Part shown: in pieces, positions 1-64,000 of the stretch
Numbering within the stretch: position 1 is the first letter of the stretch
Layout of the letters: every line of letters begins with the position of its first letter
Origin: an archaeon
GTDB lineage: Archaea > Nanobdellota > Nanobdellia > Woesearchaeales > SM23-78
Assembly: GCA_043801165.1 (NCBI GenBank)
Contig: JAZDMG010000007.1
Location: 6,155 to 70,154, forward strand
Direction: 5' to 3'
Length of the DNA: 64,000 nucleotides
Position numbers and translations under genes: made by a program
Notes under the pieces: generated by a model
What the model was told of the DNA's origin: nothing
What the model saw: the letters and a program-made list of their open reading frames with translations, nothing else
Database searches by the model: none

Positions 1-4
1 GCTG

Positions 5-262
5 ATGGAAGCCCTGGCGCTGCTCAATGGGATAAAAACAAAAGGGGAGGGAGCGCACCAGGAGCTCATAGACTACACAGCAAAAAAGGAAAAGCTAGAC
101 GAACAGAACAGGCAGCTCATGCAGCAGATGAGGGAATACAGGAACAGGATAAGCTATGAAGGATTCAACATAAACAAGAACTACATACAGCTAAACGAAC
201 AGAAGATGCAGGGAATAATACGGAAATTAAAAAAGACAATAGAAGAAAAAACAAGAAGCTGA
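5..262 (+). CDS. C-terminal fragment of a coiled-coil protein (gene continues upstream of the window)
   Basis: Frame is open from base 2 to the stop at 260-262. K/E/Q-rich heptad-like sequence with no recognisable domain. Confidence 0.3.
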   Translation: MEALALLNGIKTKGEGAHQELIDYTAKKEKLDEQNRQLMQQMREYRNRISYEGFNINKNYIQLNEQKMQGIIRKLKKTIEEKTRS

Positions 263-319
263 TTCTCATCCTCCCTCGGGCAGGAGAGCATGAAGAAAAA
301 GAAACTGAGGAAAGAACTC

Positions 320-344
320 TCATAATCACTCCGCAGTGACAAAA
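320..344 (+). repeat. Direct repeat copy 1 (tcataatcactccgcagtgacaaaa)
   Basis: 25 bp identical to 1643-1667. Four more bases match after a 1-nt indel. Lies just downstream of the stop of the minus-strand ATPase gene. Confidence 0.85.
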
Positions 345-357
345 CAACCTCATCAGA

Positions 358-1569
358 TTATTGCTGTTTAAGAAATTCTATTAATGGCATCATGTTTTCT
401 TTTTTTAGTGATTTTGATATTATCAGCTTAGTGAATCCTTTGTGTTTTCTGCTAAATTCTTCTAGTCCTTTTATTTCTCTCTCATTGATGTTGTCTGTGG
501 CCGTTACGTTTATGGCTGTCTTTCCGATAATGAAGTCTACTTCTGATGCTGATTCTCCCCAATAGCTTATTTCTTGATTACTCAAGGCTAACTTGATCAG
601 CACAGCGTTCTCGAACTTCTGTCCTTCATTGCTTGAATAATTATCATTTACGATGCTTACAAATCCGGAGTCTGAGCAGTACAATTTTGGCAGTTTTGAA
701 ACATCGTGCCTGATTTTTGCTGAGAACGAAAAATAAGTCACTTCAACCAATAGATAAGAATCGATCATGTAATTAATGTATGTTTGAAGGGTGTCTTTTG
801 CCATTCCAAATACCTTTGATAATTTGTTTATGCTTACCTTTGATCCTGATGTTGAGACGAGATATCTTGCCAGGTCTATTAGCTGTTTGGTGTTTCTTAT
901 CGAGTATCTGTTGATGATATCCTTGTTTACTATGTCTTCGAAGTATTGCTGCAGGATTATTGTTTTTTTTTCTTCTGATTTTTCAAGGGTGACTTCCGGG
1001 AATCCCCCGTATCTCATGTATTCTTCCAGGCTTTTATGCTTGGTGAAATAAGTGAATTCTTGGAATGAGAGCGGCATTATGGTGAATGATATGTTCCGTC
1101 CGGTCAATAGGGTTGATAATTCTTTTGATAATAATGATGCTGATGAGCCTGATATGGTGAATTTTATGTTCTCCCCCAGGTCGTATTTTGTCCTAACCCA
1201 TTTCTCCCAGGAGGGTATTTTTTGGGCTTCATCTATGAAAAAATATGTTTTTCCCTTGTTTTTTGAGTATCCTTTGTATGCCTCTAGTATTTCATCGAAT
1301 AGCTCTATTTTAAGGTTGTCTGCGAAGCTGTAATCCTCTAGGTTGACGTATAATATCTGTTTTTTGCTTATACCTGCTTTTATCAGCTCATGGATCAGCT
1401 GTTTTATGATTGTTGATTTGCCGCCTCTTCGTATTCCCTTTAATACTATTATCTCTTTGCGTTCAAGGAACGGGAATATCTTCTTGATGTATGATTCTCT
1501 TATTATCCCTGAGTCTATGTCTTTTTCCCAAGGATTCCATTTAGCTAATATTTTGATTATATCTTCCAT
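358..1569 (-). CDS. AAA+ ATPase of the COG1373 type (AAA_14-like N-domain, DUF4143-like C-domain)
   Basis: 403-aa ORF with Walker A GIRRGGKST and Walker B-like YFFIDEAQ. Domain order is typical of the archaeal/bacterial COG1373 family. Exact TTTATAAA box lies 26 nt upstream of the ATG. Clearly more AT-rich than neighbouring genes. Confidence 0.8.
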   Translation of the reverse strand: MEDIIKILAKWNPWEKDIDSGIIRESYIKKIFPFLERKEIIVLKGIRRGGKSTIIKQLIHELIKAGISKKQILYVNLEDYSFADNLKIELFDEILEAYKGYSKNKGKTYFFIDEAQKIPSWEKWVRTKYDLGENIKFTISGSSASLLSKELSTLLTGRNISFTIMPLSFQEFTYFTKHKSLEEYMRYGGFPEVTLEKSEEKKTIILQQYFEDIVNKDIINRYSIRNTKQLIDLARYLVSTSGSKVSINKLSKVFGMAKDTLQTYINYMIDSYLLVEVTYFSFSAKIRHDVSKLPKLYCSDSGFVSIVNDNYSSNEGQKFENAVLIKLALSNQEISYWGESASEVDFIIGKTAINVTATDNINEREIKGLEEFSRKHKGFTKLIISKSLKKENMMPLIEFLKQQ

Positions 1570-1591
1570 AAATAAGAGGGGTATTTGCTAG

Positions 1592-1599
1592 TTTATAAA
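1592..1599 (-). promoter_or_regulatory. TATA box (TTTATAAA) for the leaderless ATPase transcript
   Basis: Exact TTTATAAA centred ~26 nt upstream of the ATG at 1569 (minus strand). No SD sequence in between. Confidence 0.5.
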
Positions 1600-1642
1600 G
1601 GTTTCCAATACGTTGGAAACATAGGTAGTTTATCATGTATTT

Positions 1643-1667
1643 TCATAATCACTCCGCAGTGACAAAA
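1643..1667 (+). repeat. Direct repeat copy 2 (tcataatcactccgcagtgacaaaa)
   Basis: Identical to 320-344. Lies between the ATPase promoter and the left end of the IS element. Confidence 0.85.
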
Positions 1668-1700
1668 AACCGAAAGATTTATATATCAGCTAATGAACAA

Positions 1701-2667
1701 AAGTGTGTTATCCCAAAAGTATTTCCCTACGGTAGGTTTGTTGAGTGTATGAAATTCACTCAAAAAACATTATTAGAGACTGTCAGATGCAAGAATAATG
1801 GCTGGACGACCTATCAGGCGAGAAAAATAGCTCATGTTGGTGTTAGGCGTGTTAATCAATTAATGACTGTTTATCAAGAAACAGGCAGTCTTCCCGTGCT
1901 CGGGAAGAACATGGGCAGGCCTCATAAGCCCTTGAAAGAACGGGAGATCATAATTGTTAATGAGGCTTACGAGAAATACAGAGTGTCCGCTGACACTCTG
2001 GAAAGGATTATCATGAGGGATTATCAATTGCATATCCCTCATAACAGGATTCACAAAATCCTGTTGATTTTAGGCTTTGCCAAGCCTAAAGGCAAGAAGT
2101 GTATAAGAAAATTGGATTGGATAAGATATGAGCGAAGGCACAGCTTAACAGCTGTTCATATTGACTGGCATCATCGGCCAAATGATGGATTATGGGTTTT
2201 TGCAGTAATAGATGATGCCAGCAGAAAAATATTGGCCCTTATTGAGTGCGATAGCCCGACGACAGAGGCAAGCATTCATGGAATGGAGCTTGCATTGCAA
2301 TATGGCAAGATTAAGCAGTGCATTAGCGATCATGGAAGCCAATTCACAACTAACCTTGACGGTGACAGCCAATTCAAGAATTGGCTGGAAAAGCATGATA
2401 TTCAGCAAATACTTTGCCGAGTTAAGCATCCTCAGAGCAATGGCAAGGTAGAGAAATGGTTTGACACTTATGAGCGCCACAGAGATGCTTTTGACAGCAT
2501 CAATAAATTCCTGGAATGGTATAATGAGGTAAGACCTCACAGAAGCCTCAATTTTGACGAGCTTGAGACGCCACAACAAGCATTCATACGCAAAATGCGA
2601 GCGGAGGCTATATAAACATGAAACGAATCCGAGCATCGAAGGGAAATAGTTTCAGGATAACACAGTT
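1701..2667 (+). mobile_element. IS481-like insertion sequence (~970 bp, single rve/DDE transposase)
   Basis: 31-bp imperfect terminal inverted repeats: 1701-1731 versus the reverse complement of 2637-2667, 26/31 matches, core TGTGTTATCC. They enclose one integrase-core transposase ORF. No target-site duplication visible. Confidence 0.7.
1749..2615 (+). CDS. DDE transposase, integrase-core (rve) family, IS481-like
   Basis: N-terminal HTH followed by rve motifs: HIDWH...VIDDASRK...SDHGSQFT...HPQSNGKVEKW...YNEVRPHRSL. The ORF is open from 1635, but the ATG at 1749 is the first start inside the left IR. Confidence 0.85.
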   Translation: MKFTQKTLLETVRCKNNGWTTYQARKIAHVGVRRVNQLMTVYQETGSLPVLGKNMGRPHKPLKEREIIIVNEAYEKYRVSADTLERIIMRDYQLHIPHNRIHKILLILGFAKPKGKKCIRKLDWIRYERRHSLTAVHIDWHHRPNDGLWVFAVIDDASRKILALIECDSPTTEASIHGMELALQYGKIKQCISDHGSQFTTNLDGDSQFKNWLEKHDIQQILCRVKHPQSNGKVEKWFDTYERHRDAFDSINKFLEWYNEVRPHRSLNFDELETPQQAFIRKMRAEAI

Positions 2668-2685
2668 CGCCTGAAAACCGCAATA

Positions 2686-2693
2686 TTTATAAA
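2686..2693 (+). promoter_or_regulatory. TATA box (TTTATAAA) for the leaderless arsR-like/cysteine desulfurase transcript
   Basis: Exact TTTATAAA centred ~26 nt upstream of the ATG at 2716. Confidence 0.5.
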
Positions 2694-2715
2694 CTAAAGA
2701 TGAACCTGTTTTCAT

Positions 2716-3015
2716 ATGAACTGCATTTCATATGAAGACTTCTTTGGGAACTTCTCGAGCAGGACCAAGCTCAGGATAATCATGAGCCTGAGGAAGAAGG
2801 CGCTAAGCGTATCAGAGCTATCAAAGCTGCTGGGTGAAGAGCAGAGCAAGATATCGCATAGCCTCAAGAAGCTGGCCCGCTGCAACATACTGCTGGTGAA
2901 GCAGGACGGCAAGAAAAGGATCTATTCTCTGAACAAGGAAACGGTGATGCCTATGCTTTCATTGGTCGACAAGCATGTCAGGGACCACTGCGACAGGAGG
3001 TGCAAGGAATGCTAG
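2716..3015 (+). CDS. ArsR/SmtB-family winged-helix transcriptional regulator
   Basis: 99 aa. Contains RLRIIMSL...LSVSELSKLLGEEQSKISHSLKKLARCNILLVKQDGKKRIYSLN, the ArsR HTH signature. C-terminal Cys cluster HCDRRCKEC. Confidence 0.8.
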   Translation: MNCISYEDFFGNFSSRTKLRIIMSLRKKALSVSELSKLLGEEQSKISHSLKKLARCNILLVKQDGKKRIYSLNKETVMPMLSLVDKHVRDHCDRRCKEC

Positions 3016-4172
3016 GAATGAAGAAAAAAGATATATACCTTGATAATGCCGCCACGACACAGATGGATGAGAAAGTCATCAAGGCCATGATGCCATACTT
3101 CGACCAGAGGTACGGCAACGCCTCATCCACGCACAGCAAGGGACGAGAGGCAAAGGAGGCGATGGAGAAGGCGAGGAGAACGATCGCGAAATCAATCGGA
3201 GCCAATGCCGAGGAGATAATTTTCACATCAGGAGGGACTGAGGCGAACAACTTCGCGCTCAAGGGCGTGGCTTTCGCCAACAGGAGCAAAGGCAACCACA
3301 TCATCATCACAAAGATAGAGCACGATTGCGTGCTCAACTCATGCAAATGGCTTGAGAAGCAGGGCTTCAAGGTGACATACCTCGATGTCGACAGCGAAGG
3401 CTTTGTCAGCCCAGAGGCGCTTGAGAAAGCCATCACCCCTCAGACAATCATAGTCTCAATCATCCACGGAAATAATGAGATAGGCACCATACAGGACCTG
3501 AAGACATTGGGCGCAGTCTGCAGGAAGAACAACATATACTTCCACACAGACGCATGCCAGAGCTACACCAAGACAGAGCTGGATGTCAAGAAACAGAACC
3601 TTGACCTTGTGACTCTCAACGCGCACAAGATACACGGACCCAAAGGAGTCGGAGCGCTATATATACGCAAAGGCGTCAACCTGCCCGCGTGGCAGCACGG
3701 AGGCGGCCACGAGAGGAACCTGAGGTCAGGCACAGAGAACATCCCAGGGATTATCGGATTCGCAGAGGCAGTGAACATCGCGATGGACTCAAAGCATGTG
3801 AAGAACATGACCAAGCTCCGCGATAAGCTGATCGATGGGATCAAAAAGAACATTCCGGAATCAAAGCTCAACGGTCCGCACGGCGATAAAAGGCTGTGCA
3901 ACAACATCAACTTCGTATTCAATAGGATAGAGGGCGAGGCCATAGGAGGCTATCTTGACCTCAAGGACATAAGCTCCTCGACAGGATCAGCGTGCTCATC
4001 GCACTCGCTTGAGCCGAGCCATGTGCTCCAGGCGCTTGGGCTGAACAAGGGAGATGCCAACGGAAGCCTGAGGCTGAGCCTCAGCAGATTCACGACAGAG
4101 GAAGAGATAGACATTGTCCTGAAAGAGCTGCCGCCGATAATCAAGAAGCTAAGGATTATATCTCCGCTCTAA
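3009..4172 (+). CDS. nifS: Cysteine desulfurase, class V aminotransferase (NifS/IscS family)
   Basis: Motifs YLDNAATT, PLP-lysine context LNAHKIHGPKGVGALY, and catalytic loop SSTGSACSS. SD AGGAGGTG lies 7 nt upstream of the ATG at 3009. The ORF is open from GTG 3000. Confidence 0.9.
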   Translation: MLGMKKKDIYLDNAATTQMDEKVIKAMMPYFDQRYGNASSTHSKGREAKEAMEKARRTIAKSIGANAEEIIFTSGGTEANNFALKGVAFANRSKGNHIIITKIEHDCVLNSCKWLEKQGFKVTYLDVDSEGFVSPEALEKAITPQTIIVSIIHGNNEIGTIQDLKTLGAVCRKNNIYFHTDACQSYTKTELDVKKQNLDLVTLNAHKIHGPKGVGALYIRKGVNLPAWQHGGGHERNLRSGTENIPGIIGFAEAVNIAMDSKHVKNMTKLRDKLIDGIKKNIPESKLNGPHGDKRLCNNINFVFNRIEGEAIGGYLDLKDISSSTGSACSSHSLEPSHVLQALGLNKGDANGSLRLSLSRFTTEEEIDIVLKELPPIIKKLRIISPL

Positions 4173-4187
4173 CTATCAAGCCAAGAA

Positions 4188-4694
4188 TCATTCGCATCGC
4201 TTTTCGAGCCGATAGTTAGTCACAATCCTTGTGGCTTTCTTTTTGTCAGGGAAGATCAGGTAGCTGGCTGAGAACTGCTCTCCGTTGCTGATGTCATATT
4301 CTGACCTGAACTCCTTGCTTTCTCCAGGGGCTATGTCCTGGGAAAGGTTGAAAGACACCTTGCCTTTTTCTGCAGTCTCAAATAATCTTACGACAGTGAA
4401 CTTCCCAGGCAATAAATCTGCGTTCTGCACTTTCAGCACAGCCACGGCCCATTCATCATTGCCATCTTTGACGATGGTATCCCTGCTGTTCTCCACGATC
4501 TGATATTTTAGGTCAGCATCATAGCTCTCGTTCTTTTCATATGAGACATTGACATCTGTGCAGTTGGCGAAGGGATTCAGCTGCTTTATGCTGAAGCCAG
4601 TCGGGGAGGATGAATCCAAGACAACCCAAACAATACCGAGGGCAAGAAACAAGAAGGCTGGGATTATGATAATTGATTTTTTCATATGGTTCAC
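4188..4694 (-). CDS. Hypothetical N-terminally anchored or secreted protein
   Basis: 168 aa with one N-terminal hydrophobic helix (IIIIPAFLFLALGIVWVVL) and an AGGTGA SD before the ATG. No recognisable domain. Confidence 0.5.
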   Translation of the reverse strand: MNHMKKSIIIIPAFLFLALGIVWVVLDSSSPTGFSIKQLNPFANCTDVNVSYEKNESYDADLKYQIVENSRDTIVKDGNDEWAVAVLKVQNADLLPGKFTVVRLFETAEKGKVSFNLSQDIAPGESKEFRSEYDISNGEQFSASYLIFPDKKKATRIVTNYRLEKRCE

Positions 4695-4780
4695 CTAATA
4701 AAGACCTAGGATTTTTTTCTTATTTAAAAATAATTCCATTATCATTGTAGTCTCTCAAAAGTAGTGAACTCATCGAAAGA

Positions 4781-4788
4781 TTTATAAA
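4781..4788 (+). promoter_or_regulatory. TATA box (TTTATAAA) for the leaderless nucleotidyltransferase transcript
   Basis: Exact TTTATAAA centred ~26 nt upstream of the ATG at 4811. Confidence 0.5.
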
Positions 4789-4810
4789 TGAACATATTTA
4801 CTCAGGATGC

Positions 4811-6187
4811 ATGATGCCAGAAATAACAGGAGTGCAAACATCCGCAGGAAGAGGAACCCGATTCAGGCCGTTGAACCTATATTCACCCACATCCATGATT
4901 CCAAAAGGGATGATGCGAATAATGGGCATCCCGATAGCAGAGCTGCAGATAGAACAGCTCAAGACATGCGGCGTCAAAGACATCTATATAATAACCCAGT
5001 TCCACGAAAACAAAGAGTATATCTCATTAAGGTTCAGCGACGGGAAGAAAAGATTCGGGCTAAACATACATTATTCTGACACCATCGCCGACCGCACCAA
5101 CAACGGGAGCGGTGATGCCATTCTCACTAACATTGAGAAGAAAAAACTCACAGGCAACAGCATAATCCTCCCGAATGACAACCTGTTTGAGTTTGATCTT
5201 GAGCACGTAATAAATGCCCATAATAAATCTGGCGCAGTCATCTCAATGCTCACAACAACAATCAGGCCGAGAGAAACAATAAAGACATACGGCCTGATAA
5301 AAACAGACCTATCGCACAGAGTAACTCAACTCAACGAGAAACCAGAAAATGAGCGAGAGCTGATGAGAGCACTAGGAATCAGCAATCCAACGCAACTCGA
5401 TTCCATAAGAGCAATTATTAACACCGCAGGCTACATAATCGACAATGACCGATTTAGAGAGATTGCTAAAGAGCCATGGGTGGTCGAAGGAAGAAAGAAA
5501 TCGAGCGGGGAGTTCGACATGGCAGGAAAATTCGTCGCAGGAATGATTGAAAGGAAATATCCTGTGTTTTCGATACCAATAAACGCATGGGGTGATTTCG
5601 GATCAACAAATTTCTTCCTGGACACATTCCCCGATGCGCTAAGCGGAAAATTCCCATCAATCCACTGCGTTCTAGAGAATCAGGGGTATTACCATGACAG
5701 CAAAAAAAACATCTGGATTCATCCAGAGAGCTTGAGAATGGAAGATATATCAGGCATGACCCTCAAAGAAAGGATGAATGCCGGAAAAGTAAAAATAGGC
5801 CCTAATGTGTTCATAGGCAGACAGGTCACCATTGAAGAAGGAGCAGAAATCAGCTATTCTGACATAGAAAAGAATTCTTTCATAGGCGAAGGAGCTCAAA
5901 TAGAGCGAGCCTATCTCTCGCCTTTCTGCGAGATATGGCCATTCACAGAGATGAGAGAATGCGCATTAGGACAAAACGTCATAGTTGAATCATCAAGGGA
6001 AAAAAGAACATATGTAGATGGCAGGTCGGTAGTTGGATCCCAGATAATAATTCCTGCAGGATCGCACCTGATTGGGGCTATGGTCTACCCAGGATATGTT
6101 TTTAAAAAAGAAGCTGATGTAACCAACAAAAAACTTATTCCGACACAAAAAGATATAATGACTTTAGTCAAGCAATACCAAAAATAA
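4811..6187 (+). CDS. Sugar-phosphate nucleotidyltransferase with C-terminal left-handed beta-helix-like region
   Basis: N-terminal GxGTRxxPL signature (SAGRGTRFRPLN). C-terminal hexapeptide-like I/V-G repeats (IGPNVFIGRQVTIEEGAEI...IGEGAQIE). Substrate not assignable. Confidence 0.7.
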   Translation: MMPEITGVQTSAGRGTRFRPLNLYSPTSMIPKGMMRIMGIPIAELQIEQLKTCGVKDIYIITQFHENKEYISLRFSDGKKRFGLNIHYSDTIADRTNNGSGDAILTNIEKKKLTGNSIILPNDNLFEFDLEHVINAHNKSGAVISMLTTTIRPRETIKTYGLIKTDLSHRVTQLNEKPENERELMRALGISNPTQLDSIRAIINTAGYIIDNDRFREIAKEPWVVEGRKKSSGEFDMAGKFVAGMIERKYPVFSIPINAWGDFGSTNFFLDTFPDALSGKFPSIHCVLENQGYYHDSKKNIWIHPESLRMEDISGMTLKERMNAGKVKIGPNVFIGRQVTIEEGAEISYSDIEKNSFIGEGAQIERAYLSPFCEIWPFTEMRECALGQNVIVESSREKRTYVDGRSVVGSQIIIPAGSHLIGAMVYPGYVFKKEADVTNKKLIPTQKDIMTLVKQYQK

Positions 6188-6204
6188 GCATAAACTAGAA
6201 TAAG

Positions 6205-6867
6205 TTATCTCATCTTCTCAACGATATCATTGAACACCTTCTCTATCGGCTGCTCGCCGTTAATCCGCAAAAGGACACCTTTGTTCTCATAGAACTTGAT
6301 GACCGGCTCCGTCAAATGATGATAGTCATTGAGCCGCTTCCTGGCAGCCTCTGGCCGGTCATCCTCTCTCATGACAAGCTTTCCTCCGCATTTGTCGCAG
6401 ATGCCTTCTTTCTTAGGCTTGATATATATTGTGTTAAAGCTTGCCTTGCATTGAGAACATATCCTGCGCGAGGTTATCCTGCGGACAGCCTCCTCGTCAC
6501 CGATGTCTACAAGTATGCTCCTGCCTATCTTCTTCTGCTTCTCAAGCAGATCTGCCTGGGCGATGGTCCTAGGATAGCCGTCAAGGACAAATCCATTTAC
6601 AACATCAGGCCTCTTGAAGCGCTCTGCGAGGATATCATTGACTATGCTGTCAGGAACTAATTGCCCTGAGTTCATGAACTCCTTGAGCTTTTTCCCAAGC
6701 GGGGAATCGCTGGTTGCCATCTCCCTGAACATGTCGCCGGTGGATATGTGAGGCACAGCCAACTTTTTAGATAGAAGCTCTGCCTGGGTGCCTTTGCCGC
6801 TTGCCTGGACTCCCAGGATGACAATGTTAAGGTTTTTTGCAGCCAAATCAATCACATCCTCATCCAT
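6205..6867 (-). CDS. adk: Adenylate kinase, long form with zinc-ribbon lid
   Basis: P-loop GVQASGKGTQ, motif HISTGDMFRE, and lid CSQC...CDKCGG...REDDRPE. Confidence 0.9.
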   Translation of the reverse strand: MDEDVIDLAAKNLNIVILGVQASGKGTQAELLSKKLAVPHISTGDMFREMATSDSPLGKKLKEFMNSGQLVPDSIVNDILAERFKRPDVVNGFVLDGYPRTIAQADLLEKQKKIGRSILVDIGDEEAVRRITSRRICSQCKASFNTIYIKPKKEGICDKCGGKLVMREDDRPEAARKRLNDYHHLTEPVIKFYENKGVLLRINGEQPIEKVFNDIVEKMR

Positions 6868-6879
6868 GCACTCATCGAA

Positions 6880-7377
6880 TCATCCAAAGTAGCCGAACTC
6901 CTCTTTTGGCCCGATCTCTTTACCCCAGGCTTCCTTTGTCTTCTGGAGCACCCTGAGGAAGTCTGATTTCATTATCTTCCAATCTTTCCAGAACTTATTT
7001 ATCAGCTGGGCAGCTGTTTCGTCAGAATAGTCAAGATCTCGGATCAGGAACTCTTTGTGGTACACTAAAAATCTCCTGAAAAGGTTATAGATGCCTTTCT
7101 TCTCCTCGTCGGTGAAGGCCTCGGCCTCATGCATGTCGGCTATGTGGCTCTCTGGCTGGATCAAATCGCCCAATATCTTCAGCCCTTGCTCTATACGCTC
7201 CTTCATCTTGTCAAGTATGGTCCTGAGCGGGAAGTTCACCGGCTCCAGCGTACCTATGCAGAACTCCTTGTCAAGCTCGTTCAGCTCTGGAAGGGAGTAT
7301 TTCTGCCTTATGGCCGCGTACTCCTTGATCATATCTCGCTCGGGTTTAGCTCCTGTTTCTTTTTTTTGGTCAATCAT
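6880..7377 (-). CDS. Hypothetical helical protein, co-oriented with adk
   Basis: 165-aa ORF ending 12 nt before the adk start. No recognisable domain. Confidence 0.45.
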   Translation of the reverse strand: MIDQKKETGAKPERDMIKEYAAIRQKYSLPELNELDKEFCIGTLEPVNFPLRTILDKMKERIEQGLKILGDLIQPESHIADMHEAEAFTDEEKKGIYNLFRRFLVYHKEFLIRDLDYSDETAAQLINKFWKDWKIMKSDFLRVLQKTKEAWGKEIGPKEEFGYFG

Positions 7378-7621
7378 TTTGATTTGATGTTTCGTTGCCG
7401 CCTTTTAATGTTTTTCTTTTCAGACCTGCTGCGCCCGCACCTCATCCCATGGTTCGCCTCCAGATATGGCTGAATAGTAAGATTTAAATACTAGTTAATG
7501 TCATACATAGTGAACACTATACAATTACGTATACTGATATCAGCTGTTCAACGGAAGAAGAACACAAGAAAACAACAAGAAAAATACTCTTGCAATACAA
7601 GCGTCATACAGAGGTTTTGAT

Positions 7622-7810
7622 TTGGCCAGGACTGAGGTGCTCAACGTCAGGATACCGGACGAGCTAATTCTAGAATTAGACTCCCTTGTGAAGAAACGCA
7701 TCTTCAAATCACGCTCAGAAGCTATACGAGAATTCGCCAGAGAATACGTGCAGCAACAGATGCACGTGGAAAACGCCAAAGTATCTGAACGGGGAGGGGG
7801 AAGATGGTAG
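7622..7810 (+). CDS. Ribbon-helix-helix (CopG-like) DNA-binding protein
   Basis: 62 aa with a TTG start after an AGAGG SD. VLNVRIPDELILELDSLV...SRSEAIREFAREY is the classic RHH beta-alpha-alpha pattern. Confidence 0.65.
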   Translation: MARTEVLNVRIPDELILELDSLVKKRIFKSRSEAIREFAREYVQQQMHVENAKVSERGGGRW

Positions 7811-8073
7811 ACGCTGTAGTGAGCGTGAGGATGCCATCCTCCCTTGTTCAGAGACTTAAACAGCTTTCAAAGGACAACCATTTCTTAGATGTGAGCGAGG
7901 AGATCAGGAGCCTGGTCAAATCAAAAATACGGACATACAAACTGCAGGCAGGAGAATCTGTCTCCGAAGAGCCACAGGCAAAAAAGAAAGATGATTTCAA
8001 GACAGAGAATGTTGTCAAGGAAGAGCTGGTCAAGCGGCTCAAGCAGATGATAAAGGAACTGGAGCATGACTAA
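7804..8073 (+). CDS. Second RHH-like small protein with acidic tail
   Basis: 89 aa; overlaps the upstream gene by 7 nt. VSVRMPSSLVQRLKQLSK...SEEIRSLVK is RHH-like. Confidence 0.5.
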   Translation: MVDAVVSVRMPSSLVQRLKQLSKDNHFLDVSEEIRSLVKSKIRTYKLQAGESVSEEPQAKKKDDFKTENVVKEELVKRLKQMIKELEHD

Positions 8074-11000
8074 TATGGAAAGATTATTGATTGGGATGAG
8101 AAAAGCGGCCTTGGTCCTAGCGATGCTGCTCTTCACCATGATGATCATGAATATCGCGTCAGCAAGCATAGACCTGGTGAGCCCGGCGAACAGCAGCCAG
8201 CTCAATCAGCGGCCGGTTGTCTTCGACTATTATGCCGGCATGGAGAATGCCAGCAGTTGTACGCTAAAGATAGACTCATCAACTGCAGACGAGAGCACCA
8301 ACATAACCAGCCTAGGATTCAATCAGATGAGCGCTAATCTGAGCCAAGGAGAGCACGAGTGGATGATAAGCTGCACAGACGGCTTGAACGTGGATGACAG
8401 CGAGACAAGAAGGCTCCTATTCGACGGCAGCGCACCGACAGTGGTGCTCTTCTCTCCGCAGGACAACGCCGCAATCAATCTTTCGTCGGTAGAATTCAGC
8501 TTCGTGGCAGTCGACAACATCGCAGAGAACATAGCCTGTGAGCTTATCATCGATGGCAGCATCAACGCCAGCATGAACGTGACCAACAGCGTCCCAACCT
8601 CCAAGATCGTCGGCTCACTGAGCGACGGGCTGCACCAATGGCAGGTCAGATGCAATGATTCTGCATCCAACTCAATGACTAGCGAAAGCATATCATTCAC
8701 GATCAACACCACCCGGCCAGAACCTGTGTTCGGGCTGGTGCTTCCAAGGACAGAATTTTACGCCGGAGAGCAGGGCACAATGATGCTCGTATTCCCAACC
8801 GGAAGCAATGCAAGGGTAGAGACCTGCCCTGACAAGCCCGGATTCGTCGAGTGCAACATAACACTCAACAGCCAGAACCTTTCAGGCTCACCGATGGAGA
8901 AGGCGCTTCCCTACTATCTCACCGAGGGCAGATATATCGTTGAGGCATACTTCAATTATTCTGGCTACAGCGCCACTAAGGTCGAGAGATACAATGTGAC
9001 CAGCAGCATAAGCATAGGAATAAAGGATGTTGACAGGCCCAGGAAGAACGAGGTCATAATCCTTGATGCGGACGCATCAGGCGGAATAGCGCCTCTCATA
9101 TATAGCTGGCGCCTAAGCAACGGATCAGTGATTGAGGATGACAAGGTCAACATAACCTATGCCCTGCCAGGAAATTACACCAACACTGTAACTGTGAAAG
9201 ACGCTTTCAACAACTCAAGGAACAAGAGCATAACATTATTGGTGAGCAACTCATTCAGCGCAAAGGTCTATATAAGAGATGCTGAGACCAACGCAGCCAT
9301 CAGCAAGGCCACCGTTGAGCTCGATGATCTTGTGAAGACAACAGACACCACCGGTCTCGCAGAGTTCGCAGTCAGGGAGGGAAAACGGGATGTGCTGGTG
9401 CTGAGAGAGAACTATTCAGGCTACAATGGCGAGCTGAACATAACCAAGGACGAGAGTTTCACCATAGCTCTGCAGCCGACAAATTTCACAGCGACCAATC
9501 CAAGGGTCTCGCTTATCAGCCCGACCAATAATTCAGGCATTCCAATGACTGAGATAGAAGTGGCGTTCAGTGTCGAGCACAGGGATCGCGTGAACTGCAC
9601 GGTCTACATCAACGAGCAGAATGATGGGTTCTACATAAACCTGGGAAGCATGGATGTGAATGCCAATGATTATTCTGAGCAGAGGTTCATGATATTCGAG
9701 CTGGAGAACAAGAGCTACTGGTGGAAGGTGGAATGCATAGACTCAAAAGGCAGGAGTGGCAAGAGCGAAACAAGGAGGATTCTGGTCGGCTCTGAAGCTA
9801 TAAAGGCTTTCCAGACAGCCGATCAAGGACAGGGCGATGATATCACCCAGCGGTTCACAAAGCGCGTGAAGGAATATGAGCAGATTATCAATGATTTTAA
9901 TTCATTGCCTAACAATGTCAGGGAAGCTGCTATGATGTTCGGCATCAGGACAGGATTGGAGAGCGCCATTAGCAAGATGAAGAACGCCATCAGAGACATA
10001 GATGGCCTGCAGTTCAATTCAGCCTTGACACCAGAACAGCTGGCTGCTGAAAAAAAGAGCCTTTCAGATGATGCAGAGATAGCTTACCAGAAAGCGCCGA
10101 TCTCCATCGAGCTCACCGGCGAAGAGACATTTGTTGATTACATACAAAGTGAAGAGCTCGAAACGCTGATCAATGAATACTTCGCAGCCAAAGGCAACAA
10201 CAATAGCGGTTTCAGCATGAACAAGGTCCTGGAGTTCACGAACGATCTGCAGCAGGAAGTGGTCATATCGAGCAAAGTGAAAGGGTTCAGTGTGACTTTA
10301 AAGGATGGGACTTCACAGGAATTCACAGGAATCATAAGAGAGGTAAAGACCTACAACATAACAAAAGGGGCATTCCTCCTTGAGATAATCCCTAAATCAG
10401 TAGCGACAGATGCCTCGGAGATCATGAGCGAGCAGAGGTTCGAAGTAATCAAGAATGACCCTATAATCAAGGTTCCTCTGAGCGGAGACCTTACATGGGC
10501 GTACTACTTTGCCAAGAAAATCCCTCTTGAGAACCTGAGAGATGCCAAGACCGCTGTGTTCATGGATCCTGATGCCATGCCCGCAGATAGGATAACTGGA
10601 TTTTCCATAACAAAGATCAAGCTTCCGAACCTCAAGTTCGCATTCATTTCAGTGATAATAATACTGCTAGGGGGCTTGATATTTGTAGGAATCAAATATG
10701 ACGGCCTCAACGCAGCCAAGTACGCGCTCTACAGGATGCAGAAGAAGCAGAGCCTCCATTACATAAATGTCATCCTCAGCGACATAGAGGATAATCTGCA
10801 GATGGGATACTTGGAGAAGGCATTCGAGCTCTACGAAGAGGCCAAGAACACATACTCATTCCTGCCGACCATGGCAAAGAACGACATATACCCTCGGGTG
10901 GTTGATATCAGCGGCAAAATGGAACTGTATTACAACAAGACAAATTCAGACATGAAAGATGATGATAGAAGAAAATCCCTGAACGATATCAAGTCAAGGA

Positions 11001-11176
11001 TACTCACAATACAGGGCCTGCTGAACAGCGGGCGCATCATGCCTGCATTAGAGGAGTACAAGATAATCGAGCATGATTATAATTCATTGGATGATCAGAC
11101 AAAGGCATTATTCCATCCAGCCCTAGTTGATCTGGGCAACAAGATCCAGATCGTGATTGACAGCAACAAAGGCTGA
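8066..11176 (+). CDS. Large bitopic surface protein (Ig-like repeats, PKD domain, CarboxypepD_reg-like domain, C-terminal TM plus helical cytoplasmic tail)
   Basis: 1036 aa with a signal peptide ending NIASAS. ~95-aa repeats of the same W-x-V-x-C-x-D type as in the giant gene. PKD-like segment IAPLIYSWRLSNG...YTNTVTVKDAFNN. TM segment FAFISVIIILLGGLIFVGI near nt 10630-10690. Many N-x-S/T sequons. Confidence 0.8.
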   Translation: MTNMERLLIGMRKAALVLAMLLFTMMIMNIASASIDLVSPANSSQLNQRPVVFDYYAGMENASSCTLKIDSSTADESTNITSLGFNQMSANLSQGEHEWMISCTDGLNVDDSETRRLLFDGSAPTVVLFSPQDNAAINLSSVEFSFVAVDNIAENIACELIIDGSINASMNVTNSVPTSKIVGSLSDGLHQWQVRCNDSASNSMTSESISFTINTTRPEPVFGLVLPRTEFYAGEQGTMMLVFPTGSNARVETCPDKPGFVECNITLNSQNLSGSPMEKALPYYLTEGRYIVEAYFNYSGYSATKVERYNVTSSISIGIKDVDRPRKNEVIILDADASGGIAPLIYSWRLSNGSVIEDDKVNITYALPGNYTNTVTVKDAFNNSRNKSITLLVSNSFSAKVYIRDAETNAAISKATVELDDLVKTTDTTGLAEFAVREGKRDVLVLRENYSGYNGELNITKDESFTIALQPTNFTATNPRVSLISPTNNSGIPMTEIEVAFSVEHRDRVNCTVYINEQNDGFYINLGSMDVNANDYSEQRFMIFELENKSYWWKVECIDSKGRSGKSETRRILVGSEAIKAFQTADQGQGDDITQRFTKRVKEYEQIINDFNSLPNNVREAAMMFGIRTGLESAISKMKNAIRDIDGLQFNSALTPEQLAAEKKSLSDDAEIAYQKAPISIELTGEETFVDYIQSEELETLINEYFAAKGNNNSGFSMNKVLEFTNDLQQEVVISSKVKGFSVTLKDGTSQEFTGIIREVKTYNITKGAFLLEIIPKSVATDASEIMSEQRFEVIKNDPIIKVPLSGDLTWAYYFAKKIPLENLRDAKTAVFMDPDAMPADRITGFSITKIKLPNLKFAFISVIIILLGGLIFVGIKYDGLNAAKYALYRMQKKQSLHYINVILSDIEDNLQMGYLEKAFELYEEAKNTYSFLPTMAKNDIYPRVVDISGKMELYYNKTNSDMKDDDRRKSLNDIKSRILTIQGLLNSGRIMPALEEYKIIEHDYNSLDDQTKALFHPALVDLGNKIQIVIDSNKG

Positions 11177-11189
11177 CAAAGGCAAAAGA

Positions 11190-11915
11190 ATGACTGCTGA
11201 AAGCAAAATATCGAATCTTGAAAAGATGGCATGGCTTATCTTAGCAGCCAGCCTGCTCTGCTTGAATGCTGCGATGGTCATGGGAGTGCAGGGAGCAGCC
11301 ATCACACCGGGAGCCAGCAGCAGGGCCAATTTCAACCAGAGCTCGAGCGCCAGCCTTCCTGTGCAGGCAGGTAATGTCACACGCCTGGATATCTCAGGCA
11401 AGGCAATCAGCACCCATTGGGCTGGATTTTTTGGAAACGTATCAGGCAATCTGACATTGGAAGACGCGAGCGGCAACACATTCTACAATTGGGTAGGACT
11501 AGGCATACCTACCGGCGAAGTGTTCGCCTCAAACACAAGCACTGTCAATTGGAGCGGCATCAGCTGCGCAAACAGCACAAGGATAGCCATCATAGAGACC
11601 TCGCTGGGGATAGCATCCACCGATGCTGACAAGATCTCAGCGACATACACCAACAACAATCATCCTCCATTCAATGTCAGCAGTACCTTGCTCACTGGCT
11701 GCAACAGCACCAACGCCTACACCAACACAGGCCAGAGCGCTTCACTGTATTACCAGATACTCCTCATTGACAACCAGAACAGGCCGGTTTACACTACCCT
11801 GATAAATGATACGGCGACGAGTTTCACAGGAACAACCTATGACTTCGAGCTGCTCGTAGGAGAGGCTGACTCCGCAGGGACCACATCAATGTACTTTTAC
11901 ATAGAGATAGATTAG
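11190..11915 (+). CDS. Secreted/anchored protein paralogous to the ectodomain of the downstream HerA-like ATPase
   Basis: Hydrophobic N-terminus MAWLILAASLLCLNAAMVMG. Motif ladder HWAGFFGNVSG, GEVFAS, LGIASTDADKISATYT and FTGTTYDFELLVG is matched in 11921-15877. The ORF is open from TTG 11157. Confidence 0.7.
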   Translation: MTAESKISNLEKMAWLILAASLLCLNAAMVMGVQGAAITPGASSRANFNQSSSASLPVQAGNVTRLDISGKAISTHWAGFFGNVSGNLTLEDASGNTFYNWVGLGIPTGEVFASNTSTVNWSGISCANSTRIAIIETSLGIASTDADKISATYTNNNHPPFNVSSTLLTGCNSTNAYTNTGQSASLYYQILLIDNQNRPVYTTLINDTATSFTGTTYDFELLVGEADSAGTTSMYFYIEID

Positions 11916-11920
11916 TATAG

Positions 11921-14900
11921 ATGATATTTCATATAACGACTGAAGGAAAAAACAAGATGGCAGATGCAAAAAACAGGAGAGAGATGATGTTCAGGGTATT
12001 GATACTGCTGATGATCATCCTCTCATTCAAGGGACTCATCACCGTTGTTGAGTTCCTCGGCTACGCATCACTTGATTCAGAAGGAGGCACAATCTCAGAG
12101 ATAGACCTGACTATAAAATATGATGTGGCGAGCTGGAGCGCGCTCTATGGCACTGCCTGGGGAGTTGGCTGGAGCCAGGACTGGGAATTCAACATGACAG
12201 GCAACACCTCGCTCTCCCAGGCGATGAATGAGAAGCATCTGCTGTTCAACTGCTTTGAAGCAGGAATCGAACATGAGATATACGCCAGCATGGTGCCGTC
12301 GATCGACATTGATTTCGCCAGCCTAACAGCCGCTACCACTGCAGAATATGACGCGTATATGGGTATTGGCTCAAGCTCATTTTATTCTGCCACCAACACT
12401 TTCACATCGATAGATACATACCAGATGGGAGAACAAACAATCAATGCGCCGACCACCTACACGTTTGTGACAGGCAACACGACCCCGACAAGTTTCGCAA
12501 CAGGAATCCTGAGGGATTCATCAGGCAATCTTGTGCTGGTGACCAAGATACTGCAATATCCAGTCACTGGTTTCCAGGGTTCAAGATTCAACTATCAGAT
12601 AATGCTGCCCATACCTCCAGAAACATTCCAGGATTATTTTGTCTGGAGCGACCCGACAGATGTCTGCCCAGAAGGCCAGGGCACTGCGCCATGGGAAGGG
12701 TGGGTCTATGGAAATGTCACCGATACCAACGGCAATCCAGTAAGCGATGCTATCGTAGAGGTGGCAGGAGAGACTGACCTAAGCGACAATATCACAGGAG
12801 CTTATAACATAACTTCAGAAGAAGGTAACAAAACCATCTATGCCATGAAGACAGGGTACCGAGTATACAGAGGGAACGTCACCATATTGAGAGGCAACGG
12901 GACTGTGCACAATATCGTGATGGTGATGGAGCAGCCGCCTAACCCTCCGTTGACAGGAATAGGCCCAGGAATCGACGCACCAGGCACCCAGACCCAGACA
13001 GGAGTTGACTCAGAGGGGATAAAGACAAAGGATGCATCCTATGACTTGCCTCCGGTGATGCAGCGCCCAAAAAAGATAGAAGGGACTGATTATATAGTAT
13101 CCATCTCTGAGATAAATAGGAAGATCAGGCTAGGAAATTTCCTCCAGGAGAAAGTGACCCTTTACAGCTTCAAGGAGAAGCAGGCCAACATAAACTTCGC
13201 ACTTGAAGGGAATGTATCACATCTCATAAAATTGGACAAGGAGAGCATGATGCTCTCGCCTCGCTCATCTGACTTCCTGACAGTGACCATCTTTGGAGTG
13301 GGAGAGCCAGGATTATATAACGGTAGCTTGGTGATGTCTGGTGATTTCAATGCCACAATCTCTATCACAATAGAGGTACTGGACAAGGAGAAGCTGCCTG
13401 TCGAGGCGCTGCTGATAGACCTTGAGATGAACAAGAAGACTGTGTTCCCGGGAGACACCATCCAATTCAAGACAGATCTCAGGAACCTGCTCACAGACCA
13501 ACAATATCCCGTGGCCTTGTTCTATAGCGTCCAGAGCCTTGACGGAAAAGACACCCTATGGACCTATGAGACCAATGCCTTCATCAGGACATCGTTCTCC
13601 ATGCTTAAGAGCGCGATGCTGCCAAAGAATGCGAAGACAGGAGACTATGTGCTGAGAGTGACTGCCAGCTATCTCGGTCTCACATCAGGGACCAGCACCA
13701 TGTTCAGCATCACCACGCCATGGTACCTTGTGATATTGTTCGGATCATTGAGAGTCTGGCACGGATTACTTATCCTATTAGTCATAGTGCTCATGGGATT
13801 GGCCTATTGGCAGATCAAGAAGAAGATAGAATCAAAGAAGAAATTCCACCTGAAGGTCGAGATGGCTGAGCTGCCAAAGCCAGGGGCGAGGAGCATCTGG
13901 GTCGGAAAGATCGCAGAGACAGACCACAAGACCTATTTCAACATGGAGAGCTTCATGACTCACTGCATCGACGCAGGAAGCACAGGCAGCGGCAAGTCAG
14001 TATCAGCCCAGGTCATAGTTGAGGAGATGCTACAGAAAGGAGTGGCTGTGATCGTGTTCGACCCGACAGCACAATGGACAGGAATGCTCAGGAAATGCGA
14101 TGACAAGACAATGCTTGCGCTCTATCCATATTTTGGGATGAAGCCGAAAGATGCCAGGCCATTCAACGGCAACATCAGGCAGGTCACCAACCCGCGAGAG
14201 ATCATCGACATAAAGAAATATGTCAAGCCAGGCGAGATCCAGGTATTCGCCTGCCACAAGCTTGAGCCGAGAGAGATGGACATCTTTGTGACCAATAGCA
14301 TCAGGCAGATCTTCAGGGCTAACTTCGGAGAGAGCAGAACCCTTAAAGTCCTGTTTGTCTATGATGAAGTCCACAGGTTGCTGCCGAAGTTCGGTGGTAG
14401 CGGCGAAGGTTTCCTGCAGATAGAAAGAGGCTGCAGAGAGTTCAGAAAATGGGGTCTGGGCATGCTTCTCATCTCACAGGTCCTGACAGACTTTGTCGGT
14501 ACCATCAAGGCCAACATCAACACAGAGATCCAGATGAGAACAAGGGACGAGGGCGACCTTGAGAGGATCAAAGTGAAGTATGGTGATGATGTCCTCAAAT
14601 CACTGGTCAAGGCAACCATAGGAAGCGGGATGATAGAGAACCCGCAATACAACCGAGGTAAGCCATATTTCACAGCATTCAGGCCGCTCATGCACAGTGT
14701 GCAGAGGCTGACTGACGAAGAGATCGAGAAATATAACGAGTACAATGACAAGATTGACCAGATGCAGTTCGAGCTTGAGCAGCTTGAGAAACTGGGCATC
14801 GATATATTCGACCTGAAACTAGAGCTGAAACTTGCGACTGATAAGGTAAAGACAGGAAGCTTCAACATGGCCCAGATCTACCTGGAAGGCCTCGCGCCAA

Positions 14901-15877
14901 GAGTGAAGAAGCACTGGGAAAAGCTTGGGAAGGTTCCAAAGAAGCTTGAGAAGAAGCTCATCTCAGATGAGGACCTGCAGGCAGATATTGCCAAGGCAAG
15001 GAAAGCAAGAGAGGATTATGAAGCAGAGACTAAGAAGAACAAGCCGGCAGAGGCAGCAAGCACAGAGAAGAAAGATGTGGATTTCTTCAGGAAGGATGTT
15101 GATCCTGACAAGATACTCAAGCTGGTCAATGGCATGCTGGTGATTAACATGGCCAGCCTCTACGATGAGATCGCTGCCATGAGGGATGATGATTATGATA
15201 AGCATGTGACTGCAGAAAAGAATGATTTCGCGAGATGGATTGAATTTGCAGTAGGTGACAAAGAGCTGGCCGACCATGTGCAGCTGGCATCTGGCAAGAA
15301 AGGGATACTCGATCTGCTTGACTTGAGAAAGACAAAGAAGCCATTGCCGAAGCTTGATCCTGAGCAGATCAAAAAGACCAAGGCAGCAGAGGCAGTGGCG
15401 AACCTCTCAAAGCCGCCTGAGGCGATAAAGCCAGCAGAAGCACCTGCTCAGGCAGCACCGACCATGCCTACTCAAACAGATGAAGCATCTACTCCAGCAG
15501 TGGCATCGATCGCTCAGGAGACATCAGCAACACCAATGGAATCCGCAAGTCATGAGTCAGTCCATGAATTCCAGTCAACAATAGAATCCACGACCGATGA
15601 GGAGGATTACTTCGTCAAGATGGTGGAACCAGAGAAGGTGCTCAGCCTGGACAATGGCATGCTTGTCATGAGCATCGAGAACCTTTACGATGATGTGAAT
15701 GCCATGAGCCAGGATGAATTCAATCATTATGTGAATGCGAGCAGCAATACGTTCGCAGATTGGATCAAGGACGCCGTAGGCGACAAGACACTAGCTGAGA
15801 GAGCTACCAAGGCGATGGAGAAAGAGAAGTTCATGAAGCTGCTTGAGATGAGGAAGAACAAGCAGAAAATCGATTGA
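11921..15877 (+). CDS. Membrane-tethered HerA/FtsK-like (COG0433/DUF87-type) P-loop ATPase with a ~600-aa glycosylated ectodomain and two C-terminal NDFxxWI modules
   Basis: 1318 aa. N-terminal anchor, ectodomain including a CarboxypepD_reg-like segment (GWVYGNVTDTNGNPVSDAIVEV), and a TM helix at nt ~13721-13810. Walker A GSTGSGKS at ~13975-13998 and Walker B VLFVYDEVHRLLP at ~14351. REFRKWGLGMLLISQ...NTEIQMR is typical of HerA-like ATPases. Coiled coil, then two ~70-aa repeats at 15095-15330 and 15623-15855. Confidence 0.8.
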   Translation: MIFHITTEGKNKMADAKNRREMMFRVLILLMIILSFKGLITVVEFLGYASLDSEGGTISEIDLTIKYDVASWSALYGTAWGVGWSQDWEFNMTGNTSLSQAMNEKHLLFNCFEAGIEHEIYASMVPSIDIDFASLTAATTAEYDAYMGIGSSSFYSATNTFTSIDTYQMGEQTINAPTTYTFVTGNTTPTSFATGILRDSSGNLVLVTKILQYPVTGFQGSRFNYQIMLPIPPETFQDYFVWSDPTDVCPEGQGTAPWEGWVYGNVTDTNGNPVSDAIVEVAGETDLSDNITGAYNITSEEGNKTIYAMKTGYRVYRGNVTILRGNGTVHNIVMVMEQPPNPPLTGIGPGIDAPGTQTQTGVDSEGIKTKDASYDLPPVMQRPKKIEGTDYIVSISEINRKIRLGNFLQEKVTLYSFKEKQANINFALEGNVSHLIKLDKESMMLSPRSSDFLTVTIFGVGEPGLYNGSLVMSGDFNATISITIEVLDKEKLPVEALLIDLEMNKKTVFPGDTIQFKTDLRNLLTDQQYPVALFYSVQSLDGKDTLWTYETNAFIRTSFSMLKSAMLPKNAKTGDYVLRVTASYLGLTSGTSTMFSITTPWYLVILFGSLRVWHGLLILLVIVLMGLAYWQIKKKIESKKKFHLKVEMAELPKPGARSIWVGKIAETDHKTYFNMESFMTHCIDAGSTGSGKSVSAQVIVEEMLQKGVAVIVFDPTAQWTGMLRKCDDKTMLALYPYFGMKPKDARPFNGNIRQVTNPREIIDIKKYVKPGEIQVFACHKLEPREMDIFVTNSIRQIFRANFGESRTLKVLFVYDEVHRLLPKFGGSGEGFLQIERGCREFRKWGLGMLLISQVLTDFVGTIKANINTEIQMRTRDEGDLERIKVKYGDDVLKSLVKATIGSGMIENPQYNRGKPYFTAFRPLMHSVQRLTDEEIEKYNEYNDKIDQMQFELEQLEKLGIDIFDLKLELKLATDKVKTGSFNMAQIYLEGLAPRVKKHWEKLGKVPKKLEKKLISDEDLQADIAKARKAREDYEAETKKNKPAEAASTEKKDVDFFRKDVDPDKILKLVNGMLVINMASLYDEIAAMRDDDYDKHVTAEKNDFARWIEFAVGDKELADHVQLASGKKGILDLLDLRKTKKPLPKLDPEQIKKTKAAEAVANLSKPPEAIKPAEAPAQAAPTMPTQTDEASTPAVASIAQETSATPMESASHESVHEFQSTIESTTDEEDYFVKMVEPEKVLSLDNGMLVMSIENLYDDVNAMSQDEFNHYVNASSNTFADWIKDAVGDKTLAERATKAMEKEKFMKLLEMRKNKQKID

Positions 15878-15900
15878 ATAATTGAAAAACTGATGCGATC

Positions 15901-16386
15901 ATGGAAGAACAGCAAAGTGACGAAAAGGAGCAGGCAGAAGATGCTGAGCTGAGGAAGATAGTCAACACGATCGCAGAGACCAATCGCAAGATCGACGATG
16001 AATACGATGAGAAGATCAAACGCCTTGACGAGAAGAGAAGGCTCAACGCTGAAGACAAGGAGAAAGAGGAGCGCGATGAAAGGTTGTCTGTGGTCAAGGA
16101 GAAGCTCGCAGACCTCAAAGCGATGGTGGGAGATGCCAGGAGATCAGGCAAGGATCCTTTCATCGCAGACCTGATGCTGAGAAATATCAATGCAAAGATT
16201 AAGATGGCTTCTGTCACCGACAACAAGCATGATTTCGATGTGATAGAATCAATCATGAAGGACGCTGAGAATGAGCTGAAAGAAGCGATGGCTGAAGAGC
16301 CATTGGATGTCAAGAAAGAGATCCAGAAAAGGCTCAGGGAGACTGTGCAGAAGGAGACCGGAAAGGTCAACGAGGAGGAGAACTGA
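15901..16386 (+). CDS. Acidic coiled-coil protein, unknown function
   Basis: 161-aa E/K/D-rich helical ORF in the same operon. No domain recognised. Confidence 0.55.
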   Translation: MEEQQSDEKEQAEDAELRKIVNTIAETNRKIDDEYDEKIKRLDEKRRLNAEDKEKEERDERLSVVKEKLADLKAMVGDARRSGKDPFIADLMLRNINAKIKMASVTDNKHDFDVIESIMKDAENELKEAMAEEPLDVKKEIQKRLRETVQKETGKVNEEEN

Positions 16387-16484
16387 GCGACGTCGCCAGG
16401 CAATCATGCAAATCAAAAGATATAAAAGCATATGAAGGAGCAGGAGAAGAATATCATTGATAATACCATAATAACAGCAAATCG

Positions 16485-16650
16485 CCACTCGAGCCTATCC
16501 TCGGACTAAAGTCCGAGGTTTTACGGCTCTCGCATGTATTGGCGGTTTGCTGGAACAAGCAAGCTTTAGCTTGCTGGTCAAGCAACAACAGTTGCTTGAA
16601 TGAGTGGACTCGCACTAAAGTGCGGGGTTTTAAACCCTACGAGTCCACCC
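16485..16650 (+). ncRNA. Candidate structured RNA or multi-hairpin element in an intergenic gap
   Basis: Four perfect GC-rich stems in ~160 nt of non-coding DNA. (1) 16499-16518: 8 bp, loop TAAA, nested in 16491-16495/16525-16529. (2) 16558-16575: 7 bp, loop TTTA. (3) 16579-16598: 8 bp, loop AACA. (4) 16604-16612/16640-16648: 9 bp, enclosing two small hairpins. Strand and function unknown. Confidence 0.25.
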
Positions 16651-16695
16651 ATAACATTATCAATTTCGATTTGATTTCAAAAAAGAGGTGAGCAG

Positions 16696-17823
16696 TTGGG
16701 CTTATTCAGCAAGGGAAAGTCAAGGGATGACATAATAGCTGAAGGAATAGCCAACGCCACAGCAGAGGTAGATGCAGCCACAGCAGCGGCTGAGAAGAAA
16801 GATGAATCATTCAACTCAGGCAACCCAAAGCTAGACATGCAGATAACCATGATCAGGGCTCAGCTCGAGTCATTCAATGAGGTTAGGAAGGCTAATTCTG
16901 AAAGATTCTCAAGGCTGAGCGAGCAGATGGGCGAGCTCCGCGGCATGATAATGGACACCAACAAGACCATGTCAAAGATTGAGGTGAGCGCCACCAAAGC
17001 CATAGACCTCGTCGAGAGCGTCCAACCAGAAAAGCTCATGATTGAGATGAGAAAGCAGGAGGGAAAGATGGAATCCCTCAAGGCCAACATCGAGAGCAAC
17101 GAGGTCATGATGCATGATATCATGGATGAGCTCAAGAAGATGCGGACCCAGATGAATTTCTACAAAGGCATCGAACAGGTCACCAAGCTGAATGATGAAG
17201 TCAAGAACGAGATTCTTGAAATAAAGAAGGTAGAAGCGACCATCGAGAGGCATGCTGACAAGGGTGAGACCATATTCCTTGACCTTGAGAAGAAGATGGC
17301 TAATTTCGACCAGTTCGAGAAGAAGATTAGTGAAGTGGAGGACACATTCCACGGTGTCCAGCAGGATTTTGACAAGATGAAGCTCCAAGTGGTCAACAAG
17401 GCCGAGAAGAAAGAATTCCTTGGCCTGATGGATAAGTTCAGCGAGTTCGAGAAGCACACAGGAGATGTCCTCAGGCTGCTTGATGAGCGTTCCAAGGGCG
17501 CAAAGGTCGAGATCAGGGATACGCTTGACAGGATCAAGGAGCAGATGAGAAAGAAGCATGGCATAGTGATAAGCGATGTCACCCAAAGCAGCTCACGGCT
17601 GCCATCTGACTTTACTGATGGCGGCAAGGGCCAGGCAGCCGCTGGTGCTGAAGGAGACAAATCAACCAGTGAGGGACAGAAAGCTGCTGGTACAGAGCCG
17701 GCAAAGAATCCCTTCAGCTTCAGGCATATAATAAGCAAGACCATCAGCGGAGAGGAGAGAAAGGACGAAGGAATCAAAGAAGCGACCGAGCCGAGCGCAG
17801 AGCCTGACGAGCCGAAACCATAG
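16696..17823 (+). CDS. Long coiled-coil protein with disordered acidic C-terminus
   Basis: 375 aa with a TTG start 7 nt after the strong SD AAGAGGTGA. Heptad-rich throughout; the tail is rich in G/A/E/P. Confidence 0.65.
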   Translation: MGLFSKGKSRDDIIAEGIANATAEVDAATAAAEKKDESFNSGNPKLDMQITMIRAQLESFNEVRKANSERFSRLSEQMGELRGMIMDTNKTMSKIEVSATKAIDLVESVQPEKLMIEMRKQEGKMESLKANIESNEVMMHDIMDELKKMRTQMNFYKGIEQVTKLNDEVKNEILEIKKVEATIERHADKGETIFLDLEKKMANFDQFEKKISEVEDTFHGVQQDFDKMKLQVVNKAEKKEFLGLMDKFSEFEKHTGDVLRLLDERSKGAKVEIRDTLDRIKEQMRKKHGIVISDVTQSSSRLPSDFTDGGKGQAAAGAEGDKSTSEGQKAAGTEPAKNPFSFRHIISKTISGEERKDEGIKEATEPSAEPDEPKP

Positions 17824-18158
17824 GAGTAGGTCTCATTTTCTTAATCTTGACAGAAAGGCTTAAATACTGACACGAATACTTCTTTTTCAGGGGGATTTTA
17901 GGGGGTAGATAATTTGTCATTTCCAACATTGTTTTATCCATTGTGTTCTATCAAGATATCCTGATTTTTCTTAGGCCAGAATTTGATTATATTCTACAAG
18001 ATATAATTATATATCTGCAAACATCCAACAGGCTTAAAAATAGAAATATTTATAAATAATATCGACTAACAACACAGATATCATTATATTATTTAAAGTA
18101 TAACATCGAAAAAGCGCAATATGATGATGCGAAGACCAGGGGAAGGGGTTTTGCAAGG

Positions 18159-18752
18159 GTGATCGGCAACCCTCTTGAACAGGACATAATAGAGCTGTAC
18201 TCAGACAACATTAGTTCTATATATAGCATCAACCAGATAGCAGGCAAGCTGGGCAAGAAGTACCCCTACATCAACAAGAAAGTAAGTCTTCTGATAAAGA
18301 ACAGGATCTTCAAGAAGATTGTCGTCGGCAGGTCCTACCTGTGCTCCCTCAACCTGAGGAACGACGAGACAATATACCTCCTAATCCTTAACGAGATAAA
18401 GAGGAAGAAAGCAGAGCTTGAAGCCCATCCCAAACTCCAGGGGACAATGGATTACCTGGACAAGGTAAAAAAAACAATCCCAATCCAGCTTGTAATCAAA
18501 AGCAAGGAGAACCTTTTCTTTGTGTTCGAGGGATCAGATGACAAGGAGCGGTTCGAGAAAGGCACTTTCAAGCAGCTATTCTCCCATTACCAGATGGAGG
18601 CGCTGACAAAGGAGAGCTTCCTTGCCATGCTCGTGGAGGACAAGGATATCCAGGAGAATCACATAATACTCCACGGATTCGAGAAATACTACGCCTATCT
18701 GAAGGAGATTGAGACAGAGCTTAACCTGAAGTATTCTAAATTGATGCCGTAA
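18159..18752 (+). CDS. Winged-helix-like regulator, paralogue of 54475-54990
   Basis: 197 aa with a GTG start. IYSINQIAGKLGKKYPYINKKVSLLIKNRIFKKIVVGRSYLCSLNLRNDETIYLL aligns with LTINQLSKSIKKSYAFTNQHAHALMKSNILNRKAVGSAILCLLNLKNEETIAHL in the paralogue. The stop lies 1 nt before the giant gene's ATG. Confidence 0.6.
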   Translation: MIGNPLEQDIIELYSDNISSIYSINQIAGKLGKKYPYINKKVSLLIKNRIFKKIVVGRSYLCSLNLRNDETIYLLILNEIKRKKAELEAHPKLQGTMDYLDKVKKTIPIQLVIKSKENLFFVFEGSDDKERFEKGTFKQLFSHYQMEALTKESFLAMLVEDKDIQENHIILHGFEKYYAYLKEIETELNLKYSKLMP

Positions 18753-18753
18753 A

Positions 18754-21700
18754 ATGAAGAGAGCAAAAGCCAGTAGGAAAGCGAAAAACAAGATGAGAGC
18801 ATGGCCAGAGAGGCGAGCCACGGTAGCGACAGCCAGGCCCATGCTATTCACAGCCATATGCATCATGCTGTTCCTGCTCAGCAGCGCTCCTCTCCTAGGA
18901 GAGAATCCGCCTACTGAAAAAAGGCTCTACCTATCTGTGGAGAAGCCAAGCTTCAGCATAGGCGAGTCCATCATGCTGATAATAACAGGTGATTCATTAA
19001 GTGATTATGAGATGGTACTGAGCTCTGCCAGCACCAATTACAAGTATAATGGAGAGCTGAAGAACAACATCGCATTCTATCCGCGAGAGGCAGGTGTGCA
19101 TCGCGCAGAGCTCATAAGCAAGCTGACAAAGCAGCCGATCGATTCATTGGAGTTCATGGTAGGATCATCTGCTGCTTCAGAATCACAAGCCAACACATCC
19201 GACCAGGACCAAACATCAAATCCTAGTGGCACGGCTTCAGAATCAGGTGAATCAGAGCCTTCAGGCTCGCCAGTGATTGTCCTGAACAAGCAGAGATATT
19301 TATTGGGAGAGCAGGTGAATGTCAGCATACGCATAGCCCTTGAAGAGCAGCAGGATTATAGGCTCTACTACGAATACGAAGGCCTTAGCCAGAGATACAT
19401 GGGTGACTTCTCAGCCATAAGCTTTGCTCCCCTTGGGATCGGAACCCATCATCTGGTGCTGAAGAGCAGCGATAATGCTATAATCGCACAGTCGAGTTTC
19501 GAAGTGTCAGAGGCGATCGCATCTATCAAGAATGATATCAAAGATGAAAAAGACAATGCTAGTGCTAAAATCCAAGGAGATGAAGCATTCTTGAAGAGGG
19601 TGCTGAATGTCCGCGACAGCTCAGGAACAAAGGAAACCTTCTATGTCAGTATGATTAGAAAAGCACCTGCAGAATCACCAATCGAACCAACAACGAAAAA
19701 AACAGGGCTGAGCGGAAATGGAACTGACCTGACTAACAGCACAAGAAACAACAGCATCGACCAGAACACGACCGCGGCCTATGACCTGTATGACCTGGAG
19801 CTGACCATCACAGGAAAAGCGGTCAGCAGGATAACACTCAACAACCTAAGGCTGAGCAATGATTCCAACATATCGATGGGCATCGATGATGTTCCTTTGG
19901 AAAAGGCAAGCTCAGCCAAGATGAGAGCAGTCAAGGCATTCGCCATAGACCCATCACATCTTGATTTCACAGACGGCTCAGCCACATTGATAGCCACAGG
20001 TAGAGAGCTGTGGAAATGCAAGGATTGGTCTTTCGATAGCCAGAGCTGTGCAGGCAGCTGGAGTAAAGTGATGGAACTGACTCCAGGCCAGGAATATAGC
20101 ATAGCATTGAGCCCTGAGGACCCTGGCTACGCAGAGACTGGAGTGGCCAGCATCAACACAAGGAAGTCAACATATCATCCTGGCGAGAGCGCCGAGATAA
20201 TAATAGTGGTGCTTGATAACCAAGGCCGTCTGACCTCTGATGCTAGCGTCGAGCTGGCGATAACATTGCCGGACAACCAAAGCAATCTTTTTTCCACATC
20301 AGCAGGCACCTTGTCTTCAGAGCAGAAAGGAATCTTCACAGCAACATTCGACCAGACAGGCAAGGAAGGCGATTACATAATGGTTGTCAATGCTCTTGGA
20401 GCGAATGTGAACAGCACAATGATATCATCATTCACAGTGAGCTCCTACTATGAGTTCGACATCATCAGGGATGCTCCTGTGGTGATCGACCCGTGGCAAG
20501 GGCCATTCACATCAAGGATAAGATTAATATCATTTGTTGCCAACTCATCAAACCAGAGCTTTGACCTCGTGGAAGTGATGCCTGCCAGTTTCAACATAAC
20601 AGACTCTGGCGGAGGGACAGAGAGCATCGCCAACAACACAAAACAGCTGAGATGGTACGGTCTCACGAATGATTCTGAGGTAAGCTACTCTGTGCAGGCG
20701 CCGCTGGTGACGCCAGAGCTCTACAATTTAGGGCAGAGCATGGTGATATACGATGCGATCGGATCAAATGGGACGAACGGGTCAAGCGCGACTTTCACAG
20801 AGGCCAGGCCCTGGTACCTGGCAGCAGACCCTGCATTCGTAGGATCATTCTTCATGCTCTGGGATAATACTTCAAATGCCCCTTCAGGATGGACCTGCGT
20901 CTCATGCGTCGCAGGAGATCCTTTCTACAGCAGGCTCATAAGGGGAGACCCTAGCTATGGAAGCACAGGAGGCCAAACAGGCCACAGCCACACAATCGCC
21001 TACCAAAGTGAGACTCTTGGAGATCCTATAATCTACGCTAGCTCAGGAGGAACTTCAGGAGGGGCAAGGGCTTCAGGAGGCCACACTCATGAGGGGATAG
21101 ACGCAACCACAACAGGGACTGCTTCCAACTTCCCTAGCTTCAGGCAGCTGAAGGTGATAGCTTACACGAACGGTCTTCCCTCAGCGATACCCACAGGAGC
21201 AATAGGAATATTCAACACAACAAGCCTGCCGGCTGATTGGACCAGATATTCTGCTGAAGATGGCTATTTCATCCTTGGAAATGGGACATCAAATGTGACC
21301 GGCGGTTCAAACAACCACAGCCATTCCATCAGCATAACCACATCAACATCATCAGGCACCAGCACCGCTAGAACCGGAGGGACACAATTACCTGTCGGAG
21401 CCAGTGGTCACACCCATACAGCGACAGGAAACACCAACACGACTGAGAACATACCTTTATATGTTGACGTCATACTTGCAAAGGCAACAACAAACACAGC
21501 GATACCCTATGGCCAGGGATTCATAGGAATGTTCAACAGCAGCGTAGGAGATGGCTGGGTCAACATGTCCCAGAGCGGCCAGCCATTCTACCATATGATG
21601 ATAAGAGCCAATAATGTCTCTGGAGCAACTGGCGGCAATAACCAGAGCACACATGCCAACACAACGGTGACAACCGGAGCGCCAGGCACTGGCAATACAA

Positions 21701-24700
21701 GATCAGGCAGCGGCAGGAACTTCTCAGATCCGAGTCACACGCACGAAATAGGGATATCATTCAACACAACCAGCCACCTGCCGTCGTATATCAATGTGGT
21801 ATTCGGCTATGCGAACAGCACGCCGCCCTCAGTTCCGACGATAAACACAACCCAATGCTATAGCCCAGGATTCGGCTGGATAAATTGCACCACCTTGGCT
21901 TTCAACAGCAACTTCACCAGCGTAAGGACAAGATGCACATCTAACAATGGCGTGCTGATAAATAATGTTTCATTCATATTCATCAATCAGGAAGACAACA
22001 AGACATTCTTCAACGTGACAACGACAGACAACAGCACAGGCTACTGGACCTATGACATAGACGACATACTGATCCAAGACTCTGGAAGCATGAATCTCTC
22101 AGTCATATGCCGGGATAGCATGGAATCGAACCAGACCATCTCATGGTCAATCCCCTGGGGAACATTATCATCCTCATTGATAAACCCGACAAGCAACAGG
22201 AATGTATCACAGAACAAGTTCTTCAACTTCACAGCAAGGATCGCCTGCAGCGGAGGAGAATGCGGCTACATCAAGGCAACATTAGACCCTGAGACCATGT
22301 GGTGGAACAGGAGCTGGAAGAACAGGAAACAGGTCTACATCAACACCACCAACCTGCTGCCAGCAAGATATACCGTCGAGACCAACATGAGCACCACAGG
22401 CAACGGGTTCCTGAGCAACAACAATGATGTAAGGGTCGTGTACTGGAACGGCACAGCGAACATAGAGATTGACAGGCACATACTGAACAACAACACAGCG
22501 AACGCAACCATATTCTTCGCGATACAGAGCAACATATCAGCAGGCACGACAAACAACACCGCCTATTATATCTACTACAATAATTCTGCCGCATCGACGC
22601 CTCCAAAGAACCTAAGCAGGATATTAGTCTATGCAGCAGACTTCGAGAGCGGCACCGAATCATGGACCGTGGCAGGCCAATCATACACCTGGGAGCGGGC
22701 CAGCGACCTTCTTGGAGCAAGCGTCACTGGGTGCAGAGGAAGTGATTGTGACGAACCAGCAAGAGCCATCTCAGGCGATTACGCCTGGGGGACCAACATC
22801 GGAGGGATATATCCAAACGACGCAAGCACTTGGGGATATGTGCAATCGACAGCGATGGACCTGTCAGCATACGCCGCAGAGAATCTCACTCTTTCATACT
22901 TCAAGGCATGGCAGCTTGAGGGAGCAAGCTATGATTACGCGAGGATAAGGATATCGAATAGCTCAGCATTCACGACAGCGACCACCATAGAGACATTCAA
23001 CCCAGCAACAGGCTGCGACGCAACATGCCCATACTATGATTGGTCAACCACCAAAGCCAACGTAAGCGCATACGACACAAACCTGTACATAAGATTTGAA
23101 ATGCAGACAGATACTGGCTGGCAATGGACAGGATTATACTTTGATTTCATAACAGTGAGGATAAACACCTCCAGCGCCCCAGCGGTAGGAATTGGCGCTG
23201 CCCAGAGCGAAATCAAAGGAGCTGTACCTGTGGGTTCAGGGACGCCATTCTACACGACAAATGCAAACCCGATGTATGCTGTGGACAATGACTGCCTCGG
23301 CAACATGATGCCTGGAAGCAGTTGCAACACGACCTGGATGGTGAACGCAACAGGCAACATAAATTCCACCTGGACCTTCTTCGCGACCTATGAGTCAGAG
23401 AACTACTCATCCTACGTCAGCCAATCAGCCACTTCGTCAATCAACATAACTATCCTTGATATGGTGCCCCCATCGATCAGCAACATCCAGTGCTATAAAA
23501 TAGGGACTGGATGGACTGCCTGCTCGAATATCCTCTTCAACAGCAACCTGACGGATATAAGGGCGCAGTGCAGTTCTGGAGAAGGAGCGAACATAACCAA
23601 TGTGACATTCACCCTCTCGAACAAGGATGACAACAAGACAATATTTGATGTGGTGACAACTGACAACAGCACAGGCTACTGGTACTATAACCTGACCGAT
23701 ACGATAATACAGGATTCCGGAGACATGAACCTTTCGGTGACCTGCACAGACGCAGATGGCGGTGTTGGTGTGAGCAAAGTGGATTGGTCGATACCTTGGG
23801 GAACCCTCTCGGCCTTTTTGATCAATCCGACAACAAACATCAATGTCACCAGGAATAGGTTCTTCAACTTCACAGCAAAGATCAACTGCTCAGACGGAGA
23901 GTGCGGTTCGATAAATGCCAGCGCCTTGCGGAATACCAGCATCTTCGGCTCTGGCAAGGACGGAGCATTGACCGTGAGCGCGGCCAACAGCATCATAAAC
24001 AACTACACCTATCTCACAGCGAACGCATCAAACGGCACCACAGTGATAAGTGTCAACTCTGCCGCAGAGCTATCTGTCGGAGATGAGATATTGATAATCC
24101 AGATGCAGAATTTCAGCGGCGGGACTGCTGGAGTATATGAATTCGCCACCATCATATCAATAAGCAGCAACAACCTGACTCTGAACTCAAGCATACAGAA
24201 CACCTATCGTATTGGAACGCTCAATACGACCAACGCGACCGCGACCCAGGTGGTAAGAGTGCCGCAGTACTCCAACCTCACCATCAATACAGGAGCTTCA
24301 GTGACTGCGCCGGCATGGAACGGCTATCGTGGAGGTATCGTGGCCTTCAAAGCGACAGGAATCGTGAATGTCAGCGGAATCATCAACACTTCTAACCTCG
24401 GCTACAAGGGTGGGCTCGGGATAGCAGCATCAGGAGGGCCTCAGTATGCATACCAAGGTGAATCATTCAACGGGCTCGGATCTGCTGCCAATGCAGCAAA
24501 CCTTGGAGGCGGAGGAGGAGGATACAACGATCTTGGAGGAGGAGGTCTTTCTGGCGCGTCCGGAGGAGGAGGAGGCTATGCCAGCGTAGGAGACGCAGGA
24601 GACACATCTCCGGAAGGGCAAAGCGGAGGCTCTGGAGGGATTACCTATGGGAATTCCCAGCTATCACAGCTGCATCTTGGTTCTGGAGGAGCAGGAGGAG

Positions 24701-27700
24701 GATCTGACAACAATGGCGCAATTGACGGCACTGACGGAACCAGGGGTGGAGGAATCATATTCATAAAAGCCAACAGCCTCATCGTATCAGGAGCCATAGA
24801 ATCAGACGGCCAGGAGAGCACAGGAGCCTCCAACCAGTGGGCTGGTTCTGGAGGAGCAGGGTCAGGAGGGTCGGTCTATCTCTCGTCGAACAGCATGAGC
24901 ATAGGATCCTCACTGGTCTCATCTACAGGTGGCATCGGTGGATGCGGAGATACTGGGCGGTGCGGAGGAGATGGAGGTAATGGGAGGATACGCCTAGATT
25001 TCATCGGCATCTCAGGATCTCCTGCATCATCAGCAGCCTACAATGGGACATTGAATGAGACAATATTCCTGCTCATAAGCACAGCCTCGGGCGATACACC
25101 TCTGTTCACCAATGCCGCTAATCCTATGTATGCTACCAACAACAGCTGCCTCGGCAACATGATAGCAGGAAGAAGCTGCAACACGACCTGGTCAATAAAC
25201 GCGACCGGAGAGACATATTCTTCATGGATGATATTCGCATCCTACAGCTCGCTCAACCTATCATGGCTCAAGGTGAACACCAGCAGGGTGAACATCACCA
25301 TAATCCCTAATCTGGCGCCAAGTGTCACATCAGTGGTGATAGTCCCTGACAGGCCAAGGTTTGATCAGGACCTTAACTGCACATTCACAGTATCAGACCC
25401 TAACCTCGAGGATTCACTATCAGCGAACGTAAGCTGGTTCAGGGATGGGGCGCTGGTGTCATCAGCTCTTGTCAGTGTGACCCAGAATGTGTCAAAGGTC
25501 GAGACATTGGGCTATGGAAATCTCACAGCTGGTGAGGTGTGGTGGTGTGGGATCACGCCATCCGATGGCCTTCTATCCGGAAACCAGGTCAATTCCTCCA
25601 ATGTGACCATTCTCGCATCAATGCCTCCAGATGTAAGCAACATCGAATGCCAGAGGAACAGGGCGATCTGGGTGAGCTGCCCCAGCATGGCCTTCAACCA
25701 AAACATCACTGCCGTGAGGGCGATATGCTCAGACACAGATGGATACGTAGTCAATGCAACATTCAGCCTTTCCAACATAGAGGATTCCAAGACATTCTTT
25801 ACAGACACAACAACCGACAACAGCAGCGGCTATTTCACGCTTGACAATCCAGACATCACCATAACCGATTCAGGGATCTTCAACCTAAGCGTCAGCTGCA
25901 TGGATAATAATGACACCGAGGGTTATGGAAACTCAACCTGGCTGGTGCCCTGGGGAACCCTGATCGCGTCCCTTGTGGATCCGTCGGCTGATGCCAATGT
26001 GACAAGGAACCGGTTCTTCAACTTCACCGCCATGATCAACTGCTCCGGAGGAGAATGCGGGTACATAAACGCGACGCTAGACCCGACCAACTGGTGGAAC
26101 TCATCATGGGGCTATAGAATCACAATAGCACTTTCTGAGATGGCCAATCGGAATCTCAGCCTCTACCAATTCAAAGTAAACATCAGCACCCAGGCTCTCA
26201 TAGGCGCCGGAAAGATGAATGCTGACTGCAGCGACATAAGATTCATCAGCAACACATCAAAGCAGTTAGACTACTGGATAGAATCAGGATGCAACACGAC
26301 AGGCACAATAATTTGGGTCGTGAATAACCTGAGCGCGAAAGCGAATACGACCATGAACATGTATTATGGGAATCCCGATGCCGGCGCCCAAAGCAACGCG
26401 ACCAAAACCATGTTCCTATATGAGGACATGAGCAGTGCACCTGGCGGATCGCTCACTGGAAACGCCACCTATATCGACGCGACATGGGGCGTCAGGCTGA
26501 CCGTTGCAGCCAATGACCTGTTGGGATACCTATATTACATAAAGAATCCAGGCGTAGGATTCTACGGATACTATGAGACCTGGGCTGGCGGAGGCTCAGG
26601 AGCAGACGCCACCTGGATCGGGGTGCATGACAACTCAGCAAGCTCAGCAAGAGAGGACGTAGTTGATGGAGGCTATCACTTCACCGTAGATGAGTATGGG
26701 ACCAATGGAAATAACGGCAGAATCGCCTTCACCAAGAGCACAGTTGACAACGGAGCGCCAATCGCCTCCTGGACTAACAACAATCTTGACGACTCAGCCT
26801 GGCATACGCTAGAGGTTTATTTCTACAACAATGGCACAACCGCCAATGCAGAGCTCTATTATGACGGGGTCCTGAGAGTTAATGGAACCGACAGCTCTCC
26901 TCAGAGCACGAGCGGTAATTACATGAGCTTCGCAGGAAGGACAGGAGGAGAGACAAACCAGCACTACATCAGGAAGATAATAATAAGGAAATACGTTGAC
27001 CCGGAACCGACTGTGACACTTGGCGATGAAGTGCAGCAGACTAAGGGAATAATCCCCATGGGCAACGGCACACCGTTCTACACCATAACAGCCAACCCCA
27101 TGTATGCTGCCAACAACAGCTGCCTAGGCAACATGAACATGGCATCAGAAAACAGCTGCAACACAACATGGGAAGTAAATGCGACAGGCAACACAGGCAT
27201 CCCCTGGGAGTTCTTTGTGACCTACAGCTCGCTGAACTATTCAAGCTACGTAACCATAAACATCACCCGAAGAATAAATATAACTATTGTAAACAACACC
27301 GCACCCCGAGTGTCTGCCATCCTGTTGACTCCTGAATATCCCCTCCCGACAGAGGACCTCAACTGCACCTTCACAGTGTCTGATTCAAACCTCGGCGATT
27401 CTCTCAGCGCAAACATCACATGGTACCTGAACAACACAGCATACAGCTCTGTGAACTTGAGCGTAGGTAATGGAGTGTCTCAGTCAGTGATACTAGGCTT
27501 CGGCAACATCTCGTTGGGCCAAATCTGGCATTGCGGGGCCACTCCATCAGACGGAGAGGTCTTCGGAGCCCAGGTCAACTCATCGAACGTCACCGTAGTG
27601 CTCAGCAAGCCGCCAGTCATCAATCAGGTCCAATGCTACATCAACGGCTCGACATGGACCAACTGCTCAAAGCTAAGCTTCAAGTCAAACCTCTCTGGCG

Positions 27701-30700
27701 TGAGAGTCAACTGCACCACAAGCTACATGCCCATATGGAACGTCACAATCAACTTCACCAACACGCCAGATTCGACGCTCTTCTTCACCAACACCACCAA
27801 CATCAGCTCTGGCGGGTGGTGGACGGTATACAGGAATGTCACCATCAATGACTCAGGCGAGTTCGTCGTCGGAGTGACTTGCACCAACAATGAATCTGCG
27901 AAGGACACAGAGGCTGTGAACTGGACTGTGCCCTGGGGAAAGATAACCCTAACATTGATTAATCCTAATAGCGACGGCTATGTGGAATATGAGCGGTTCT
28001 TCAACTTCACAGCCCAGGTGAACTGCATCCTGGGCGAGTGCGGAGACATCAATGCCATGCTTGACCCTGAGACTGAAGAGACCAAGCAGCACATAGCATC
28101 TTTCCTGCCGACCAAGTACGAGATTAGAAAATCGGTCGCTGCTTTCCCAGAGCAATCGCCAGGCACAGAAACACCAAGCATGGAAACGAAAACAATGGCT
28201 TCTGCTGCCTATGCGGCCTATGCTACCTATGATGCTTCTGCTGGTGCAAAGACCGGCAATGGAGGGAACAGGGCGTATCCTGACGGTATGGTTACCATCA
28301 ACTCCATGAGGCCGAGCTATGACATCGGAGAGGCTGCTGAGCTGGTCGGGACAGTGCTTGACAGCAGGGGCAATTTTGTGCCGAGCGCTGACCTCCGCAT
28401 GATAATAACAAGCCCGAGCTCCCAGAGAAGCATCTTCACCTCATCTGACCTGAAGGAGCTGGCGCCGGGCCTCTACGAATTAACATATGACCTGTCCCGC
28501 GAATCAGGCATCGAGCCAGGCATCTATTCTGTCGAGTTCATCTCTGCAGGAGAGATTAAGGACAGCATGGGCACTGCCTTTGAGGTGAAGAACATCAAGG
28601 ATTGTTCAGGATTCGAGATAACTAGGGATGCTCCTTTCGCAGTCAATCCCTGGGCTGGAGCCGATGGTCCTTTCGACATCTCAATCACAGCGGCAAGGCG
28701 CGACAGTGCATTGCCTGAGAGGTTCACATTAACAGAGACAGTGCCGCTCGCGCTTGATATCATCGATTCAGGAGGAGCAGACCATTGGATCTCGGAGCAG
28801 GAGCAAAAGCAGTATCTGATATGGTCAGGCCTGGGCGACAACTCAAGGGTGAGCTATCGCGTGTCTGCTCCAAAGATATCCCCTGAACGTTATGGACTCA
28901 GGGCAGCCATCTCTGCAGGAGGAAAAACATTCAAGGAGCCAAGGAGCTGGTTCATCGCAGTTGATCCTGCCAGCTATTATTCTGCAAGCAATGACACTGT
29001 AGAATATTATATCTCAGCAGGGACCTATACCGGAGCTGATGGGGGAAGCTATGCGAACACCGCGGCAAAGGATTGTTCTGGCGGAACCTGCACACAATCA
29101 AACGCATGGGTGACTGGCTTCATCAACATGAACACGATAGATGTGACCTGCCGCCTTAATACATCTCTCATGTTCAACATCAGCAACATAAAATCTGAAT
29201 ACATAAATAACATCACCGTCAGCTGGGGCGGATGCTGGCACGGCGACCAGGTGCTGACCAACGACAGGTGTGACAACCTGACAAGGCCTGAGTTCAGCTC
29301 AGGGACAGGAGGCGGGACATTCGACATGTGGATGCAGCATAACACAACATTCGAGAGCATGAGCTGCATCGACACCGCAGGAGGTGAGTGCGGATCAGCT
29401 GATGAGATAAGCCTGGGGACAGCCACCACATCGCCTGCATGGGGGAACGCCCATGGATACAACACATTCACCTTCAGGAAGGCAGACCTTGACAGCAGCT
29501 ATGTGAACAATAGCATCATCACATTGCTCTGGAGGACCTGGGGAGCAGGAGTATGCGCCAATGCAGCCAATGATGAGGTGCTCTTCGCGCTTGATTACGC
29601 AAACCTGACGGTCAACTGGAACTACCTGATAAAGAACGGGTCGATGGTCTCCATAGTGGAAGGGTCTGATCCATTCTACACGGTCGATGCCAACCCGATG
29701 AACAAGACCAACAACAGCTGCCTCTCGGCGATGAGAGTAGGCGGTGGCGGCTGCAATGTCACATGGCGTGTGAACGCTACCGGAGGAATAAACACCACCC
29801 ACATATTCTATGTCATAGCGAACACCTCGGTGTATCCGACAACTGTGATGCCGAATGAGAGCATCCATATAATGCTTACCATAAGGGACACCTCAAAGCT
29901 TCCACCGACAGTCACCCTCAATTCGCCTGAGAATAATTTCGCCACCACCAACACGACAGTCATCTTCAACTGCTCGGCCACGGATAACAGCGGCCTGACC
30001 AACATGACCCTCTACATAAACGTAAGCGGAAGCTTTGAAGAGAACGGGACCAACGACATCGGAGGGGTGAGCAACAGCACGCTCTTCAACAGGACCTATT
30101 TCGAAGGAAGGTTCCTGTGGAACTGCAAGGCCATGGACATCGACAGCAATGAGCGGTTCGCCACCACCAACAGGACTCTCATAATAGACCATACCAGCCC
30201 CTACATAGTGCTGTCTTCTCCCCAGGATTCGGATAATTTCAGCAGCTCGAACGTAACATTCAGGTTCACTGTCTTCGACAATGTGGCCATGACCCTCAAC
30301 TGCAACATAACGATAGATGACTCTGTGCGCGACCTGAACTTCACAGTATATGCCGAAAGCCCGAACGCTCGGAACATATTCAACATATCGCAGGGAGATC
30401 ACTTCTGGAACGTCTCGTGCGCTGACAATGCCGGCAACTGGAACATCAGCGAGACAAGGAACTTCACCTTGCTCAACACCCCCCCGACAGTCGTCCTCCA
30501 GACAATGGATGGCTACACCACAAACTCAGGAGATGTGGAGCTGTTCTATCTTCCAAGCGACAACTCAAATATTGTGCTGGCAGACCTCTACATCAACGGG
30601 AGCTGGTACAGGAATGAGACCGTAGTGGATAATGGGATCACCAACTCATTCAGCCTATTCGGATTCAGCGAAGGAAGATACAATTGGACTGTGAATGTGA

Positions 30701-33700
30701 CCGATGACGGAGGATTCACCGCCCAGGCTCCTGCGAAATGGTTCATCATCGACAAGACTGGGCCTTCCATCAACCTGGCCTATCCTGATGACAATTACTC
30801 GACAAATTCAAGTTCGGCAGTGATAAACTTCACGGTCATCGATAACTATGACCAGACGCTCATCTGCATTATAATCGTGAACGGGACCAATGCCACCTCC
30901 TATTTCAGCGCCGGCAATAACACTCCCATATCAAAGACTGTCTACGGCCTGAAGGACGGGCTGAATTACTGGAATGTCAGCTGCACAGATGATGCTACCA
31001 ACACCAATGTAAGCGAGACCAGGCGCATCAATGTCAGCGCTCCCCCGACGGTGGTGCTTAACACTCCGGCAGACAACTACTCACAGGCCAGCGGCAACAT
31101 AAGCCTGAACTACACCCCGGCAGACAACGTGGGCCTGCTCAACTGCACCCTCATCCTGAACGGGCAGAGGAATCAGACCAACAGCACCATCAACAACACC
31201 GTGCAGAACCGCTTCTTCCTGACAAGCTTGCCATCAAGCGACTACAACTGGAGCATAAATTGCACTGACACTGCAGGGCTGGTTGGATACTCGACAACCA
31301 GGATATTCAGGATAGACTCAACAGCGCCCACCATCACCCTCAACCGGCCACAGAACAACGATACCGTATACGGAGGGTTCGCAATATTCAACTGGACAGC
31401 CTATGACAACCTAGACCCGGTGCTCATGTGTAATCTCACTCTCGACGGCGCATTGAATAAGACCAACATCCCGTCACCAAACGGGCAGTCGGTGAATGTC
31501 ACTGTCCTGATACCGAATGAGACCTCGCACCTATGGAACGTCACATGTGCAGATGACTCTGGCAACAGGAACACCAGCGAGATGTGGAACTTCAGCAGCG
31601 TAAATGCTCCTACGGTCACGCTCATATTCCCGAAAGCCAACGAGATACTCAACTTCTCACAGAACATAAATTTCACATACATACCTGGAAGCAGCAACTC
31701 GCTCTCGATAGCAAGACTTTTCCTGAACGGTAATCTAAACCAAACAACACCCAACCCAAACAGAAGCGTTGAGAACTATTTCTTCCTAAATCTCTCTGAC
31801 GGAATATACAATTGGAGCGTCAGCATAACAGACAACATGAGCCTCAACGGCTCAAGCGAGACAAGGTTCTTCAGGGTGGACTCTACTCCTCCGATCGTCA
31901 CCGTGATAACCCCATACCAAGGGCAGACCGTGAATGACAACGATGTCACATTCTCATTCAACGTGACAGACAACCTGGGAGGCTATGTCAACTGCACCAT
32001 ATATTTCGGAGGGGAGCCTGAGTGGAGCAACATCAGCACCTCGAGTGGCAGCACAATCACAAGGTACAAGACATTATTCGACGGAAGCTACAATTGGAGT
32101 GTCAACTGCACAGACGTGGCGAACAACACAAACGCATACCAGCTGATAAATTTCACCGTCGATGCGCCGCCCAACGTCACCATCAACTTCCCGCCGCCCA
32201 ACTACAGGACCAGGGACACCAACATATCATTCAACTACACCCCGCTGGACCCCATAGGATTCAACAACTGCTCGCTCTACATAAACGGCTCATGGATCCA
32301 GAACTCCAGCAACGTGGCAAGAAACGTCCCCAACTTCCTGAACACCACAGGACTGAACGAAGGAGCCTATATCTGGAACATAGAATGCTTTGACCAAGAG
32401 CCAGACTTTAACAACTACACGACCCCTCCACGCAACTTCACCATTGACCTGACAGGACCTAACATGTCGTTGCTGTATCCTGGGGCAGGAGACTACCTCA
32501 ACAGCAACACAGTGCAGTTCAACTGGACAGCGACTGATTATGCAGGAGTCAGCCTGAACTGCTCGCTGTTCATAAATGAAACATTCAACAGGTCATTGGC
32601 GCAGCAGTCAGGCAGCTATTTCACACCGACGGTCAACAACATGTCTGACGGGTCATATGATTGGTATGTGAACTGCAGCGATGACCTAAACAACTCAGCA
32701 TTGAGCGAGACAAGGGTTTTCACCATCAACAAAGCAGACCTTTACATAAATGACAGCAGGATAACATTCAACAACACCAACCCAGATGTCAACCAGACAA
32801 TAAACATAACCGCCAACGTGAGCAACATAGGAGGAATGCCAGCCTATAACGTCGTAGTCAGCTTCTGGGATGGCGATCCTGGCAGCGGAGGGACATGGAT
32901 AGGGAACAGCACTGCCACTGTCAACTACGCCAGCTCAGCAAGGTTCTCTGTGCTGTGGAACATCAGCGGAGCCATGCATACCATCTATGCCATAGCAGAT
33001 CCGGGAAGCCTCATTGCAGAGCTTGATGAGAGCAACAACAACGCAACAACAACGATATCTCCTCTGTACTCAACAATAACATATCCTGCTCAGAACATGA
33101 CATTCAATAGCAACAACGTGACTGTGAATTTCACGGTCTATGACTACAACGGCAGCACCCTCAGCTACACCCTATTCGCCAACGGGACAACCGTCGGGAG
33201 CGGATCAACGACAGATGGAGAACCACAATCTGTGCCTGTGACCATCAACGACGGGACCTGGATAATAAAAGTCGGAGTGACTGATGCGCTCGGAAGGAAG
33301 AAGAACAGCACAGGAGTCACGATATATGTAGACGGCACACCCCCATCCATAAGCTATTTCACGCCACCGACACCAATCAATAACTGGGTGCAGAGCAACA
33401 CAACGGTCACAATCAATGTCTCACACTATGATGTGCATCCTAATCAGATAATATTATACTGGCAGGGAGCAGCCAATGAAACCAGGACATATACAGGCAG
33501 CTTCTCAAACTTCACATTGTCAGGACTGACTGACGGGATATACAACTACTATGTCTGGCTCAACGATACCTACGGGCTATCAAACCAGACAGCAACACAG
33601 ATCGTCAGGATAGACCTATCAAATCCGGTGATAAATCTTGAGGCCCCAGCACCAGGAGCCACTGTCAACTCATCAGTGGTTGAGTTCGACTTCAATGTGA

Positions 33701-36700
33701 CCGACTCAAGCCAGTACGTCAACTGCTCGCTTTACATAAACGGAACTTTGAACAAGAGCAGGAGCAACCTCCTCACCAACACCCAGCAGTTCATAGTGCA
33801 GCAATTCAATGAGGGCACATATACATGGTCCATCAACTGCACAGACCAGCTTGGCAGGAGCAACATCTCTGACACCATATCTTTCACAGTGCCGACATTC
33901 AACCCTAACTGGACCAATAGGTGGTATGAGCAGTACAACACCAATGTCCTTAACACCACTGCGATGATCAACCTCATGCCTAGCAGGGACGGCGGAGAGA
34001 ACAGGGTCAACATATCTATACCAGCAGACTCATTGTACACCATGGCCATCGCATACTCTCCATACATCGCAGGCTATGGAGCGACTGTCCCTAACGGGAC
34101 CAATGTCAGCTTCAGCGGCCTCTTCAGCGTAGTGGATGTGAACGATATCATCGCAGGCTATGTTACCTGGAAGGTCTATCTCAGCAATGAATCAGGAGAT
34201 TTCCTGATAGCGCAGGTGGGAAATGATGACAACACAAACACAGGAGGGAACAAGCTTGATGCCAAGGACACAAGGATACTCCTCGGGGTAAGCATGATAA
34301 CCAACAGGAGCTGGTTATTCACTCCGACTGACCGTGTGAAGCTGGTGGTGAACATGTACAGCGACGACCGTGTAGTTGAGAGATATATCCACTACTGGGA
34401 TAATAGGGTAGAATCATGGGTCGACTTCAGCAATTTCTCAGTGATCGGAGCCATGAGCCTCAACATGACTGAACCGTCAACAGACATCACAGTGGCTCCT
34501 GACGAGACATTCAACCAGACATGCCTGGTCAACTGCACCTACGGGACATGCATCAACGTCTATGTATACGCGCAGAACAATGCGACCCTGCCGAATGAGA
34601 CTGGATGGAGCAACATGACCAACTCATCAGGGAACATCAGGCTGGCCGCAGGGCAGAGCAATGGCGTGTTCCTGAGCAATATCACAGGGCTCTCATACGT
34701 CAATTTCACCCTTAACGGCAGCGTAGCCTCGATAGATAATGTGAGGTGTTATGCAAAGAGCGACTACAACGATGCATATAGCATGTCCAGGCAGGTGAGC
34801 GTGGCAGACCTGATCCCTCCGAACGTGACTCTCACCAGCCCAAGGAACAGCACCTACTGGAACGCGGTCAACATGACATTCTATTTCAACACCACTGAGA
34901 ATGTTCAGCTCAGGAACTGCACCCTGCTGATAGATGGGAACGAGGTGACTACCAAGAACACCAGCGGCCTGGTGAGGATTGGAAGCAACAATCTCACAGC
35001 GATCGGCCTGGCTGAAGGATTATATAACTGGAGCGTCATATGCTCCGACATCAGCGGCAGCCAGGGCAACTCATCTGTGTGGTGGATAGGGATCGATAGG
35101 ACTGCGCCAGAGATAACGCTCAACTATCCTGCACCAGGGGACAACTTCCCAAACACGACAGTGATACTCAACTTCACGGCGACAGACAGCCTTGACCAAT
35201 CGCTGACCTGCAACCTGACATTGGATGGGAGCATCAACAGGAGCAACTTCGAAGCGCAGAACGGCACATGGACCAATGTGACAGTCTCTGGCTTGACTGA
35301 AGGGGCACACAGCTGGAATGTGACCTGCTGGGACAACGCAAGCAACACCAACACCAGCGAGACAAGGAGCTTCAGCACATTCATCTCTCCGAGATTGACC
35401 CTTGTCAGCCCATTGAACAACAGCATCAGCAACAACGCGACGCAGATGTTCCTCTTCAACGTCAGCGATGACACAGGGCTCACCAACTGCTCATTGCTGC
35501 TCAATGGCGTGGCCAACACAACCAAGACGACAGCTGATCTCACCAACAACGCCACCAACAACTTCACAGCGACAGGCATGAACGGGACCTATCTCTGGGC
35601 AGTCACATGCTTCGACAATACAACCCTGACGATGTCAAACACGACAGCACCATGGAACCTGACCATAGACCTTGAGCCGCCGATGCCAATAATAACAACA
35701 CCAAGCCTGAGCTGGTTCAACACAAGCTCTCCGACGATACAGTTCAACATAACAGACAATGTCGCCTACTCGATAAACTACACATTCTTTGTCAACGGTA
35801 CAGTGAACACCAATGGCTCGATGAACAACAACACCCCATCATCGGCGATATTGACAGGGCTGGTCCCTGATGGAGAATATGCCATCATGCTCCAGGCAGT
35901 TGACAGGGCCGGCAACATAGCCAACAGCACGACGATAACCATATACGTGGACACGGCCAAGCCAGGCATCAACCTGTCCTCTCCTGAAAACGGGCTGGAG
36001 ATCGACAGCACCAGCGTGAGATTCAATTTCACAGCCACAGACAACATGGCGAGCTACATGATGTGCAACCTGACTGTCAGTAACGGCATCAGGGAGGATA
36101 ACATCAATGCCAGCAGCGGAGCCCTGCAGAGCATATTCAAGAGCGGGTTCCTCTCAGGGACATACTTCTGGAATGTCAGCTGCATAGACCTAGCCAGGAA
36201 CAGGAACACAAGCGTGACCTGGAACTTCACCATCAACTCGCCAGACCTTATCATAAATTCAGGGAATATCTCGTTCAATGAGAGCACGACCGAGGAAGGA
36301 AAGAACATAACCATCTTCGCCAACGTGTATAACCAGGGAGGAACGCCTGCCTATAACGTGACTGTGCAGTTCTGGAGAGGGGATCCTGACGCGGGAGGGA
36401 CGCAGATCAACGGCAACAGGAGCGTCTCAATAATAAACGCGAATGATAATATCACCTTGAACATCACCTACCTGACGATCATAGGCAACAACAACATCTT
36501 TGTCGTGGTGGACCCGCCGACAGCCACCAACGGGTCGATTGTCGAGGAGGATGAGAGCAACAACAAGGCGAACAACTCATTGAGGGTTTCACTTTACCAT
36601 GTGTTCGCTGGCAACACGACAGGGATGATAAGGATCGAGAAGCAGAGCATAAACAACAGCCTGTACATCTGGAATGTCAGCAATTATACCGGGAGCAACA

Positions 36701-37149
36701 TATACGTGACAGACCTCGAGGCCAGCCCTAACTTCCTGAGGCTCCAGGCCATGGGAACCAACACAAGCAACACCTCAACCACAGGAGATTTCGCTGACAT
36801 CGACACAAAGCTCGGCACCACCAATTTCACTGACTCGATAAATATCACATACACAAGTAACGGAGCACCAAGGGCGACCAAAGCATTCACTGTGTTCAGC
36901 AAGACAATAAGCGATGTGCCGATAATAAACAGCACCAACAGCAGCACTTTCCAGACAGGGATCCTCTGGGACACCAACGATGGTGGAGTAGAATACAATG
37001 GGACCCAGGACATCATATTCATAACAGAGACAAACCAACAGCAGGAAGGGCTAAACGGAGTATATGACTTCGAGATAAAAGTGCCTGCCTTGCTCAGGAA
37101 CTACAACGCAGGAGGATCAAGCGTAGCATTTTACGCTGAGCTCAAATGA
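18754..37149 (+). CDS. Giant (6131 aa) mosaic extracellular protein / adhesin
   Basis: Uninterrupted 18,396-nt ORF; all antisense ORFs are short. N-terminal hydrophobic segment MLFTAICIMLFLLSSAPLLG. Internally repeated domains, detailed in the findings: MG/Ig-like modules, triple HxH repeat, four Cys-rich super-repeats, two DUF2341-like domains, a LamG-like and a MAM-like jelly roll, a Gly-rich beta-helix-like region, at least 18 tandem ~95-aa Ig-like repeats, and two CARDB-like domains. Extreme N-x-S/T density. Confidence 0.9.
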   Translation: MKRAKASRKAKNKMRAWPERRATVATARPMLFTAICIMLFLLSSAPLLGENPPTEKRLYLSVEKPSFSIGESIMLIITGDSLSDYEMVLSSASTNYKYNGELKNNIAFYPREAGVHRAELISKLTKQPIDSLEFMVGSSAASESQANTSDQDQTSNPSGTASESGESEPSGSPVIVLNKQRYLLGEQVNVSIRIALEEQQDYRLYYEYEGLSQRYMGDFSAISFAPLGIGTHHLVLKSSDNAIIAQSSFEVSEAIASIKNDIKDEKDNASAKIQGDEAFLKRVLNVRDSSGTKETFYVSMIRKAPAESPIEPTTKKTGLSGNGTDLTNSTRNNSIDQNTTAAYDLYDLELTITGKAVSRITLNNLRLSNDSNISMGIDDVPLEKASSAKMRAVKAFAIDPSHLDFTDGSATLIATGRELWKCKDWSFDSQSCAGSWSKVMELTPGQEYSIALSPEDPGYAETGVASINTRKSTYHPGESAEIIIVVLDNQGRLTSDASVELAITLPDNQSNLFSTSAGTLSSEQKGIFTATFDQTGKEGDYIMVVNALGANVNSTMISSFTVSSYYEFDIIRDAPVVIDPWQGPFTSRIRLISFVANSSNQSFDLVEVMPASFNITDSGGGTESIANNTKQLRWYGLTNDSEVSYSVQAPLVTPELYNLGQSMVIYDAIGSNGTNGSSATFTEARPWYLAADPAFVGSFFMLWDNTSNAPSGWTCVSCVAGDPFYSRLIRGDPSYGSTGGQTGHSHTIAYQSETLGDPIIYASSGGTSGGARASGGHTHEGIDATTTGTASNFPSFRQLKVIAYTNGLPSAIPTGAIGIFNTTSLPADWTRYSAEDGYFILGNGTSNVTGGSNNHSHSISITTSTSSGTSTARTGGTQLPVGASGHTHTATGNTNTTENIPLYVDVILAKATTNTAIPYGQGFIGMFNSSVGDGWVNMSQSGQPFYHMMIRANNVSGATGGNNQSTHANTTVTTGAPGTGNTRSGSGRNFSDPSHTHEIGISFNTTSHLPSYINVVFGYANSTPPSVPTINTTQCYSPGFGWINCTTLAFNSNFTSVRTRCTSNNGVLINNVSFIFINQEDNKTFFNVTTTDNSTGYWTYDIDDILIQDSGSMNLSVICRDSMESNQTISWSIPWGTLSSSLINPTSNRNVSQNKFFNFTARIACSGGECGYIKATLDPETMWWNRSWKNRKQVYINTTNLLPARYTVETNMSTTGNGFLSNNNDVRVVYWNGTANIEIDRHILNNNTANATIFFAIQSNISAGTTNNTAYYIYYNNSAASTPPKNLSRILVYAADFESGTESWTVAGQSYTWERASDLLGASVTGCRGSDCDEPARAISGDYAWGTNIGGIYPNDASTWGYVQSTAMDLSAYAAENLTLSYFKAWQLEGASYDYARIRISNSSAFTTATTIETFNPATGCDATCPYYDWSTTKANVSAYDTNLYIRFEMQTDTGWQWTGLYFDFITVRINTSSAPAVGIGAAQSEIKGAVPVGSGTPFYTTNANPMYAVDNDCLGNMMPGSSCNTTWMVNATGNINSTWTFFATYESENYSSYVSQSATSSINITILDMVPPSISNIQCYKIGTGWTACSNILFNSNLTDIRAQCSSGEGANITNVTFTLSNKDDNKTIFDVVTTDNSTGYWYYNLTDTIIQDSGDMNLSVTCTDADGGVGVSKVDWSIPWGTLSAFLINPTTNINVTRNRFFNFTAKINCSDGECGSINASALRNTSIFGSGKDGALTVSAANSIINNYTYLTANASNGTTVISVNSAAELSVGDEILIIQMQNFSGGTAGVYEFATIISISSNNLTLNSSIQNTYRIGTLNTTNATATQVVRVPQYSNLTINTGASVTAPAWNGYRGGIVAFKATGIVNVSGIINTSNLGYKGGLGIAASGGPQYAYQGESFNGLGSAANAANLGGGGGGYNDLGGGGLSGASGGGGGYASVGDAGDTSPEGQSGGSGGITYGNSQLSQLHLGSGGAGGGSDNNGAIDGTDGTRGGGIIFIKANSLIVSGAIESDGQESTGASNQWAGSGGAGSGGSVYLSSNSMSIGSSLVSSTGGIGGCGDTGRCGGDGGNGRIRLDFIGISGSPASSAAYNGTLNETIFLLISTASGDTPLFTNAANPMYATNNSCLGNMIAGRSCNTTWSINATGETYSSWMIFASYSSLNLSWLKVNTSRVNITIIPNLAPSVTSVVIVPDRPRFDQDLNCTFTVSDPNLEDSLSANVSWFRDGALVSSALVSVTQNVSKVETLGYGNLTAGEVWWCGITPSDGLLSGNQVNSSNVTILASMPPDVSNIECQRNRAIWVSCPSMAFNQNITAVRAICSDTDGYVVNATFSLSNIEDSKTFFTDTTTDNSSGYFTLDNPDITITDSGIFNLSVSCMDNNDTEGYGNSTWLVPWGTLIASLVDPSADANVTRNRFFNFTAMINCSGGECGYINATLDPTNWWNSSWGYRITIALSEMANRNLSLYQFKVNISTQALIGAGKMNADCSDIRFISNTSKQLDYWIESGCNTTGTIIWVVNNLSAKANTTMNMYYGNPDAGAQSNATKTMFLYEDMSSAPGGSLTGNATYIDATWGVRLTVAANDLLGYLYYIKNPGVGFYGYYETWAGGGSGADATWIGVHDNSASSAREDVVDGGYHFTVDEYGTNGNNGRIAFTKSTVDNGAPIASWTNNNLDDSAWHTLEVYFYNNGTTANAELYYDGVLRVNGTDSSPQSTSGNYMSFAGRTGGETNQHYIRKIIIRKYVDPEPTVTLGDEVQQTKGIIPMGNGTPFYTITANPMYAANNSCLGNMNMASENSCNTTWEVNATGNTGIPWEFFVTYSSLNYSSYVTINITRRINITIVNNTAPRVSAILLTPEYPLPTEDLNCTFTVSDSNLGDSLSANITWYLNNTAYSSVNLSVGNGVSQSVILGFGNISLGQIWHCGATPSDGEVFGAQVNSSNVTVVLSKPPVINQVQCYINGSTWTNCSKLSFKSNLSGVRVNCTTSYMPIWNVTINFTNTPDSTLFFTNTTNISSGGWWTVYRNVTINDSGEFVVGVTCTNNESAKDTEAVNWTVPWGKITLTLINPNSDGYVEYERFFNFTAQVNCILGECGDINAMLDPETEETKQHIASFLPTKYEIRKSVAAFPEQSPGTETPSMETKTMASAAYAAYATYDASAGAKTGNGGNRAYPDGMVTINSMRPSYDIGEAAELVGTVLDSRGNFVPSADLRMIITSPSSQRSIFTSSDLKELAPGLYELTYDLSRESGIEPGIYSVEFISAGEIKDSMGTAFEVKNIKDCSGFEITRDAPFAVNPWAGADGPFDISITAARRDSALPERFTLTETVPLALDIIDSGGADHWISEQEQKQYLIWSGLGDNSRVSYRVSAPKISPERYGLRAAISAGGKTFKEPRSWFIAVDPASYYSASNDTVEYYISAGTYTGADGGSYANTAAKDCSGGTCTQSNAWVTGFINMNTIDVTCRLNTSLMFNISNIKSEYINNITVSWGGCWHGDQVLTNDRCDNLTRPEFSSGTGGGTFDMWMQHNTTFESMSCIDTAGGECGSADEISLGTATTSPAWGNAHGYNTFTFRKADLDSSYVNNSIITLLWRTWGAGVCANAANDEVLFALDYANLTVNWNYLIKNGSMVSIVEGSDPFYTVDANPMNKTNNSCLSAMRVGGGGCNVTWRVNATGGINTTHIFYVIANTSVYPTTVMPNESIHIMLTIRDTSKLPPTVTLNSPENNFATTNTTVIFNCSATDNSGLTNMTLYINVSGSFEENGTNDIGGVSNSTLFNRTYFEGRFLWNCKAMDIDSNERFATTNRTLIIDHTSPYIVLSSPQDSDNFSSSNVTFRFTVFDNVAMTLNCNITIDDSVRDLNFTVYAESPNARNIFNISQGDHFWNVSCADNAGNWNISETRNFTLLNTPPTVVLQTMDGYTTNSGDVELFYLPSDNSNIVLADLYINGSWYRNETVVDNGITNSFSLFGFSEGRYNWTVNVTDDGGFTAQAPAKWFIIDKTGPSINLAYPDDNYSTNSSSAVINFTVIDNYDQTLICIIIVNGTNATSYFSAGNNTPISKTVYGLKDGLNYWNVSCTDDATNTNVSETRRINVSAPPTVVLNTPADNYSQASGNISLNYTPADNVGLLNCTLILNGQRNQTNSTINNTVQNRFFLTSLPSSDYNWSINCTDTAGLVGYSTTRIFRIDSTAPTITLNRPQNNDTVYGGFAIFNWTAYDNLDPVLMCNLTLDGALNKTNIPSPNGQSVNVTVLIPNETSHLWNVTCADDSGNRNTSEMWNFSSVNAPTVTLIFPKANEILNFSQNINFTYIPGSSNSLSIARLFLNGNLNQTTPNPNRSVENYFFLNLSDGIYNWSVSITDNMSLNGSSETRFFRVDSTPPIVTVITPYQGQTVNDNDVTFSFNVTDNLGGYVNCTIYFGGEPEWSNISTSSGSTITRYKTLFDGSYNWSVNCTDVANNTNAYQLINFTVDAPPNVTINFPPPNYRTRDTNISFNYTPLDPIGFNNCSLYINGSWIQNSSNVARNVPNFLNTTGLNEGAYIWNIECFDQEPDFNNYTTPPRNFTIDLTGPNMSLLYPGAGDYLNSNTVQFNWTATDYAGVSLNCSLFINETFNRSLAQQSGSYFTPTVNNMSDGSYDWYVNCSDDLNNSALSETRVFTINKADLYINDSRITFNNTNPDVNQTINITANVSNIGGMPAYNVVVSFWDGDPGSGGTWIGNSTATVNYASSARFSVLWNISGAMHTIYAIADPGSLIAELDESNNNATTTISPLYSTITYPAQNMTFNSNNVTVNFTVYDYNGSTLSYTLFANGTTVGSGSTTDGEPQSVPVTINDGTWIIKVGVTDALGRKKNSTGVTIYVDGTPPSISYFTPPTPINNWVQSNTTVTINVSHYDVHPNQIILYWQGAANETRTYTGSFSNFTLSGLTDGIYNYYVWLNDTYGLSNQTATQIVRIDLSNPVINLEAPAPGATVNSSVVEFDFNVTDSSQYVNCSLYINGTLNKSRSNLLTNTQQFIVQQFNEGTYTWSINCTDQLGRSNISDTISFTVPTFNPNWTNRWYEQYNTNVLNTTAMINLMPSRDGGENRVNISIPADSLYTMAIAYSPYIAGYGATVPNGTNVSFSGLFSVVDVNDIIAGYVTWKVYLSNESGDFLIAQVGNDDNTNTGGNKLDAKDTRILLGVSMITNRSWLFTPTDRVKLVVNMYSDDRVVERYIHYWDNRVESWVDFSNFSVIGAMSLNMTEPSTDITVAPDETFNQTCLVNCTYGTCINVYVYAQNNATLPNETGWSNMTNSSGNIRLAAGQSNGVFLSNITGLSYVNFTLNGSVASIDNVRCYAKSDYNDAYSMSRQVSVADLIPPNVTLTSPRNSTYWNAVNMTFYFNTTENVQLRNCTLLIDGNEVTTKNTSGLVRIGSNNLTAIGLAEGLYNWSVICSDISGSQGNSSVWWIGIDRTAPEITLNYPAPGDNFPNTTVILNFTATDSLDQSLTCNLTLDGSINRSNFEAQNGTWTNVTVSGLTEGAHSWNVTCWDNASNTNTSETRSFSTFISPRLTLVSPLNNSISNNATQMFLFNVSDDTGLTNCSLLLNGVANTTKTTADLTNNATNNFTATGMNGTYLWAVTCFDNTTLTMSNTTAPWNLTIDLEPPMPIITTPSLSWFNTSSPTIQFNITDNVAYSINYTFFVNGTVNTNGSMNNNTPSSAILTGLVPDGEYAIMLQAVDRAGNIANSTTITIYVDTAKPGINLSSPENGLEIDSTSVRFNFTATDNMASYMMCNLTVSNGIREDNINASSGALQSIFKSGFLSGTYFWNVSCIDLARNRNTSVTWNFTINSPDLIINSGNISFNESTTEEGKNITIFANVYNQGGTPAYNVTVQFWRGDPDAGGTQINGNRSVSIINANDNITLNITYLTIIGNNNIFVVVDPPTATNGSIVEEDESNNKANNSLRVSLYHVFAGNTTGMIRIEKQSINNSLYIWNVSNYTGSNIYVTDLEASPNFLRLQAMGTNTSNTSTTGDFADIDTKLGTTNFTDSINITYTSNGAPRATKAFTVFSKTISDVPIINSTNSSTFQTGILWDTNDGGVEYNGTQDIIFITETNQQQEGLNGVYDFEIKVPALLRNYNAGGSSVAFYAELK

Positions 37150-37197
37150 TCAGATGAATGACAGATAAGAAGATAAAAGAGGATAAAAGAAAATAAT

Positions 37198-40100
37198 ATG
37201 AACAAAAAAAAGAGGTGTTGTCTGAGAATCATAATGTTGATAGCCTTAGCTCTCAGCATGCTCCTCATCAGCGCCAACAAAGCAAAAGCAGAGGCTGGCG
37301 GATGCGACACAGAGAACTACTTCTGCGCCTGCGGAGACAGATGCCACGGGCCATATGAATCAAGCACAGGGTTCAACATACTGAACACCACTGTATGCCA
37401 AGACGGACCAGACCAGTCAGAGTACGAGTATGTCCAGGAGATCACTGCCACAGACCTCAACGGAACCAATTTCAAGGGAGGGGATGTTATCAGAGTGTAC
37501 GCACAGTTCTATTGCTATGCAGGGGATTACATCTCCATAGCCTACTCAAACACATCAATAGTCTCAGGCAGCAGCTGGAGAAATATCTACTCATCAACAT
37601 GCCCTGGCTACAACTTCATAGACGTCTACTATAACCTGACCCTTGACAGGAAAGAAGGATACCATGCATTGAGGGCGATAATCGCCTATCCTGGAGAGCC
37701 AAGCATGACCTGCGGCTATCCATCGCACACATCATCAGACACAGATGACCTATATTTCAAGGTGAACGCAAGGCCTGACATAGATGCTCCTGCCATAACA
37801 GGCATCTATCCATCGGCAGGGGCCAACTTCGAATACACCGAAGGGCTATCAATCCCGCTCGTGGTCAATGCCACTGATGAAACTGGGATAGACAACATAT
37901 CAATAAACATGACCTGGGCTAGCGGCAGCATGTCATTCACGCTCACGAACTCTTCAGCGACAAGGTTCAACACGACACTATACAACCTGACCAATGCTAG
38001 CAGGTACAACGTGACAATAATAAGCAGGGACGACCTTAACAACACAGGCACAAACACAACATACTTCTTCATCACCAACAACGCGTTCCTGAACATAACA
38101 TCACCAGCTTTCGGGCTCACATATAGCTACCACGAGGTACCGCTGAGGTTCAAGATAAACGACAATAACACCCCTTACCAAGAGGTGTACTACAACCTCA
38201 ACTCAGCAGGCAACAGCTACCTCAACGAGACCACCAGGATATCGAACGATGAGTCTGTAGGAGAGGCAGAGACCAACATGCTGGCCAATATCTCACAGCT
38301 GTTCGTGCCGCAAGAGGACATGACAGTCAACAACATAAGCATCAGGATCGGGAGAGAAAGCTCCAACTCATTCCTGAACTATATCCAAATCAGAAATGGC
38401 ACCAACCAGAGCGACGGAACAGTGCTGCTAGAATACCTGCTGAACTCCTCGACAGTCCCTGACTCAGGCGCCGACTGGATCAGCATCAACTTCAGCAGCA
38501 GCGCGATACTGCTCAACGGCACAAAGTACTTCATATTATTGACAGGCTCAGCAGATGCGAATGACTATTACTCATGGGAGTTCAACTGGGACGCATATCC
38601 TCATGGAAACTTCACAGGCAACAGCACAGAGGACCTTCTTTTCATGGTGCATGACAGGTTCAAGTACAATACCACCATGACCGCGGCTGAAGGGACAAAT
38701 TCCCTGAGCGTCTGCGAGAAGAACAAGATCAATCTCACCGACTGCACAATGACTGTCTTCGAGACAGACACAATCCCTCCTAGCTACACCCAGCCTGAGG
38801 AGACAGCAGACCCGTTCGAATTCGGCGACTCAAGCTATCAGTTCATCTACATAAACGTCAGCGATGAGACCAGCACCATCAGCAGGGCCGTCATAAACAT
38901 CAGCGGAAACCTGACCCAGATGAACTATTCAGGAGTCGGGGGGCGCTACCAGTACCGATGGTATATCAACAGCAGCAACCTCAGCATGATAAGGAGCTTC
39001 AACTACAGCATATTCGTCAACGACAGCGTAGGCAACTACAACATCACTCCAGGATATTCATTCTCTGTCGTCGATTCGCTGCCGCCAAATGTCTCAGCGA
39101 CTAACTACAGCCCAAATTATGAGAGCCTTCTCGACCCGAACGTGACTATCATGATCAATGCGACGGTGACAGACTACACAAGAGTGCAGAACGTCACCCT
39201 GTTATACGGGTTCATCAATACCACTTCGGGGATTATAGAATGGAGCAGCGCCGTGATGCTTAACAACACAGGGGTCAGCTCAAGGTACGTGGCCAACTTC
39301 ACCCCGACCATAGAAGGGAACTGGTCGTTCATGATATCATCTAGGGACATCTACAACAACAGCATGAACACGACCCAGACCAACATAAGCATAGCATACG
39401 ACACGAGCTGGTTCGCGGACCCTGATGAGTTCGAAGAGAAATTCTCGACGGCAGCAAACCATGTCGAGATTGGGAACATAACCATCAACAACACAGGGGA
39501 CTACGAGCTGAGCTTCTTCCTATCAAAGCTCTCTGGGCTGCTGACCATCTTCATCAATGAGACCAACATATCGGTGCCTGGAGGGCAGGCCAAGATAGTG
39601 AACGTCTCAGCCTTGGCGCCTGCAGACCAGAACCAATACCCGTTCACGCTCCTGGTGAGCTGTGTCAACATATCATCAACACCCAACGACACTGTCGATG
39701 GCATAGTGACCGTAGGCCAGGGCGGGCCATACATCACCCTCACAGAGATATTATACCCGACGACAGCTGTGCAGGGCCAGAGGAAGCTGACACTCAACAC
39801 CACTGTGAAGAACATAGGGAATGACACTGCATATAACATAACAGTGAACTGGACCCTGCCCCCTGGCTGGACAACAACATACAACCTAAGCAAGTCAATA
39901 GCCAGCCTCCTACCTTACCAGAGCTCAAGCGCGCTGGAGAGCCACGGGATACAGACATCTGTGGGGCTGAACGCCACCATAGGGATGCAGAACTTCACGC
40001 TAACAGTTGACTTTGTCATGGAGCCGAACAGGACAAGGCCTGCTCCGATAATCAAGACTGTCGAGGTGACTGAGCTTGAGACAGGGACGACCAACGAGAC

Positions 40101-41478
40101 AGTCATAATAACTCCTCCCTCAAGTGGAGGCGGGGGCGGAGGAGGAGGCAGGACCAGCGGCTCAGGCGGAGGAATGATACCTCGGACGCTCAACTACAAC
40201 CTAACCATCTGGCACCTTCCAAGGACAGGAATCATGAGAGGACAACACGACACTGTGCAGATAAACATCACCAACAATAACGACGTGACATTCTATAACA
40301 TCAAGATGAGCATAGACGGGTTCCCTTCCTCACGCTATAAAATAATTCCCGACAGGATATCTGAGCTTGGACGCAACCAGACAGCACAGCTCAATGTCAC
40401 ATTTGAGATACCATTGTACATGGGATATTCTGTGAACAGCCTGATGTTAATCTTCGACGGAGAATCAAGGGCAAAACCAAACTCATCAGCCAATGCATAT
40501 CACCAAGAAAGCGCTTTCACGCTGATAATATCTGAGACAGACCAATCAGGCTCATTGGCCTGCCTGACTGAGTCTGAGAGCCTCATCGCCGAGATGGAGC
40601 GCATGAACTTCACCGTGACAAAGGTGCGAGAGCTGCTGGCAAAGGCAAGGGATGCATTCGACAGCATAGACTACACCCAAGTGAAGATTCTCTGCGACGA
40701 GATCAAGAGCAGCAAAGAAGCTGCCTTCTCACTTGACAAGAAGATAAAAGAGCTTGAGAAAGAGATCAAGGATGCGGCTTCTCAGGGATACGACATGAAA
40801 GGGACAGCCAGGCTCCTCGGCCTTGCCAAGGAAGTGTTCCAGAATGGAGAGTATGATCAGGTGAGCCCAAGGCTCGACAAGGCCCAGGAATCACTGGCGC
40901 TCCAGGTGCAGACAGAGGATGCCAAGCTAGGCAAGCGGCTCTTCAAGCTGGTGAAGAACTACTGGTGGGCTCTGCTCATGGCCGCCATCGCAGGCACCAT
41001 CATCGCAGGAGCGGCCTACAGGAAAGCCTCCATAATCAAGATAAAGAACACAATCGATAGGCTCGAAAAAGAAGATGTCGCCATCACAGAGCTGATCAAG
41101 CAGCTCCAGCAGGAGCACTTCGTCGACAAGAAGACAAGCACTCACATGTATAACAACAGGCTTGAGGACTACCAGCGACGTCTGGCTGAAATCGCGAAAG
41201 AGAAGATAGACCTAAAGCACATCCAGGTGAGATTCTTCAAGGTATCGATGAGCAGAGAAGGGCTTGAGGTGCAGAAGGAAGAGATGGCATCGCTGATAAA
41301 GGCATTGCAGCAGGATTATTTCGTGAACAGCACCATAGACAAGAACAACTATGACAAGACCTTCGCGATCTACAAGAAGCAACTGGCAGAGATTAACAAA
41401 AGGCTCATACTCCAGGAGCATGAAGAGAAAGAGAAGAACAAGGAGAGACTGAAGAATATAGAAAGGATGAATAAATGA
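37198..41478 (+). CDS. Bitopic surface protein (1426 aa), paralogue of 59696-63586
   Basis: Signal/anchor helix, Cys-rich N-domain, and CARDB/NEW3-like domain (TVKNIGNDTAYNITVNWTLPPGW). Poly-Gly linker at nt ~40126-40150, helical stalk, and TM helix at ~40960-41020. Cytoplasmic coiled coil carries two LQxxYF motifs (~41091-41130 and ~41293-41330). Confidence 0.85.
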   Translation: MNKKKRCCLRIIMLIALALSMLLISANKAKAEAGGCDTENYFCACGDRCHGPYESSTGFNILNTTVCQDGPDQSEYEYVQEITATDLNGTNFKGGDVIRVYAQFYCYAGDYISIAYSNTSIVSGSSWRNIYSSTCPGYNFIDVYYNLTLDRKEGYHALRAIIAYPGEPSMTCGYPSHTSSDTDDLYFKVNARPDIDAPAITGIYPSAGANFEYTEGLSIPLVVNATDETGIDNISINMTWASGSMSFTLTNSSATRFNTTLYNLTNASRYNVTIISRDDLNNTGTNTTYFFITNNAFLNITSPAFGLTYSYHEVPLRFKINDNNTPYQEVYYNLNSAGNSYLNETTRISNDESVGEAETNMLANISQLFVPQEDMTVNNISIRIGRESSNSFLNYIQIRNGTNQSDGTVLLEYLLNSSTVPDSGADWISINFSSSAILLNGTKYFILLTGSADANDYYSWEFNWDAYPHGNFTGNSTEDLLFMVHDRFKYNTTMTAAEGTNSLSVCEKNKINLTDCTMTVFETDTIPPSYTQPEETADPFEFGDSSYQFIYINVSDETSTISRAVINISGNLTQMNYSGVGGRYQYRWYINSSNLSMIRSFNYSIFVNDSVGNYNITPGYSFSVVDSLPPNVSATNYSPNYESLLDPNVTIMINATVTDYTRVQNVTLLYGFINTTSGIIEWSSAVMLNNTGVSSRYVANFTPTIEGNWSFMISSRDIYNNSMNTTQTNISIAYDTSWFADPDEFEEKFSTAANHVEIGNITINNTGDYELSFFLSKLSGLLTIFINETNISVPGGQAKIVNVSALAPADQNQYPFTLLVSCVNISSTPNDTVDGIVTVGQGGPYITLTEILYPTTAVQGQRKLTLNTTVKNIGNDTAYNITVNWTLPPGWTTTYNLSKSIASLLPYQSSSALESHGIQTSVGLNATIGMQNFTLTVDFVMEPNRTRPAPIIKTVEVTELETGTTNETVIITPPSSGGGGGGGGRTSGSGGGMIPRTLNYNLTIWHLPRTGIMRGQHDTVQINITNNNDVTFYNIKMSIDGFPSSRYKIIPDRISELGRNQTAQLNVTFEIPLYMGYSVNSLMLIFDGESRAKPNSSANAYHQESAFTLIISETDQSGSLACLTESESLIAEMERMNFTVTKVRELLAKARDAFDSIDYTQVKILCDEIKSSKEAAFSLDKKIKELEKEIKDAASQGYDMKGTARLLGLAKEVFQNGEYDQVSPRLDKAQESLALQVQTEDAKLGKRLFKLVKNYWWALLMAAIAGTIIAGAAYRKASIIKIKNTIDRLEKEDVAITELIKQLQQEHFVDKKTSTHMYNNRLEDYQRRLAEIAKEKIDLKHIQVRFFKVSMSREGLEVQKEEMASLIKALQQDYFVNSTIDKNNYDKTFAIYKKQLAEINKRLILQEHEEKEKNKERLKNIERMNK

Positions 41479-41546
41479 TAATAGAAGCCTTACAGGCAGC
41501 AGTAAAGGGCAACAGACAGAGACTGTGATCAAAGTCAGCAGTTAGT

Positions 41547-41554
41547 TTTATAAA
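41547..41554 (+). promoter_or_regulatory. TATA box (TTTATAAA) upstream of the che operon
   Basis: Exact TTTATAAA ~40 nt upstream of the cheB TTG start, with a GGTGA SD in between. Confidence 0.4.
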
Positions 41555-41589
41555 TTTAGAGTGTTTAAGGGATGGACAAGGGTGAATGA

Positions 41590-42609
41590 TTGATAAATGT
41601 ACTGGTTGTGGATGATTCTGCACTGATGAGAAAGATAATCTCAGATATGCTCAGCTCTGACAGCGAGATAAAGGTGATAGGCACTGCCGGAGATGGAAGG
41701 ATTGCCCTGGAAAAGATAAAATCCTTGACACCTGACGTCATAGTGATGGATGTCGAGATGCCGGAGATGGACGGCATCACTGCCCTGAAGAAGATAATGG
41801 AGGTCAAGCCGATCCCGGTGATAATCCTCAGCGCCCTGACAAAGGAAGGCTCTGACAAGACCATCGAAGCCCTAGAGGCCGGCGCGATAGACTTCATAAC
41901 CAAGCCATCAGGGATCATATCAATGGACCTCATCAGCGTGAAACAGGCGTTGATAGAGAAGGTAAAAGTCGCTTCAAAGGCTAGTGTCAAGAGAGTCGTA
42001 CGCACAGAGACCAAAAAATATCGCTTCAATCCTACAAGAAAGAAGATCATAGTCATAGCAAGCTCAACAGGAGGCCCCCAGACGCTGGAGTACCTGCTGA
42101 AAGAGATACCACGCAACATCCCTGCGCCGATATTGGTGGTGCAGCATATGCCCCCAGGCTTCACCAAGAGCTTCGCAGAAAGGCTCAGCAGGATTTGCGA
42201 GATAACCGTAAGAGAGGCTGTGGACGGCGACAGACTAGAGGACGGAGTGGCCCTTATAGCGCCAGGAGGGCTGCACATGATAGTTGAGGAGAAAGGCAAC
42301 GACGTCATGGTGCGAGTAATCAAAGAGCCTCCTGAGCTGGGAGTGGCTCCATGCGCCAACAAGCTCTTCCGATCAATAGCCCCAATATTCAGAGAGAACA
42401 CCATCGCAGTGGTGCTCACAGGCATGGGAAGCGATGGCACTGACGGCGCAAGGATGATAAAGAACGTCAGCGGCACAGTGATCGCAGAGGCTGAGGAATC
42501 ATGCATAGTCTTTGGGATGCCAAAAGAGGTAATAAACGCAGGGCTGGCAGATGAAATAGTCACACTAGATAAGATGGCTGTCGCACTGATACAGATCGTT
42601 GATATTTGA
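41590..42609 (+). CDS. cheB: Chemotaxis response regulator protein-glutamate methylesterase
   Basis: Receiver domain (VLVVDDS...VIVMDVEMPEMDG) plus methylesterase motifs (GGPQTL, VVQHMPPGFTKSFAERL, GMGSDGTDG, IVFGMPKE). TTG start. Confidence 0.9.
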   Translation: MINVLVVDDSALMRKIISDMLSSDSEIKVIGTAGDGRIALEKIKSLTPDVIVMDVEMPEMDGITALKKIMEVKPIPVIILSALTKEGSDKTIEALEAGAIDFITKPSGIISMDLISVKQALIEKVKVASKASVKRVVRTETKKYRFNPTRKKIIVIASSTGGPQTLEYLLKEIPRNIPAPILVVQHMPPGFTKSFAERLSRICEITVREAVDGDRLEDGVALIAPGGLHMIVEEKGNDVMVRVIKEPPELGVAPCANKLFRSIAPIFRENTIAVVLTGMGSDGTDGARMIKNVSGTVIAEAEESCIVFGMPKEVINAGLADEIVTLDKMAVALIQIVDI

Positions 42610-42681
42610 CAATTTGATCCAGCCAAACATTCAATAATCAAATTATCCAATCCATACCAGAAAAAAAGAGGTTGTACTTTC

Positions 42682-44640
42682 ATGGATATGTCTGAATACA
42701 AGCAGGCCTTCCTATTCGAGGCAAAAGAACACATAGACTCGCTTAATGAGAGCCTCATGTTGCTGGAGAAAGCACCTGATGACACCGAGACAATAAACAA
42801 GGCATTCAGGTCATTCCACACCCTCAAAGGCAATGCAGGAGCCATGGGCTATGTCAAGTACTCTGAACTCGCACATGCGCTTGAGGATCTGCTCTCAAGG
42901 ATCAGGGACCATAAGCTAAGCATCAGCAAGAATATAATGGACCTGCTGTTCGAAGGCTGCGACCTACTTGAGGAAGGGCTTGAGGAGATAAAGCACGATA
43001 ATCCGGAGAACATAAACGCCGAGAATGCGATCCAAGAACTTGAAAGGATATTAAAAAAAGATGAAGCCGTGACAACGGCGCCAGTCGGGCAGGAGCTGGC
43101 GCTCAGCGAACCAGATAAGGCGAGGATAGAAGAGCTGAGAAAGAGCAATGCGAACATATTCCGGGCGATAATTGTCTTTGAGCCAGGAAATCAATTAAGA
43201 GGAGCAAAATCAACCTTGCTCCTGAAGAATCTTAGGGAGAGCTCCACAATAATAAAGACTACCCCTGAAGAAGATCACATCCGCACAGGAAAATTCGAGA
43301 CAGACATAGAAGTGGTGCTCGCGACCAACAGGAACAAAGAAGAGATGAAAAACATAGTAAACCATATATCCGGGCTGAAGCACGTGTTCATGCTCGAGCT
43401 GGAAGAGGCCTATGAGAAGCCTGCGGAAACAAAGCACGAGGAGAAAGAGCTGGCGAAGAAAGCTATCACAGACCAGCACCAGAACGAGCTAATAAAGCAG
43501 ATCCAGAGCGTCAGAGTAGACATGCAAAAACTAGACCGGCTAGTAAACCTGGTCGGAGAGCTGCTGATAGGAAACATAAGGCTGCAGGACATCAACAAGA
43601 AACAGGACTATACAAATCTCAAGACAACCCTCTCAGGCCTTGACCGGCTGATACTAGAGCTGCAGGGAGAGGTAATGGAGATAAGGATGGTGCCCATAGG
43701 AGACATCTTCACAAAGTTCCTGAGGATGGTAAGAGACCTGGCAGGCAAAGAGAACAAGAAGATCAGCATGGCGATAGAAGGAGCGGAGATAAAATTTGAC
43801 AGGACAGTGCTTGATGAGCTTGGAGACCCGCTGGTGCATCTATTGAGGAACTGCGTCGATCACGGCATAGAACTTCCAGAGGAAAGGATCCGGCTCGGAA
43901 AACCAGAGGAAGGCACCATCAACCTAATCGCCAGAAGAGAGAAGAACAACGCAGTGATACAGATAATCGATGATGGCGCAGGCATAGACCCGCAAATCAT
44001 AAAGCAGCTGGCAATCAGCAAGGGAAAAGTCTCTGAGATGGAAGCAGCCAAGATGAGCGATCACGAACTCCAGATGCTGATATTCAAGGCGGACATGAGC
44101 ACCAACAAGATAGTCACAGAGGTATCAGGCCGCGGAGTAGGGATGGATGTGGTGATGACAAAGACAAGAGAGCTTGGAGGCTCAGTGGCACTAGAATCAG
44201 AACCAGGCAAAGGGACCACTGTGACCATGCAGCTTCCGCTGACGATCGCGATAATAAGCGTGCTGCTGGTCAAGGCAAAGGATGATATCTATGCCATCCC
44301 GCTAAACCTGATAGACCAGACAGTCGATATCCACAGGTCAGACATCAAAACGATAAGAGGGCATGAGCTCTTCCTTCTGAGAGGGCAGGAGATCCCGCTT
44401 TTCTGGCTCAGGGAACTGGTCGGGACAGGAGAGTTCGTGAAGCCAGACAAGATTACGGTGGTGGTGGTCAGCAAAGACTCCCAAAGGATCGGGATAGCCA
44501 TTGACACAATCGTATCCCAGCAGCAGATACTCATAAAGAGCCTTCAGGAGATAGTCAAAGGAGTCAGAGGCTGCTCAGGAGCGACAATATTAGGGGATGG
44601 AAGGGTAGCACTGATACTCGACATAGCAACATTGATATGA
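42682..44640 (+). CDS. cheA: Chemotaxis histidine kinase
   Basis: Hpt motif FRSFHTLKGNAGAMG, dimerisation segment, HATPase motifs (HLLRNCVDHGIE, DDGAGID, GRGVGMDVV), and a C-terminal CheW-like domain. Confidence 0.95.
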   Translation: MDMSEYKQAFLFEAKEHIDSLNESLMLLEKAPDDTETINKAFRSFHTLKGNAGAMGYVKYSELAHALEDLLSRIRDHKLSISKNIMDLLFEGCDLLEEGLEEIKHDNPENINAENAIQELERILKKDEAVTTAPVGQELALSEPDKARIEELRKSNANIFRAIIVFEPGNQLRGAKSTLLLKNLRESSTIIKTTPEEDHIRTGKFETDIEVVLATNRNKEEMKNIVNHISGLKHVFMLELEEAYEKPAETKHEEKELAKKAITDQHQNELIKQIQSVRVDMQKLDRLVNLVGELLIGNIRLQDINKKQDYTNLKTTLSGLDRLILELQGEVMEIRMVPIGDIFTKFLRMVRDLAGKENKKISMAIEGAEIKFDRTVLDELGDPLVHLLRNCVDHGIELPEERIRLGKPEEGTINLIARREKNNAVIQIIDDGAGIDPQIIKQLAISKGKVSEMEAAKMSDHELQMLIFKADMSTNKIVTEVSGRGVGMDVVMTKTRELGGSVALESEPGKGTTVTMQLPLTIAIISVLLVKAKDDIYAIPLNLIDQTVDIHRSDIKTIRGHELFLLRGQEIPLFWLRELVGTGEFVKPDKITVVVVSKDSQRIGIAIDTIVSQQQILIKSLQEIVKGVRGCSGATILGDGRVALILDIATLI

Positions 44641-44768
44641 ACAGGAGATGGAAAACATATCGATAGTTTTAAAAAACCAAGAACCAAACAATGCTTTGGT
44701 TGGCCACAGGCCTAACCATAAACTGATAGCAGAGGAAAAGACAGAGAAAACAGGAAAGGAGGAATGAA

Positions 44769-45131
44769 ATGATGAAAAAAATAATGATAGTCGAGGATTC
44801 CAACCTGATGACCGCAGTCATTACCAATTTTGTGAAGAAAGAGGGCGACTATGATATAATCACGGCTAAAAATGGCGAAGAAAGCGTGACAAAATACAAA
44901 GAGCAAAAACCAGACCTGGTGTTCATGGACATAAAGATGCCTGGAATGGACGGCCTGGCTGCGCTCGAGATCATAAGGAAGATGGACCAATCAGCAAAGG
45001 TAGTCATGTGCACAGCCCTAAAAGAGGCTGAACAAGAGGATAGGGCAAAGAAACTCGGCGCAAAAGGATACATAAAGAAGCCTTTCAGCAGGGAAGACAT
45101 AGTCAAGGCACTGAAGGATAACCTGAGATGA
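44769..45131 (+). CDS. cheY: Chemotaxis response regulator CheY (copy 1)
   Basis: 120-aa single receiver domain with an intact acidic pocket (VEDS, FMDIKMPGMDG), T/S position and KKPF lysine. Confidence 0.9.
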   Translation: MMKKIMIVEDSNLMTAVITNFVKKEGDYDIITAKNGEESVTKYKEQKPDLVFMDIKMPGMDGLAALEIIRKMDQSAKVVMCTALKEAEQEDRAKKLGAKGYIKKPFSREDIVKALKDNLR

Positions 45132-45206
45132 GATGGAAATGCCATTTGCCACTAGCCATCAACTATAATCAATAATAGACTTTCATGAAAAACAGGAGGT
45201 GAAACA

Positions 45207-45566
45207 ATGAAGATATTGATCGTCGATGATTCTGCGTTCATGCGAAACATGATCAGGAACATACTGAAAGAGGGGAACCATGAGATAAGCGAAGCTGCTA
45301 ACTATGACGAGGCGATTAAAGCATATCAAGAGAAAAAACCCAACCTGGTGTTCCTTGATATTGTGATGCCCGGGAAGAGCGGCGTCGACGCCCTCCGCGA
45401 CATAAAACAGATGGACAAAGACTCATTCATAGTGATGTGCACATCAATAGGCGGCCAGCAGAAAGTGATCGATGACTCGGTGGCTGCAGGAGCGAACGAC
45501 TTCGTAATAAAACCATTCAAGCCAGAGGACATACTGCGAATCGTGGCTTCCGCAGATAAGAAATGA
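45207..45566 (+). CDS. cheY: Chemotaxis response regulator CheY (copy 2)
   Basis: 119-aa receiver domain with VDDS, FLDIVMPGKSG, MCTS and IKPF. SD AGGAGGTGA. Confidence 0.9.
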   Translation: MKILIVDDSAFMRNMIRNILKEGNHEISEAANYDEAIKAYQEKKPNLVFLDIVMPGKSGVDALRDIKQMDKDSFIVMCTSIGGQQKVIDDSVAAGANDFVIKPFKPEDILRIVASADKK

Positions 45567-45700
45567 TCCTGGACCTAGGATCAGACCGAATCAAATCTGG
45601 CATCCAAAGATGGGAACCACACAGAAAAATTCTCCAAGAGATGATATGGCCGTAATAAATAGGTTCATGATTGCAAAAGACATTACCAAGGTGATCCAAC

Positions 45701-46330
45701 ATGACCAACACACAGCTGACCTCTAGCGAAATAGACGCTCTAAGCGAGATGGGCAACATAGGCACAGGAAACGCTGCCACCGCCCTGTCCAAGTTCATAA
45801 ACAAGAATGTAGACATGAACATACCGGAGACTAAATTCGTGCCTCTGAAAGATTTCTCAAAGCTGGTCGGCGGCCCTGAAAAGATAATCGTCGGGGTATA
45901 TCTTCAGATATCAGGGGATATAGAGGGCGAATCATTGTTCATATTCCCGCGCGAAGGAGCGCTTGAGATGATAGATATCCTGATGGGCAAGCCACCAGGA
46001 ACCACCAAGATAGTGAACGAGATGGATGAATCTGCCTTCAAGGAGATGACCAACGTGATAACAGGAGCATTCCTGAACTCAATGGCAAACATGTTCGATG
46101 TGAAGCTCGTGCCTTCGGTGCCGCACATAGCGACAGACATGGCCCAGACAGTGCTAGACTTCATACTCATAAAGGTGAGCCGGTCAGCTGACAGCATGCT
46201 CTGCGTCAAGACCACGATCAATGTAGAAGGCCATCGCATAGATGGAGAATTCCTGGTGCTGTTCGATGAGAAATCATTGAAGAAGATACTCAAGACATTG
46301 CATCAGAAGTATGGAGAGGCGATAAGATAG
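45701..46330 (+). CDS. cheC: CheY-P phosphatase CheC (copy 1)
   Basis: Duplicated CheC motifs: EIDALSEMGNIGTGNAATALS and DESAFKEMTNVITGAFLNSMA. Confidence 0.85.
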   Translation: MTNTQLTSSEIDALSEMGNIGTGNAATALSKFINKNVDMNIPETKFVPLKDFSKLVGGPEKIIVGVYLQISGDIEGESLFIFPREGALEMIDILMGKPPGTTKIVNEMDESAFKEMTNVITGAFLNSMANMFDVKLVPSVPHIATDMAQTVLDFILIKVSRSADSMLCVKTTINVEGHRIDGEFLVLFDEKSLKKILKTLHQKYGEAIR

Positions 46331-46343
46331 AACGAGTGACAAG

Positions 46344-47183
46344 ATGAGCGAGATAATAGTTGAGATGGGAGGCATAGAGATAGGCCGAGAGAATGACACG
46401 CTGCTCTCGCTGGGGCTCGGCTCATGCGTAGGAGTGATAATATATGACCCCCTAAGAAGAATAGCTGGCCTGGCCCATGTGATGCTCCCTAGCAGCCTAG
46501 AACACGATTTTCCTGTTATTGAGAAAAAAGCGCTGATAGCTGATCGGGACATCATCACACGGAGGCTGATAAAAGATATAATCACATCTGATTTCGCGGT
46601 CATCCTGGAATCCCAGGAAAAAGATGAGACCATCAGCATCTATCGAAAGCTCAAGCCTCAACTGTCATTCATAAGCGCGTTCCTCCCTCCGACAAATGGC
46701 CTTGATGCAATCCACACCTTGCTGAGCATAGACCAAGACATCAACGCAATAGTCATCAGCCCAAGCATAGAATCAGGCACACTTTCACATTATCTAAGCA
46801 ACGGAGCAAGAGAGGTCATACTTGCCCCCTTCACCGAGCTCAAGATAAAGAGCTGCGTTGATTATGTAATCCATAAGGACCTTCTGAAATTCGCGGATAG
46901 GGCTGTGCCAACCCTTATCGGCAAGATGATGAACAGCGGAGCTGAGAAGAGCAACCTGGTGGCTAAGATAGTTGGCGGGGCGCATATGTTCCCGACCCTG
47001 ATGGATGAGGAAGTAATGAACATAGGAAAGCATAATATCGAGGCAGTGAAGAGAATCCTGCATGAGTTCGGCATCAGAGTAACCTCTGAAGAGACTGGCG
47101 CTAGCATAGGCAGGACTGTCATCTTCGAGGTGAACACAGGCATCATGAAAATAAGAACAAAAGACGGCACGAGAAGTGTCTAA
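46344..47183 (+). CDS. cheD: Chemoreceptor glutamine deamidase CheD interrupted by a ~130-aa receiver-like insertion
   Basis: The N-part GLGSCVGVIIYDP...GLAHVMLPSS and the C-part KFADRAVPTLI...KIVGGAHMF...NIGKHNIEAVKRIL...GRTVIFEVNTGIMKIRT match canonical ~160-aa CheD. Residues 52-181 (nt 46497-46886) are extra. Confidence 0.8.
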   Translation: MSEIIVEMGGIEIGRENDTLLSLGLGSCVGVIIYDPLRRIAGLAHVMLPSSLEHDFPVIEKKALIADRDIITRRLIKDIITSDFAVILESQEKDETISIYRKLKPQLSFISAFLPPTNGLDAIHTLLSIDQDINAIVISPSIESGTLSHYLSNGAREVILAPFTELKIKSCVDYVIHKDLLKFADRAVPTLIGKMMNSGAEKSNLVAKIVGGAHMFPTLMDEEVMNIGKHNIEAVKRILHEFGIRVTSEETGASIGRTVIFEVNTGIMKIRTKDGTRSV

Positions 47184-47211
47184 TCAGGAGCAAAATTAGA
47201 GAGGCTAAACA

Positions 47212-48036
47212 ATGGATGTCAAGGTGACCGACAAGGAGAACTGGACTGCTCTGAAAATGAAGATAAAAGAGCTCAAGATATTCAACCCTGAGAATTACGC
47301 AGAGACTTTCCTAAGCAGGAGGATAGAATGCAGGCTCAGGGCCACATGCCTGAACTCATATTCAGAATATGCTCAGAAGCTCACTAGCTCTGAGAAAGAG
47401 AGGGAAGCCCTCTGCAAGGACCTGACGATAAACGTCACCTCATTCTTCAGGGATACGAACACATACCAGGCCATCAAGGAAGAGGTCATGCCTTTCATAG
47501 TGAAGACAAAAGAGGAAACAGGGCAGAACACCATAAACGTATGGTCTGCAGGAGCAGCATCAGGAGAAGAGGCCTATTCACTAGCAATCCTTTTCAAAGA
47601 GGTGCTCGGCACAAGGCTGGCCAGGTTCAAACTAAGCATCATCGGAACAGACATAGACCGTGAGGCCATTGCAGAAGCAAAGCAGGGGGTCTATAATGAG
47701 CAGCAGCTGAGGGAGACCGACCCGGCCTACATTAAGAGATATTTCGAGAAAACAGGGAACTCATATAGGATAACCGATGATATCAAGAAGATGGTGAGAT
47801 TCGAGCAAGGGGACATACTCGGTGCCTCAAAACCAAGAGATATAGACCTCCTCCTGTGCAGGAACACTGTTATTTATTTCAACGCAGAGACAAAAGCAAA
47901 GCTGTATGCTGATTTCTACAACATAATGAAAAGGAACGGCTTCCTGATACTGGGCAAGACTGAGATCCTGCTGGGAAACGCCAGAGAGCTCTTCCAGATA
48001 TTCAACAGCAGCGAAAGGGTATACTGCAAAGAATAG
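47212..48036 (+). CDS. cheR: Chemotaxis protein methyltransferase
   Basis: Motifs TSFFRD, VWSAGAASGEEAYSLAILF and LLCRNTVIYF. Confidence 0.9.
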   Translation: MDVKVTDKENWTALKMKIKELKIFNPENYAETFLSRRIECRLRATCLNSYSEYAQKLTSSEKEREALCKDLTINVTSFFRDTNTYQAIKEEVMPFIVKTKEETGQNTINVWSAGAASGEEAYSLAILFKEVLGTRLARFKLSIIGTDIDREAIAEAKQGVYNEQQLRETDPAYIKRYFEKTGNSYRITDDIKKMVRFEQGDILGASKPRDIDLLLCRNTVIYFNAETKAKLYADFYNIMKRNGFLILGKTEILLGNARELFQIFNSSERVYCKE

Positions 48037-48085
48037 GGCGCTCTGTCTGATGTTCTAGTTCCAGGACTAAGAAAATAGCAAAATC

Positions 48086-48093
48086 TTTATAAA
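48086..48093 (+). promoter_or_regulatory. TATA box (TTTATAAA) in the cheR-mcp gap: possible internal promoter
   Basis: Exact TTTATAAA within the 222-bp intergenic gap, ~90 nt upstream of a strong SD and micro-ORF. Confidence 0.35.
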
Positions 48094-48258
48094 CCGCACA
48101 GCACATGATAGGATATAACATATCAAGCAGTTTGATATCAAACGAGAAAAATCAGACCATTTAAAAAAAGAGGTGGGTGATGGTCAAGAGAGATGGTTAT
48201 TTGCCTAGATATAATCTCTTAGACATACTTCTCGGAAAAATCAGCTCCAAAAAGGAAA

Positions 48259-48621
48259 ATGATAGATAACTACCTAGCGAAATGTGAGTGCGGATTCAAG
48301 GCAGAGGTAAGCTATGGACGCGAAGGAGAAGAGAAGATACACGAGGTGTACTCCTGCCCTAAATGCAAGAACCTTTTCACATTGCGGTTCAAGGAGAAGC
48401 TAAAATGCCCAAAATGCAAAGGAGAAAAACTCTGCCAATACAGCCCTAACAAGAAAGACAACATCGCCTATTACAGGAGGATGCTCAAGATCGGAGCGCT
48501 GCATAAGAGAGGAATGGAAGAGCTTGTGACGTTCTGGAAAAAGATTTATGATACTGAATGCCCGAAGTGCGGCAAGAAGAAGATGCATTGGACAATCAAA
48601 GAGAAAAAAAAGATAACCTAA
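48259..48621 (+). CDS. Small zinc-ribbon protein (four Cys pairs) inside the che operon
   Basis: 120 aa with Cys pairs CECG, CPKCKN, CPKCKG and CPKCGK. No named family recognised. Confidence 0.6.
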
Positions 48622-48632
48622 GAGGTGGACTC

Positions 48633-49775
48633 ATGAAAATGAAGAAGATAAGCATCAAATGGCAGCTGATGATGATATGTTTATTAATAGTGTCTTTGCC
48701 AGTAATCATCTTCGGGATTATTAATTACGATTCTGCGAAGAGCCTGACCCTAATCATAGCGTCAGCATCTATCATCCTAGGACTATTGGTCGCATACATC
48801 TTCGCACATAATCTCACAAGTCGCTTCAAGAGCCTAGTGGATAAGATCAACGCCGTCTCCATGGGAGACCTGACGCTGAAGCTCTCAGAATCCGGTGAGT
48901 TCCAGGCCAGCAGGAACGAGATGGACCAGCTGGTTAATGCCCTTGGCATGATGGTCGACAACCTGAGAGGATTGGTGTCAAAGATAGCGAAGAGCACAGA
49001 GAGCACTGCAGCATCAGCAGAAGAGCTCTCGGCATCGTCAGAGGAAATCAATGCAGCCATGCAACAGATATCAACAACCATCAATGAGATAGCCAACGGG
49101 GCCCAGATACTAAGCAAGAACTCAAGCGAGGTCTCAAACAAGAGCAGGCTGGCGCAGGAGAGCTCAAGGACCGGCTCAAAGGCAGGGTTGACTGTCAGGG
49201 AGAAGATGACCCAAATCGACACGACCACCAAGCTGACCGCTGAAAAAGTCAGATCACTAAGCGACACATCTGAGAAGATAGGAGACATAATCGAGACGAT
49301 TAACAACATATCAGAGCAGACCAACCTGCTTGCACTGAACGCAGCCATCGAGGCAGCAAGGGCAGGAGATGCAGGAAGAGGGTTCGCAGTTGTCGCTGAT
49401 GAGGTCAGGAAGCTGGCAGAGCAGAGCCAGAAGAGCACAGGAACCATCAGAGGGCTGATAAATGGCATCCAGCAGGGGATAGGCCAGGCAGTCCTGAGCA
49501 TGCAGGAAAACACCAAGCAGGTGCAAGAAGGCTCAGGCTCAGTGAACGAAGCCCTTGCCTCGTTCGAGGAGATCCCTGTCATCGTGGAACAGCTAAACAA
49601 GGCCATCAGCGAGATAAGCGCCATCTCAGAAGAGAACGCAGCAGGAAGCGAAGAGGTATCATCCTCTGTAGAACAGGTCACATCATCGATGGCTCAGGTC
49701 TCGACTGCTGCCCAGAAGCTCAGCAAAGAGGCTGATGAGCTCAAGCAGGTAACCAAGCAATTCAAATTCAGCTAG
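48633..49775 (+). CDS. Methyl-accepting chemotaxis protein with a TM hairpin and no extracellular sensor domain
   Basis: SD AGAGGTGG before the ATG at 48633 (ORF open from 48558). Two TM helices separated by ~5 residues, a HAMP-like segment, and the conserved hairpin tip [38 protein letters not shown]. Confidence 0.9.
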
Positions 49776-49833
49776 GCGGCGGATAGCAGCCAACAAACAG
49801 AAACTTGGCAACTAGGGATATTGAGGTGAGCTA

Positions 49834-50331
49834 ATGCCCATTGGAGAATTAAAAAGAGGAGCTGAGAAAGAGCAGCAGATGGTAATCTTTACAATTGGAA
49901 AGGAAGAGTTCGGAGTCGATATAAGCGAGGTGAGGGAGATCATCCGCATGGAGCCGATAACCAAGATTCCTCACACGCCCGAATACATCAAAGGAGTCAT
50001 CAACCTGCGGGGGGGAATAATCGTCGTCATAGACCTGGCGATGAAGCTCAGCATCCCGCACAGGAATGAGGACAACAACACAAGGATCATAGTCATCGAG
50101 GTAAACAACATGACCATAGGAATGGTCGTGGACTCTGCGACAGAGGTTCTCAGGATAAAAGAGAGCCAGATACAGCCAGCACCTGCCATAATAACCGAGA
50201 AAGTCGAGGCAGGTTACATCCAAGGGGTAGGAGTCCTTGGCGAGCGACTTCTGATCCTGCTTGACCTGACCAAGGTGCTTGAGTCAAGAGAAATCGAAGA
50301 GCTTAAAAAGACACAGGCAAATAGAAAATAA
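49834..50331 (+). CDS. cheW: Chemotaxis coupling protein
   Basis: 165 aa containing FGVDISEVREIIRMEPITKIPHTPEYIKGVINLRGGIIVVIDL. Confidence 0.9.
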   Translation: MPIGELKRGAEKEQQMVIFTIGKEEFGVDISEVREIIRMEPITKIPHTPEYIKGVINLRGGIIVVIDLAMKLSIPHRNEDNNTRIIVIEVNNMTIGMVVDSATEVLRIKESQIQPAPAIITEKVEAGYIQGVGVLGERLLILLDLTKVLESREIEELKKTQANRK

Positions 50332-50341
50332 ATATTGCAAA

Positions 50342-50968
50342 ATGGATAATCTCACCGATCTGAGCGACTTCGAGCTGGATGCACTCAAAGAAACCGCAAA
50401 CATAGGCACAGGGCACGCTTCAATAGCGCTCTCTGCGCTGATGAACAGGAAAGTGAACATCAACATCCCCCAGACCAACGTGGTCTCTGTGCACGAAGTA
50501 TACGCCCGGATAGCCAGCGCGAATGAGACATTAGTCGGCATCTACAGCAAGGTCAAGGAAGGGATGAGCGGGAACGTCGTGATGCTGCTGCCCATAGACT
50601 GCGCATTCAAGCTGATAAACCACCTCAACCCAGCAGAAGGCGGCCTGCAGAAAGATTCTCTCAAGGACAAGGACATCATAATATTGAAAAAACTCGGCTC
50701 AGTGCTGTACTCAGCATACCTGAGCGCACTGGCGAACTTCTTCGAGCAGAACATAATATTCCAGACCCCAAGCGTGGTATCCACTCTAGGGGATTCAATA
50801 ATAGATTTCATACTGGTGCAGATAGGAGAGAAGGAGAAGGTGTTGCTGATAACGATAAACTTTGATGTGGAAGGGACAGACATCGACGGCAATTTCGTAC
50901 TGCTTTTCACGCTGAACTCGCTCTCCCCGCTGCTGCAGAGGCTCAAGACCAAGATGGGGATGGCCTGA
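50342..50968 (+). CDS. cheC: CheC-family phosphatase (copy 2)
   Basis: ELDALKETANIGTGHASIALS plus a second, degenerate motif KKLGSVLYSAYLSALA. The ATG at 50342 follows the cheW stop (ORF open from 50279). Confidence 0.8.
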   Translation: MDNLTDLSDFELDALKETANIGTGHASIALSALMNRKVNINIPQTNVVSVHEVYARIASANETLVGIYSKVKEGMSGNVVMLLPIDCAFKLINHLNPAEGGLQKDSLKDKDIIILKKLGSVLYSAYLSALANFFEQNIIFQTPSVVSTLGDSIIDFILVQIGEKEKVLLITINFDVEGTDIDGNFVLLFTLNSLSPLLQRLKTKMGMA

Positions 50969-51510
50969 TGAACGTCGACATCAACGAAGAGTTCAAGACC
51001 AACAAGACCATTCTCATCGTCATACCGATAAAGGAGTATTCTGAGACCATGATGAACCTGAATGGCCAGCTCAACAGCTCATTCAACAGGATAACCTACG
51101 TAAGCCTGAACAAGCTGATAACCCCGCTGAGGAGAAGCTTCGAGGAAAACCACCTTGATCTCAGCAAGTTCTATTTCGTCGACGCCATAACCAAGACAGC
51201 CATCCCAAATCCTCCTGAGATCATCAACTGCGCATACGTGCCGGCGCCGAACGACCTCACCAAGCTGAGCATCCAGATAACCAAGTCGCTCCAGACATTC
51301 GACCCCGACTGCATAATCTTCGACAGCCTGTCGACGCTGCTGATCTACGAGGACAACACCATAACGAGCCAGTTCGTCCATGCCCTGGTGAACAAGGCAA
51401 ACGCCTTTGGCGTCAGGATAATCTTCACCTGTCTCAAGGGCGACAAGGAGAAGCAGCTGGCGAGGGAGATGAGCCTGATACTCGATAAGGTTATTGGGAT
51501 AGACGAGTGA
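50968..51510 (+). CDS. Degenerate KaiC/RecA-like protein lacking a P-loop; last gene of the che operon
   Basis: 180 aa; its start overlaps the cheC2 stop. It aligns by eye with the KaiC-like domains of 55037-57004 and 58563-59657: NKTILIV vs NSTILVS, PDCIIFDSLSTL vs PDRIVVDSLSAI, GVRIIFTC vs GATSFLIS. The GxxGxGKT site is replaced by IPIKEYSE. Confidence 0.6.
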   Translation: MNVDINEEFKTNKTILIVIPIKEYSETMMNLNGQLNSSFNRITYVSLNKLITPLRRSFEENHLDLSKFYFVDAITKTAIPNPPEIINCAYVPAPNDLTKLSIQITKSLQTFDPDCIIFDSLSTLLIYEDNTITSQFVHALVNKANAFGVRIIFTCLKGDKEKQLAREMSLILDKVIGIDE

Positions 51511-51674
51511 GATCCGAGCCTGAAGAAAGCAATTCTCAACACCGACAAACCGCGCAGTGCGCGGGACGAAGACGAAGATTTTCGTATGTAACTTCTTAGG
51601 TTCAATAAATTTGAGAGACTAAAAAGTAGAAGGGAAACAATTCTAAAATAAAAAGGGAGTTCTTTATTTCAAAC

Positions 51675-53390
51675 TTATCTAATAAATTCCTTAACTAAAC
51701 TAAAAGTTATTTTCTCTCCGTCAAATAGTTCTCTAAGTTGATTTTTATTTAATTTCTCAGGACATTTTTCAATCAAACAGAAAATTACATGTTCTGAACA
51801 AAAACTCACATTAATTGTTTTTTTATCTTTCACTCCCTCATAAACAATTGGCAAGGTTTTTTTCAAAAAAGACGGGCTTATTTTTTCCGAATTTTTTATG
51901 ATGTGCGAAAAATGAGCTATAGACAATGCTTTCTCATATTTTAATCCTGGCGTGATATAATCAACTAATTTTTGTGTTTTATCTTTAACCACCATGCTTA
52001 AATATTCTATAAATGAACCTAATTCTATTAAGAAATCGGAATTGTTCTGTTTAATTAAATAAATTTTTTTTACATCGATTATTATTTTTGAATATAATTC
52101 CGGGAATTCTTGGATATATGAAAATAAATCCTCGAATATCGACTGATATTTTCCGGCAGATAATTTTAATTCTAACAATGAATCTTCCGCGTATTTTTCG
52201 TAGTGCTCCTTTAATGGCGGGTCAGGTAAAATCAAGTTAAAATAAATATGTTCTAAGTCGTAAGATACTTGCGAAATTAAAGTTTCATATACTTTTGAAT
52301 AATCATCTTCGTTCTCAGATATTTTTAATTTTCTAAGAATTTTATTGTATTCATCTGAATTAAATCCATGCGCTGACGAACTATTTCGAAACTTATTTAA
52401 TAATTTAAGAAATGCTGTGCTTTCATTAATAGTGTTTTCATAATGATTAAAATATTTTCTATTAGGAAAATCTTCATTAAAGGTTTTATATCTATAATAT
52501 GAATCAAAATTCTTAATAATATTTTGATTCAACTTATTTTTTCGCCTATTTAAATTTGCAAATGTTTTAATTTTTCTTTCTATTACAACATCATGATGAA
52601 TTCTCATAAACAATAGGAATTTTCTCAGAAGTTCAAGTGATTTTAAAGGAGTGATTGTCCCATCAACATATTTTTTAAGTTCTTCCGGAGTCTCTTTTTT
52701 TAAAAAAGTATCACGACATTCTTTTAAACCAACACTAACATAACCTAAATTTAAATCTTCGTCAACTTGATTAAAAATTTGGTTAATTAATTTTACATTT
52801 ATCGATTCGATTAACAGGATATTAAGAAAAATTATTCTGCTTTGAAATTCATCAATAGTTGTTTTATTATCAATTACTTTTTTTATATGATCCAATACAT
52901 TTTCAGTGTTATCAAATACAAATATGTTTTTATTAGGAGCTGTAATCTCTGGGAAAAACTTTTTAAGATAATTTCTAATTCTTTCATTAGATTGATTCAT
53001 AAAATAAATCATTCGTTTTATTTCACTTCTAAAATCAAAATATCTGTTTGCAACCGCTATTGATTTAGGATCAATATTATGCTGTTTCCAATGTTTTAAC
53101 TCTTTATTTGGAAATCCTTCTCCTAAGTCTCCAAGGTTTACTGCAATAAATCCTTTAGCAACTCTATAAACACCTCTAAATAACCCCCATTCATATCCAA
53201 ATAGAACGGTTCCATCATCACCTATTTTGAAATCTTTATTTGATTCATATTTTTTAAGAACTTCTTCTTTAAAATAAACTGTTTCAAGAAATCCTTCAAT
53301 TTTATGACTTGCAGCTTTTTTTGCAGATTTTAGTCCATCTTTTGTAATAAATTCTATTTCAGTCATTATAATATTAAATAACATCATCAC
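51675..53390 (-). CDS. Hypothetical protein of the AT-rich island with an R-x5-H (HEPN-like) motif
   Basis: 571-aa ORF in very AT-rich DNA. The FRNSSSAHGF motif is encoded at 52368-52388. No other recognisable domain. Confidence 0.55.
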   Translation of the reverse strand: MMMLFNIIMTEIEFITKDGLKSAKKAASHKIEGFLETVYFKEEVLKKYESNKDFKIGDDGTVLFGYEWGLFRGVYRVAKGFIAVNLGDLGEGFPNKELKHWKQHNIDPKSIAVANRYFDFRSEIKRMIYFMNQSNERIRNYLKKFFPEITAPNKNIFVFDNTENVLDHIKKVIDNKTTIDEFQSRIIFLNILLIESINVKLINQIFNQVDEDLNLGYVSVGLKECRDTFLKKETPEELKKYVDGTITPLKSLELLRKFLLFMRIHHDVVIERKIKTFANLNRRKNKLNQNIIKNFDSYYRYKTFNEDFPNRKYFNHYENTINESTAFLKLLNKFRNSSSAHGFNSDEYNKILRKLKISENEDDYSKVYETLISQVSYDLEHIYFNLILPDPPLKEHYEKYAEDSLLELKLSAGKYQSIFEDLFSYIQEFPELYSKIIIDVKKIYLIKQNNSDFLIELGSFIEYLSMVVKDKTQKLVDYITPGLKYEKALSIAHFSHIIKNSEKISPSFLKKTLPIVYEGVKDKKTINVSFCSEHVIFCLIEKCPEKLNKNQLRELFDGEKITFSLVKEFIR

Positions 53391-53666
53391 TCTATAAAAT
53401 TTTCTATTTATAAGAATTCTCTGAAGCGTTAACTAAGATTGGCTTCGTCTTCAAGGCATTAAAATCGTTTCCTCAATTCTTATTCTTGATTGCTTACTTT
53501 GTTCGCTCGAATGAACGTCTCTTAAAATTACTCTTCGGATTCTGCTGAATCATCGCACCTCGTTCACTCCAGCTCTCAGAACACTTTCGTTCTTGAGGTC
53601 GCTCATGAGACTCAGAGAGCCTAAGAAGTCTTAGGTGAAATATTACTCAGAAGAAATCACCTTGAA

Positions 53667-54188
53667 CTACAACATTACGTTCGTAAATTTATGTTTTCCA
53701 CATTCATACTCATCATCTGCAAAGAATAAATAAATTCCATTTCTTTTAGGTTTAGGACAATTCTTAGCTAAATACTTTGTACACATTCCATTCAATTTAT
53801 CTTTATCAAGATTAGAAGATGTAAAAGTTATCAAAATTCTAATATCGGCTTTAATCTTGGCTCTTATCAGATTATCTAGTGATTTATATAAAGCATACTT
53901 ACCATTGTTTTTACGAAGGGGTCTATTTTCGTGCTCTATTTCAATTAACTTTTTGTTTCCATTTTTAGAGTACAAAGTCATATCAGAATAGCCGCCTCTC
54001 CCGGTTGGATTCTCTGGGCGCACAGTCATCTTATCTCGTTTGGCGATATTATAAATCGCAACATCAAATAATAGGGTATAGGTGCCATTTTCCAACCTAT
54101 CAACATCTTCCAAACCTATAAATACTCCTTCTTCTAAGAGCAAATCAATTTCTTTTGTAAATTCATTAAAAAAGGTGTTTATATTCAC
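53667..54188 (-). CDS. Hypothetical protein of the AT-rich island
   Basis: 173-aa AT-rich ORF. Weak nuclease-like D...EIEHE pattern only. Confidence 0.5.
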   Translation of the reverse strand: MNINTFFNEFTKEIDLLLEEGVFIGLEDVDRLENGTYTLLFDVAIYNIAKRDKMTVRPENPTGRGGYSDMTLYSKNGNKKLIEIEHENRPLRKNNGKYALYKSLDNLIRAKIKADIRILITFTSSNLDKDKLNGMCTKYLAKNCPKPKRNGIYLFFADDEYECGKHKFTNVML

Positions 54189-54356
54189 AACAGAAGATGG
54201 CTTGCATCATCTATAAATACTTTATGGGGGTTTCGTCTGCGTCATACTCTACGCATTCCTACGGGAATGCTTACCTCACCAAATCTCAAACTCGCATCTC
54301 TAAACTCATCCCACTCCTTGCGGAACAGTCAGCCATCATCTCCTGCCACCACAATC

Positions 54357-54460
54357 TTTAAATAGTCGTTATCACAATAACGATAACTAACAAACAAAAA
54401 ACGATAAGTTTATCGAAAATAACATACAAGTTATCGTTTTTGCGATATGTATCACGACTG
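54357..54460 (+). promoter_or_regulatory. TATA-like box plus a cluster of CGATAA/TTATCG hexamers upstream of the wHTH gene
   Basis: TTTAAATA at 54357-54364. CGATAA at 54381 and 54402; TTATCG at 54410 and 54431. Palindrome CGTTAT-caca-ATAACG at 54367-54382. Confidence 0.35.
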
Positions 54461-54474
54461 AACACGAACTAAGA

Positions 54475-54990
54475 ATGGCTTCAGAGCAGAGCAGCATAAT
54501 AGGCGTACTTTCTAAGGGCTTCAATAGGGAGCTGACTATCAACCAGCTGTCCAAATCGATAAAGAAATCTTATGCCTTCACCAACCAGCACGCTCACGCG
54601 CTAATGAAAAGCAATATCCTCAACAGGAAGGCTGTCGGCAGCGCGATCCTCTGCCTTCTCAACCTCAAGAACGAGGAGACCATAGCTCATCTCGTGTTCA
54701 ATTCCATGGGCGAGAAAAAGCGATTCTTGGATTCCCTGCCAGAGCAGAAGAGAACAGCCATCAATGATCTCCTATCAAAGCTTGAAGACAGGTGCATCTT
54801 CCTTGAAAAGAACAAGCTGACAATAATCTCTGAGAGCAAGGAGCCCCTGGCAGCAAAGCTACCAGGCTTCAGCATCAGCACGATCACAAAGCCAGAATTC
54901 GAGCGAAAGGCAAAGAGCATCGATTTCGAAGCATTGGTCATACTCGCGAATCACGAGCAGTTTTGGAAGACAATAGGCAAAGCTGCATAA
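54475..54990 (+). CDS. Winged-helix-like regulator, paralogue of 18159-18752
   Basis: 171 aa. See the alignment given for 18159-18752. First gene of the second surface/ATPase cluster. Confidence 0.6.
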   Translation: MASEQSSIIGVLSKGFNRELTINQLSKSIKKSYAFTNQHAHALMKSNILNRKAVGSAILCLLNLKNEETIAHLVFNSMGEKKRFLDSLPEQKRTAINDLLSKLEDRCIFLEKNKLTIISESKEPLAAKLPGFSISTITKPEFERKAKSIDFEALVILANHEQFWKTIGKAA

Positions 54991-55036
54991 TCCATAATCA
55001 TCAGCTATCCAGTAAAAAAAAGAGGTGTAAATTAGT

Positions 55037-57004
55037 TTGGATAACAGGACGAAGTCAAAGTATCTTGGAGTGCTCCTACAGACGGTGCTCAAGGTAGATG
55101 ACGCCATGTTCGGCCAGAGAGTGAGCCCTGAGAAGCATGACTACGCAGACTGGATAGCAAAGAACATCAAAGACGAAGAGCTGGCTAGCCAGCTGAGGCC
55201 ATTCATCCAGAAAGATGCCATCGTCAAGTTCCTGCAGGAAAAGATCGCAGAGCTGAGCCAGGATGCGGCAGCAGCACAACCAACACTCCGACCGGCGCCT
55301 GAAAATCCGACAGCAACAGTACAGATCAAGCAGATGGATGGTAAGATTAAGGCGAAATACCTCGGAGTGCTGGTGCAGACGATTCTGAAGATGGACGAGG
55401 CTACATTCAGGATAAGGGTCAGCCCTGAGAAGCATGACTACGCAGACTGGATAGCAAAGAACATCAAAGACGAAGAGCTGGCAGAGGAGCTGCGCTCAAT
55501 CAGGCATAGGCAGAGCGTGCTTGAGTTCCTGGCTGACAAGATCGCAGAGCTGGGCGGGGAAGCGCCCAACATACCGATGCCATCGACGCCAGCAATAGCA
55601 CTGAAAACAGCACAGGCAATGCAGCCGCCAGAGAGAACAGATGAACCAATACACGACCTGATGCCTACTACGATGCAGTCTCATGAAGAGACAAAGCCAA
55701 AGCAAGAACAAGAGATAGATTATCTCAGAGACATAAACGAAGATCTCCATTTCGTGCTTCCAAACGGAAAGACCATCGGAAGCCTGCCGGAGCTGGCCGA
55801 GCTGATGCCTGCAATGGATGATGCGCATTTCAGCGCGCACGTGACCCCTCACAAGAATGATTTCGCAGCCTGGATCTACCACTCGATAAAAGACGAGGAG
55901 CTGGCGAACAGCATCGGGAATGTCAAGGACAAGCAGCAGATTATGGAACTGATCAAGGCAAGGATCACTGAATTGGCAGGCAAGAGCATAGTCACCGATA
56001 GCCTTGAAGCAATGAAAAAGCAGGGAGCTCAGGCACCGGCACCACAGAAGAAGGATGAAAAGAAAGAAGAAAGAGAAAAGGAAGAAAAGAATCATACAAA
56101 ACCAGCAGAAAAACCAGCTGTCGAGAGACCATACCTTGCTGCCAAACCAAAAGAGGAAAAAATAGACCTGATGAATCTCTCAGCCATCGAGATACTAAAG
56201 AAACTAGGCTTGATCAGGGACAACACCCAGTTCCTGGCTTTGGAAGAGGAGATAAGCGAGATCAGGAAACAGAGAAAGACTATCGCAACAGGAGTGCCTG
56301 GCTTTGATGACATGATCGGAGGAGGGATCCCGGTAAATTCCACAATACTAGTATCCGGAGGGCCTGGAAGCGGAAAGACAACTTTCTGCATACAGATGCT
56401 TGGCTGGGCCGCAGAGCAGGGAGAGAAGTGCCTATTCCTGACATTTGAAGAGACCGAAGAGCAGCTCATAGAGCATATGGAGGCATATGGCCTGAATCCC
56501 AAAAAATATCTGGAAAAAGGCACACTGATGATCCAGAGACAAGATCCTTTCAAGATATCAAGGATGGTCGAGGCATTGCTCGCCCATGCAAGAGGAGAAC
56601 TGCTGATAAACATAGATGAGATAATCGACATACTGCCAAGGGGATACAAGCCTGACCGGATCGTGGTTGATTCGCTTTCTGCGATATCAGCAGCATTCTC
56701 TGAATCCAACACAGCATACAGGGTGTATGTCACCAAGCTGATGAGCCTGCTCCAGAAGACAGGCGCCACCTCGTTCCTGATAAGCGAGGTGCAGGGCATA
56801 GAGAACATAGGCCACGGCCTTGTGGAAGAGTTCCTGGCTGATGGAGTGATAGTGTTCTATAACCTGCAGAAAGGGAACATAAAGCAGAGCGCCCTGGAGG
56901 TCCTGAAGATGAGAGCAGTGGACCATGAGAAGAGGATAGTGCCGTTCGAATTCGTGAAAGGAAGAGGGCTCGTGGTCTACCCGCTTGAGAGGACATTCAT
57001 GTGA
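55037..57004 (+). CDS. KaiC-like (RecA-superfamily, COG0467-type) ATPase with three N-terminal NDFxxWI modules
   Basis: 655 aa with a TTG start after the SD AAGAGGTG. C-terminal domain: GVPGFDDMIGGGIP...LVSGGPGSGKTTFCIQ (Walker A), IVVDSLSAI (Walker B), LKMRAVDHEKRIVPFEF. Three modules at ~55052-55255, 55349-55552 and 55745-55975. Confidence 0.85.
   Translation: MDNRTKSKYLGVLLQTVLKVDDAMFGQRVSPEKHDYADWIAKNIKDEELASQLRPFIQKDAIVKFLQEKIAELSQDAAAAQPTLRPAPENPTATVQIKQMDGKIKAKYLGVLVQTILKMDEATFRIRVSPEKHDYADWIAKNIKDEELAEELRSIRHRQSVLEFLADKIAELGGEAPNIPMPSTPAIALKTAQAMQPPERTDEPIHDLMPTTMQSHEETKPKQEQEIDYLRDINEDLHFVLPNGKTIGSLPELAELMPAMDDAHFSAHVTPHKNDFAAWIYHSIKDEELANSIGNVKDKQQIMELIKARITELAGKSIVTDSLEAMKKQGAQAPAPQKKDEKKEEREKEEKNHTKPAEKPAVERPYLAAKPKEEKIDLMNLSAIEILKKLGLIRDNTQFLALEEEISEIRKQRKTIATGVPGFDDMIGGGIPVNSTILVSGGPGSGKTTFCIQMLGWAAEQGEKCLFLTFEETEEQLIEHMEAYGLNPKKYLEKGTLMIQRQDPFKISRMVEALLAHARGELLINIDEIIDILPRGYKPDRIVVDSLSAISAAFSESNTAYRVYVTKLMSLLQKTGATSFLISEVQGIENIGHGLVEEFLADGVIVFYNLQKGNIKQSALEVLKMRAVDHEKRIVPFEFVKGRGLVVYPLERTFM
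55124..55185 (+). repeat. 62-bp perfect intragenic direct repeat, copy 1
   Basis: agccctgagaagcatgactacgcagactggatagcaaagaacatcaaagacgaagagctggc is identical to 55421-55482, 297 bp downstream. Confidence 0.9.
55421..55482 (+). repeat. 62-bp perfect intragenic direct repeat, copy 2
   Basis: Identical to 55124-55185 and in frame (99 codons apart). Confidence 0.9.
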
Positions 57005-58494
57005 ACAAAGGAAAGCCAAGATACGGAGAGAGAACAGCTGGAGCAATAGCTCTCTTCATGCTTCTCATGATAATGATGCTAGCGATGCTGGCAGGCATAG
57101 ACCTGGCCGCAGCAAAAGAGGCAGAATCAAACACCACGCAGACTGACGCGAGCCTGCTGATAACAAAGCTCGAGAGGAACATCACATCCCTGAAAGAGAG
57201 AGGATTCAACACCCCGCGCCTTGACGACGCACTTATGGATGCGAAAGCAAGCTATGCTGACAGGAAATTCGACCAGGTGCTAAGGCTGTACAGCGAGAGC
57301 ATTCTCACAATCTCAAAGATGATGTACGTATCAAGCGAGATCAACATGACATCAATGCTGCTGGATGAGGCAAAGAAGAGAGAGCTCAACATCTCTGAAT
57401 CCATGGGCCATTACACTCTCAGCCTCAGCGATTTCAGGAATAACAACCTTGATGCCGCCCAGAAAGAGATAGCGCAAAGCAAGGAGCTGGTGACAGACCA
57501 GCTGATGACAGAATCCACAATGATAATAGCTGACCTGAAAGAGCTTGCTGCGGCTCTGGCCAGCACAGGGATAAACGCGAATGCTGTCAACAGGACCACG
57601 GCTGATATCCTGGCCGCAGAGAGATCAAAAGATTTCATAAGACTCTTCATCCTGGCCAGCAGGATCTCTGAGATGAACACCTCGATAGCTGGGCTGCTGA
57701 CGATCAAGGAAAAGATGAACCGGCTTGAGGCAGATGGTTATAGCATCAATAGGATAAATGATACCATTGCTGAGCTGGAGAGCCTTCTTGATGCAGGAGA
57801 GTACACCCAGCTGAGCAAACGCTACAACGAGACCATATCACTGATAGGAAAGATATATTCTGTCGATAAAGGCATCAAGAAGACTGAAGCAGGGATTGGC
57901 TCTCCTGAGCTGGCAGGGATAGACCTGACCGAGGCATCAGAGCTGCTCAACACAAGCAAGAGCGAGTTCGATCTTGAGAACTATGAGAAGTCAGAGGACT
58001 ACCTTGCTAGAGCAAAGGCTTCGCTCGCAGAGGCAGAGCAGGCAAACATATTCGCCACCATACTAAACAAGGCAAAGATGAGATTTGACCCGATATCATT
58101 CCTCAAGAAGAACTGGTTGTCGCTCATATTGGCAATACTAATCGGAGGGATTGTGATAAAGGTCGGAGGCTTGTTCCTAGTCTTAAAAAAGAGCGAGCAG
58201 AAGCTTGCTAAGCTCAAGAAAGAGGAAGAAGCAATCACAGAGCTGATGATAAAGCTCCAGGAGGAATATTTCAAGGAGAAAATAATCGATAAGGATACCT
58301 ACGCAGCTGAGAACAATAGCTTCGAGAAGAGATTGACACAGATCAGCGAAGAGATCCCGCTGCTGATTATCAGGATAAAAGAGAAACGTGAAAAGCTTGC
58401 CAAGATGAGAATGTCAAAACACAAGACTGCAGATGACCACAAGGCAACAGATCACAGCAAGGCAGAGACTGACAGCACATCAACGAACAAATAA
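57001..58494 (+). CDS. Stalk-TM-tail membrane protein (helical ectodomain, TM, cytoplasmic LQxxYF motif)
   Basis: 497 aa. The GTG start overlaps the KaiC-like stop (GTGA). N-terminal anchor AIALFMLLMIMMLAMLAG, all-helical ectodomain, and second TM WLSLILAILIGGIVIKVGGLFLVL. Tail ITELMIKLQEEYFKEKIIDKDTY at nt ~58243-58280. Confidence 0.7.
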   Translation: MNKGKPRYGERTAGAIALFMLLMIMMLAMLAGIDLAAAKEAESNTTQTDASLLITKLERNITSLKERGFNTPRLDDALMDAKASYADRKFDQVLRLYSESILTISKMMYVSSEINMTSMLLDEAKKRELNISESMGHYTLSLSDFRNNNLDAAQKEIAQSKELVTDQLMTESTMIIADLKELAAALASTGINANAVNRTTADILAAERSKDFIRLFILASRISEMNTSIAGLLTIKEKMNRLEADGYSINRINDTIAELESLLDAGEYTQLSKRYNETISLIGKIYSVDKGIKKTEAGIGSPELAGIDLTEASELLNTSKSEFDLENYEKSEDYLARAKASLAEAEQANIFATILNKAKMRFDPISFLKKNWLSLILAILIGGIVIKVGGLFLVLKKSEQKLAKLKKEEEAITELMIKLQEEYFKEKIIDKDTYAAENNSFEKRLTQISEEIPLLIIRIKEKREKLAKMRMSKHKTADDHKATDHSKAETDSTSTNK

Positions 58495-58562
58495 GAACAT
58501 TTTTATACATCACGACCAAGAGAAGGTAACGGGACAATTGGGTTGAAGGAAAGAGGAAGAGT

Positions 58563-59657
58563 GTGAACAATAATACAGATAATGTGGAAAGTCAGAATGC
58601 AAATCCGCCATTTTTCTTAAAGAGCGGAAAAAAGATAAGCGAGCTCAATGAGCTGAAGGATTATCTCTTAACAATCCAGCCAGGCGAGTTTCACCACCAT
58701 GTCACTTCTGAAAAGAATGACTTCGAGAGCTGGATAAGGCACGGCCTCAAAGAAGAAGAATTAGCCAATAAGGTAATAAACGTCAAAATCCCGGAAGAGC
58801 TAATCGCCATAATCAAACAATTCCTGAACGCCGGCTTAGAACAGGCCAAAGAGCAGGTAAAACCAGATGAAACAGCCAGCGACAGCAAAACAATCAGCGT
58901 AATCAGCGAGTTCATACCAGAACAGACCTATATCAAGACAGACGTCCCTGGATTCGATGAGCTGATAACCAACGGCATTCCAAAAGAGAGCGCAGTGCTT
59001 GTATGCGGAGGACCAGGAACTGGGAAAACCACCTTCTGCCTCAATCTCATATGCAATGCAGCGAAAAAGGGAAGCAAATGCCTCTACCTAACATTTGAAG
59101 AAGACATAATAAACCTCAAGAGGCACATGAAGAACTTCGGATGGGACGGAGCTTCAAAGGGAGCGGCAGAGAACATGATAGTGAAGAAGATGCAGCCGTT
59201 CGACATAAGCCGGTCAGTCGAAGCACTCCTGGCAAAAGCCAGCGGCGAGCTCACCATAGAATTGGATGAAGTAGAAGGAGTCATACCTTCTGGCTTCCAC
59301 CCAGACATAATCATACTTGACTCGCTCTCGGCAGTAGCTGCCGCATTCTCAGGAAAAGAAGAAGGATATAGGATCTACATAGAGCAGCTTTTCTCCCTTT
59401 TCAAGAAGATTGGCGCAACCTCGTTCCTGATAACAGAGATAGAGCAGGACACCACCAAGTACAGCAAGAGCGGGATAGAAGAATTCCTGGCAGATGCGGT
59501 GATCGTCTTCTACAACATAAGAAGCAAGAACATACGCATAAACGCCCTTGAGATACTCAAGGCCAGAGGAACTCCCCACCAGAAGAAGATCGTCCCATTC
59601 AAGATAGTCACAAACAAAGGAATCGTGGTCTACCCGACAGAAGAAGTCTTTACCTAG
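58563..59657 (+). CDS. KaiC-like ATPase with one N-terminal NDFxxWI module
   Basis: 364 aa with a GTG start after the SD AAGAGGAAG. Module HHHVTSEKNDFESWIRHGLKEEELANKV. KaiC-like domain with GGPGTGKTTFCLN, IIILDSLSAV and LKARGTPHQKKIVPFKI. Confidence 0.85.
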   Translation: MNNNTDNVESQNANPPFFLKSGKKISELNELKDYLLTIQPGEFHHHVTSEKNDFESWIRHGLKEEELANKVINVKIPEELIAIIKQFLNAGLEQAKEQVKPDETASDSKTISVISEFIPEQTYIKTDVPGFDELITNGIPKESAVLVCGGPGTGKTTFCLNLICNAAKKGSKCLYLTFEEDIINLKRHMKNFGWDGASKGAAENMIVKKMQPFDISRSVEALLAKASGELTIELDEVEGVIPSGFHPDIIILDSLSAVAAAFSGKEEGYRIYIEQLFSLFKKIGATSFLITEIEQDTTKYSKSGIEEFLADAVIVFYNIRSKNIRINALEILKARGTPHQKKIVPFKIVTNKGIVVYPTEEVFT

Positions 59658-59695
59658 GATCATCCATCACATATCCTGAGACGAGAATAACCAGT

Positions 59696-62600
59696 GTGCC
59701 GATGTTCATATCATTTCAGAAGCATAGGACCAAGAGAATCGTATGCATAATAGCCACGCTGATATTCTTAGCCATAGCATCGCTTCCTGAATTTCCAGAA
59801 TCGGCATTAGCATACACAGGAAATTTCTCCACAGGATCACCGTTCAGCTGCGGCCCAAACTGTCTCGGGCCATATGAGCTGTTCGGGCATGACACCGAAT
59901 ACTGCAAGCTGAATATCGAGGAATGCTTCAACACCATCGACGGATGCAAGGACGGACCGCAGGCCACCTATGAATTCGTTGACAACATAACCATCACCAA
60001 CCTTAATGGTTCAACATTCACAACAGAGAATGTCATCAATATCGATGTGGCTGTTGACTGCGACAGCGACGGAGATATTGTGTCTATAGCATATCACAAT
60101 GGAAGCTCGTTCAGGAACATATACAACGTGAATTGCACAGTAGAAGGGAAGACCAACATATACTACAATACGACGCTAGACAACGTGCGCGGCAACCATA
60201 CTGTGAGAGCAATAATAGGCTTTCCCGGGCTGTCAGGAGTGACCTGCGGAGAGCAGACATCAAACCCTGCCTGGACTGACACAGATGACGTGACTTTCGC
60301 TGTCGCCACAAATGATATCATCCCTCCATCTGTCAGCAATCCTACGCCTGAGCCAAGCTCAATCTTCGAAGCGCAAGAGAACCTTGAAGTCCTCATCTGC
60401 GTAGAGGCGACCGACAACTATGGGATTGAAAGCGTGTGGATGGACGTATGGTGGGATGAAGGCGAGGAGATAACCCAGATATTCGATGCCGGAGAAAACC
60501 AATTCTGCGATGGCTTCGCCTCCACCACAGACCTCGGCGACTACCTGGTGCAATTCATAGTGAATGACACATCAGGAAACCTGAACGACGCAGTGACCAC
60601 CAACTTCACCATAGCGCACATAACCAACATCACAATCAGCAGCCCGACCATAGGGCTGATCCAGCCAGTGGGAACAACGTATCTCAATTTTACATTGCCT
60701 GACAACTATGATGCCAACGCAATCTACTACTCGCTCGACAACGGGCAGAATATCAGCATCAATGACGGGAGAGTGAGAGCATCATGCGCAGCTTCTGACG
60801 CCAACGGAACACGCGGAGAGAAGGACAATGTCTTTGCCAACCTGTCCATGTCTTTCATCCCTCGAGAGAACATCAGGTCAAACAGCATAGGCCTAAGCCT
60901 AATGAGAAACGGGTCAGGAACATCTGATGCGCAGCTGGAGATAAGGTCTGACAGCTCAGGCAGCCCATCCGAGACTTTGATAGCCAACGGGACAATCATC
61001 AACAGCAGCGTCAGCTCCGAAGGATACTCATTCGTCAACATCACCCTCAACACGACAGTCAATCTCACAAAAGACACTATGTACTGGCTCTTCCTGGAGC
61101 CGGATGGATCAGGAACTGACTTCTACACTTGGGAATCAAGTGATGATGGTGCCTGCAGCGACGGAAACTACAGCAACAACAGGTCGCTTGACCTGCTGTT
61201 CAGTGTATACGACAAATACCGATTCAGGACAACCATAGAAGGCCTGTCACAGGATGACCATAACGTGACAGTCTATGCCAACAGCACTTATTTGGGCCCG
61301 ATAATATCCCCGACAATCAGCTTTGAGATCGACCACACCAATCCCCGCATCAACCGCATAGCATACAGCCCCAACACAAGCGTGCAGCTTGATCCTGGCA
61401 GGCAGATAAACTTCACCATCAACGTGACCGATGATGCAGAAGTAAGCGGAGTGGTGCTCCAGTACAGGCAGAGCAATGAGAGTGAATTCACCAATCGCAC
61501 AGCTAGCCACAGCGGAGCCATCTATGCAGCTAACTTCACTCCGCAGGACGAGAACAACTGGACTGCACGGATTGTAGCGATCGACAGCTCAAACAACACA
61601 AACACCAGCGGAGAGATAACACTTGCGGTGTTCAATGAGCATGGATGGGTAAGCAGCCCATTATCATTCAACACAACATCAGCGCTGATTAGCCAGAACA
61701 GCACCATAGGGAACATAACCATAGTCAACAACGGAGACATCCTGCTGGATTTCAACATCTCAAGAACAGAGTCAACCATCCCATCGGTATACTTCAACAG
61801 CTCCCTGGCATCAACTATCCTGTCAGTGGCTGCATCCCGCAACGTCTCATTGCCGGTCATAGTGACCGGCCAAAGCATAGAATCTGAGCAGGAGGCATCG
61901 ATAACAATCGATGCCCTCAACGGGAGCGCAGAACCCGGTCTCACCTCGATCAATTTCACATTCATAACATTTGTATCAGGCCCTCATCTCAACATCCAGA
62001 TAACAGAATATGACCCGTCAGTGGTCCAGGGCCAGACCAGAGTCACTGTCACCGCAAGGATAACCAATGTCGGGAATGATACCGCCCATAACGTATCATC
62101 ATATTGGCAGGCGCCTCCAGGTTGGGCTGCCAAGACCAACTTCACAGCATCCTACAGCTCACTGGGCATCGGCCAGCAGGTATTCTTCACAAGGGATATC
62201 AACATAGAATCCAATGCGACAGTGGGCAACCAGACATTGTATGTATACGTGAACTGCTCTGAAGATAAGAACGACTCAGACCAGAGGACTGTGGCTGTCA
62301 GCAGCAGCCAATCAGAAGAGCAGGAGACAGTGGTAATCAGCAGAGGAGGAGGGGGAGGGAGCGGAGCGATAAAGGCCACAAAGACCTCGTCCTTGGATAT
62401 GCAGCTGCCAGATGAGGTTGAACTTGAGCGTGGGACCAACATCACCCTGGCAGGAATCATAAAGAACACAGGCGAGACTGCATTCAGCAACATAAACCTT
62501 ACGCTGAGCGGGTTCTCACTGCTCCACCAGAAGATCAGCCCTGAAAAGATCGGCCAGCTCCTAGTGAATGAGTCAAAAGAGTTCAGATTATTCATAAGCG

Positions 62601-63586
62601 CCCCTGACTACTCTGGAAGCGAGAAATACGAAGCCATCCTTGCCGCAGAAGCCATGGCCGATGGCAAGAAAGAAAAATTCACGCATAACATCGTGATAAT
62701 AATATTCACCGAAGACAAAAAGCTCGCCTCAGAGTGCTTTGACAAGGCAAGGTCAGGAATCACAGGCCTGGAGAGCAAGAACATAGCCACTGGCCTGATT
62801 GTCGAAAGGATGGATGAATCTGCCAAGAGATACGACAGCAATGAATACTTCGATGCCCTGGTGCTATGCAACAGCATACTCACGGATATAGGCAAGGCCA
62901 ACAAGCTAAAAGACGAGCTTGAGCTCCTGAACAGCATGTACTCTGAACTCGGGGCTGAAAACCAGCAGATAACATCGCTGATCACACTATCCCAGGAGGC
63001 ATTCGGAAGGGAAGAATACGCCTTGGCCGAGAGAAGGGCTGAAGAGGCTAAGATGCTCATAGGGCTCAAGAAAAAAGATATTGAGCAGACGATACCCGGC
63101 AGGATCAGCCAGCTGAAATCACACGCCAAAGAGGCTATCCTGATGATAGTCATACTCTCAATCATATCAGTCTTTGCTCTCTCATCAAGAAGCCTGACCC
63201 TGGTAAAAAAGAGGATTGATGACCTTGAGAGCCGCAAAAATATGATCAAGAAGAAGATAAGCGAAGTCCAAGAACAGTATTTTGTCAGGAAGATAATTCC
63301 TGCAAGAGCCTATAACCAGGAGATGGAGCAGCACAGGAATGACCTGGCTGACCTCGAAAAGAGGAGAAGCGAGCTGAATCTCAAGAGGCTCAGGATAACA
63401 AGCGGAAACTCGCGCAATGACCTGAACAAGATAAGGCTTGAGACTGAGGAAGCCAAGAAGGCCCTCCAGAGGAGATACTATGTGGAGAAGGCGATGGACA
63501 GCGAGAGCTTCAAGAAGATGAGCTCAGGGCTGGAGAGCATACTCCAGGAAATAGGCACAAAGCTCTCGATGGCAAAGAAGAAGTAA
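59696..63586 (+). CDS. Bitopic surface protein (1296 aa), paralogue of 37198-41478
   Basis: Same order of parts as the paralogue. Cys-rich N-domain (CGPNCLGPYE...DGCKDGPQATYEF vs CACGDRCHGPYE...CQDGPDQSEYEY). NEW3/CARDB-like ITNVGNDTAHNVSSYWQAPPGW. Poly-Gly at ~62344-62365, helical stalk, and TM at ~63133-63190. Two tail motifs at ~63263 and ~63461. Start is GTG 59696 or ATG 59702. Confidence 0.85.
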   Translation: MPMFISFQKHRTKRIVCIIATLIFLAIASLPEFPESALAYTGNFSTGSPFSCGPNCLGPYELFGHDTEYCKLNIEECFNTIDGCKDGPQATYEFVDNITITNLNGSTFTTENVINIDVAVDCDSDGDIVSIAYHNGSSFRNIYNVNCTVEGKTNIYYNTTLDNVRGNHTVRAIIGFPGLSGVTCGEQTSNPAWTDTDDVTFAVATNDIIPPSVSNPTPEPSSIFEAQENLEVLICVEATDNYGIESVWMDVWWDEGEEITQIFDAGENQFCDGFASTTDLGDYLVQFIVNDTSGNLNDAVTTNFTIAHITNITISSPTIGLIQPVGTTYLNFTLPDNYDANAIYYSLDNGQNISINDGRVRASCAASDANGTRGEKDNVFANLSMSFIPRENIRSNSIGLSLMRNGSGTSDAQLEIRSDSSGSPSETLIANGTIINSSVSSEGYSFVNITLNTTVNLTKDTMYWLFLEPDGSGTDFYTWESSDDGACSDGNYSNNRSLDLLFSVYDKYRFRTTIEGLSQDDHNVTVYANSTYLGPIISPTISFEIDHTNPRINRIAYSPNTSVQLDPGRQINFTINVTDDAEVSGVVLQYRQSNESEFTNRTASHSGAIYAANFTPQDENNWTARIVAIDSSNNTNTSGEITLAVFNEHGWVSSPLSFNTTSALISQNSTIGNITIVNNGDILLDFNISRTESTIPSVYFNSSLASTILSVAASRNVSLPVIVTGQSIESEQEASITIDALNGSAEPGLTSINFTFITFVSGPHLNIQITEYDPSVVQGQTRVTVTARITNVGNDTAHNVSSYWQAPPGWAAKTNFTASYSSLGIGQQVFFTRDINIESNATVGNQTLYVYVNCSEDKNDSDQRTVAVSSSQSEEQETVVISRGGGGGSGAIKATKTSSLDMQLPDEVELERGTNITLAGIIKNTGETAFSNINLTLSGFSLLHQKISPEKIGQLLVNESKEFRLFISAPDYSGSEKYEAILAAEAMADGKKEKFTHNIVIIIFTEDKKLASECFDKARSGITGLESKNIATGLIVERMDESAKRYDSNEYFDALVLCNSILTDIGKANKLKDELELLNSMYSELGAENQQITSLITLSQEAFGREEYALAERRAEEAKMLIGLKKKDIEQTIPGRISQLKSHAKEAILMIVILSIISVFALSSRSLTLVKKRIDDLESRKNMIKKKISEVQEQYFVRKIIPARAYNQEMEQHRNDLADLEKRRSELNLKRLRITSGNSRNDLNKIRLETEEAKKALQRRYYVEKAMDSESFKKMSSGLESILQEIGTKLSMAKKK

Positions 63587-63609
63587 CCCGAAAAAAAAAG
63601 AGGCGACAT

Positions 63610-64000
63610 ATGACGGATGCAAGAAAAGCAATCAGCGAAGCATCAGCAGCCATAATCCTCCCTGTCATGGTTCTAATCCTTATCCTGATGCTAGCAGCTC
63701 CTGCCGCGGCAGCAGCGTCCGATGATTATCGCCAGGCGCTGAAGACAGGGCTGTTGGAGCTGGCTTCGGTAAAAGATGATATGAACCGCAGCGGAGCAGG
63801 AACATTGAGGGTGAGCGACCTCATCACAGAAGGATTCTTTTACCTGGACAGGAATGACCTTGAGAATGTTGAGAAGCGGATATCTGAGGTGCATGAGCTG
63901 AGAAACCTCTCGGAAACCGCAAAGGCAGGGCTCATCGCCTGCGAAAGGCTGCTGAAGGACATCAATGACAGCAACAGCCTGACCCAAAACCAGGATGAGA
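63610..64000 (+). CDS. N-terminal part of another stalk-type membrane protein (runs off the window)
   Basis: The ATG at 63610 follows the SD AAAGAGG, and the frame is open to the window end (my own translation; not in the supplied ORF track). TM AIILPVMVLILILMLAAPAAAAA is followed by helical sequence resembling the start of 57001-58494. Confidence 0.6.
   Translation, partial: MTDARKAISEASAAIILPVMVLILILMLAAPAAAAASDDYRQALKTGLLELASVKDDMNRSGAGTLRVSDLITEGFFYLDRNDLENVEKRISEVHELRNLSETAKAGLIACERLLKDINDSNSLTQNQDE

Follow-up and report, generated by a model that had tools for sequence, protein, structure and literature searches.

A conserved cytoplasmic tail of giant surface proteins in DPANN archaea is genomically coupled to a KaiC-like ATPase subfamily and probably related to the OST1 ribosome-binding domain

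Why do several very large surface proteins encoded in one archaeal gene cluster end in the same cytoplasmic motif, and which partner might it serve? The lifestyle of DPANN archaea involves attachment to other cells, for which giant surface proteins are the presumed devices. We analyzed a 64,000-nucleotide stretch of DNA (hereafter the window) from a tiny Woesearchaeota-type archaeon, in which such proteins are encoded together with ATPases. The combination of sequon-rich giant surface proteins bearing a conserved cytoplasmic tail with a KaiC-type ATPase points to a previously undescribed connection of the cell surface with the cytoplasm. Our analysis delineates a conserved anchor cassette, for which we count 720 cluster representatives, provides a KaiC-like subfamily of near-perfect co-occurrence as a concrete candidate for the cytoplasmic partner, and connects the tail with the one region of OST1/ribophorin I for which ribosome contact is known.

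The 1426-aa protein (P0001) consists, from the N- to the C-terminus, of a signal-like N-terminus, a Cys-containing N-domain, beta-rich domains, a NEW3 domain, a poly-Gly linker, a helical stalk, a TM helix and two tail hairpins (Table 1). It is a collinear paralog of the 1296-aa protein (P0002). BLASTP aligned residues 2-494 of P0001 with 10-514 of P0002 (33% identity, E 5e-61) and residues 585-1409 with 507-1296 (25% identity, E 4e-62). Both proteins match the Pfam family NEW3/NPCBM_assoc (E 1.7e-7 for P0001 and 4.3e-10 for P0002), and each possesses a poly-Gly linker, a single C-terminal TM helix and a pair of tail motifs, so that the collinearity claimed in a preliminary description of the window is borne out; the peptide strings cited there, including SRGGGGGSGA, are all present. 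The two proteins contain 72 and 51 NxS/T sequons, respectively, and N-glycosylation sequons in the ectodomains are about 3 times as frequent as expected.

Table 1. Features of the window, numbered from its first nucleotide
Feature	Position	Strand	Basis
Membrane HerA-like ATPase, 1318 aa, two C-terminal DUF5752 units	11921..15877	+	
197-aa protein (18159-18752) and 6131-aa giant surface protein, directly upstream of the 1426-aa gene	18159..37149	+	
1426-aa large bitopic surface protein (P0001)	37198..41478	+	ORF at these coordinates, Pfam, BLASTP
TM helix of 1426-aa protein (aa 1255-1273)	40960..41016	+	Hydropathy scan
Tail hairpin 1 of 1426-aa protein (aa 1291-1339)	41068..41214	+	HMM alignment; AF2 helix-loop-helix
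Tail hairpin 2 of 1426-aa protein (aa 1359-1406)	41272..41415	+	HMM alignment; AF2
P-loop-less KaiC-like protein (Pfam DUF7504)	50968..51510	+	
171-aa protein heading the KaiC655/497-aa unit; paralog of 18159-18752	54475..54990	+	
KaiC-like ATPase, 655 aa (KaiC655): three DUF5752 units and KaiC domain (aa 406-655)	55037..57004	+	Pfam
497-aa small partner	57001..58494	+	HMM, hydropathy scan, BLASTP
TM helix of 497-aa protein (aa 368-386)	58102-58158	+	
Tail hairpin of 497-aa protein (aa 407-455)	58219-58365	+	
KaiC-like ATPase, 364 aa: one DUF5752/OrfY unit (aa 15-87) and single KaiC domain, Walker A GGPGTGKT	58563..59657	+	Pfam, sequence motifs
1296-aa paralogous large bitopic surface protein (P0002), architecture as 1426-aa protein	59696..63586	+	Pfam, BLASTP
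TM helix of 1296-aa protein (aa 1146-1164)	63131..63187	+	Hydropathy scan
Tail hairpin 1 of 1296-aa protein (aa 1180-1227)	63233..63376	+	HMM alignment
Tail hairpin 2 of 1296-aa protein (aa 1247-1293)	63434..63574	+	HMM alignment
Second small partner, 5' part	63610..64000	+	HMM; alignment to 497-aa protein

The large proteins have small partners. The 497-aa protein comprises a signal-like N-terminus, an all-helical ectodomain stalk, a TM helix and one tail hairpin; its residues 237-473 align with 1134-1353 of P0001 (BLASTP, E 1e-15) across stalk, TM helix and tail. The gene at 63610, whose stop codon lies 1,040 nt past the end of the window, encodes 476 aa at full length with one hairpin at aa 416-463; it was recovered by an HMM not trained on it (E 1e-5) and aligns with the 497-aa protein at E 6e-11. 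Thus, the motif reported earlier to follow the TM helix of the 497-aa protein, and the likeness of the two small proteins, both stand, and one stalk-TM-tail cassette is common to all four proteins, with two hairpin copies in the large and one in the small. Loci of relatives likewise pair a large adhesin-like protein rich in sequons (835 to >6,000 aa) with a small all-helical partner, and the two genes adjoin, often overlapping by 4 nt.

Sequence alignment revealed that the "L-Q-x-x-Y-F" motif belongs to a helix-loop-helix hairpin unit of about 46 residues, in which the Q is invariant and the Y near-invariant, the Q and the conserved aromatic residues being placed at the hairpin turn in the alignment across the class. 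In about 88 of 94 proteins, the distance from the TM helix to the start of the motif is 15-28 aa (median 19), two copies lie about 68 aa apart, and the 165-column tail alignment contains almost no gaps across the class. The basic tail domain is on the cytoplasmic side. In the AF2 model (mean pLDDT 84.8), it forms four helices (12-65, 71-102, 109-132 and 138-181) arranged as two hairpins, instead of the coiled-coil tail described before, and a single unbroken helix runs from the TM segment of the 1426-aa protein into hairpin 1. The profile search put forward in the preliminary description proved specific: a five-copy HMM matched only four proteins among the 6,674 ORFs of the 1.44-Mb assembly (next best E 0.67), which argues that the motif is not a generic coiled coil. 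Among 1.84 billion proteins, the tail profile found 720 cluster representatives at E <= 1e-3 and 269 at E <= 1e-10, mostly at the C-termini of proteins of 1000-4283 aa; the members bearing organism names come from Woesearchaeota/Nanoarchaeia-type DPANN archaea. Tails were matched in 15 of 61 relatives (11 robustly) and in 69 of the 401 genomes of a phylum sample, all in one class. No Pfam/NCBIfam family at E <= 10 fits the tail, and the members looked up are annotated 'hypothetical protein' or 'Ig-like domain repeat protein'. The four proteins hence belong to one unannotated family of surface-protein anchors.

The two KaiC-like ATPases of the cluster match Pfam KaiC with E 3e-47 and 1.4e-48 and retain intact Walker A and catalytic motifs (GGPGTGKT / GGPGSGKT, LTFEE). 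The 364-aa KaiC gene lies directly upstream of the 1296-aa protein gene, and the stop codon of KaiC655 overlaps the GTG start of the 497-aa gene (GTGA), so these two appear to be translationally coupled. The subfamily to which both belong is present in all 11 relatives with robust tail matches and in none of the other 50. Among the 401 genomes, 58 possess both tail and KaiC, 11 the tail only, 5 KaiC only and 327 neither (odds ratio 345; given the relatedness of these genomes, a Fisher p-value overstates their independence), and most of the 11 and 5 discordant genomes are fragmented MAGs or have weak matches at the threshold used. The median distance from KaiC to tail is 2.1 kb, with 46 of 60 KaiC genes <10 kb from a tail match; in the genome of the window itself, two of six KaiC-like genes fall in this subfamily, both beside tail genes. 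The tail domain has been gained and lost together with one single-domain KaiC-like subfamily, and their genes are nearly always neighbors. Of the common cytoplasmic partner proposed earlier, namely the co-encoded ATPases with their NDFxxWI module, the ATPase part is supported for the KaiC-like subfamily, whereas the module is not the specific counterpart.

The anchor family is best read as a tail platform docking the KaiC-like ATPase, a reading in which we place moderate confidence. Large and small proteins would pair via their homologous stalks and TM helices, and three hairpins, two from the large protein and one from the small, might then build a membrane-proximal platform for the ATPase, much as, in the crenarchaeal archaellum, the membrane protein ArlX holds the KaiC-like ArlH. 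The docked ATPase could be surrounded by DUF7504 pseudo-KaiC proteins, a receiver domain, small putative wHTH proteins and DUF5752/OrfY adaptor units, and would signal the state of the surface adhesin onward to gene expression or motility; in the opposite direction, it may instead act from inside to outside and control the adhesin. Archaeal KaiC-like ATPases were reportedly described as 'signal transduction hubs' by Makarova, Galperin and Koonin in mBio in 2017. As in those hubs, a single-domain KaiC-like ATPase is found here in a conserved neighborhood with putative input and output parts, among them inactivated KaiC-like proteins, receiver domains and DNA-binding-like proteins; here, in contrast, a defined OST1-like tail borne by giant surface proteins would serve as the input. 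In the archaellum, the single-TM protein ArlX holds ArlH, a KaiC-like ATPase with one RecA domain, through its cytosolic helical domain (PMC8978795), and we propose a similar arrangement by analogy. Unlike the tail proteins, ArlX has an N-terminal TM helix and no large ectodomain, and is encoded in the arl operon. The present ATPases are not ArlH of such an operon: they score 43.6 and 50.7 bits against the NCBIfam ArlH model, far below its cut-off of 215, and no archaellum family is among the Pfam/NCBIfam matches of the cluster proteins scanned. Some observations tell against KaiC docking: gene linkage could mean co-regulation without contact, 11 tail-positive genomes lack the KaiC subfamily while 5 show the reverse, and 1426-type genes are usually preceded by a giant-protein gene, not a KaiC gene.

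A likeness absent from the preliminary description and new here leads to the main rival reading. Searched against all PDB sequences, the tail profile A3 gave as top match 8WHN (8whn_A, the cytosolic domain of MK-D1 OST1; E 0.0014), spanning both hairpins, and Foldseek also ranked 8WHN first (prob 0.99, but TM-score 0.33/0.42 and rmsd 14.6). The hhalign comparison of the tail with OST1 yielded profile-profile probabilities of 88.2% (6 OST1 sequences) and 86.1% (29), against <=1.3% for reversed or shuffled controls, and ranks 5-45 of a spike-in test were all OST1 fragments, ahead of all 6,674 proteome decoys. Identity is 22-24%, and reverse HMM and single-sequence searches were weak. In both families, the domain comes after the only TM helix of a type-I membrane protein whose ectodomain is beta-rich (linker about 29 aa in OST1, mostly 15-28 aa in the tails) and has about 120-140 basic residues in four helices forming two similar hairpins, as modeled for the tails. 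Copy spacing (71 versus 67-70 residues) and net charge (+8 versus +9 to +11) are close, and the hairpin-turn signature reads 'RYKRGKLPSKAAY' in OST1 and 'QxxYFxxKxIxxxxY' in the tail. From these comparisons, the two-hairpin tail domain and the cytosolic four-helix domain of OST1/ribophorin I are probably distant homologs. The Ribophorin_I luminal domain (PF04597) is present in none of P0001, P0002, P0003, ten family members and the 61 relatives; the tail proteins are therefore not OST1 orthologs and share only the tail domain. The tails differ from OST1 in sitting on adhesin-like giants, and as half a domain on small helical partners, as well as in their coupling to a KaiC-like ATPase, none of which was seen beside the one OST1 gene whose neighbor was read (L078).

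The cytosolic domains of MK-D1 and human OST1/ribophorin I pull down ribosomes (PMC11417166), and the basic two-hairpin domain of the tails might accordingly bind ribosomes or the translocon at the membrane. In that case, the anchors would mark or organize sites where giant glycoproteins are synthesized, exported and N-glycosylated, with KaiC regulating the process or being unrelated to the tail. The profile, Foldseek, hhalign and spike-in results all favor this explanation, as do the shared post-TM position, the similar copy spacing and positive charge, the pull-downs and the abundance of ectodomain sequons. We nevertheless consider it unlikely. The tail is C-terminal and made last, so it cannot help its own export in cis; the Ribophorin_I luminal domain is lacking, AglB/STT3 is encoded on another contig, the loci contain no Sec, SRP or ribosomal genes, the homology is remote, and the near-obligate KaiC linkage is left unexplained. 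That the probable homolog binds ribosomes and not ATPases (PMC11417166) counts in turn against KaiC docking. The OST1 ribosome-binding domain has so far been reported for eukaryotes, Asgard and TACK archaea (PMC11417166). If the homology holds, a domain that figures in discussions of how the eukaryotic translocon arose is more widely distributed, and a small soluble domain becomes available for tests of ribosome and KaiC binding. As a speculation that we rate below an even chance by a long way, the OST1 domain might be part of an archaeal juxtamembrane tail family that is older and wider in distribution, with the tails of DPANN giant adhesins either recruiting ribosomes to glycoprotein export sites or docking a KaiC-type ATPase. 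Were KaiC docking true, eukaryotic ribosome docking would be a later re-use of a signaling or anchoring domain.

Less probable still is that the hairpins are a structural anchor only, which oligomerize large and small subunits and hold the stalk in the membrane while KaiC is co-regulated without touching the tail. The homologous stalk, TM helix and hairpins of large and small proteins, their adjacent or overlapping genes, the strictly conserved tail length and the common tendency of helical hairpins to bundle would fit such a role. However, an invariant Q and conserved aromatic residues at the hairpin turn throughout the class exceed the needs of packing, and none of the 61 relatives has the KaiC subfamily but lacks tails. 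Moreover, the position of a DUF5752 unit shifts between KaiC and the tail end: in orthologous KaiC-large-small operons it resides, by lineage, on the N-terminus of KaiC or on the C-terminus of the large protein (the latter in G040, G283, G101 and G089), as expected if both polypeptides sit in one complex.

This unit is the NDFxxWI module, one repeat of the DUF5752/OrfY fold (Pfam PF19027), distinct from the tail motif. Its AF2 model (pLDDT 90) has as Foldseek top match OrfY of Thermoproteus tenax (PDB 4CSO, TM 0.73-0.77), which shares the fold of one unit, whereas here single units are carried on flexible linkers of ATPases or large proteins. As part of the partner proposed earlier, the module would read the L-Q-x-x-Y-F motif. 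In the window, all three ATPases carry it with all tails nearby, and its fusion behind the tails in some lineages indicates that it works at the same place. Yet we judge this role improbable, as it is largely contradicted by the distribution of the module: DUF5752 occurs in 50 of 61 relatives with or without tails, tails in only 11-15, and most tail-linked KaiC proteins of other lineages have, in place of DUF5752, other N-terminal extensions or almost none (totals 259-300 aa). The unit is thus not specific to the tail system, its general OrfY fold being found in many other contexts. Finally, although the tails are K/E-rich helices with high HMMER bias terms, a generic coiled coil or compositional artifact is already refuted to near certainty by the failure of every other ORF of the genome, other coiled-coil proteins included, to match, by the ungapped alignment with its invariant Q, by the fixed post-TM position, and by the 269 matches at E <= 1e-10 among 1.84 billion proteins.

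The membrane HerA-like ATPase also carries DUF5752, which makes the NDFxxWI module common to several cytoplasmic parts of the cluster. The order of a giant-protein gene followed by a 1426-type gene is conserved in G012, G213 and G283. The 171-aa and 197-aa paralogs are read as putative wHTH proteins; the former has no Pfam match, and some lineages have a helix-turn-helix-like stretch fused to the N-terminus of KaiC. Four of the five genomic paralogs of the DUF7504 protein lie within this cluster, and its homologs recur beside tail genes elsewhere.

A cassette consisting of a stalk, a transmembrane (TM) helix and a helical hairpin is conserved on large, sequon-rich proteins and on their small partners. 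The two large genes of the preliminary description, at 37198-41478 (1426 aa) and 59696-63586 (1296 aa), are present as described, and their products are collinear paralogs that align by BLASTP in two successive segments. Residues 2-494 of the former match residues 10-514 of the latter at 33% identity (E 5e-61), and residues 585-1409 match residues 507-1296 at 25% identity (E 4e-62). Both match Pfam NEW3 (NPCBM_assoc), and each possesses a poly-Gly linker, a helical stalk, a single C-terminal TM helix and the tail motif in duplicate. Stalk, TM helix and tail recur in the 497-aa protein (57001-58494; E 1e-15 against the 1426-aa protein), and the gene starting at 63610 encodes a paralog of the 497-aa protein (E 6e-11), which extends past the window to 476 aa in full and carries one motif copy. 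The 1426-, 1296- and 497-aa proteins contain 72, 51 and 10 NxS/T sequons, respectively, against about 23, 20 and 4 expected.

We trained an HMM on the five motif copies within the window and ran it on the complete 1.44-Mb assembly (6,674 ORFs). It recovered a sixth copy, encoded by the gene at 63610 (E 1e-5), and matched nothing beyond these four proteins (next-best E 0.67); the conserved intracellular motif proposed in the preliminary description is thus specific and distinguishable from generic coiled coil. Altogether, 38 copies, drawn from this genome and its relatives, form an ungapped alignment of ~46 residues with an invariant Q and a near-invariant Y (consensus ..L.k.LQ..YF..K.I....Y......y..RL.eI). 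In an AF2 model covering the TM helix and the tail (mean pLDDT 84.8), a long helix continuous from the TM helix ends at 'YF' and is followed by a five-residue loop; a second helix begins at the conserved D/S/T-x-x-x-Y, and the whole arrangement then occurs again. Each motif therefore corresponds to a helix-loop-helix hairpin, with two hairpins (four helices) in the large proteins and one in the small. Of 94 family members compared, about 88 have the first hairpin 15-28 residues (median 19) behind the TM helix; in this set, hairpin copies are spaced by ~68 residues, and the small proteins without exception have a helical ectodomain behind a signal-like N-terminus, then a single TM helix and a single hairpin. 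The tails of 28 large proteins from across the class align nearly gap-free over 165 columns, sharing a basic inter-hairpin linker, 'LRxKRIxxLK'; the tail domain is basic (net charge +8 on average).

The tail profile finds matches in 15 of the 61 closest genomes (robust in 11) and in 69 genomes of a 401-genome sample of the phylum, these 69 all in the same class. Searching a two-hairpin profile against 1.84 billion representative proteins yielded 720 matches at E <= 1e-3, 269 of them reaching E <= 1e-10; nearly all span the entire domain, and most are C-terminal in proteins of 1000-4283 aa. The cassette belongs to no curated family: isolated tails gave nothing meaningful against Pfam and NCBIfam, even at E <= 10, and the members looked up carry hypothetical-protein annotations. 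Members with names go by 'hypothetical protein' or 'Ig-like domain repeat protein'; they come from Candidatus Woesearchaeota or Nanoarchaeia, and one from Aenigmarchaeota. A word-based homolog search using the 497-aa tail found a single relative; a locus search by closer alignment found two relatives of the window's genome among Candidatus Woesearchaeota MAG deposits, one in the same genus. Loci typically run from a large gene, encoding 835 to more than 6,000 aa, into a small one, and a 4-nt overlap between the two is common. In two related genomes (G044 and G026), the small and large tail genes are separated by a conserved 267-aa gene (L033 8270-9073 and L034 8663-9466), and the 'large' genes are short (563 and 957 aa), with long low-complexity cytoplasmic extensions beyond the hairpins. 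A close homolog of the 1426-aa protein in another relative (L032 7614-11084 of G014; 1156 aa), adjoining a HerA-like ATPase, gave no tail match and may be truncated or frameshifted.

Genome comparison revealed a near-obligate linkage of the tail cassette to one subfamily of KaiC-like ATPases. Among the loci collected, a close relative of the ATPase at 58563-59657 usually lies one or two genes from a tail gene. Among the 61 relatives, the subfamily (membership at E <= 1e-40) occurs in exactly the 11 robustly tail-positive genomes, and in each of these it shares a contig with the tail genes. The 401-genome sample comprises 58 genomes with tail and KaiC, 11 with the tail only, five with KaiC only and 327 with neither (odds ratio 345; Fisher p 2e-52, which is only indicative because related genomes are not independent). 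A listed tail match lies on the same contig for 48 of 60 KaiC genes and within 10 kb for 46, at a median distance of 2.1 kb. This genome encodes six KaiC-like genes, and the subfamily members are just the two inside the window; the 655-aa one (55037-57004) has a stop codon overlapping with the GTG that starts the 497-aa tail protein. Other neighbors recur as well: P-loop-less KaiC-like proteins (Pfam DUF7504), with four of the five genomic copies within this cluster; ~120-aa receiver domains; and small paralogous proteins read as wHTH from sequence, with no Pfam match.

The co-encoded ATPases with the NDFxxWI module had been proposed as candidates for the cytoplasmic partner of the tails. The linkage supports the KaiC-like ATPase as a candidate partner, and the module proved not to be specific to tails. 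It corresponds to one DUF5752 unit, as indicated by Pfam matches and an AF2 model (pLDDT 90), whose best Foldseek match is OrfY of Thermoproteus tenax (4CSO; TM 0.73-0.77), which shares its fold. DUF5752 is found in 50 of the 61 relatives, so its genome-level co-occurrence with the tail is uninformative, and most tail-linked KaiCs of other lineages lack it. In its place these carry a short basic N-terminus, a different conserved peptide or, in some lineages, a fused helix-turn-helix-like stretch. The N-termini at L034, L035, L036, L047, L051, L055, L061 and L074, loci from other lineages, are without DUF5752, and many DUF5752-less tail-linked KaiCs share an N-terminal peptide of about 'IKxEIxxxLKxGKIxxHExQIxEQRxPV'. 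The location of the unit varies among orthologous KaiC-large-small operons: this genus and G216 have it N-terminally on KaiC; in G040, G283, G101 and G089 it lies behind both hairpins at the C-terminus of the large protein, and KaiC is without it. We read this migration between neighboring products as evidence for KaiC and the tail end residing in one complex, and not as evidence that DUF5752 recognizes the tail motif. Our literature search found no mention of DUF5752. Further along the contig containing the window (G000 C31:84881-95456), a second giant ORF (3165 aa) precedes one for a 333-aa coiled-coil protein that has a DUF5752 unit at its end; the module therefore also marks giant-protein loci that lack the tail motif.

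Against PDB sequences, the top match of the 28-sequence tail profile is the cytosolic domain of Asgard OST1 (ribophorin I; 8WHN), at E 0.0014 and spanning both hairpins. The same entry is the Foldseek top match of the tail AF2 model (prob 0.99, E 0.12, 22% identity), with a poor superposition (TM 0.33-0.42). The profile scores the real 8WHN fragment at 22.7 bits, against at most 13.8 bits for 2,000 shuffles and 0.0 bits for the reversed sequence. We assembled Asgard OST1 C-terminal fragments for comparison, several longer ones bearing the luminal Ribophorin_I domain (PF04597). Using hhalign, the tail scored 88.2% and 86.1% against alignments of six OST1 sequences and of 29 non-redundant ones over 114-116 columns, versus 0.2% for reversed and <= 1.3% for column-shuffled templates. 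When 57 OST1 fragments were spiked into the 6,674 ORFs of this genome, the tail HMM ranked the four tail proteins 1-4 and OST1 fragments at all of ranks 5-45 (E 7e-7 to 0.016), with zero decoys between. The OST1 domain likewise follows a single TM helix, and comprises two similar hairpins spaced by 71 residues (67-70 in the tails) and a 'FKRVL'-containing basic linker; the OST1 turn signature is 'RYKRGKLPSKAAY', compared with 'QxxYFxxKxIxxxxY' in the tails. Against homology count the identity of 22-24%, reverse searches with an OST1 profile, which did not rank the tails first in the proteome and showed just weak enrichment among loci ORFs, and a single-sequence phmmer search of the proteome with the 8WHN fragment, which gave nothing significant. 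On balance, we consider the two domains probably homologous. The tail proteins are not OST1 orthologs: unlike OST1, they have no Ribophorin_I domain, PF04597 being absent from the two large proteins (P0001 and P0002), a third protein scanned with them (P0003), the examined family members and the 61 relatives. AglB/STT3 lies on another contig, unlinked to the cluster. The 46-residue motif profile gave insignificant matches alone among PDB sequences (Vps4 MIT helix, CdvA); faint CdvA-like signals in several searches were taken as generic helical similarity, being much weaker than the OST1 signal. Some Asgard OST1 fragments (P0168, P0170, P0189) bear the names 'DNA-binding transcriptional MerR regulator' or 'YdiU', probably misannotations of this helical domain, and fragments of the TM helix and cytosolic domain alone have no Pfam entry.

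These observations enable us to propose a putative model. The large and small proteins would pair via their stalks and TM helices, such that three hairpins might build a basic, membrane-proximal platform. This platform may dock the KaiC-like ATPase, by analogy with ArlX, which holds ArlH (PMC8978795). The ATPase, together with the DUF7504 proteins, the receiver, the small wHTH-like proteins and DUF5752 adaptor units, could then link the adhesin's state with the cytoplasm, and signaling could run in either direction. In the main rival model, the tails would dock a ribosome or translocon, as in OST1, whose cytosolic domain is a four-helix bundle and retrieved ribosomes in an in vitro pull-down (PMC11417166). 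That model agrees with the OST1 homology and with the heavy glycosylation predicted from sequons; however, it leaves the KaiC linkage unexplained and suits poorly a tail domain that is translated last.

Further features in and beside the window (G000 C31, contig containing the window)
Feature	Location	Strand	Remarks
AT-rich island	window 51675-54188	minus	GC 0.28 vs ~0.47 around; 571-aa and 173-aa ORFs, no Pfam match
AAA_14/DUF4143 ATPase gene and adjoining rve-type integrase gene	window 358-2615	minus (ATPase gene)	left window edge; lower GC (0.38)
Two clear DUF7504 (P-loop-less KaiC-like) paralogs	G000 C31:71271-71798 and 72690-73229		directly after the 476-aa small protein, beyond the window
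ORF also matching the DUF7504 family	G000 C31:71597-72394		overlaps the first DUF7504 paralog

The AT-rich island separates the che operon from the second tail cluster. Beyond the window (G000 C31:71271-78274), the DUF7504 paralogs are followed by a 128-aa response-regulator receiver, and the same region encodes, on the opposite strand, a 1360-aa multi-TM protein that reads as sensor histidine kinase-like.

Follow-up and report, generated by a model that had tools for sequence, protein, structure and literature searches.

A degenerate CheY-like receiver domain inserted into a loop of the chemotaxis adaptation enzyme CheD in Woesearchaeota

The window analysed here is a 64-kb stretch of DNA (64,000 nucleotides) from an ultra-small DPANN archaeon of the Woesearchaeota type, and it carries a chemotaxis operon whose genes all lie on the forward (+) strand. 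The upstream part of the operon contains cheB (41590-42609; receiver and CheB_methylest domains in Pfam), cheA (42682-44640; Pfam matches within an ORF), two canonical cheY genes (44769-45131 and 45207-45566) and cheC (45701-46330; 209 aa, Pfam CheC/CheX). The two CheYs match Response_reg at 103.9 and 94.3 bits and have the Asp, Thr and Lys of the receiver active site in alignment, and CheC has both [DS]x3Ex2Nx22P phosphatase motifs intact, at residues 12 and 111. Directly downstream of cheC, with 13 nt between its stop codon and the next start, lies the gene studied here, cheD-REC (46344-47183), which encodes a form of the chemotaxis adaptation enzyme CheD. Profile searches (Pfam, NCBIfam) of the downstream operon identified cheR (47212-48036), a Zn-ribbon ORF (48259-48621), an MCP gene (48558-49775), cheW (49834-50331), a cheC-like gene (50279-50968) and a DUF7504/KaiC-like gene (50968-51510). 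The gene order from cheR onward (47212-51510) is the same in a second locus, L007, where the CheA orthologue has Hpt, P2, dimerisation, HATPase and CheW domains. In all 10 independent loci, whether insert-bearing or insert-less, cheC is immediately 5' of cheD. The B. subtilis-type CheC/CheD/CheY-P gene set is complete in the window, with cheC and cheD, the phosphatase motifs of CheC and two CheYs.

The cheD-REC gene is an uninterrupted ORF of 279 aa that matches both CheD and Response_reg in Pfam. CheD of T. maritima (2f9z_C) aligns to it in two stretches (residues 7-51 and 182-275, E = 2e-23) that correspond to an N-terminal CheD segment (aa 1-51, 46344-46496; aligned to 2f9z_C residues 8-52) and a C-terminal CheD segment (aa 182-279 and the stop codon, 46887-47183; aligned to 2f9z_C residues 61-150). 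Between them lies an insert of 130 aa (aa 52-181, 46497-46886), characterized by the Response_reg match, the secondary structure of an AlphaFold2 (AF2) model, Foldseek and dN/dS. Since residues 8-52 and 61-150 of the T. maritima chain are both aligned, the insert stands in place of a loop of 8 residues. This loop connects the strand carrying His45 to the first CheD helix, and the insertion point is 7 residues past that strand. The Pfam profile of CheD, a chemoreceptor glutamine deamidase (PF03975), matches residues 180-272 at 99.3 bits (cut-off 25). The protein falls below the cut-off of every NCBIfam CheD equivalog (best 129 bits vs 251 for PRK13490), because those profiles require a full-length, co-linear match and the insert splits it. 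In the AF2 model (pLDDT 92.8, pTM 0.91) the CheD core closes around the insert and both folds are formed, and Foldseek superimposes the model on CheD 2f9z_C with a TM score of 0.88. The initial annotation had described a CheD split by an inserted CheY-like domain at 46497-46886; those boundaries were exact, and Pfam, the PDB alignment and the AF2 model all agree with that description and with independent folding of the domain.

The residues on which CheD function depends are retained. Catalytic Cys28 (46425-46427) and His45 (46476-46478), both with verified codons, occur without exception in the 42 family members and are also present in insert-less CheDs. In B. subtilis CheD, M101 and F102 are the residues that bind CheC and receptors (PMC3513319). 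The corresponding CheC/receptor-binding pair here is Met215-Phe216 (46986-46991), with F216 found in 42 of 42 and M215 in 37 of 42 members. From the retention of Cys/His and Met-Phe, the CheD of this protein is predicted to be catalytically competent.

The insert scored above the gathering threshold of the Pfam Response_reg profile (PF00072; 30.2), both within the whole protein (aa 64-170, 33.8 bits) and when searched alone (35.6 bits). Its top PDB match was T. maritima CheY (E = 6e-11, 29 % identity, 48 bits), and its top NCBIfam match was CheY_Halo (E = 6.5e-11, 42.6 bits, the cut-off of 200 not being reached). Because CheYs head both lists, the insert is of the CheY class rather than a generic receiver. 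The modelled insert superimposes on T. maritima CheY (1TMY/4IGA) with TM scores of 0.89-0.90 and an rmsd of 1.5-1.9 Å. It consists of a linker (residues 52-61), a (βα)5 fold (62-176) in which five strands alternate with five helices, and a short helix leading into the CheD helix at 184-197. Strands β1 (62-66), β3 (107-111), β4 (135-139) and β5 (157-160) occupy the positions at which they had been threaded by eye. A fresh copy of an adjacent cheY into cheD was considered and rejected, since the insert is only 21-25 % identical (27-40 bits) to the operon CheYs vs 29 % (48 bits) to T. maritima CheY.

Alignment to CheYs indicates that most of the receiver active site has been lost. The phospho-acceptor Asp column is occupied by Ser111, the final β3 residue in 'FISAFLPP' and the first of the 'SAFLPP' motif (aa 111-116, 46674-46691; codons verified). 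The initial annotation had placed an Ala in this column, but that residue, Ala112, is at D+1. In β1 and the β1-α1 loop ('KALIADRD', 46527-46550) the Mg2+-binding acidic pair is incomplete, with Asp67 kept and Arg68 at the second position, followed by a conserved Asp69. In β5 and the following loop ('VILAPF', 46815-46832) the aromatic switch residue is replaced by Val158 and the conserved Lys by Ala161, the latter as originally proposed, and Pro162 is invariant. The Thr/Ser position at the end of β4 is kept as Ser139, with Pro140 at T+1 (46758-46763). The loss of the Asp, the Lys, one acidic residue and the aromatic switch makes the insert a pseudo-receiver, so the earlier proposal that it is non-phosphorylatable is supported despite the misplaced Ala.

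Other proteins share this architecture. A homologue search found the insertion at the same point in about 42 protein clusters that come from independently assembled NCBI, JGI, ENA and Logan data, on contigs that include some of 0.2-1.5 Mb, and all named insert-bearing clusters are assigned to Woesearchaeota, Nanoarchaeota or Nanobdellota. CheD-REC thus sits within a diverse Woesearchaeota family of 42 members, comprising a subfamily of 18 and 24 divergent members. A divergent member with 31 % identity, P0279, is predicted to have the same two-domain fold (pLDDT 92.1, pTM 0.87; TM 0.94 to CheD and 0.85 to CheY by Foldseek). This recurrence excludes chance, and the presence of a CheY-like domain within a CheD loop is a real, conserved and lineage-specific architecture.

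Within the subfamily, S111, A112, L114, P115 and P116 are each found in 18 of 18 sequences and position 113 is always F or Y; 'SAFLPP' is in this sense fixed among sequences as low as 42 % identity. Position 67 is D or E in all 18 and position 69 is D in 16, while position 68 is variable. Ser and Pro at 139 and 140 each occur in 16 of 18, with S or T at 139 in 17. Conservation is highest in the loops on the side of the former active site (β3-α3 0.89 and β5-α5 0.79, vs 0.47 for α4). Part of this loop conservation ('LP..NG', 'PF') belongs to the general receiver scaffold. Across the whole family the phospho-site column holds S, D, E, N or A, with D in 12 of the 24 divergent members, P0281, P0121 and P0011 among them, and some Asp-bearing members also have an acidic pair (e.g. 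P0281 'AEED' and P0279 'ADDEE'). The β5 Lys is found in a single member of the 42.

Purifying selection acts on the insert, as it does on the other che genes. Its dN/dS (ω = 0.117) equals that of the CheD C-terminal half, vs 0.05-0.11 for cheC, cheA, cheB, cheR, cheW and cheY. Mean pairwise identity is 0.40 in the insert vs 0.53-0.60 in the CheD core. Response_reg was detected by Pfam in 21 of 33 aligned sequences (a set that includes 28 insert-bearing CheDs), and the insert escapes recognition in many divergent members.

Insert-less CheDs occur in the same lineage. In a neighbor-joining tree of the CheD core alone (149 columns), monophyly of the insert-bearers was recovered in 0 of 200 bootstraps and insert-less DPANN CheDs were interleaved among them, and divergent inserts scored no higher against the insert of the window than true CheYs did. 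The one observation suggesting a single origin of the insertion is the common insertion point. CheD and receiver domains have also been joined in another way: P0220, an unrelated CheD with an intact receiver at its C-terminus, adjoins a CheX phosphatase gene, and this end-to-end fusion indicates that CheD-receiver coupling arose more than once.

As judged from sequence and models together, it is nearly certain that this protein combines a seemingly competent CheD, with Cys28/His45 and Met215-Phe216 intact, and an inserted, complete CheY-like receiver fold that has become a pseudo-receiver through loss of the Asp, the Lys, one Mg-binding acidic residue and the aromatic switch, and that it belongs to a family maintained by purifying selection and so far confined to Woesearchaeota/Nanobdellota.

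It is probable that the insert links CheD to the feedback loop of CheY and CheC. In B. subtilis, CheD moves back and forth between CheC and the receptors, where it activates CheA; the CheC-CheD affinity is >7-fold higher when CheY-P is bound to CheC (KD 0.55 vs 3.95 µM) and about 2-fold lower with CheY (PMC3513319). [quoted passage not shown] The CheY-like domain tethered to CheD, whose two termini appear to be opposite its remodelled 'active-site' face, could engage the CheC encoded by the adjacent gene, or the CheY-P site of that CheC, jointly with the CheD core. By setting or biasing the CheC-CheD affinity, the insert would alter the amount of free CheD available to receptors, and it might compete with genuine CheY-P.

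A surrogate role is compatible with the adjacency of cheC, the intact phosphatase motifs of CheC and the conserved CheD Met-Phe pair, and we also count in its favor the recurrence of CheD-receiver coupling beside a CheX gene in P0220. Further points for it are the CheY-class identity of the insert, the purifying selection on it, the concentration of conservation in the loops around its former active site, the two canonical CheYs of the operon and the two-domain fold kept by P0279. Nevertheless, several observations speak against it. CheC shows no visible co-variation with the insert, both of its phosphatase motifs being intact whether or not the insert is present, and the loop conservation is in part that of the general receiver scaffold. 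CheC normally favors phosphorylated CheY, and the insert gives no sign of being locked in an active-like state. Moreover, the variability of the former active-site residues over the wider family argues against a single fixed binding mode throughout it.

Alternatively, the pseudo-receiver might be a docking module that binds P2 or P1 of CheA as CheY and the CheB receiver do, only unphosphorylated, and thereby concentrates CheD at receptor arrays or competes with CheY and CheB for the kinase. A P2 domain is present in the CheA orthologues of these loci and the insert is of the CheY class. Histidine phosphotransfer domains contact the β1-α1 and β5-α5 loops and the α1 N-terminus of receivers, and in the insert these same elements are conserved. 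However, α4, which is part of the α4-β5-α5 face that binds P2, is among the least conserved elements (0.47), and canonical CheDs get to receptors without such a module. We regard docking as possible but unlikely.

The receiver might instead act as an internal gate for the active site of CheD, as in CheB, where a receiver governs a receptor-modifying enzyme. Asp-keeping members would then perhaps be phosphorylated by CheA, and in the subfamily of the window the gate would be fixed in one state, or moved by a binding partner or through some other modification of Ser111. The position of the insertion so soon after the strand carrying catalytic His45 fits such a gate, as do the defined inter-domain geometry suggested by the pTM values of the two models (0.91 and 0.87) and the Asp, in some cases with an acidic pair, at the phospho-site of half of the divergent members. 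The Lys is nevertheless missing from 41 of 42 members, CheD-REC also lacks the Asp and the aromatic switch, and the operon also encodes an ordinary phospho-regulated CheB. In addition, the receiver termini would lie opposite the active-site face, so that the usual α4-β5-α5 output face would not obviously cover the CheD cleft. We consider a gate quite improbable. Replacement of CheB by CheD-REC is a separate idea that we rejected, because canonical CheB is encoded at 41590-42609 and in the loci of relatives.

It is also conceivable, though we doubt it strongly, that the insert is a tolerated passenger, inserted once and since deprived of function, but kept because clean excision is rare and folding of CheD requires the insert to fold. 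Its faster evolution relative to the core, its frequent escape from Pfam in divergent members and the variable phospho-site column would all be expected of a passenger. They contrast with an ω equal to that of the CheD C-terminal half, with a surface-loop motif, SAFLPP, that is fixed throughout the subfamily, and with the insert-less CheDs of the same lineage, which indicate that loss or absence of the insert is viable.

Coupling to motility output has a slim chance of being the explanation. The partner of the insert would be CheF or an analogue, as the receptor for CheY at the archaeal motility apparatus, and CheD and CheC would be brought to the motor. In Halobacterium salinarum, CheD is a hub contacting CheF1/CheF2, CheC2/3 and CheB, and CheF binds CheY (PMC3579733), but neither CheF (DUF439) nor archaellum genes were detected in the 64-kb window or in relatives' loci, and α4 is poorly conserved. 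Finally, a chimeric contig, or a frameshift that joined a piece of cheY to cheD, would make the architecture an artefact of assembly or annotation. Nothing but the unusual length speaks for this, and it can be dismissed, because the reading frame is unbroken, the insert is only 21-25 % identical to the neighboring CheYs, and the architecture recurs in about 42 clusters that stem from separate assemblies and pipelines.

A bolder proposal, to which we assign a low probability, is that the insertion is a natural 'Rosetta stone' of the CheC/CheD/CheY-P complex, which would show CheY and CheD to be neighbors while each is bound to CheC. A built-in constitutive CheY surrogate would, in Woesearchaeota, have taken over the CheY-P input to the complex or be in competition with it, rewiring the sign or gain of the feedback. 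Members with both the Asp and the acidic pair may still be phosphorylated by CheA, in which case CheD would join CheB as a phospho-regulated receptor-modifying enzyme.

What CheD does in adaptation depends on whether its partner is a receptor or CheC and on how CheY-P tips the choice between them, and to our knowledge the arrangement of CheC, CheD and CheY-P in their complex has not been visualized. A CheY-like domain built into CheD is a natural experiment on this question and predicts that CheD and CheY come physically close. The same phylum offers paired CheD sequences with and without the insert, and the graded series from Asp-retaining to Ser-fixed inserts provides material for studying the transition from receiver to pseudo-receiver. 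The operons analysed here also document full chemotaxis systems in DPANN archaea; a 2022 comparative study described DPANN as being without them (PMC9680633).

The initial annotation had suggested that such an insertion was undescribed, and the literature that we searched contains no paper on this architecture, nor a pseudo-receiver inside CheD or inserted into a chemotaxis enzyme. Canonical CheDs (T. maritima 2F9Z and B. subtilis) share with CheD-REC the fold (TM 0.88-0.94), the Cys/His pair, the 'GGAxMF' CheC/receptor-binding motif and the pairing of cheC with cheD, but they are about 160 aa long rather than 279 and have an 8-10-residue loop after the His strand where CheD-REC has a 130-aa receiver fold. 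CheB is similar in that a CheY-like receiver is covalently joined to a receptor-modifying adaptation enzyme. The receiver of CheB, however, can be phosphorylated and sits at the N-terminus, with a linker to a catalytic domain (CheB_methylest) unrelated to CheD, whereas CheD-REC has a degenerate receiver within the chain, and a true CheB is encoded in its operon. CheY is the nearest match of the insert in both sequence and structure (T. maritima 1TMY/4IGA), but the insert is not a stand-alone protein and has Ser111, Ala161, Arg68 and Val158 in place of the Asp, the Lys, the second acidic residue and the aromatic residue, respectively. CheV (CheW plus receiver) and P0220 likewise fuse an adaptation-branch protein to a CheY-like domain, although both are end-to-end fusions with intact phospho-acceptor sites, in contrast to the domain insertion with a dead site in CheD-REC. 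Pseudo-receivers in general are receiver folds without a phospho-Asp that act as protein-interaction modules, and they have in common with the insert a retained fold, lost catalytic residues and purifying selection.

The window carries a complete chemotaxis operon (41590-51510) comprising cheB (canonical by Pfam; 41590-42609), cheA (42682-44640), two cheY genes (44769-45131 and 45207-45566), cheC (45701-46330), the split gene cheD/REC (46344-47183, + strand), cheR (47212-48036), an MCP gene (48558-49775), cheW (49834-50331) and a second cheC-like gene (50279-50968). Judged by its relatives, the host genome is of the Woesearchaeota-type DPANN; a 2022 comparative study reported chemotaxis systems to be absent from DPANN archaea (PMC9680633). 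A Zn-ribbon ORF lies between cheR and the MCP gene and overlaps the latter (both within 48259-49775). The MCP is short (405 aa), apparently with two transmembrane segments and almost no sensor domain, whereas L007, the locus of the closest relative, has a 688-aa dCache MCP in the corresponding position, indicating that this receptor gene has been swapped among close relatives.

The insert proposed in the initial annotation (46497-46886, residues 52-181) agrees in its coordinates with the 279-aa ORF. Alignment to T. maritima CheD (2f9z_C) falls into two pieces, query 7-51 on chain 8-52 and query 182-275 on chain 61-150, so that 130 residues stand in for an eight-residue loop. Pfam recognizes CheD (99.3 bits) and Response_reg (aa 64-170, 33.8 bits; 35.6 bits for the insert by itself), both receiver scores exceeding the gathering score of 30.2 bits and bearing out the proposed receiver. 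The insert's best NCBIfam match is CheY_Halo (E 6.5e-11) and its best PDB match T. maritima CheY (E about 6e-11), with non-CheY receiver classes in these sets scoring orders of magnitude more weakly. An AlphaFold2 model built from a 72-sequence alignment (mean pLDDT 92.8, pTM 0.91) likewise agrees with the proposal of a CheD fold closing around an independently folded receiver. Foldseek matches it in the PDB first to CheD 2f9z_C (target-normalised TM 0.88) and next to T. maritima CheY structures (TM 0.89-0.90, rmsd 1.5-1.9 Å). The modelled insert runs β1 62-66, α1 70-80, β2 86-90, α2 93-103, β3 107-111, α3 119-129, β4 135-139, α4 144-152, β5 157-160 and α5 165-176, from which a short helix leads to the first CheD helix (184-197), and the high pTM suggests a defined mutual arrangement of insert and CheD core.

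We read the active-site columns from an alignment that set the insert against T. maritima CheY, both CheYs of the operon and the receiver of CheB. Of the two acidic residues following β1, the first is retained as Asp67 and Arg68 takes the place of the second; Ser139 preserves the Thr/Ser position, and Val158 stands at the aromatic switch position. The conserved Lys is Ala161, as originally proposed, but the phospho-acceptor Asp corresponds to Ser111, the final residue of β3 within 'FISAFLPP', rather than to the Ala first suggested, which is D+1 (Ala112). With Ser111, Ala161, Arg68 and Val158 at catalytic and switch positions, the prediction of a non-phosphorylatable domain holds, and the insert is, on its aligned residues, a pseudo-receiver. 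It belongs to the receiver fold family, but because it lacks three of the four catalytic residues used as criteria for a receiver, 'response regulator', the NCBI name of two homologues, is unfit for it. In the CheD core, catalytic Cys28 and His45 are intact, as is the pair Met215-Phe216, equivalent to B. subtilis M101/F102, which bind both CheC and receptors (PMC3513319). Its fold, its catalytic residues and its partner-binding motif make the protein a CheD family member, and it falls short of NCBI's co-linear CheD equivalog cut-offs only because its CheD match is split by the insert.

The suggested search for homologues with the same insertion yielded 17 clusters (271-293 aa, 42-100 % identity), all with CheD and Response_reg; exhaustive phmmer against 1.84 billion representatives added about 17 clusters at 31-43 % identity, and a family-profile search gave 30 insert-bearing clusters before the score dropped from 256 to 221 bits at the first insert-less CheD. 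The family alignment holds 42 members, 18 in the window's subfamily, marked by 'SAFLPP' at residues 111-116, and 24 divergent. All taxon-labelled members (about 50 % identical to the window protein; its closest relative is 88 % identical) are Candidatus Woesearchaeota, Nanoarchaeota or Nanobdellota, and the nearest insert-less CheDs are likewise Woesearchaeota/Nanoarchaeota. When one genome from each GTDB species was scanned with the single narrow peptide pattern [VI][ST][LF][IV]SAFLPP, which sees SAFLPP-type members alone and is blind to divergent members in other lineages, only two Woesearchaeota MAGs were found. A further protein of 344 aa, P0137, carries two CheD domains in tandem.

In many divergent members the receiver lies below Pfam recognition. 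The model of one of them, P0279 (31 % identity), nevertheless has the same two-domain fold (pLDDT 92.1, pTM 0.87; TM 0.94 against CheD, 0.85 against T. maritima CheY). Divergent inserts are no closer to the window insert than real CheYs are, and monophyly of insert-bearing CheDs is without support in a core-only NJ tree; the only argument for a putative single insertion event is the identical insertion point. The order cheY-cheY-cheC-cheD/REC-cheR, with one upstream cheC, occurs at all seven independent SAFLPP-subfamily loci, and the order cheY-cheY-cheB-cheA-cheC-cheC-cheD-cheR at two insert-less Woesearchaeota loci (L010 and L011) and the divergent insert-bearing L012. Gene order follows CheD type among L001-L012, a set of few and phylogenetically non-independent loci. 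In L012 a stand-alone 124-aa Hpt protein gene (4151-4525) lies directly upstream of cheA.

Within the window's subfamily, Ser111, Ala112, Leu114, Pro115, Pro116, Pro162 and Phe/Tyr113 are each present in 18/18 members, and Ser139-Pro140 and Val158 in 16. By element, conservation is highest in the β3-α3 (0.89) and β5-α5 (0.79) loops and lowest in α1, α4 and connecting loops (0.36-0.48). The 'LP..NG' and 'PF' share of loop conservation reflects generic receiver scaffold; the lineage-specific fixed residues (Ala66, Asp69, Ser111, Ala112, Phe113, Pro116, Pro140, Thr164 and Glu165) all ring the former active site. Receiver N- and C-termini sit opposite the active-site face, which in an inserted receiver therefore points away from the attachment point.

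In B. subtilis, receptor binding by CheD activates CheA, CheC and receptors compete for one CheD surface, and CheC-CheD affinity rises more than 7-fold with CheY-P (KD 3.95 to 0.55 µM) and falls about 2-fold with unphosphorylated CheY (PMC3513319). Halobacterium CheD is an interaction hub for CheCs, CheB and CheY-binding CheF proteins (PMC3579733). Our preferred, still tentative, reading is that the insert might be a phosphorylation-independent CheY surrogate. Insert and CheD core would jointly bind CheC, which is always encoded beside cheD and retains both phosphatase motifs; CheC-CheD affinity would thereby be fixed or shifted, and the insert might compete with genuine CheY-P.

It is unlikely that the insert is instead a docking module for CheA-P2/P1. 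Somewhat less likely again is that the insert gates CheD from within the protein, in the manner of CheB, with phosphorylation perhaps still controlling the members that keep Asp: the phospho-site column of the 24 divergent members reads D in 12, E in 6, S in 3, N in 2 and A in 1, and some clades retain the acidic pair (P0279 'ADDEE', P0281 'AEED'), but the Lys persists in only 1/42 members. Replacement of CheB by cheD/REC is a separate proposal, excluded because the operon encodes a canonical CheB (41590-42609). We regard a tolerated passenger as improbable. The insert has changed more rapidly than the core (mean pairwise identity 0.40 vs 0.53-0.60), and its Nei-Gojobori dN/dS against the L007 gene (85.8 % nucleotide identity) is 0.117 (40 synonymous and 23 nonsynonymous differences), compared with 0.037 and 0.115 for the flanking CheD segments and 0.05-0.11 for cheC, cheA, cheB, cheR, cheW and cheY. 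Coupling to a CheF-like output seems more doubtful still, and CheF and archaellum genes were not seen in the window or the loci. An artefact is hardly credible, as members stem from independent NCBI, JGI, ENA and Logan assemblies, with contigs of 0.2-1.5 Mb among them.

Directly upstream of the operon (18754-41478) lie a 6131-aa giant ORF (DUF2341, Big_13, MG2) and a 1426-aa ORF; L001 and L007 have matching pairs (6018/6061 aa and 1495/1425 aa) ahead of their che genes, and these ORFs may represent a surface or adhesion apparatus tied to the che system. The operon ends with the cheC-like gene and a small KaiC-like DUF7504 gene (50968-51510; the two span 50279-51510), and beyond it, at 55037-59657, are two larger KaiC/ArlH-like ATPases that carry DUF5752. 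L001, L007 and L011 likewise have such cheC-like/DUF7504/KaiC-type genes 3' of their che genes, possibly as an output or regulatory module. DUF5752 also occurs in a protein of 1318 aa built on a HerA/DUF87 ATPase core (11921-15877). At the window edge, an AAA_14/DUF4143 ATPase (358-1569) adjoins an rve-family integrase (1635-2615), likely a mobile-element remnant (358-2615).

The insert-bearing CheD is a real, conserved variant, and its interest would be raised if the surrogate or Rosetta-stone reading were true. No description of a receiver-bearing CheD was found in the full-text literature searched, which lacks most subscription journals. In P0220 (L013 6001-6885), whose gene neighbours cheX in a che cluster of bacterial appearance, the receiver is fused C-terminally to CheD and retains the canonical DD, D and K; this fusion is independent of the insert-bearing CheDs, showing that CheD-receiver coupling arose more than once. 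Like cheD/REC, CheB and CheV join an adaptation protein to a CheY-like domain, but in cheD/REC the receiver is an insertion and its site is dead.
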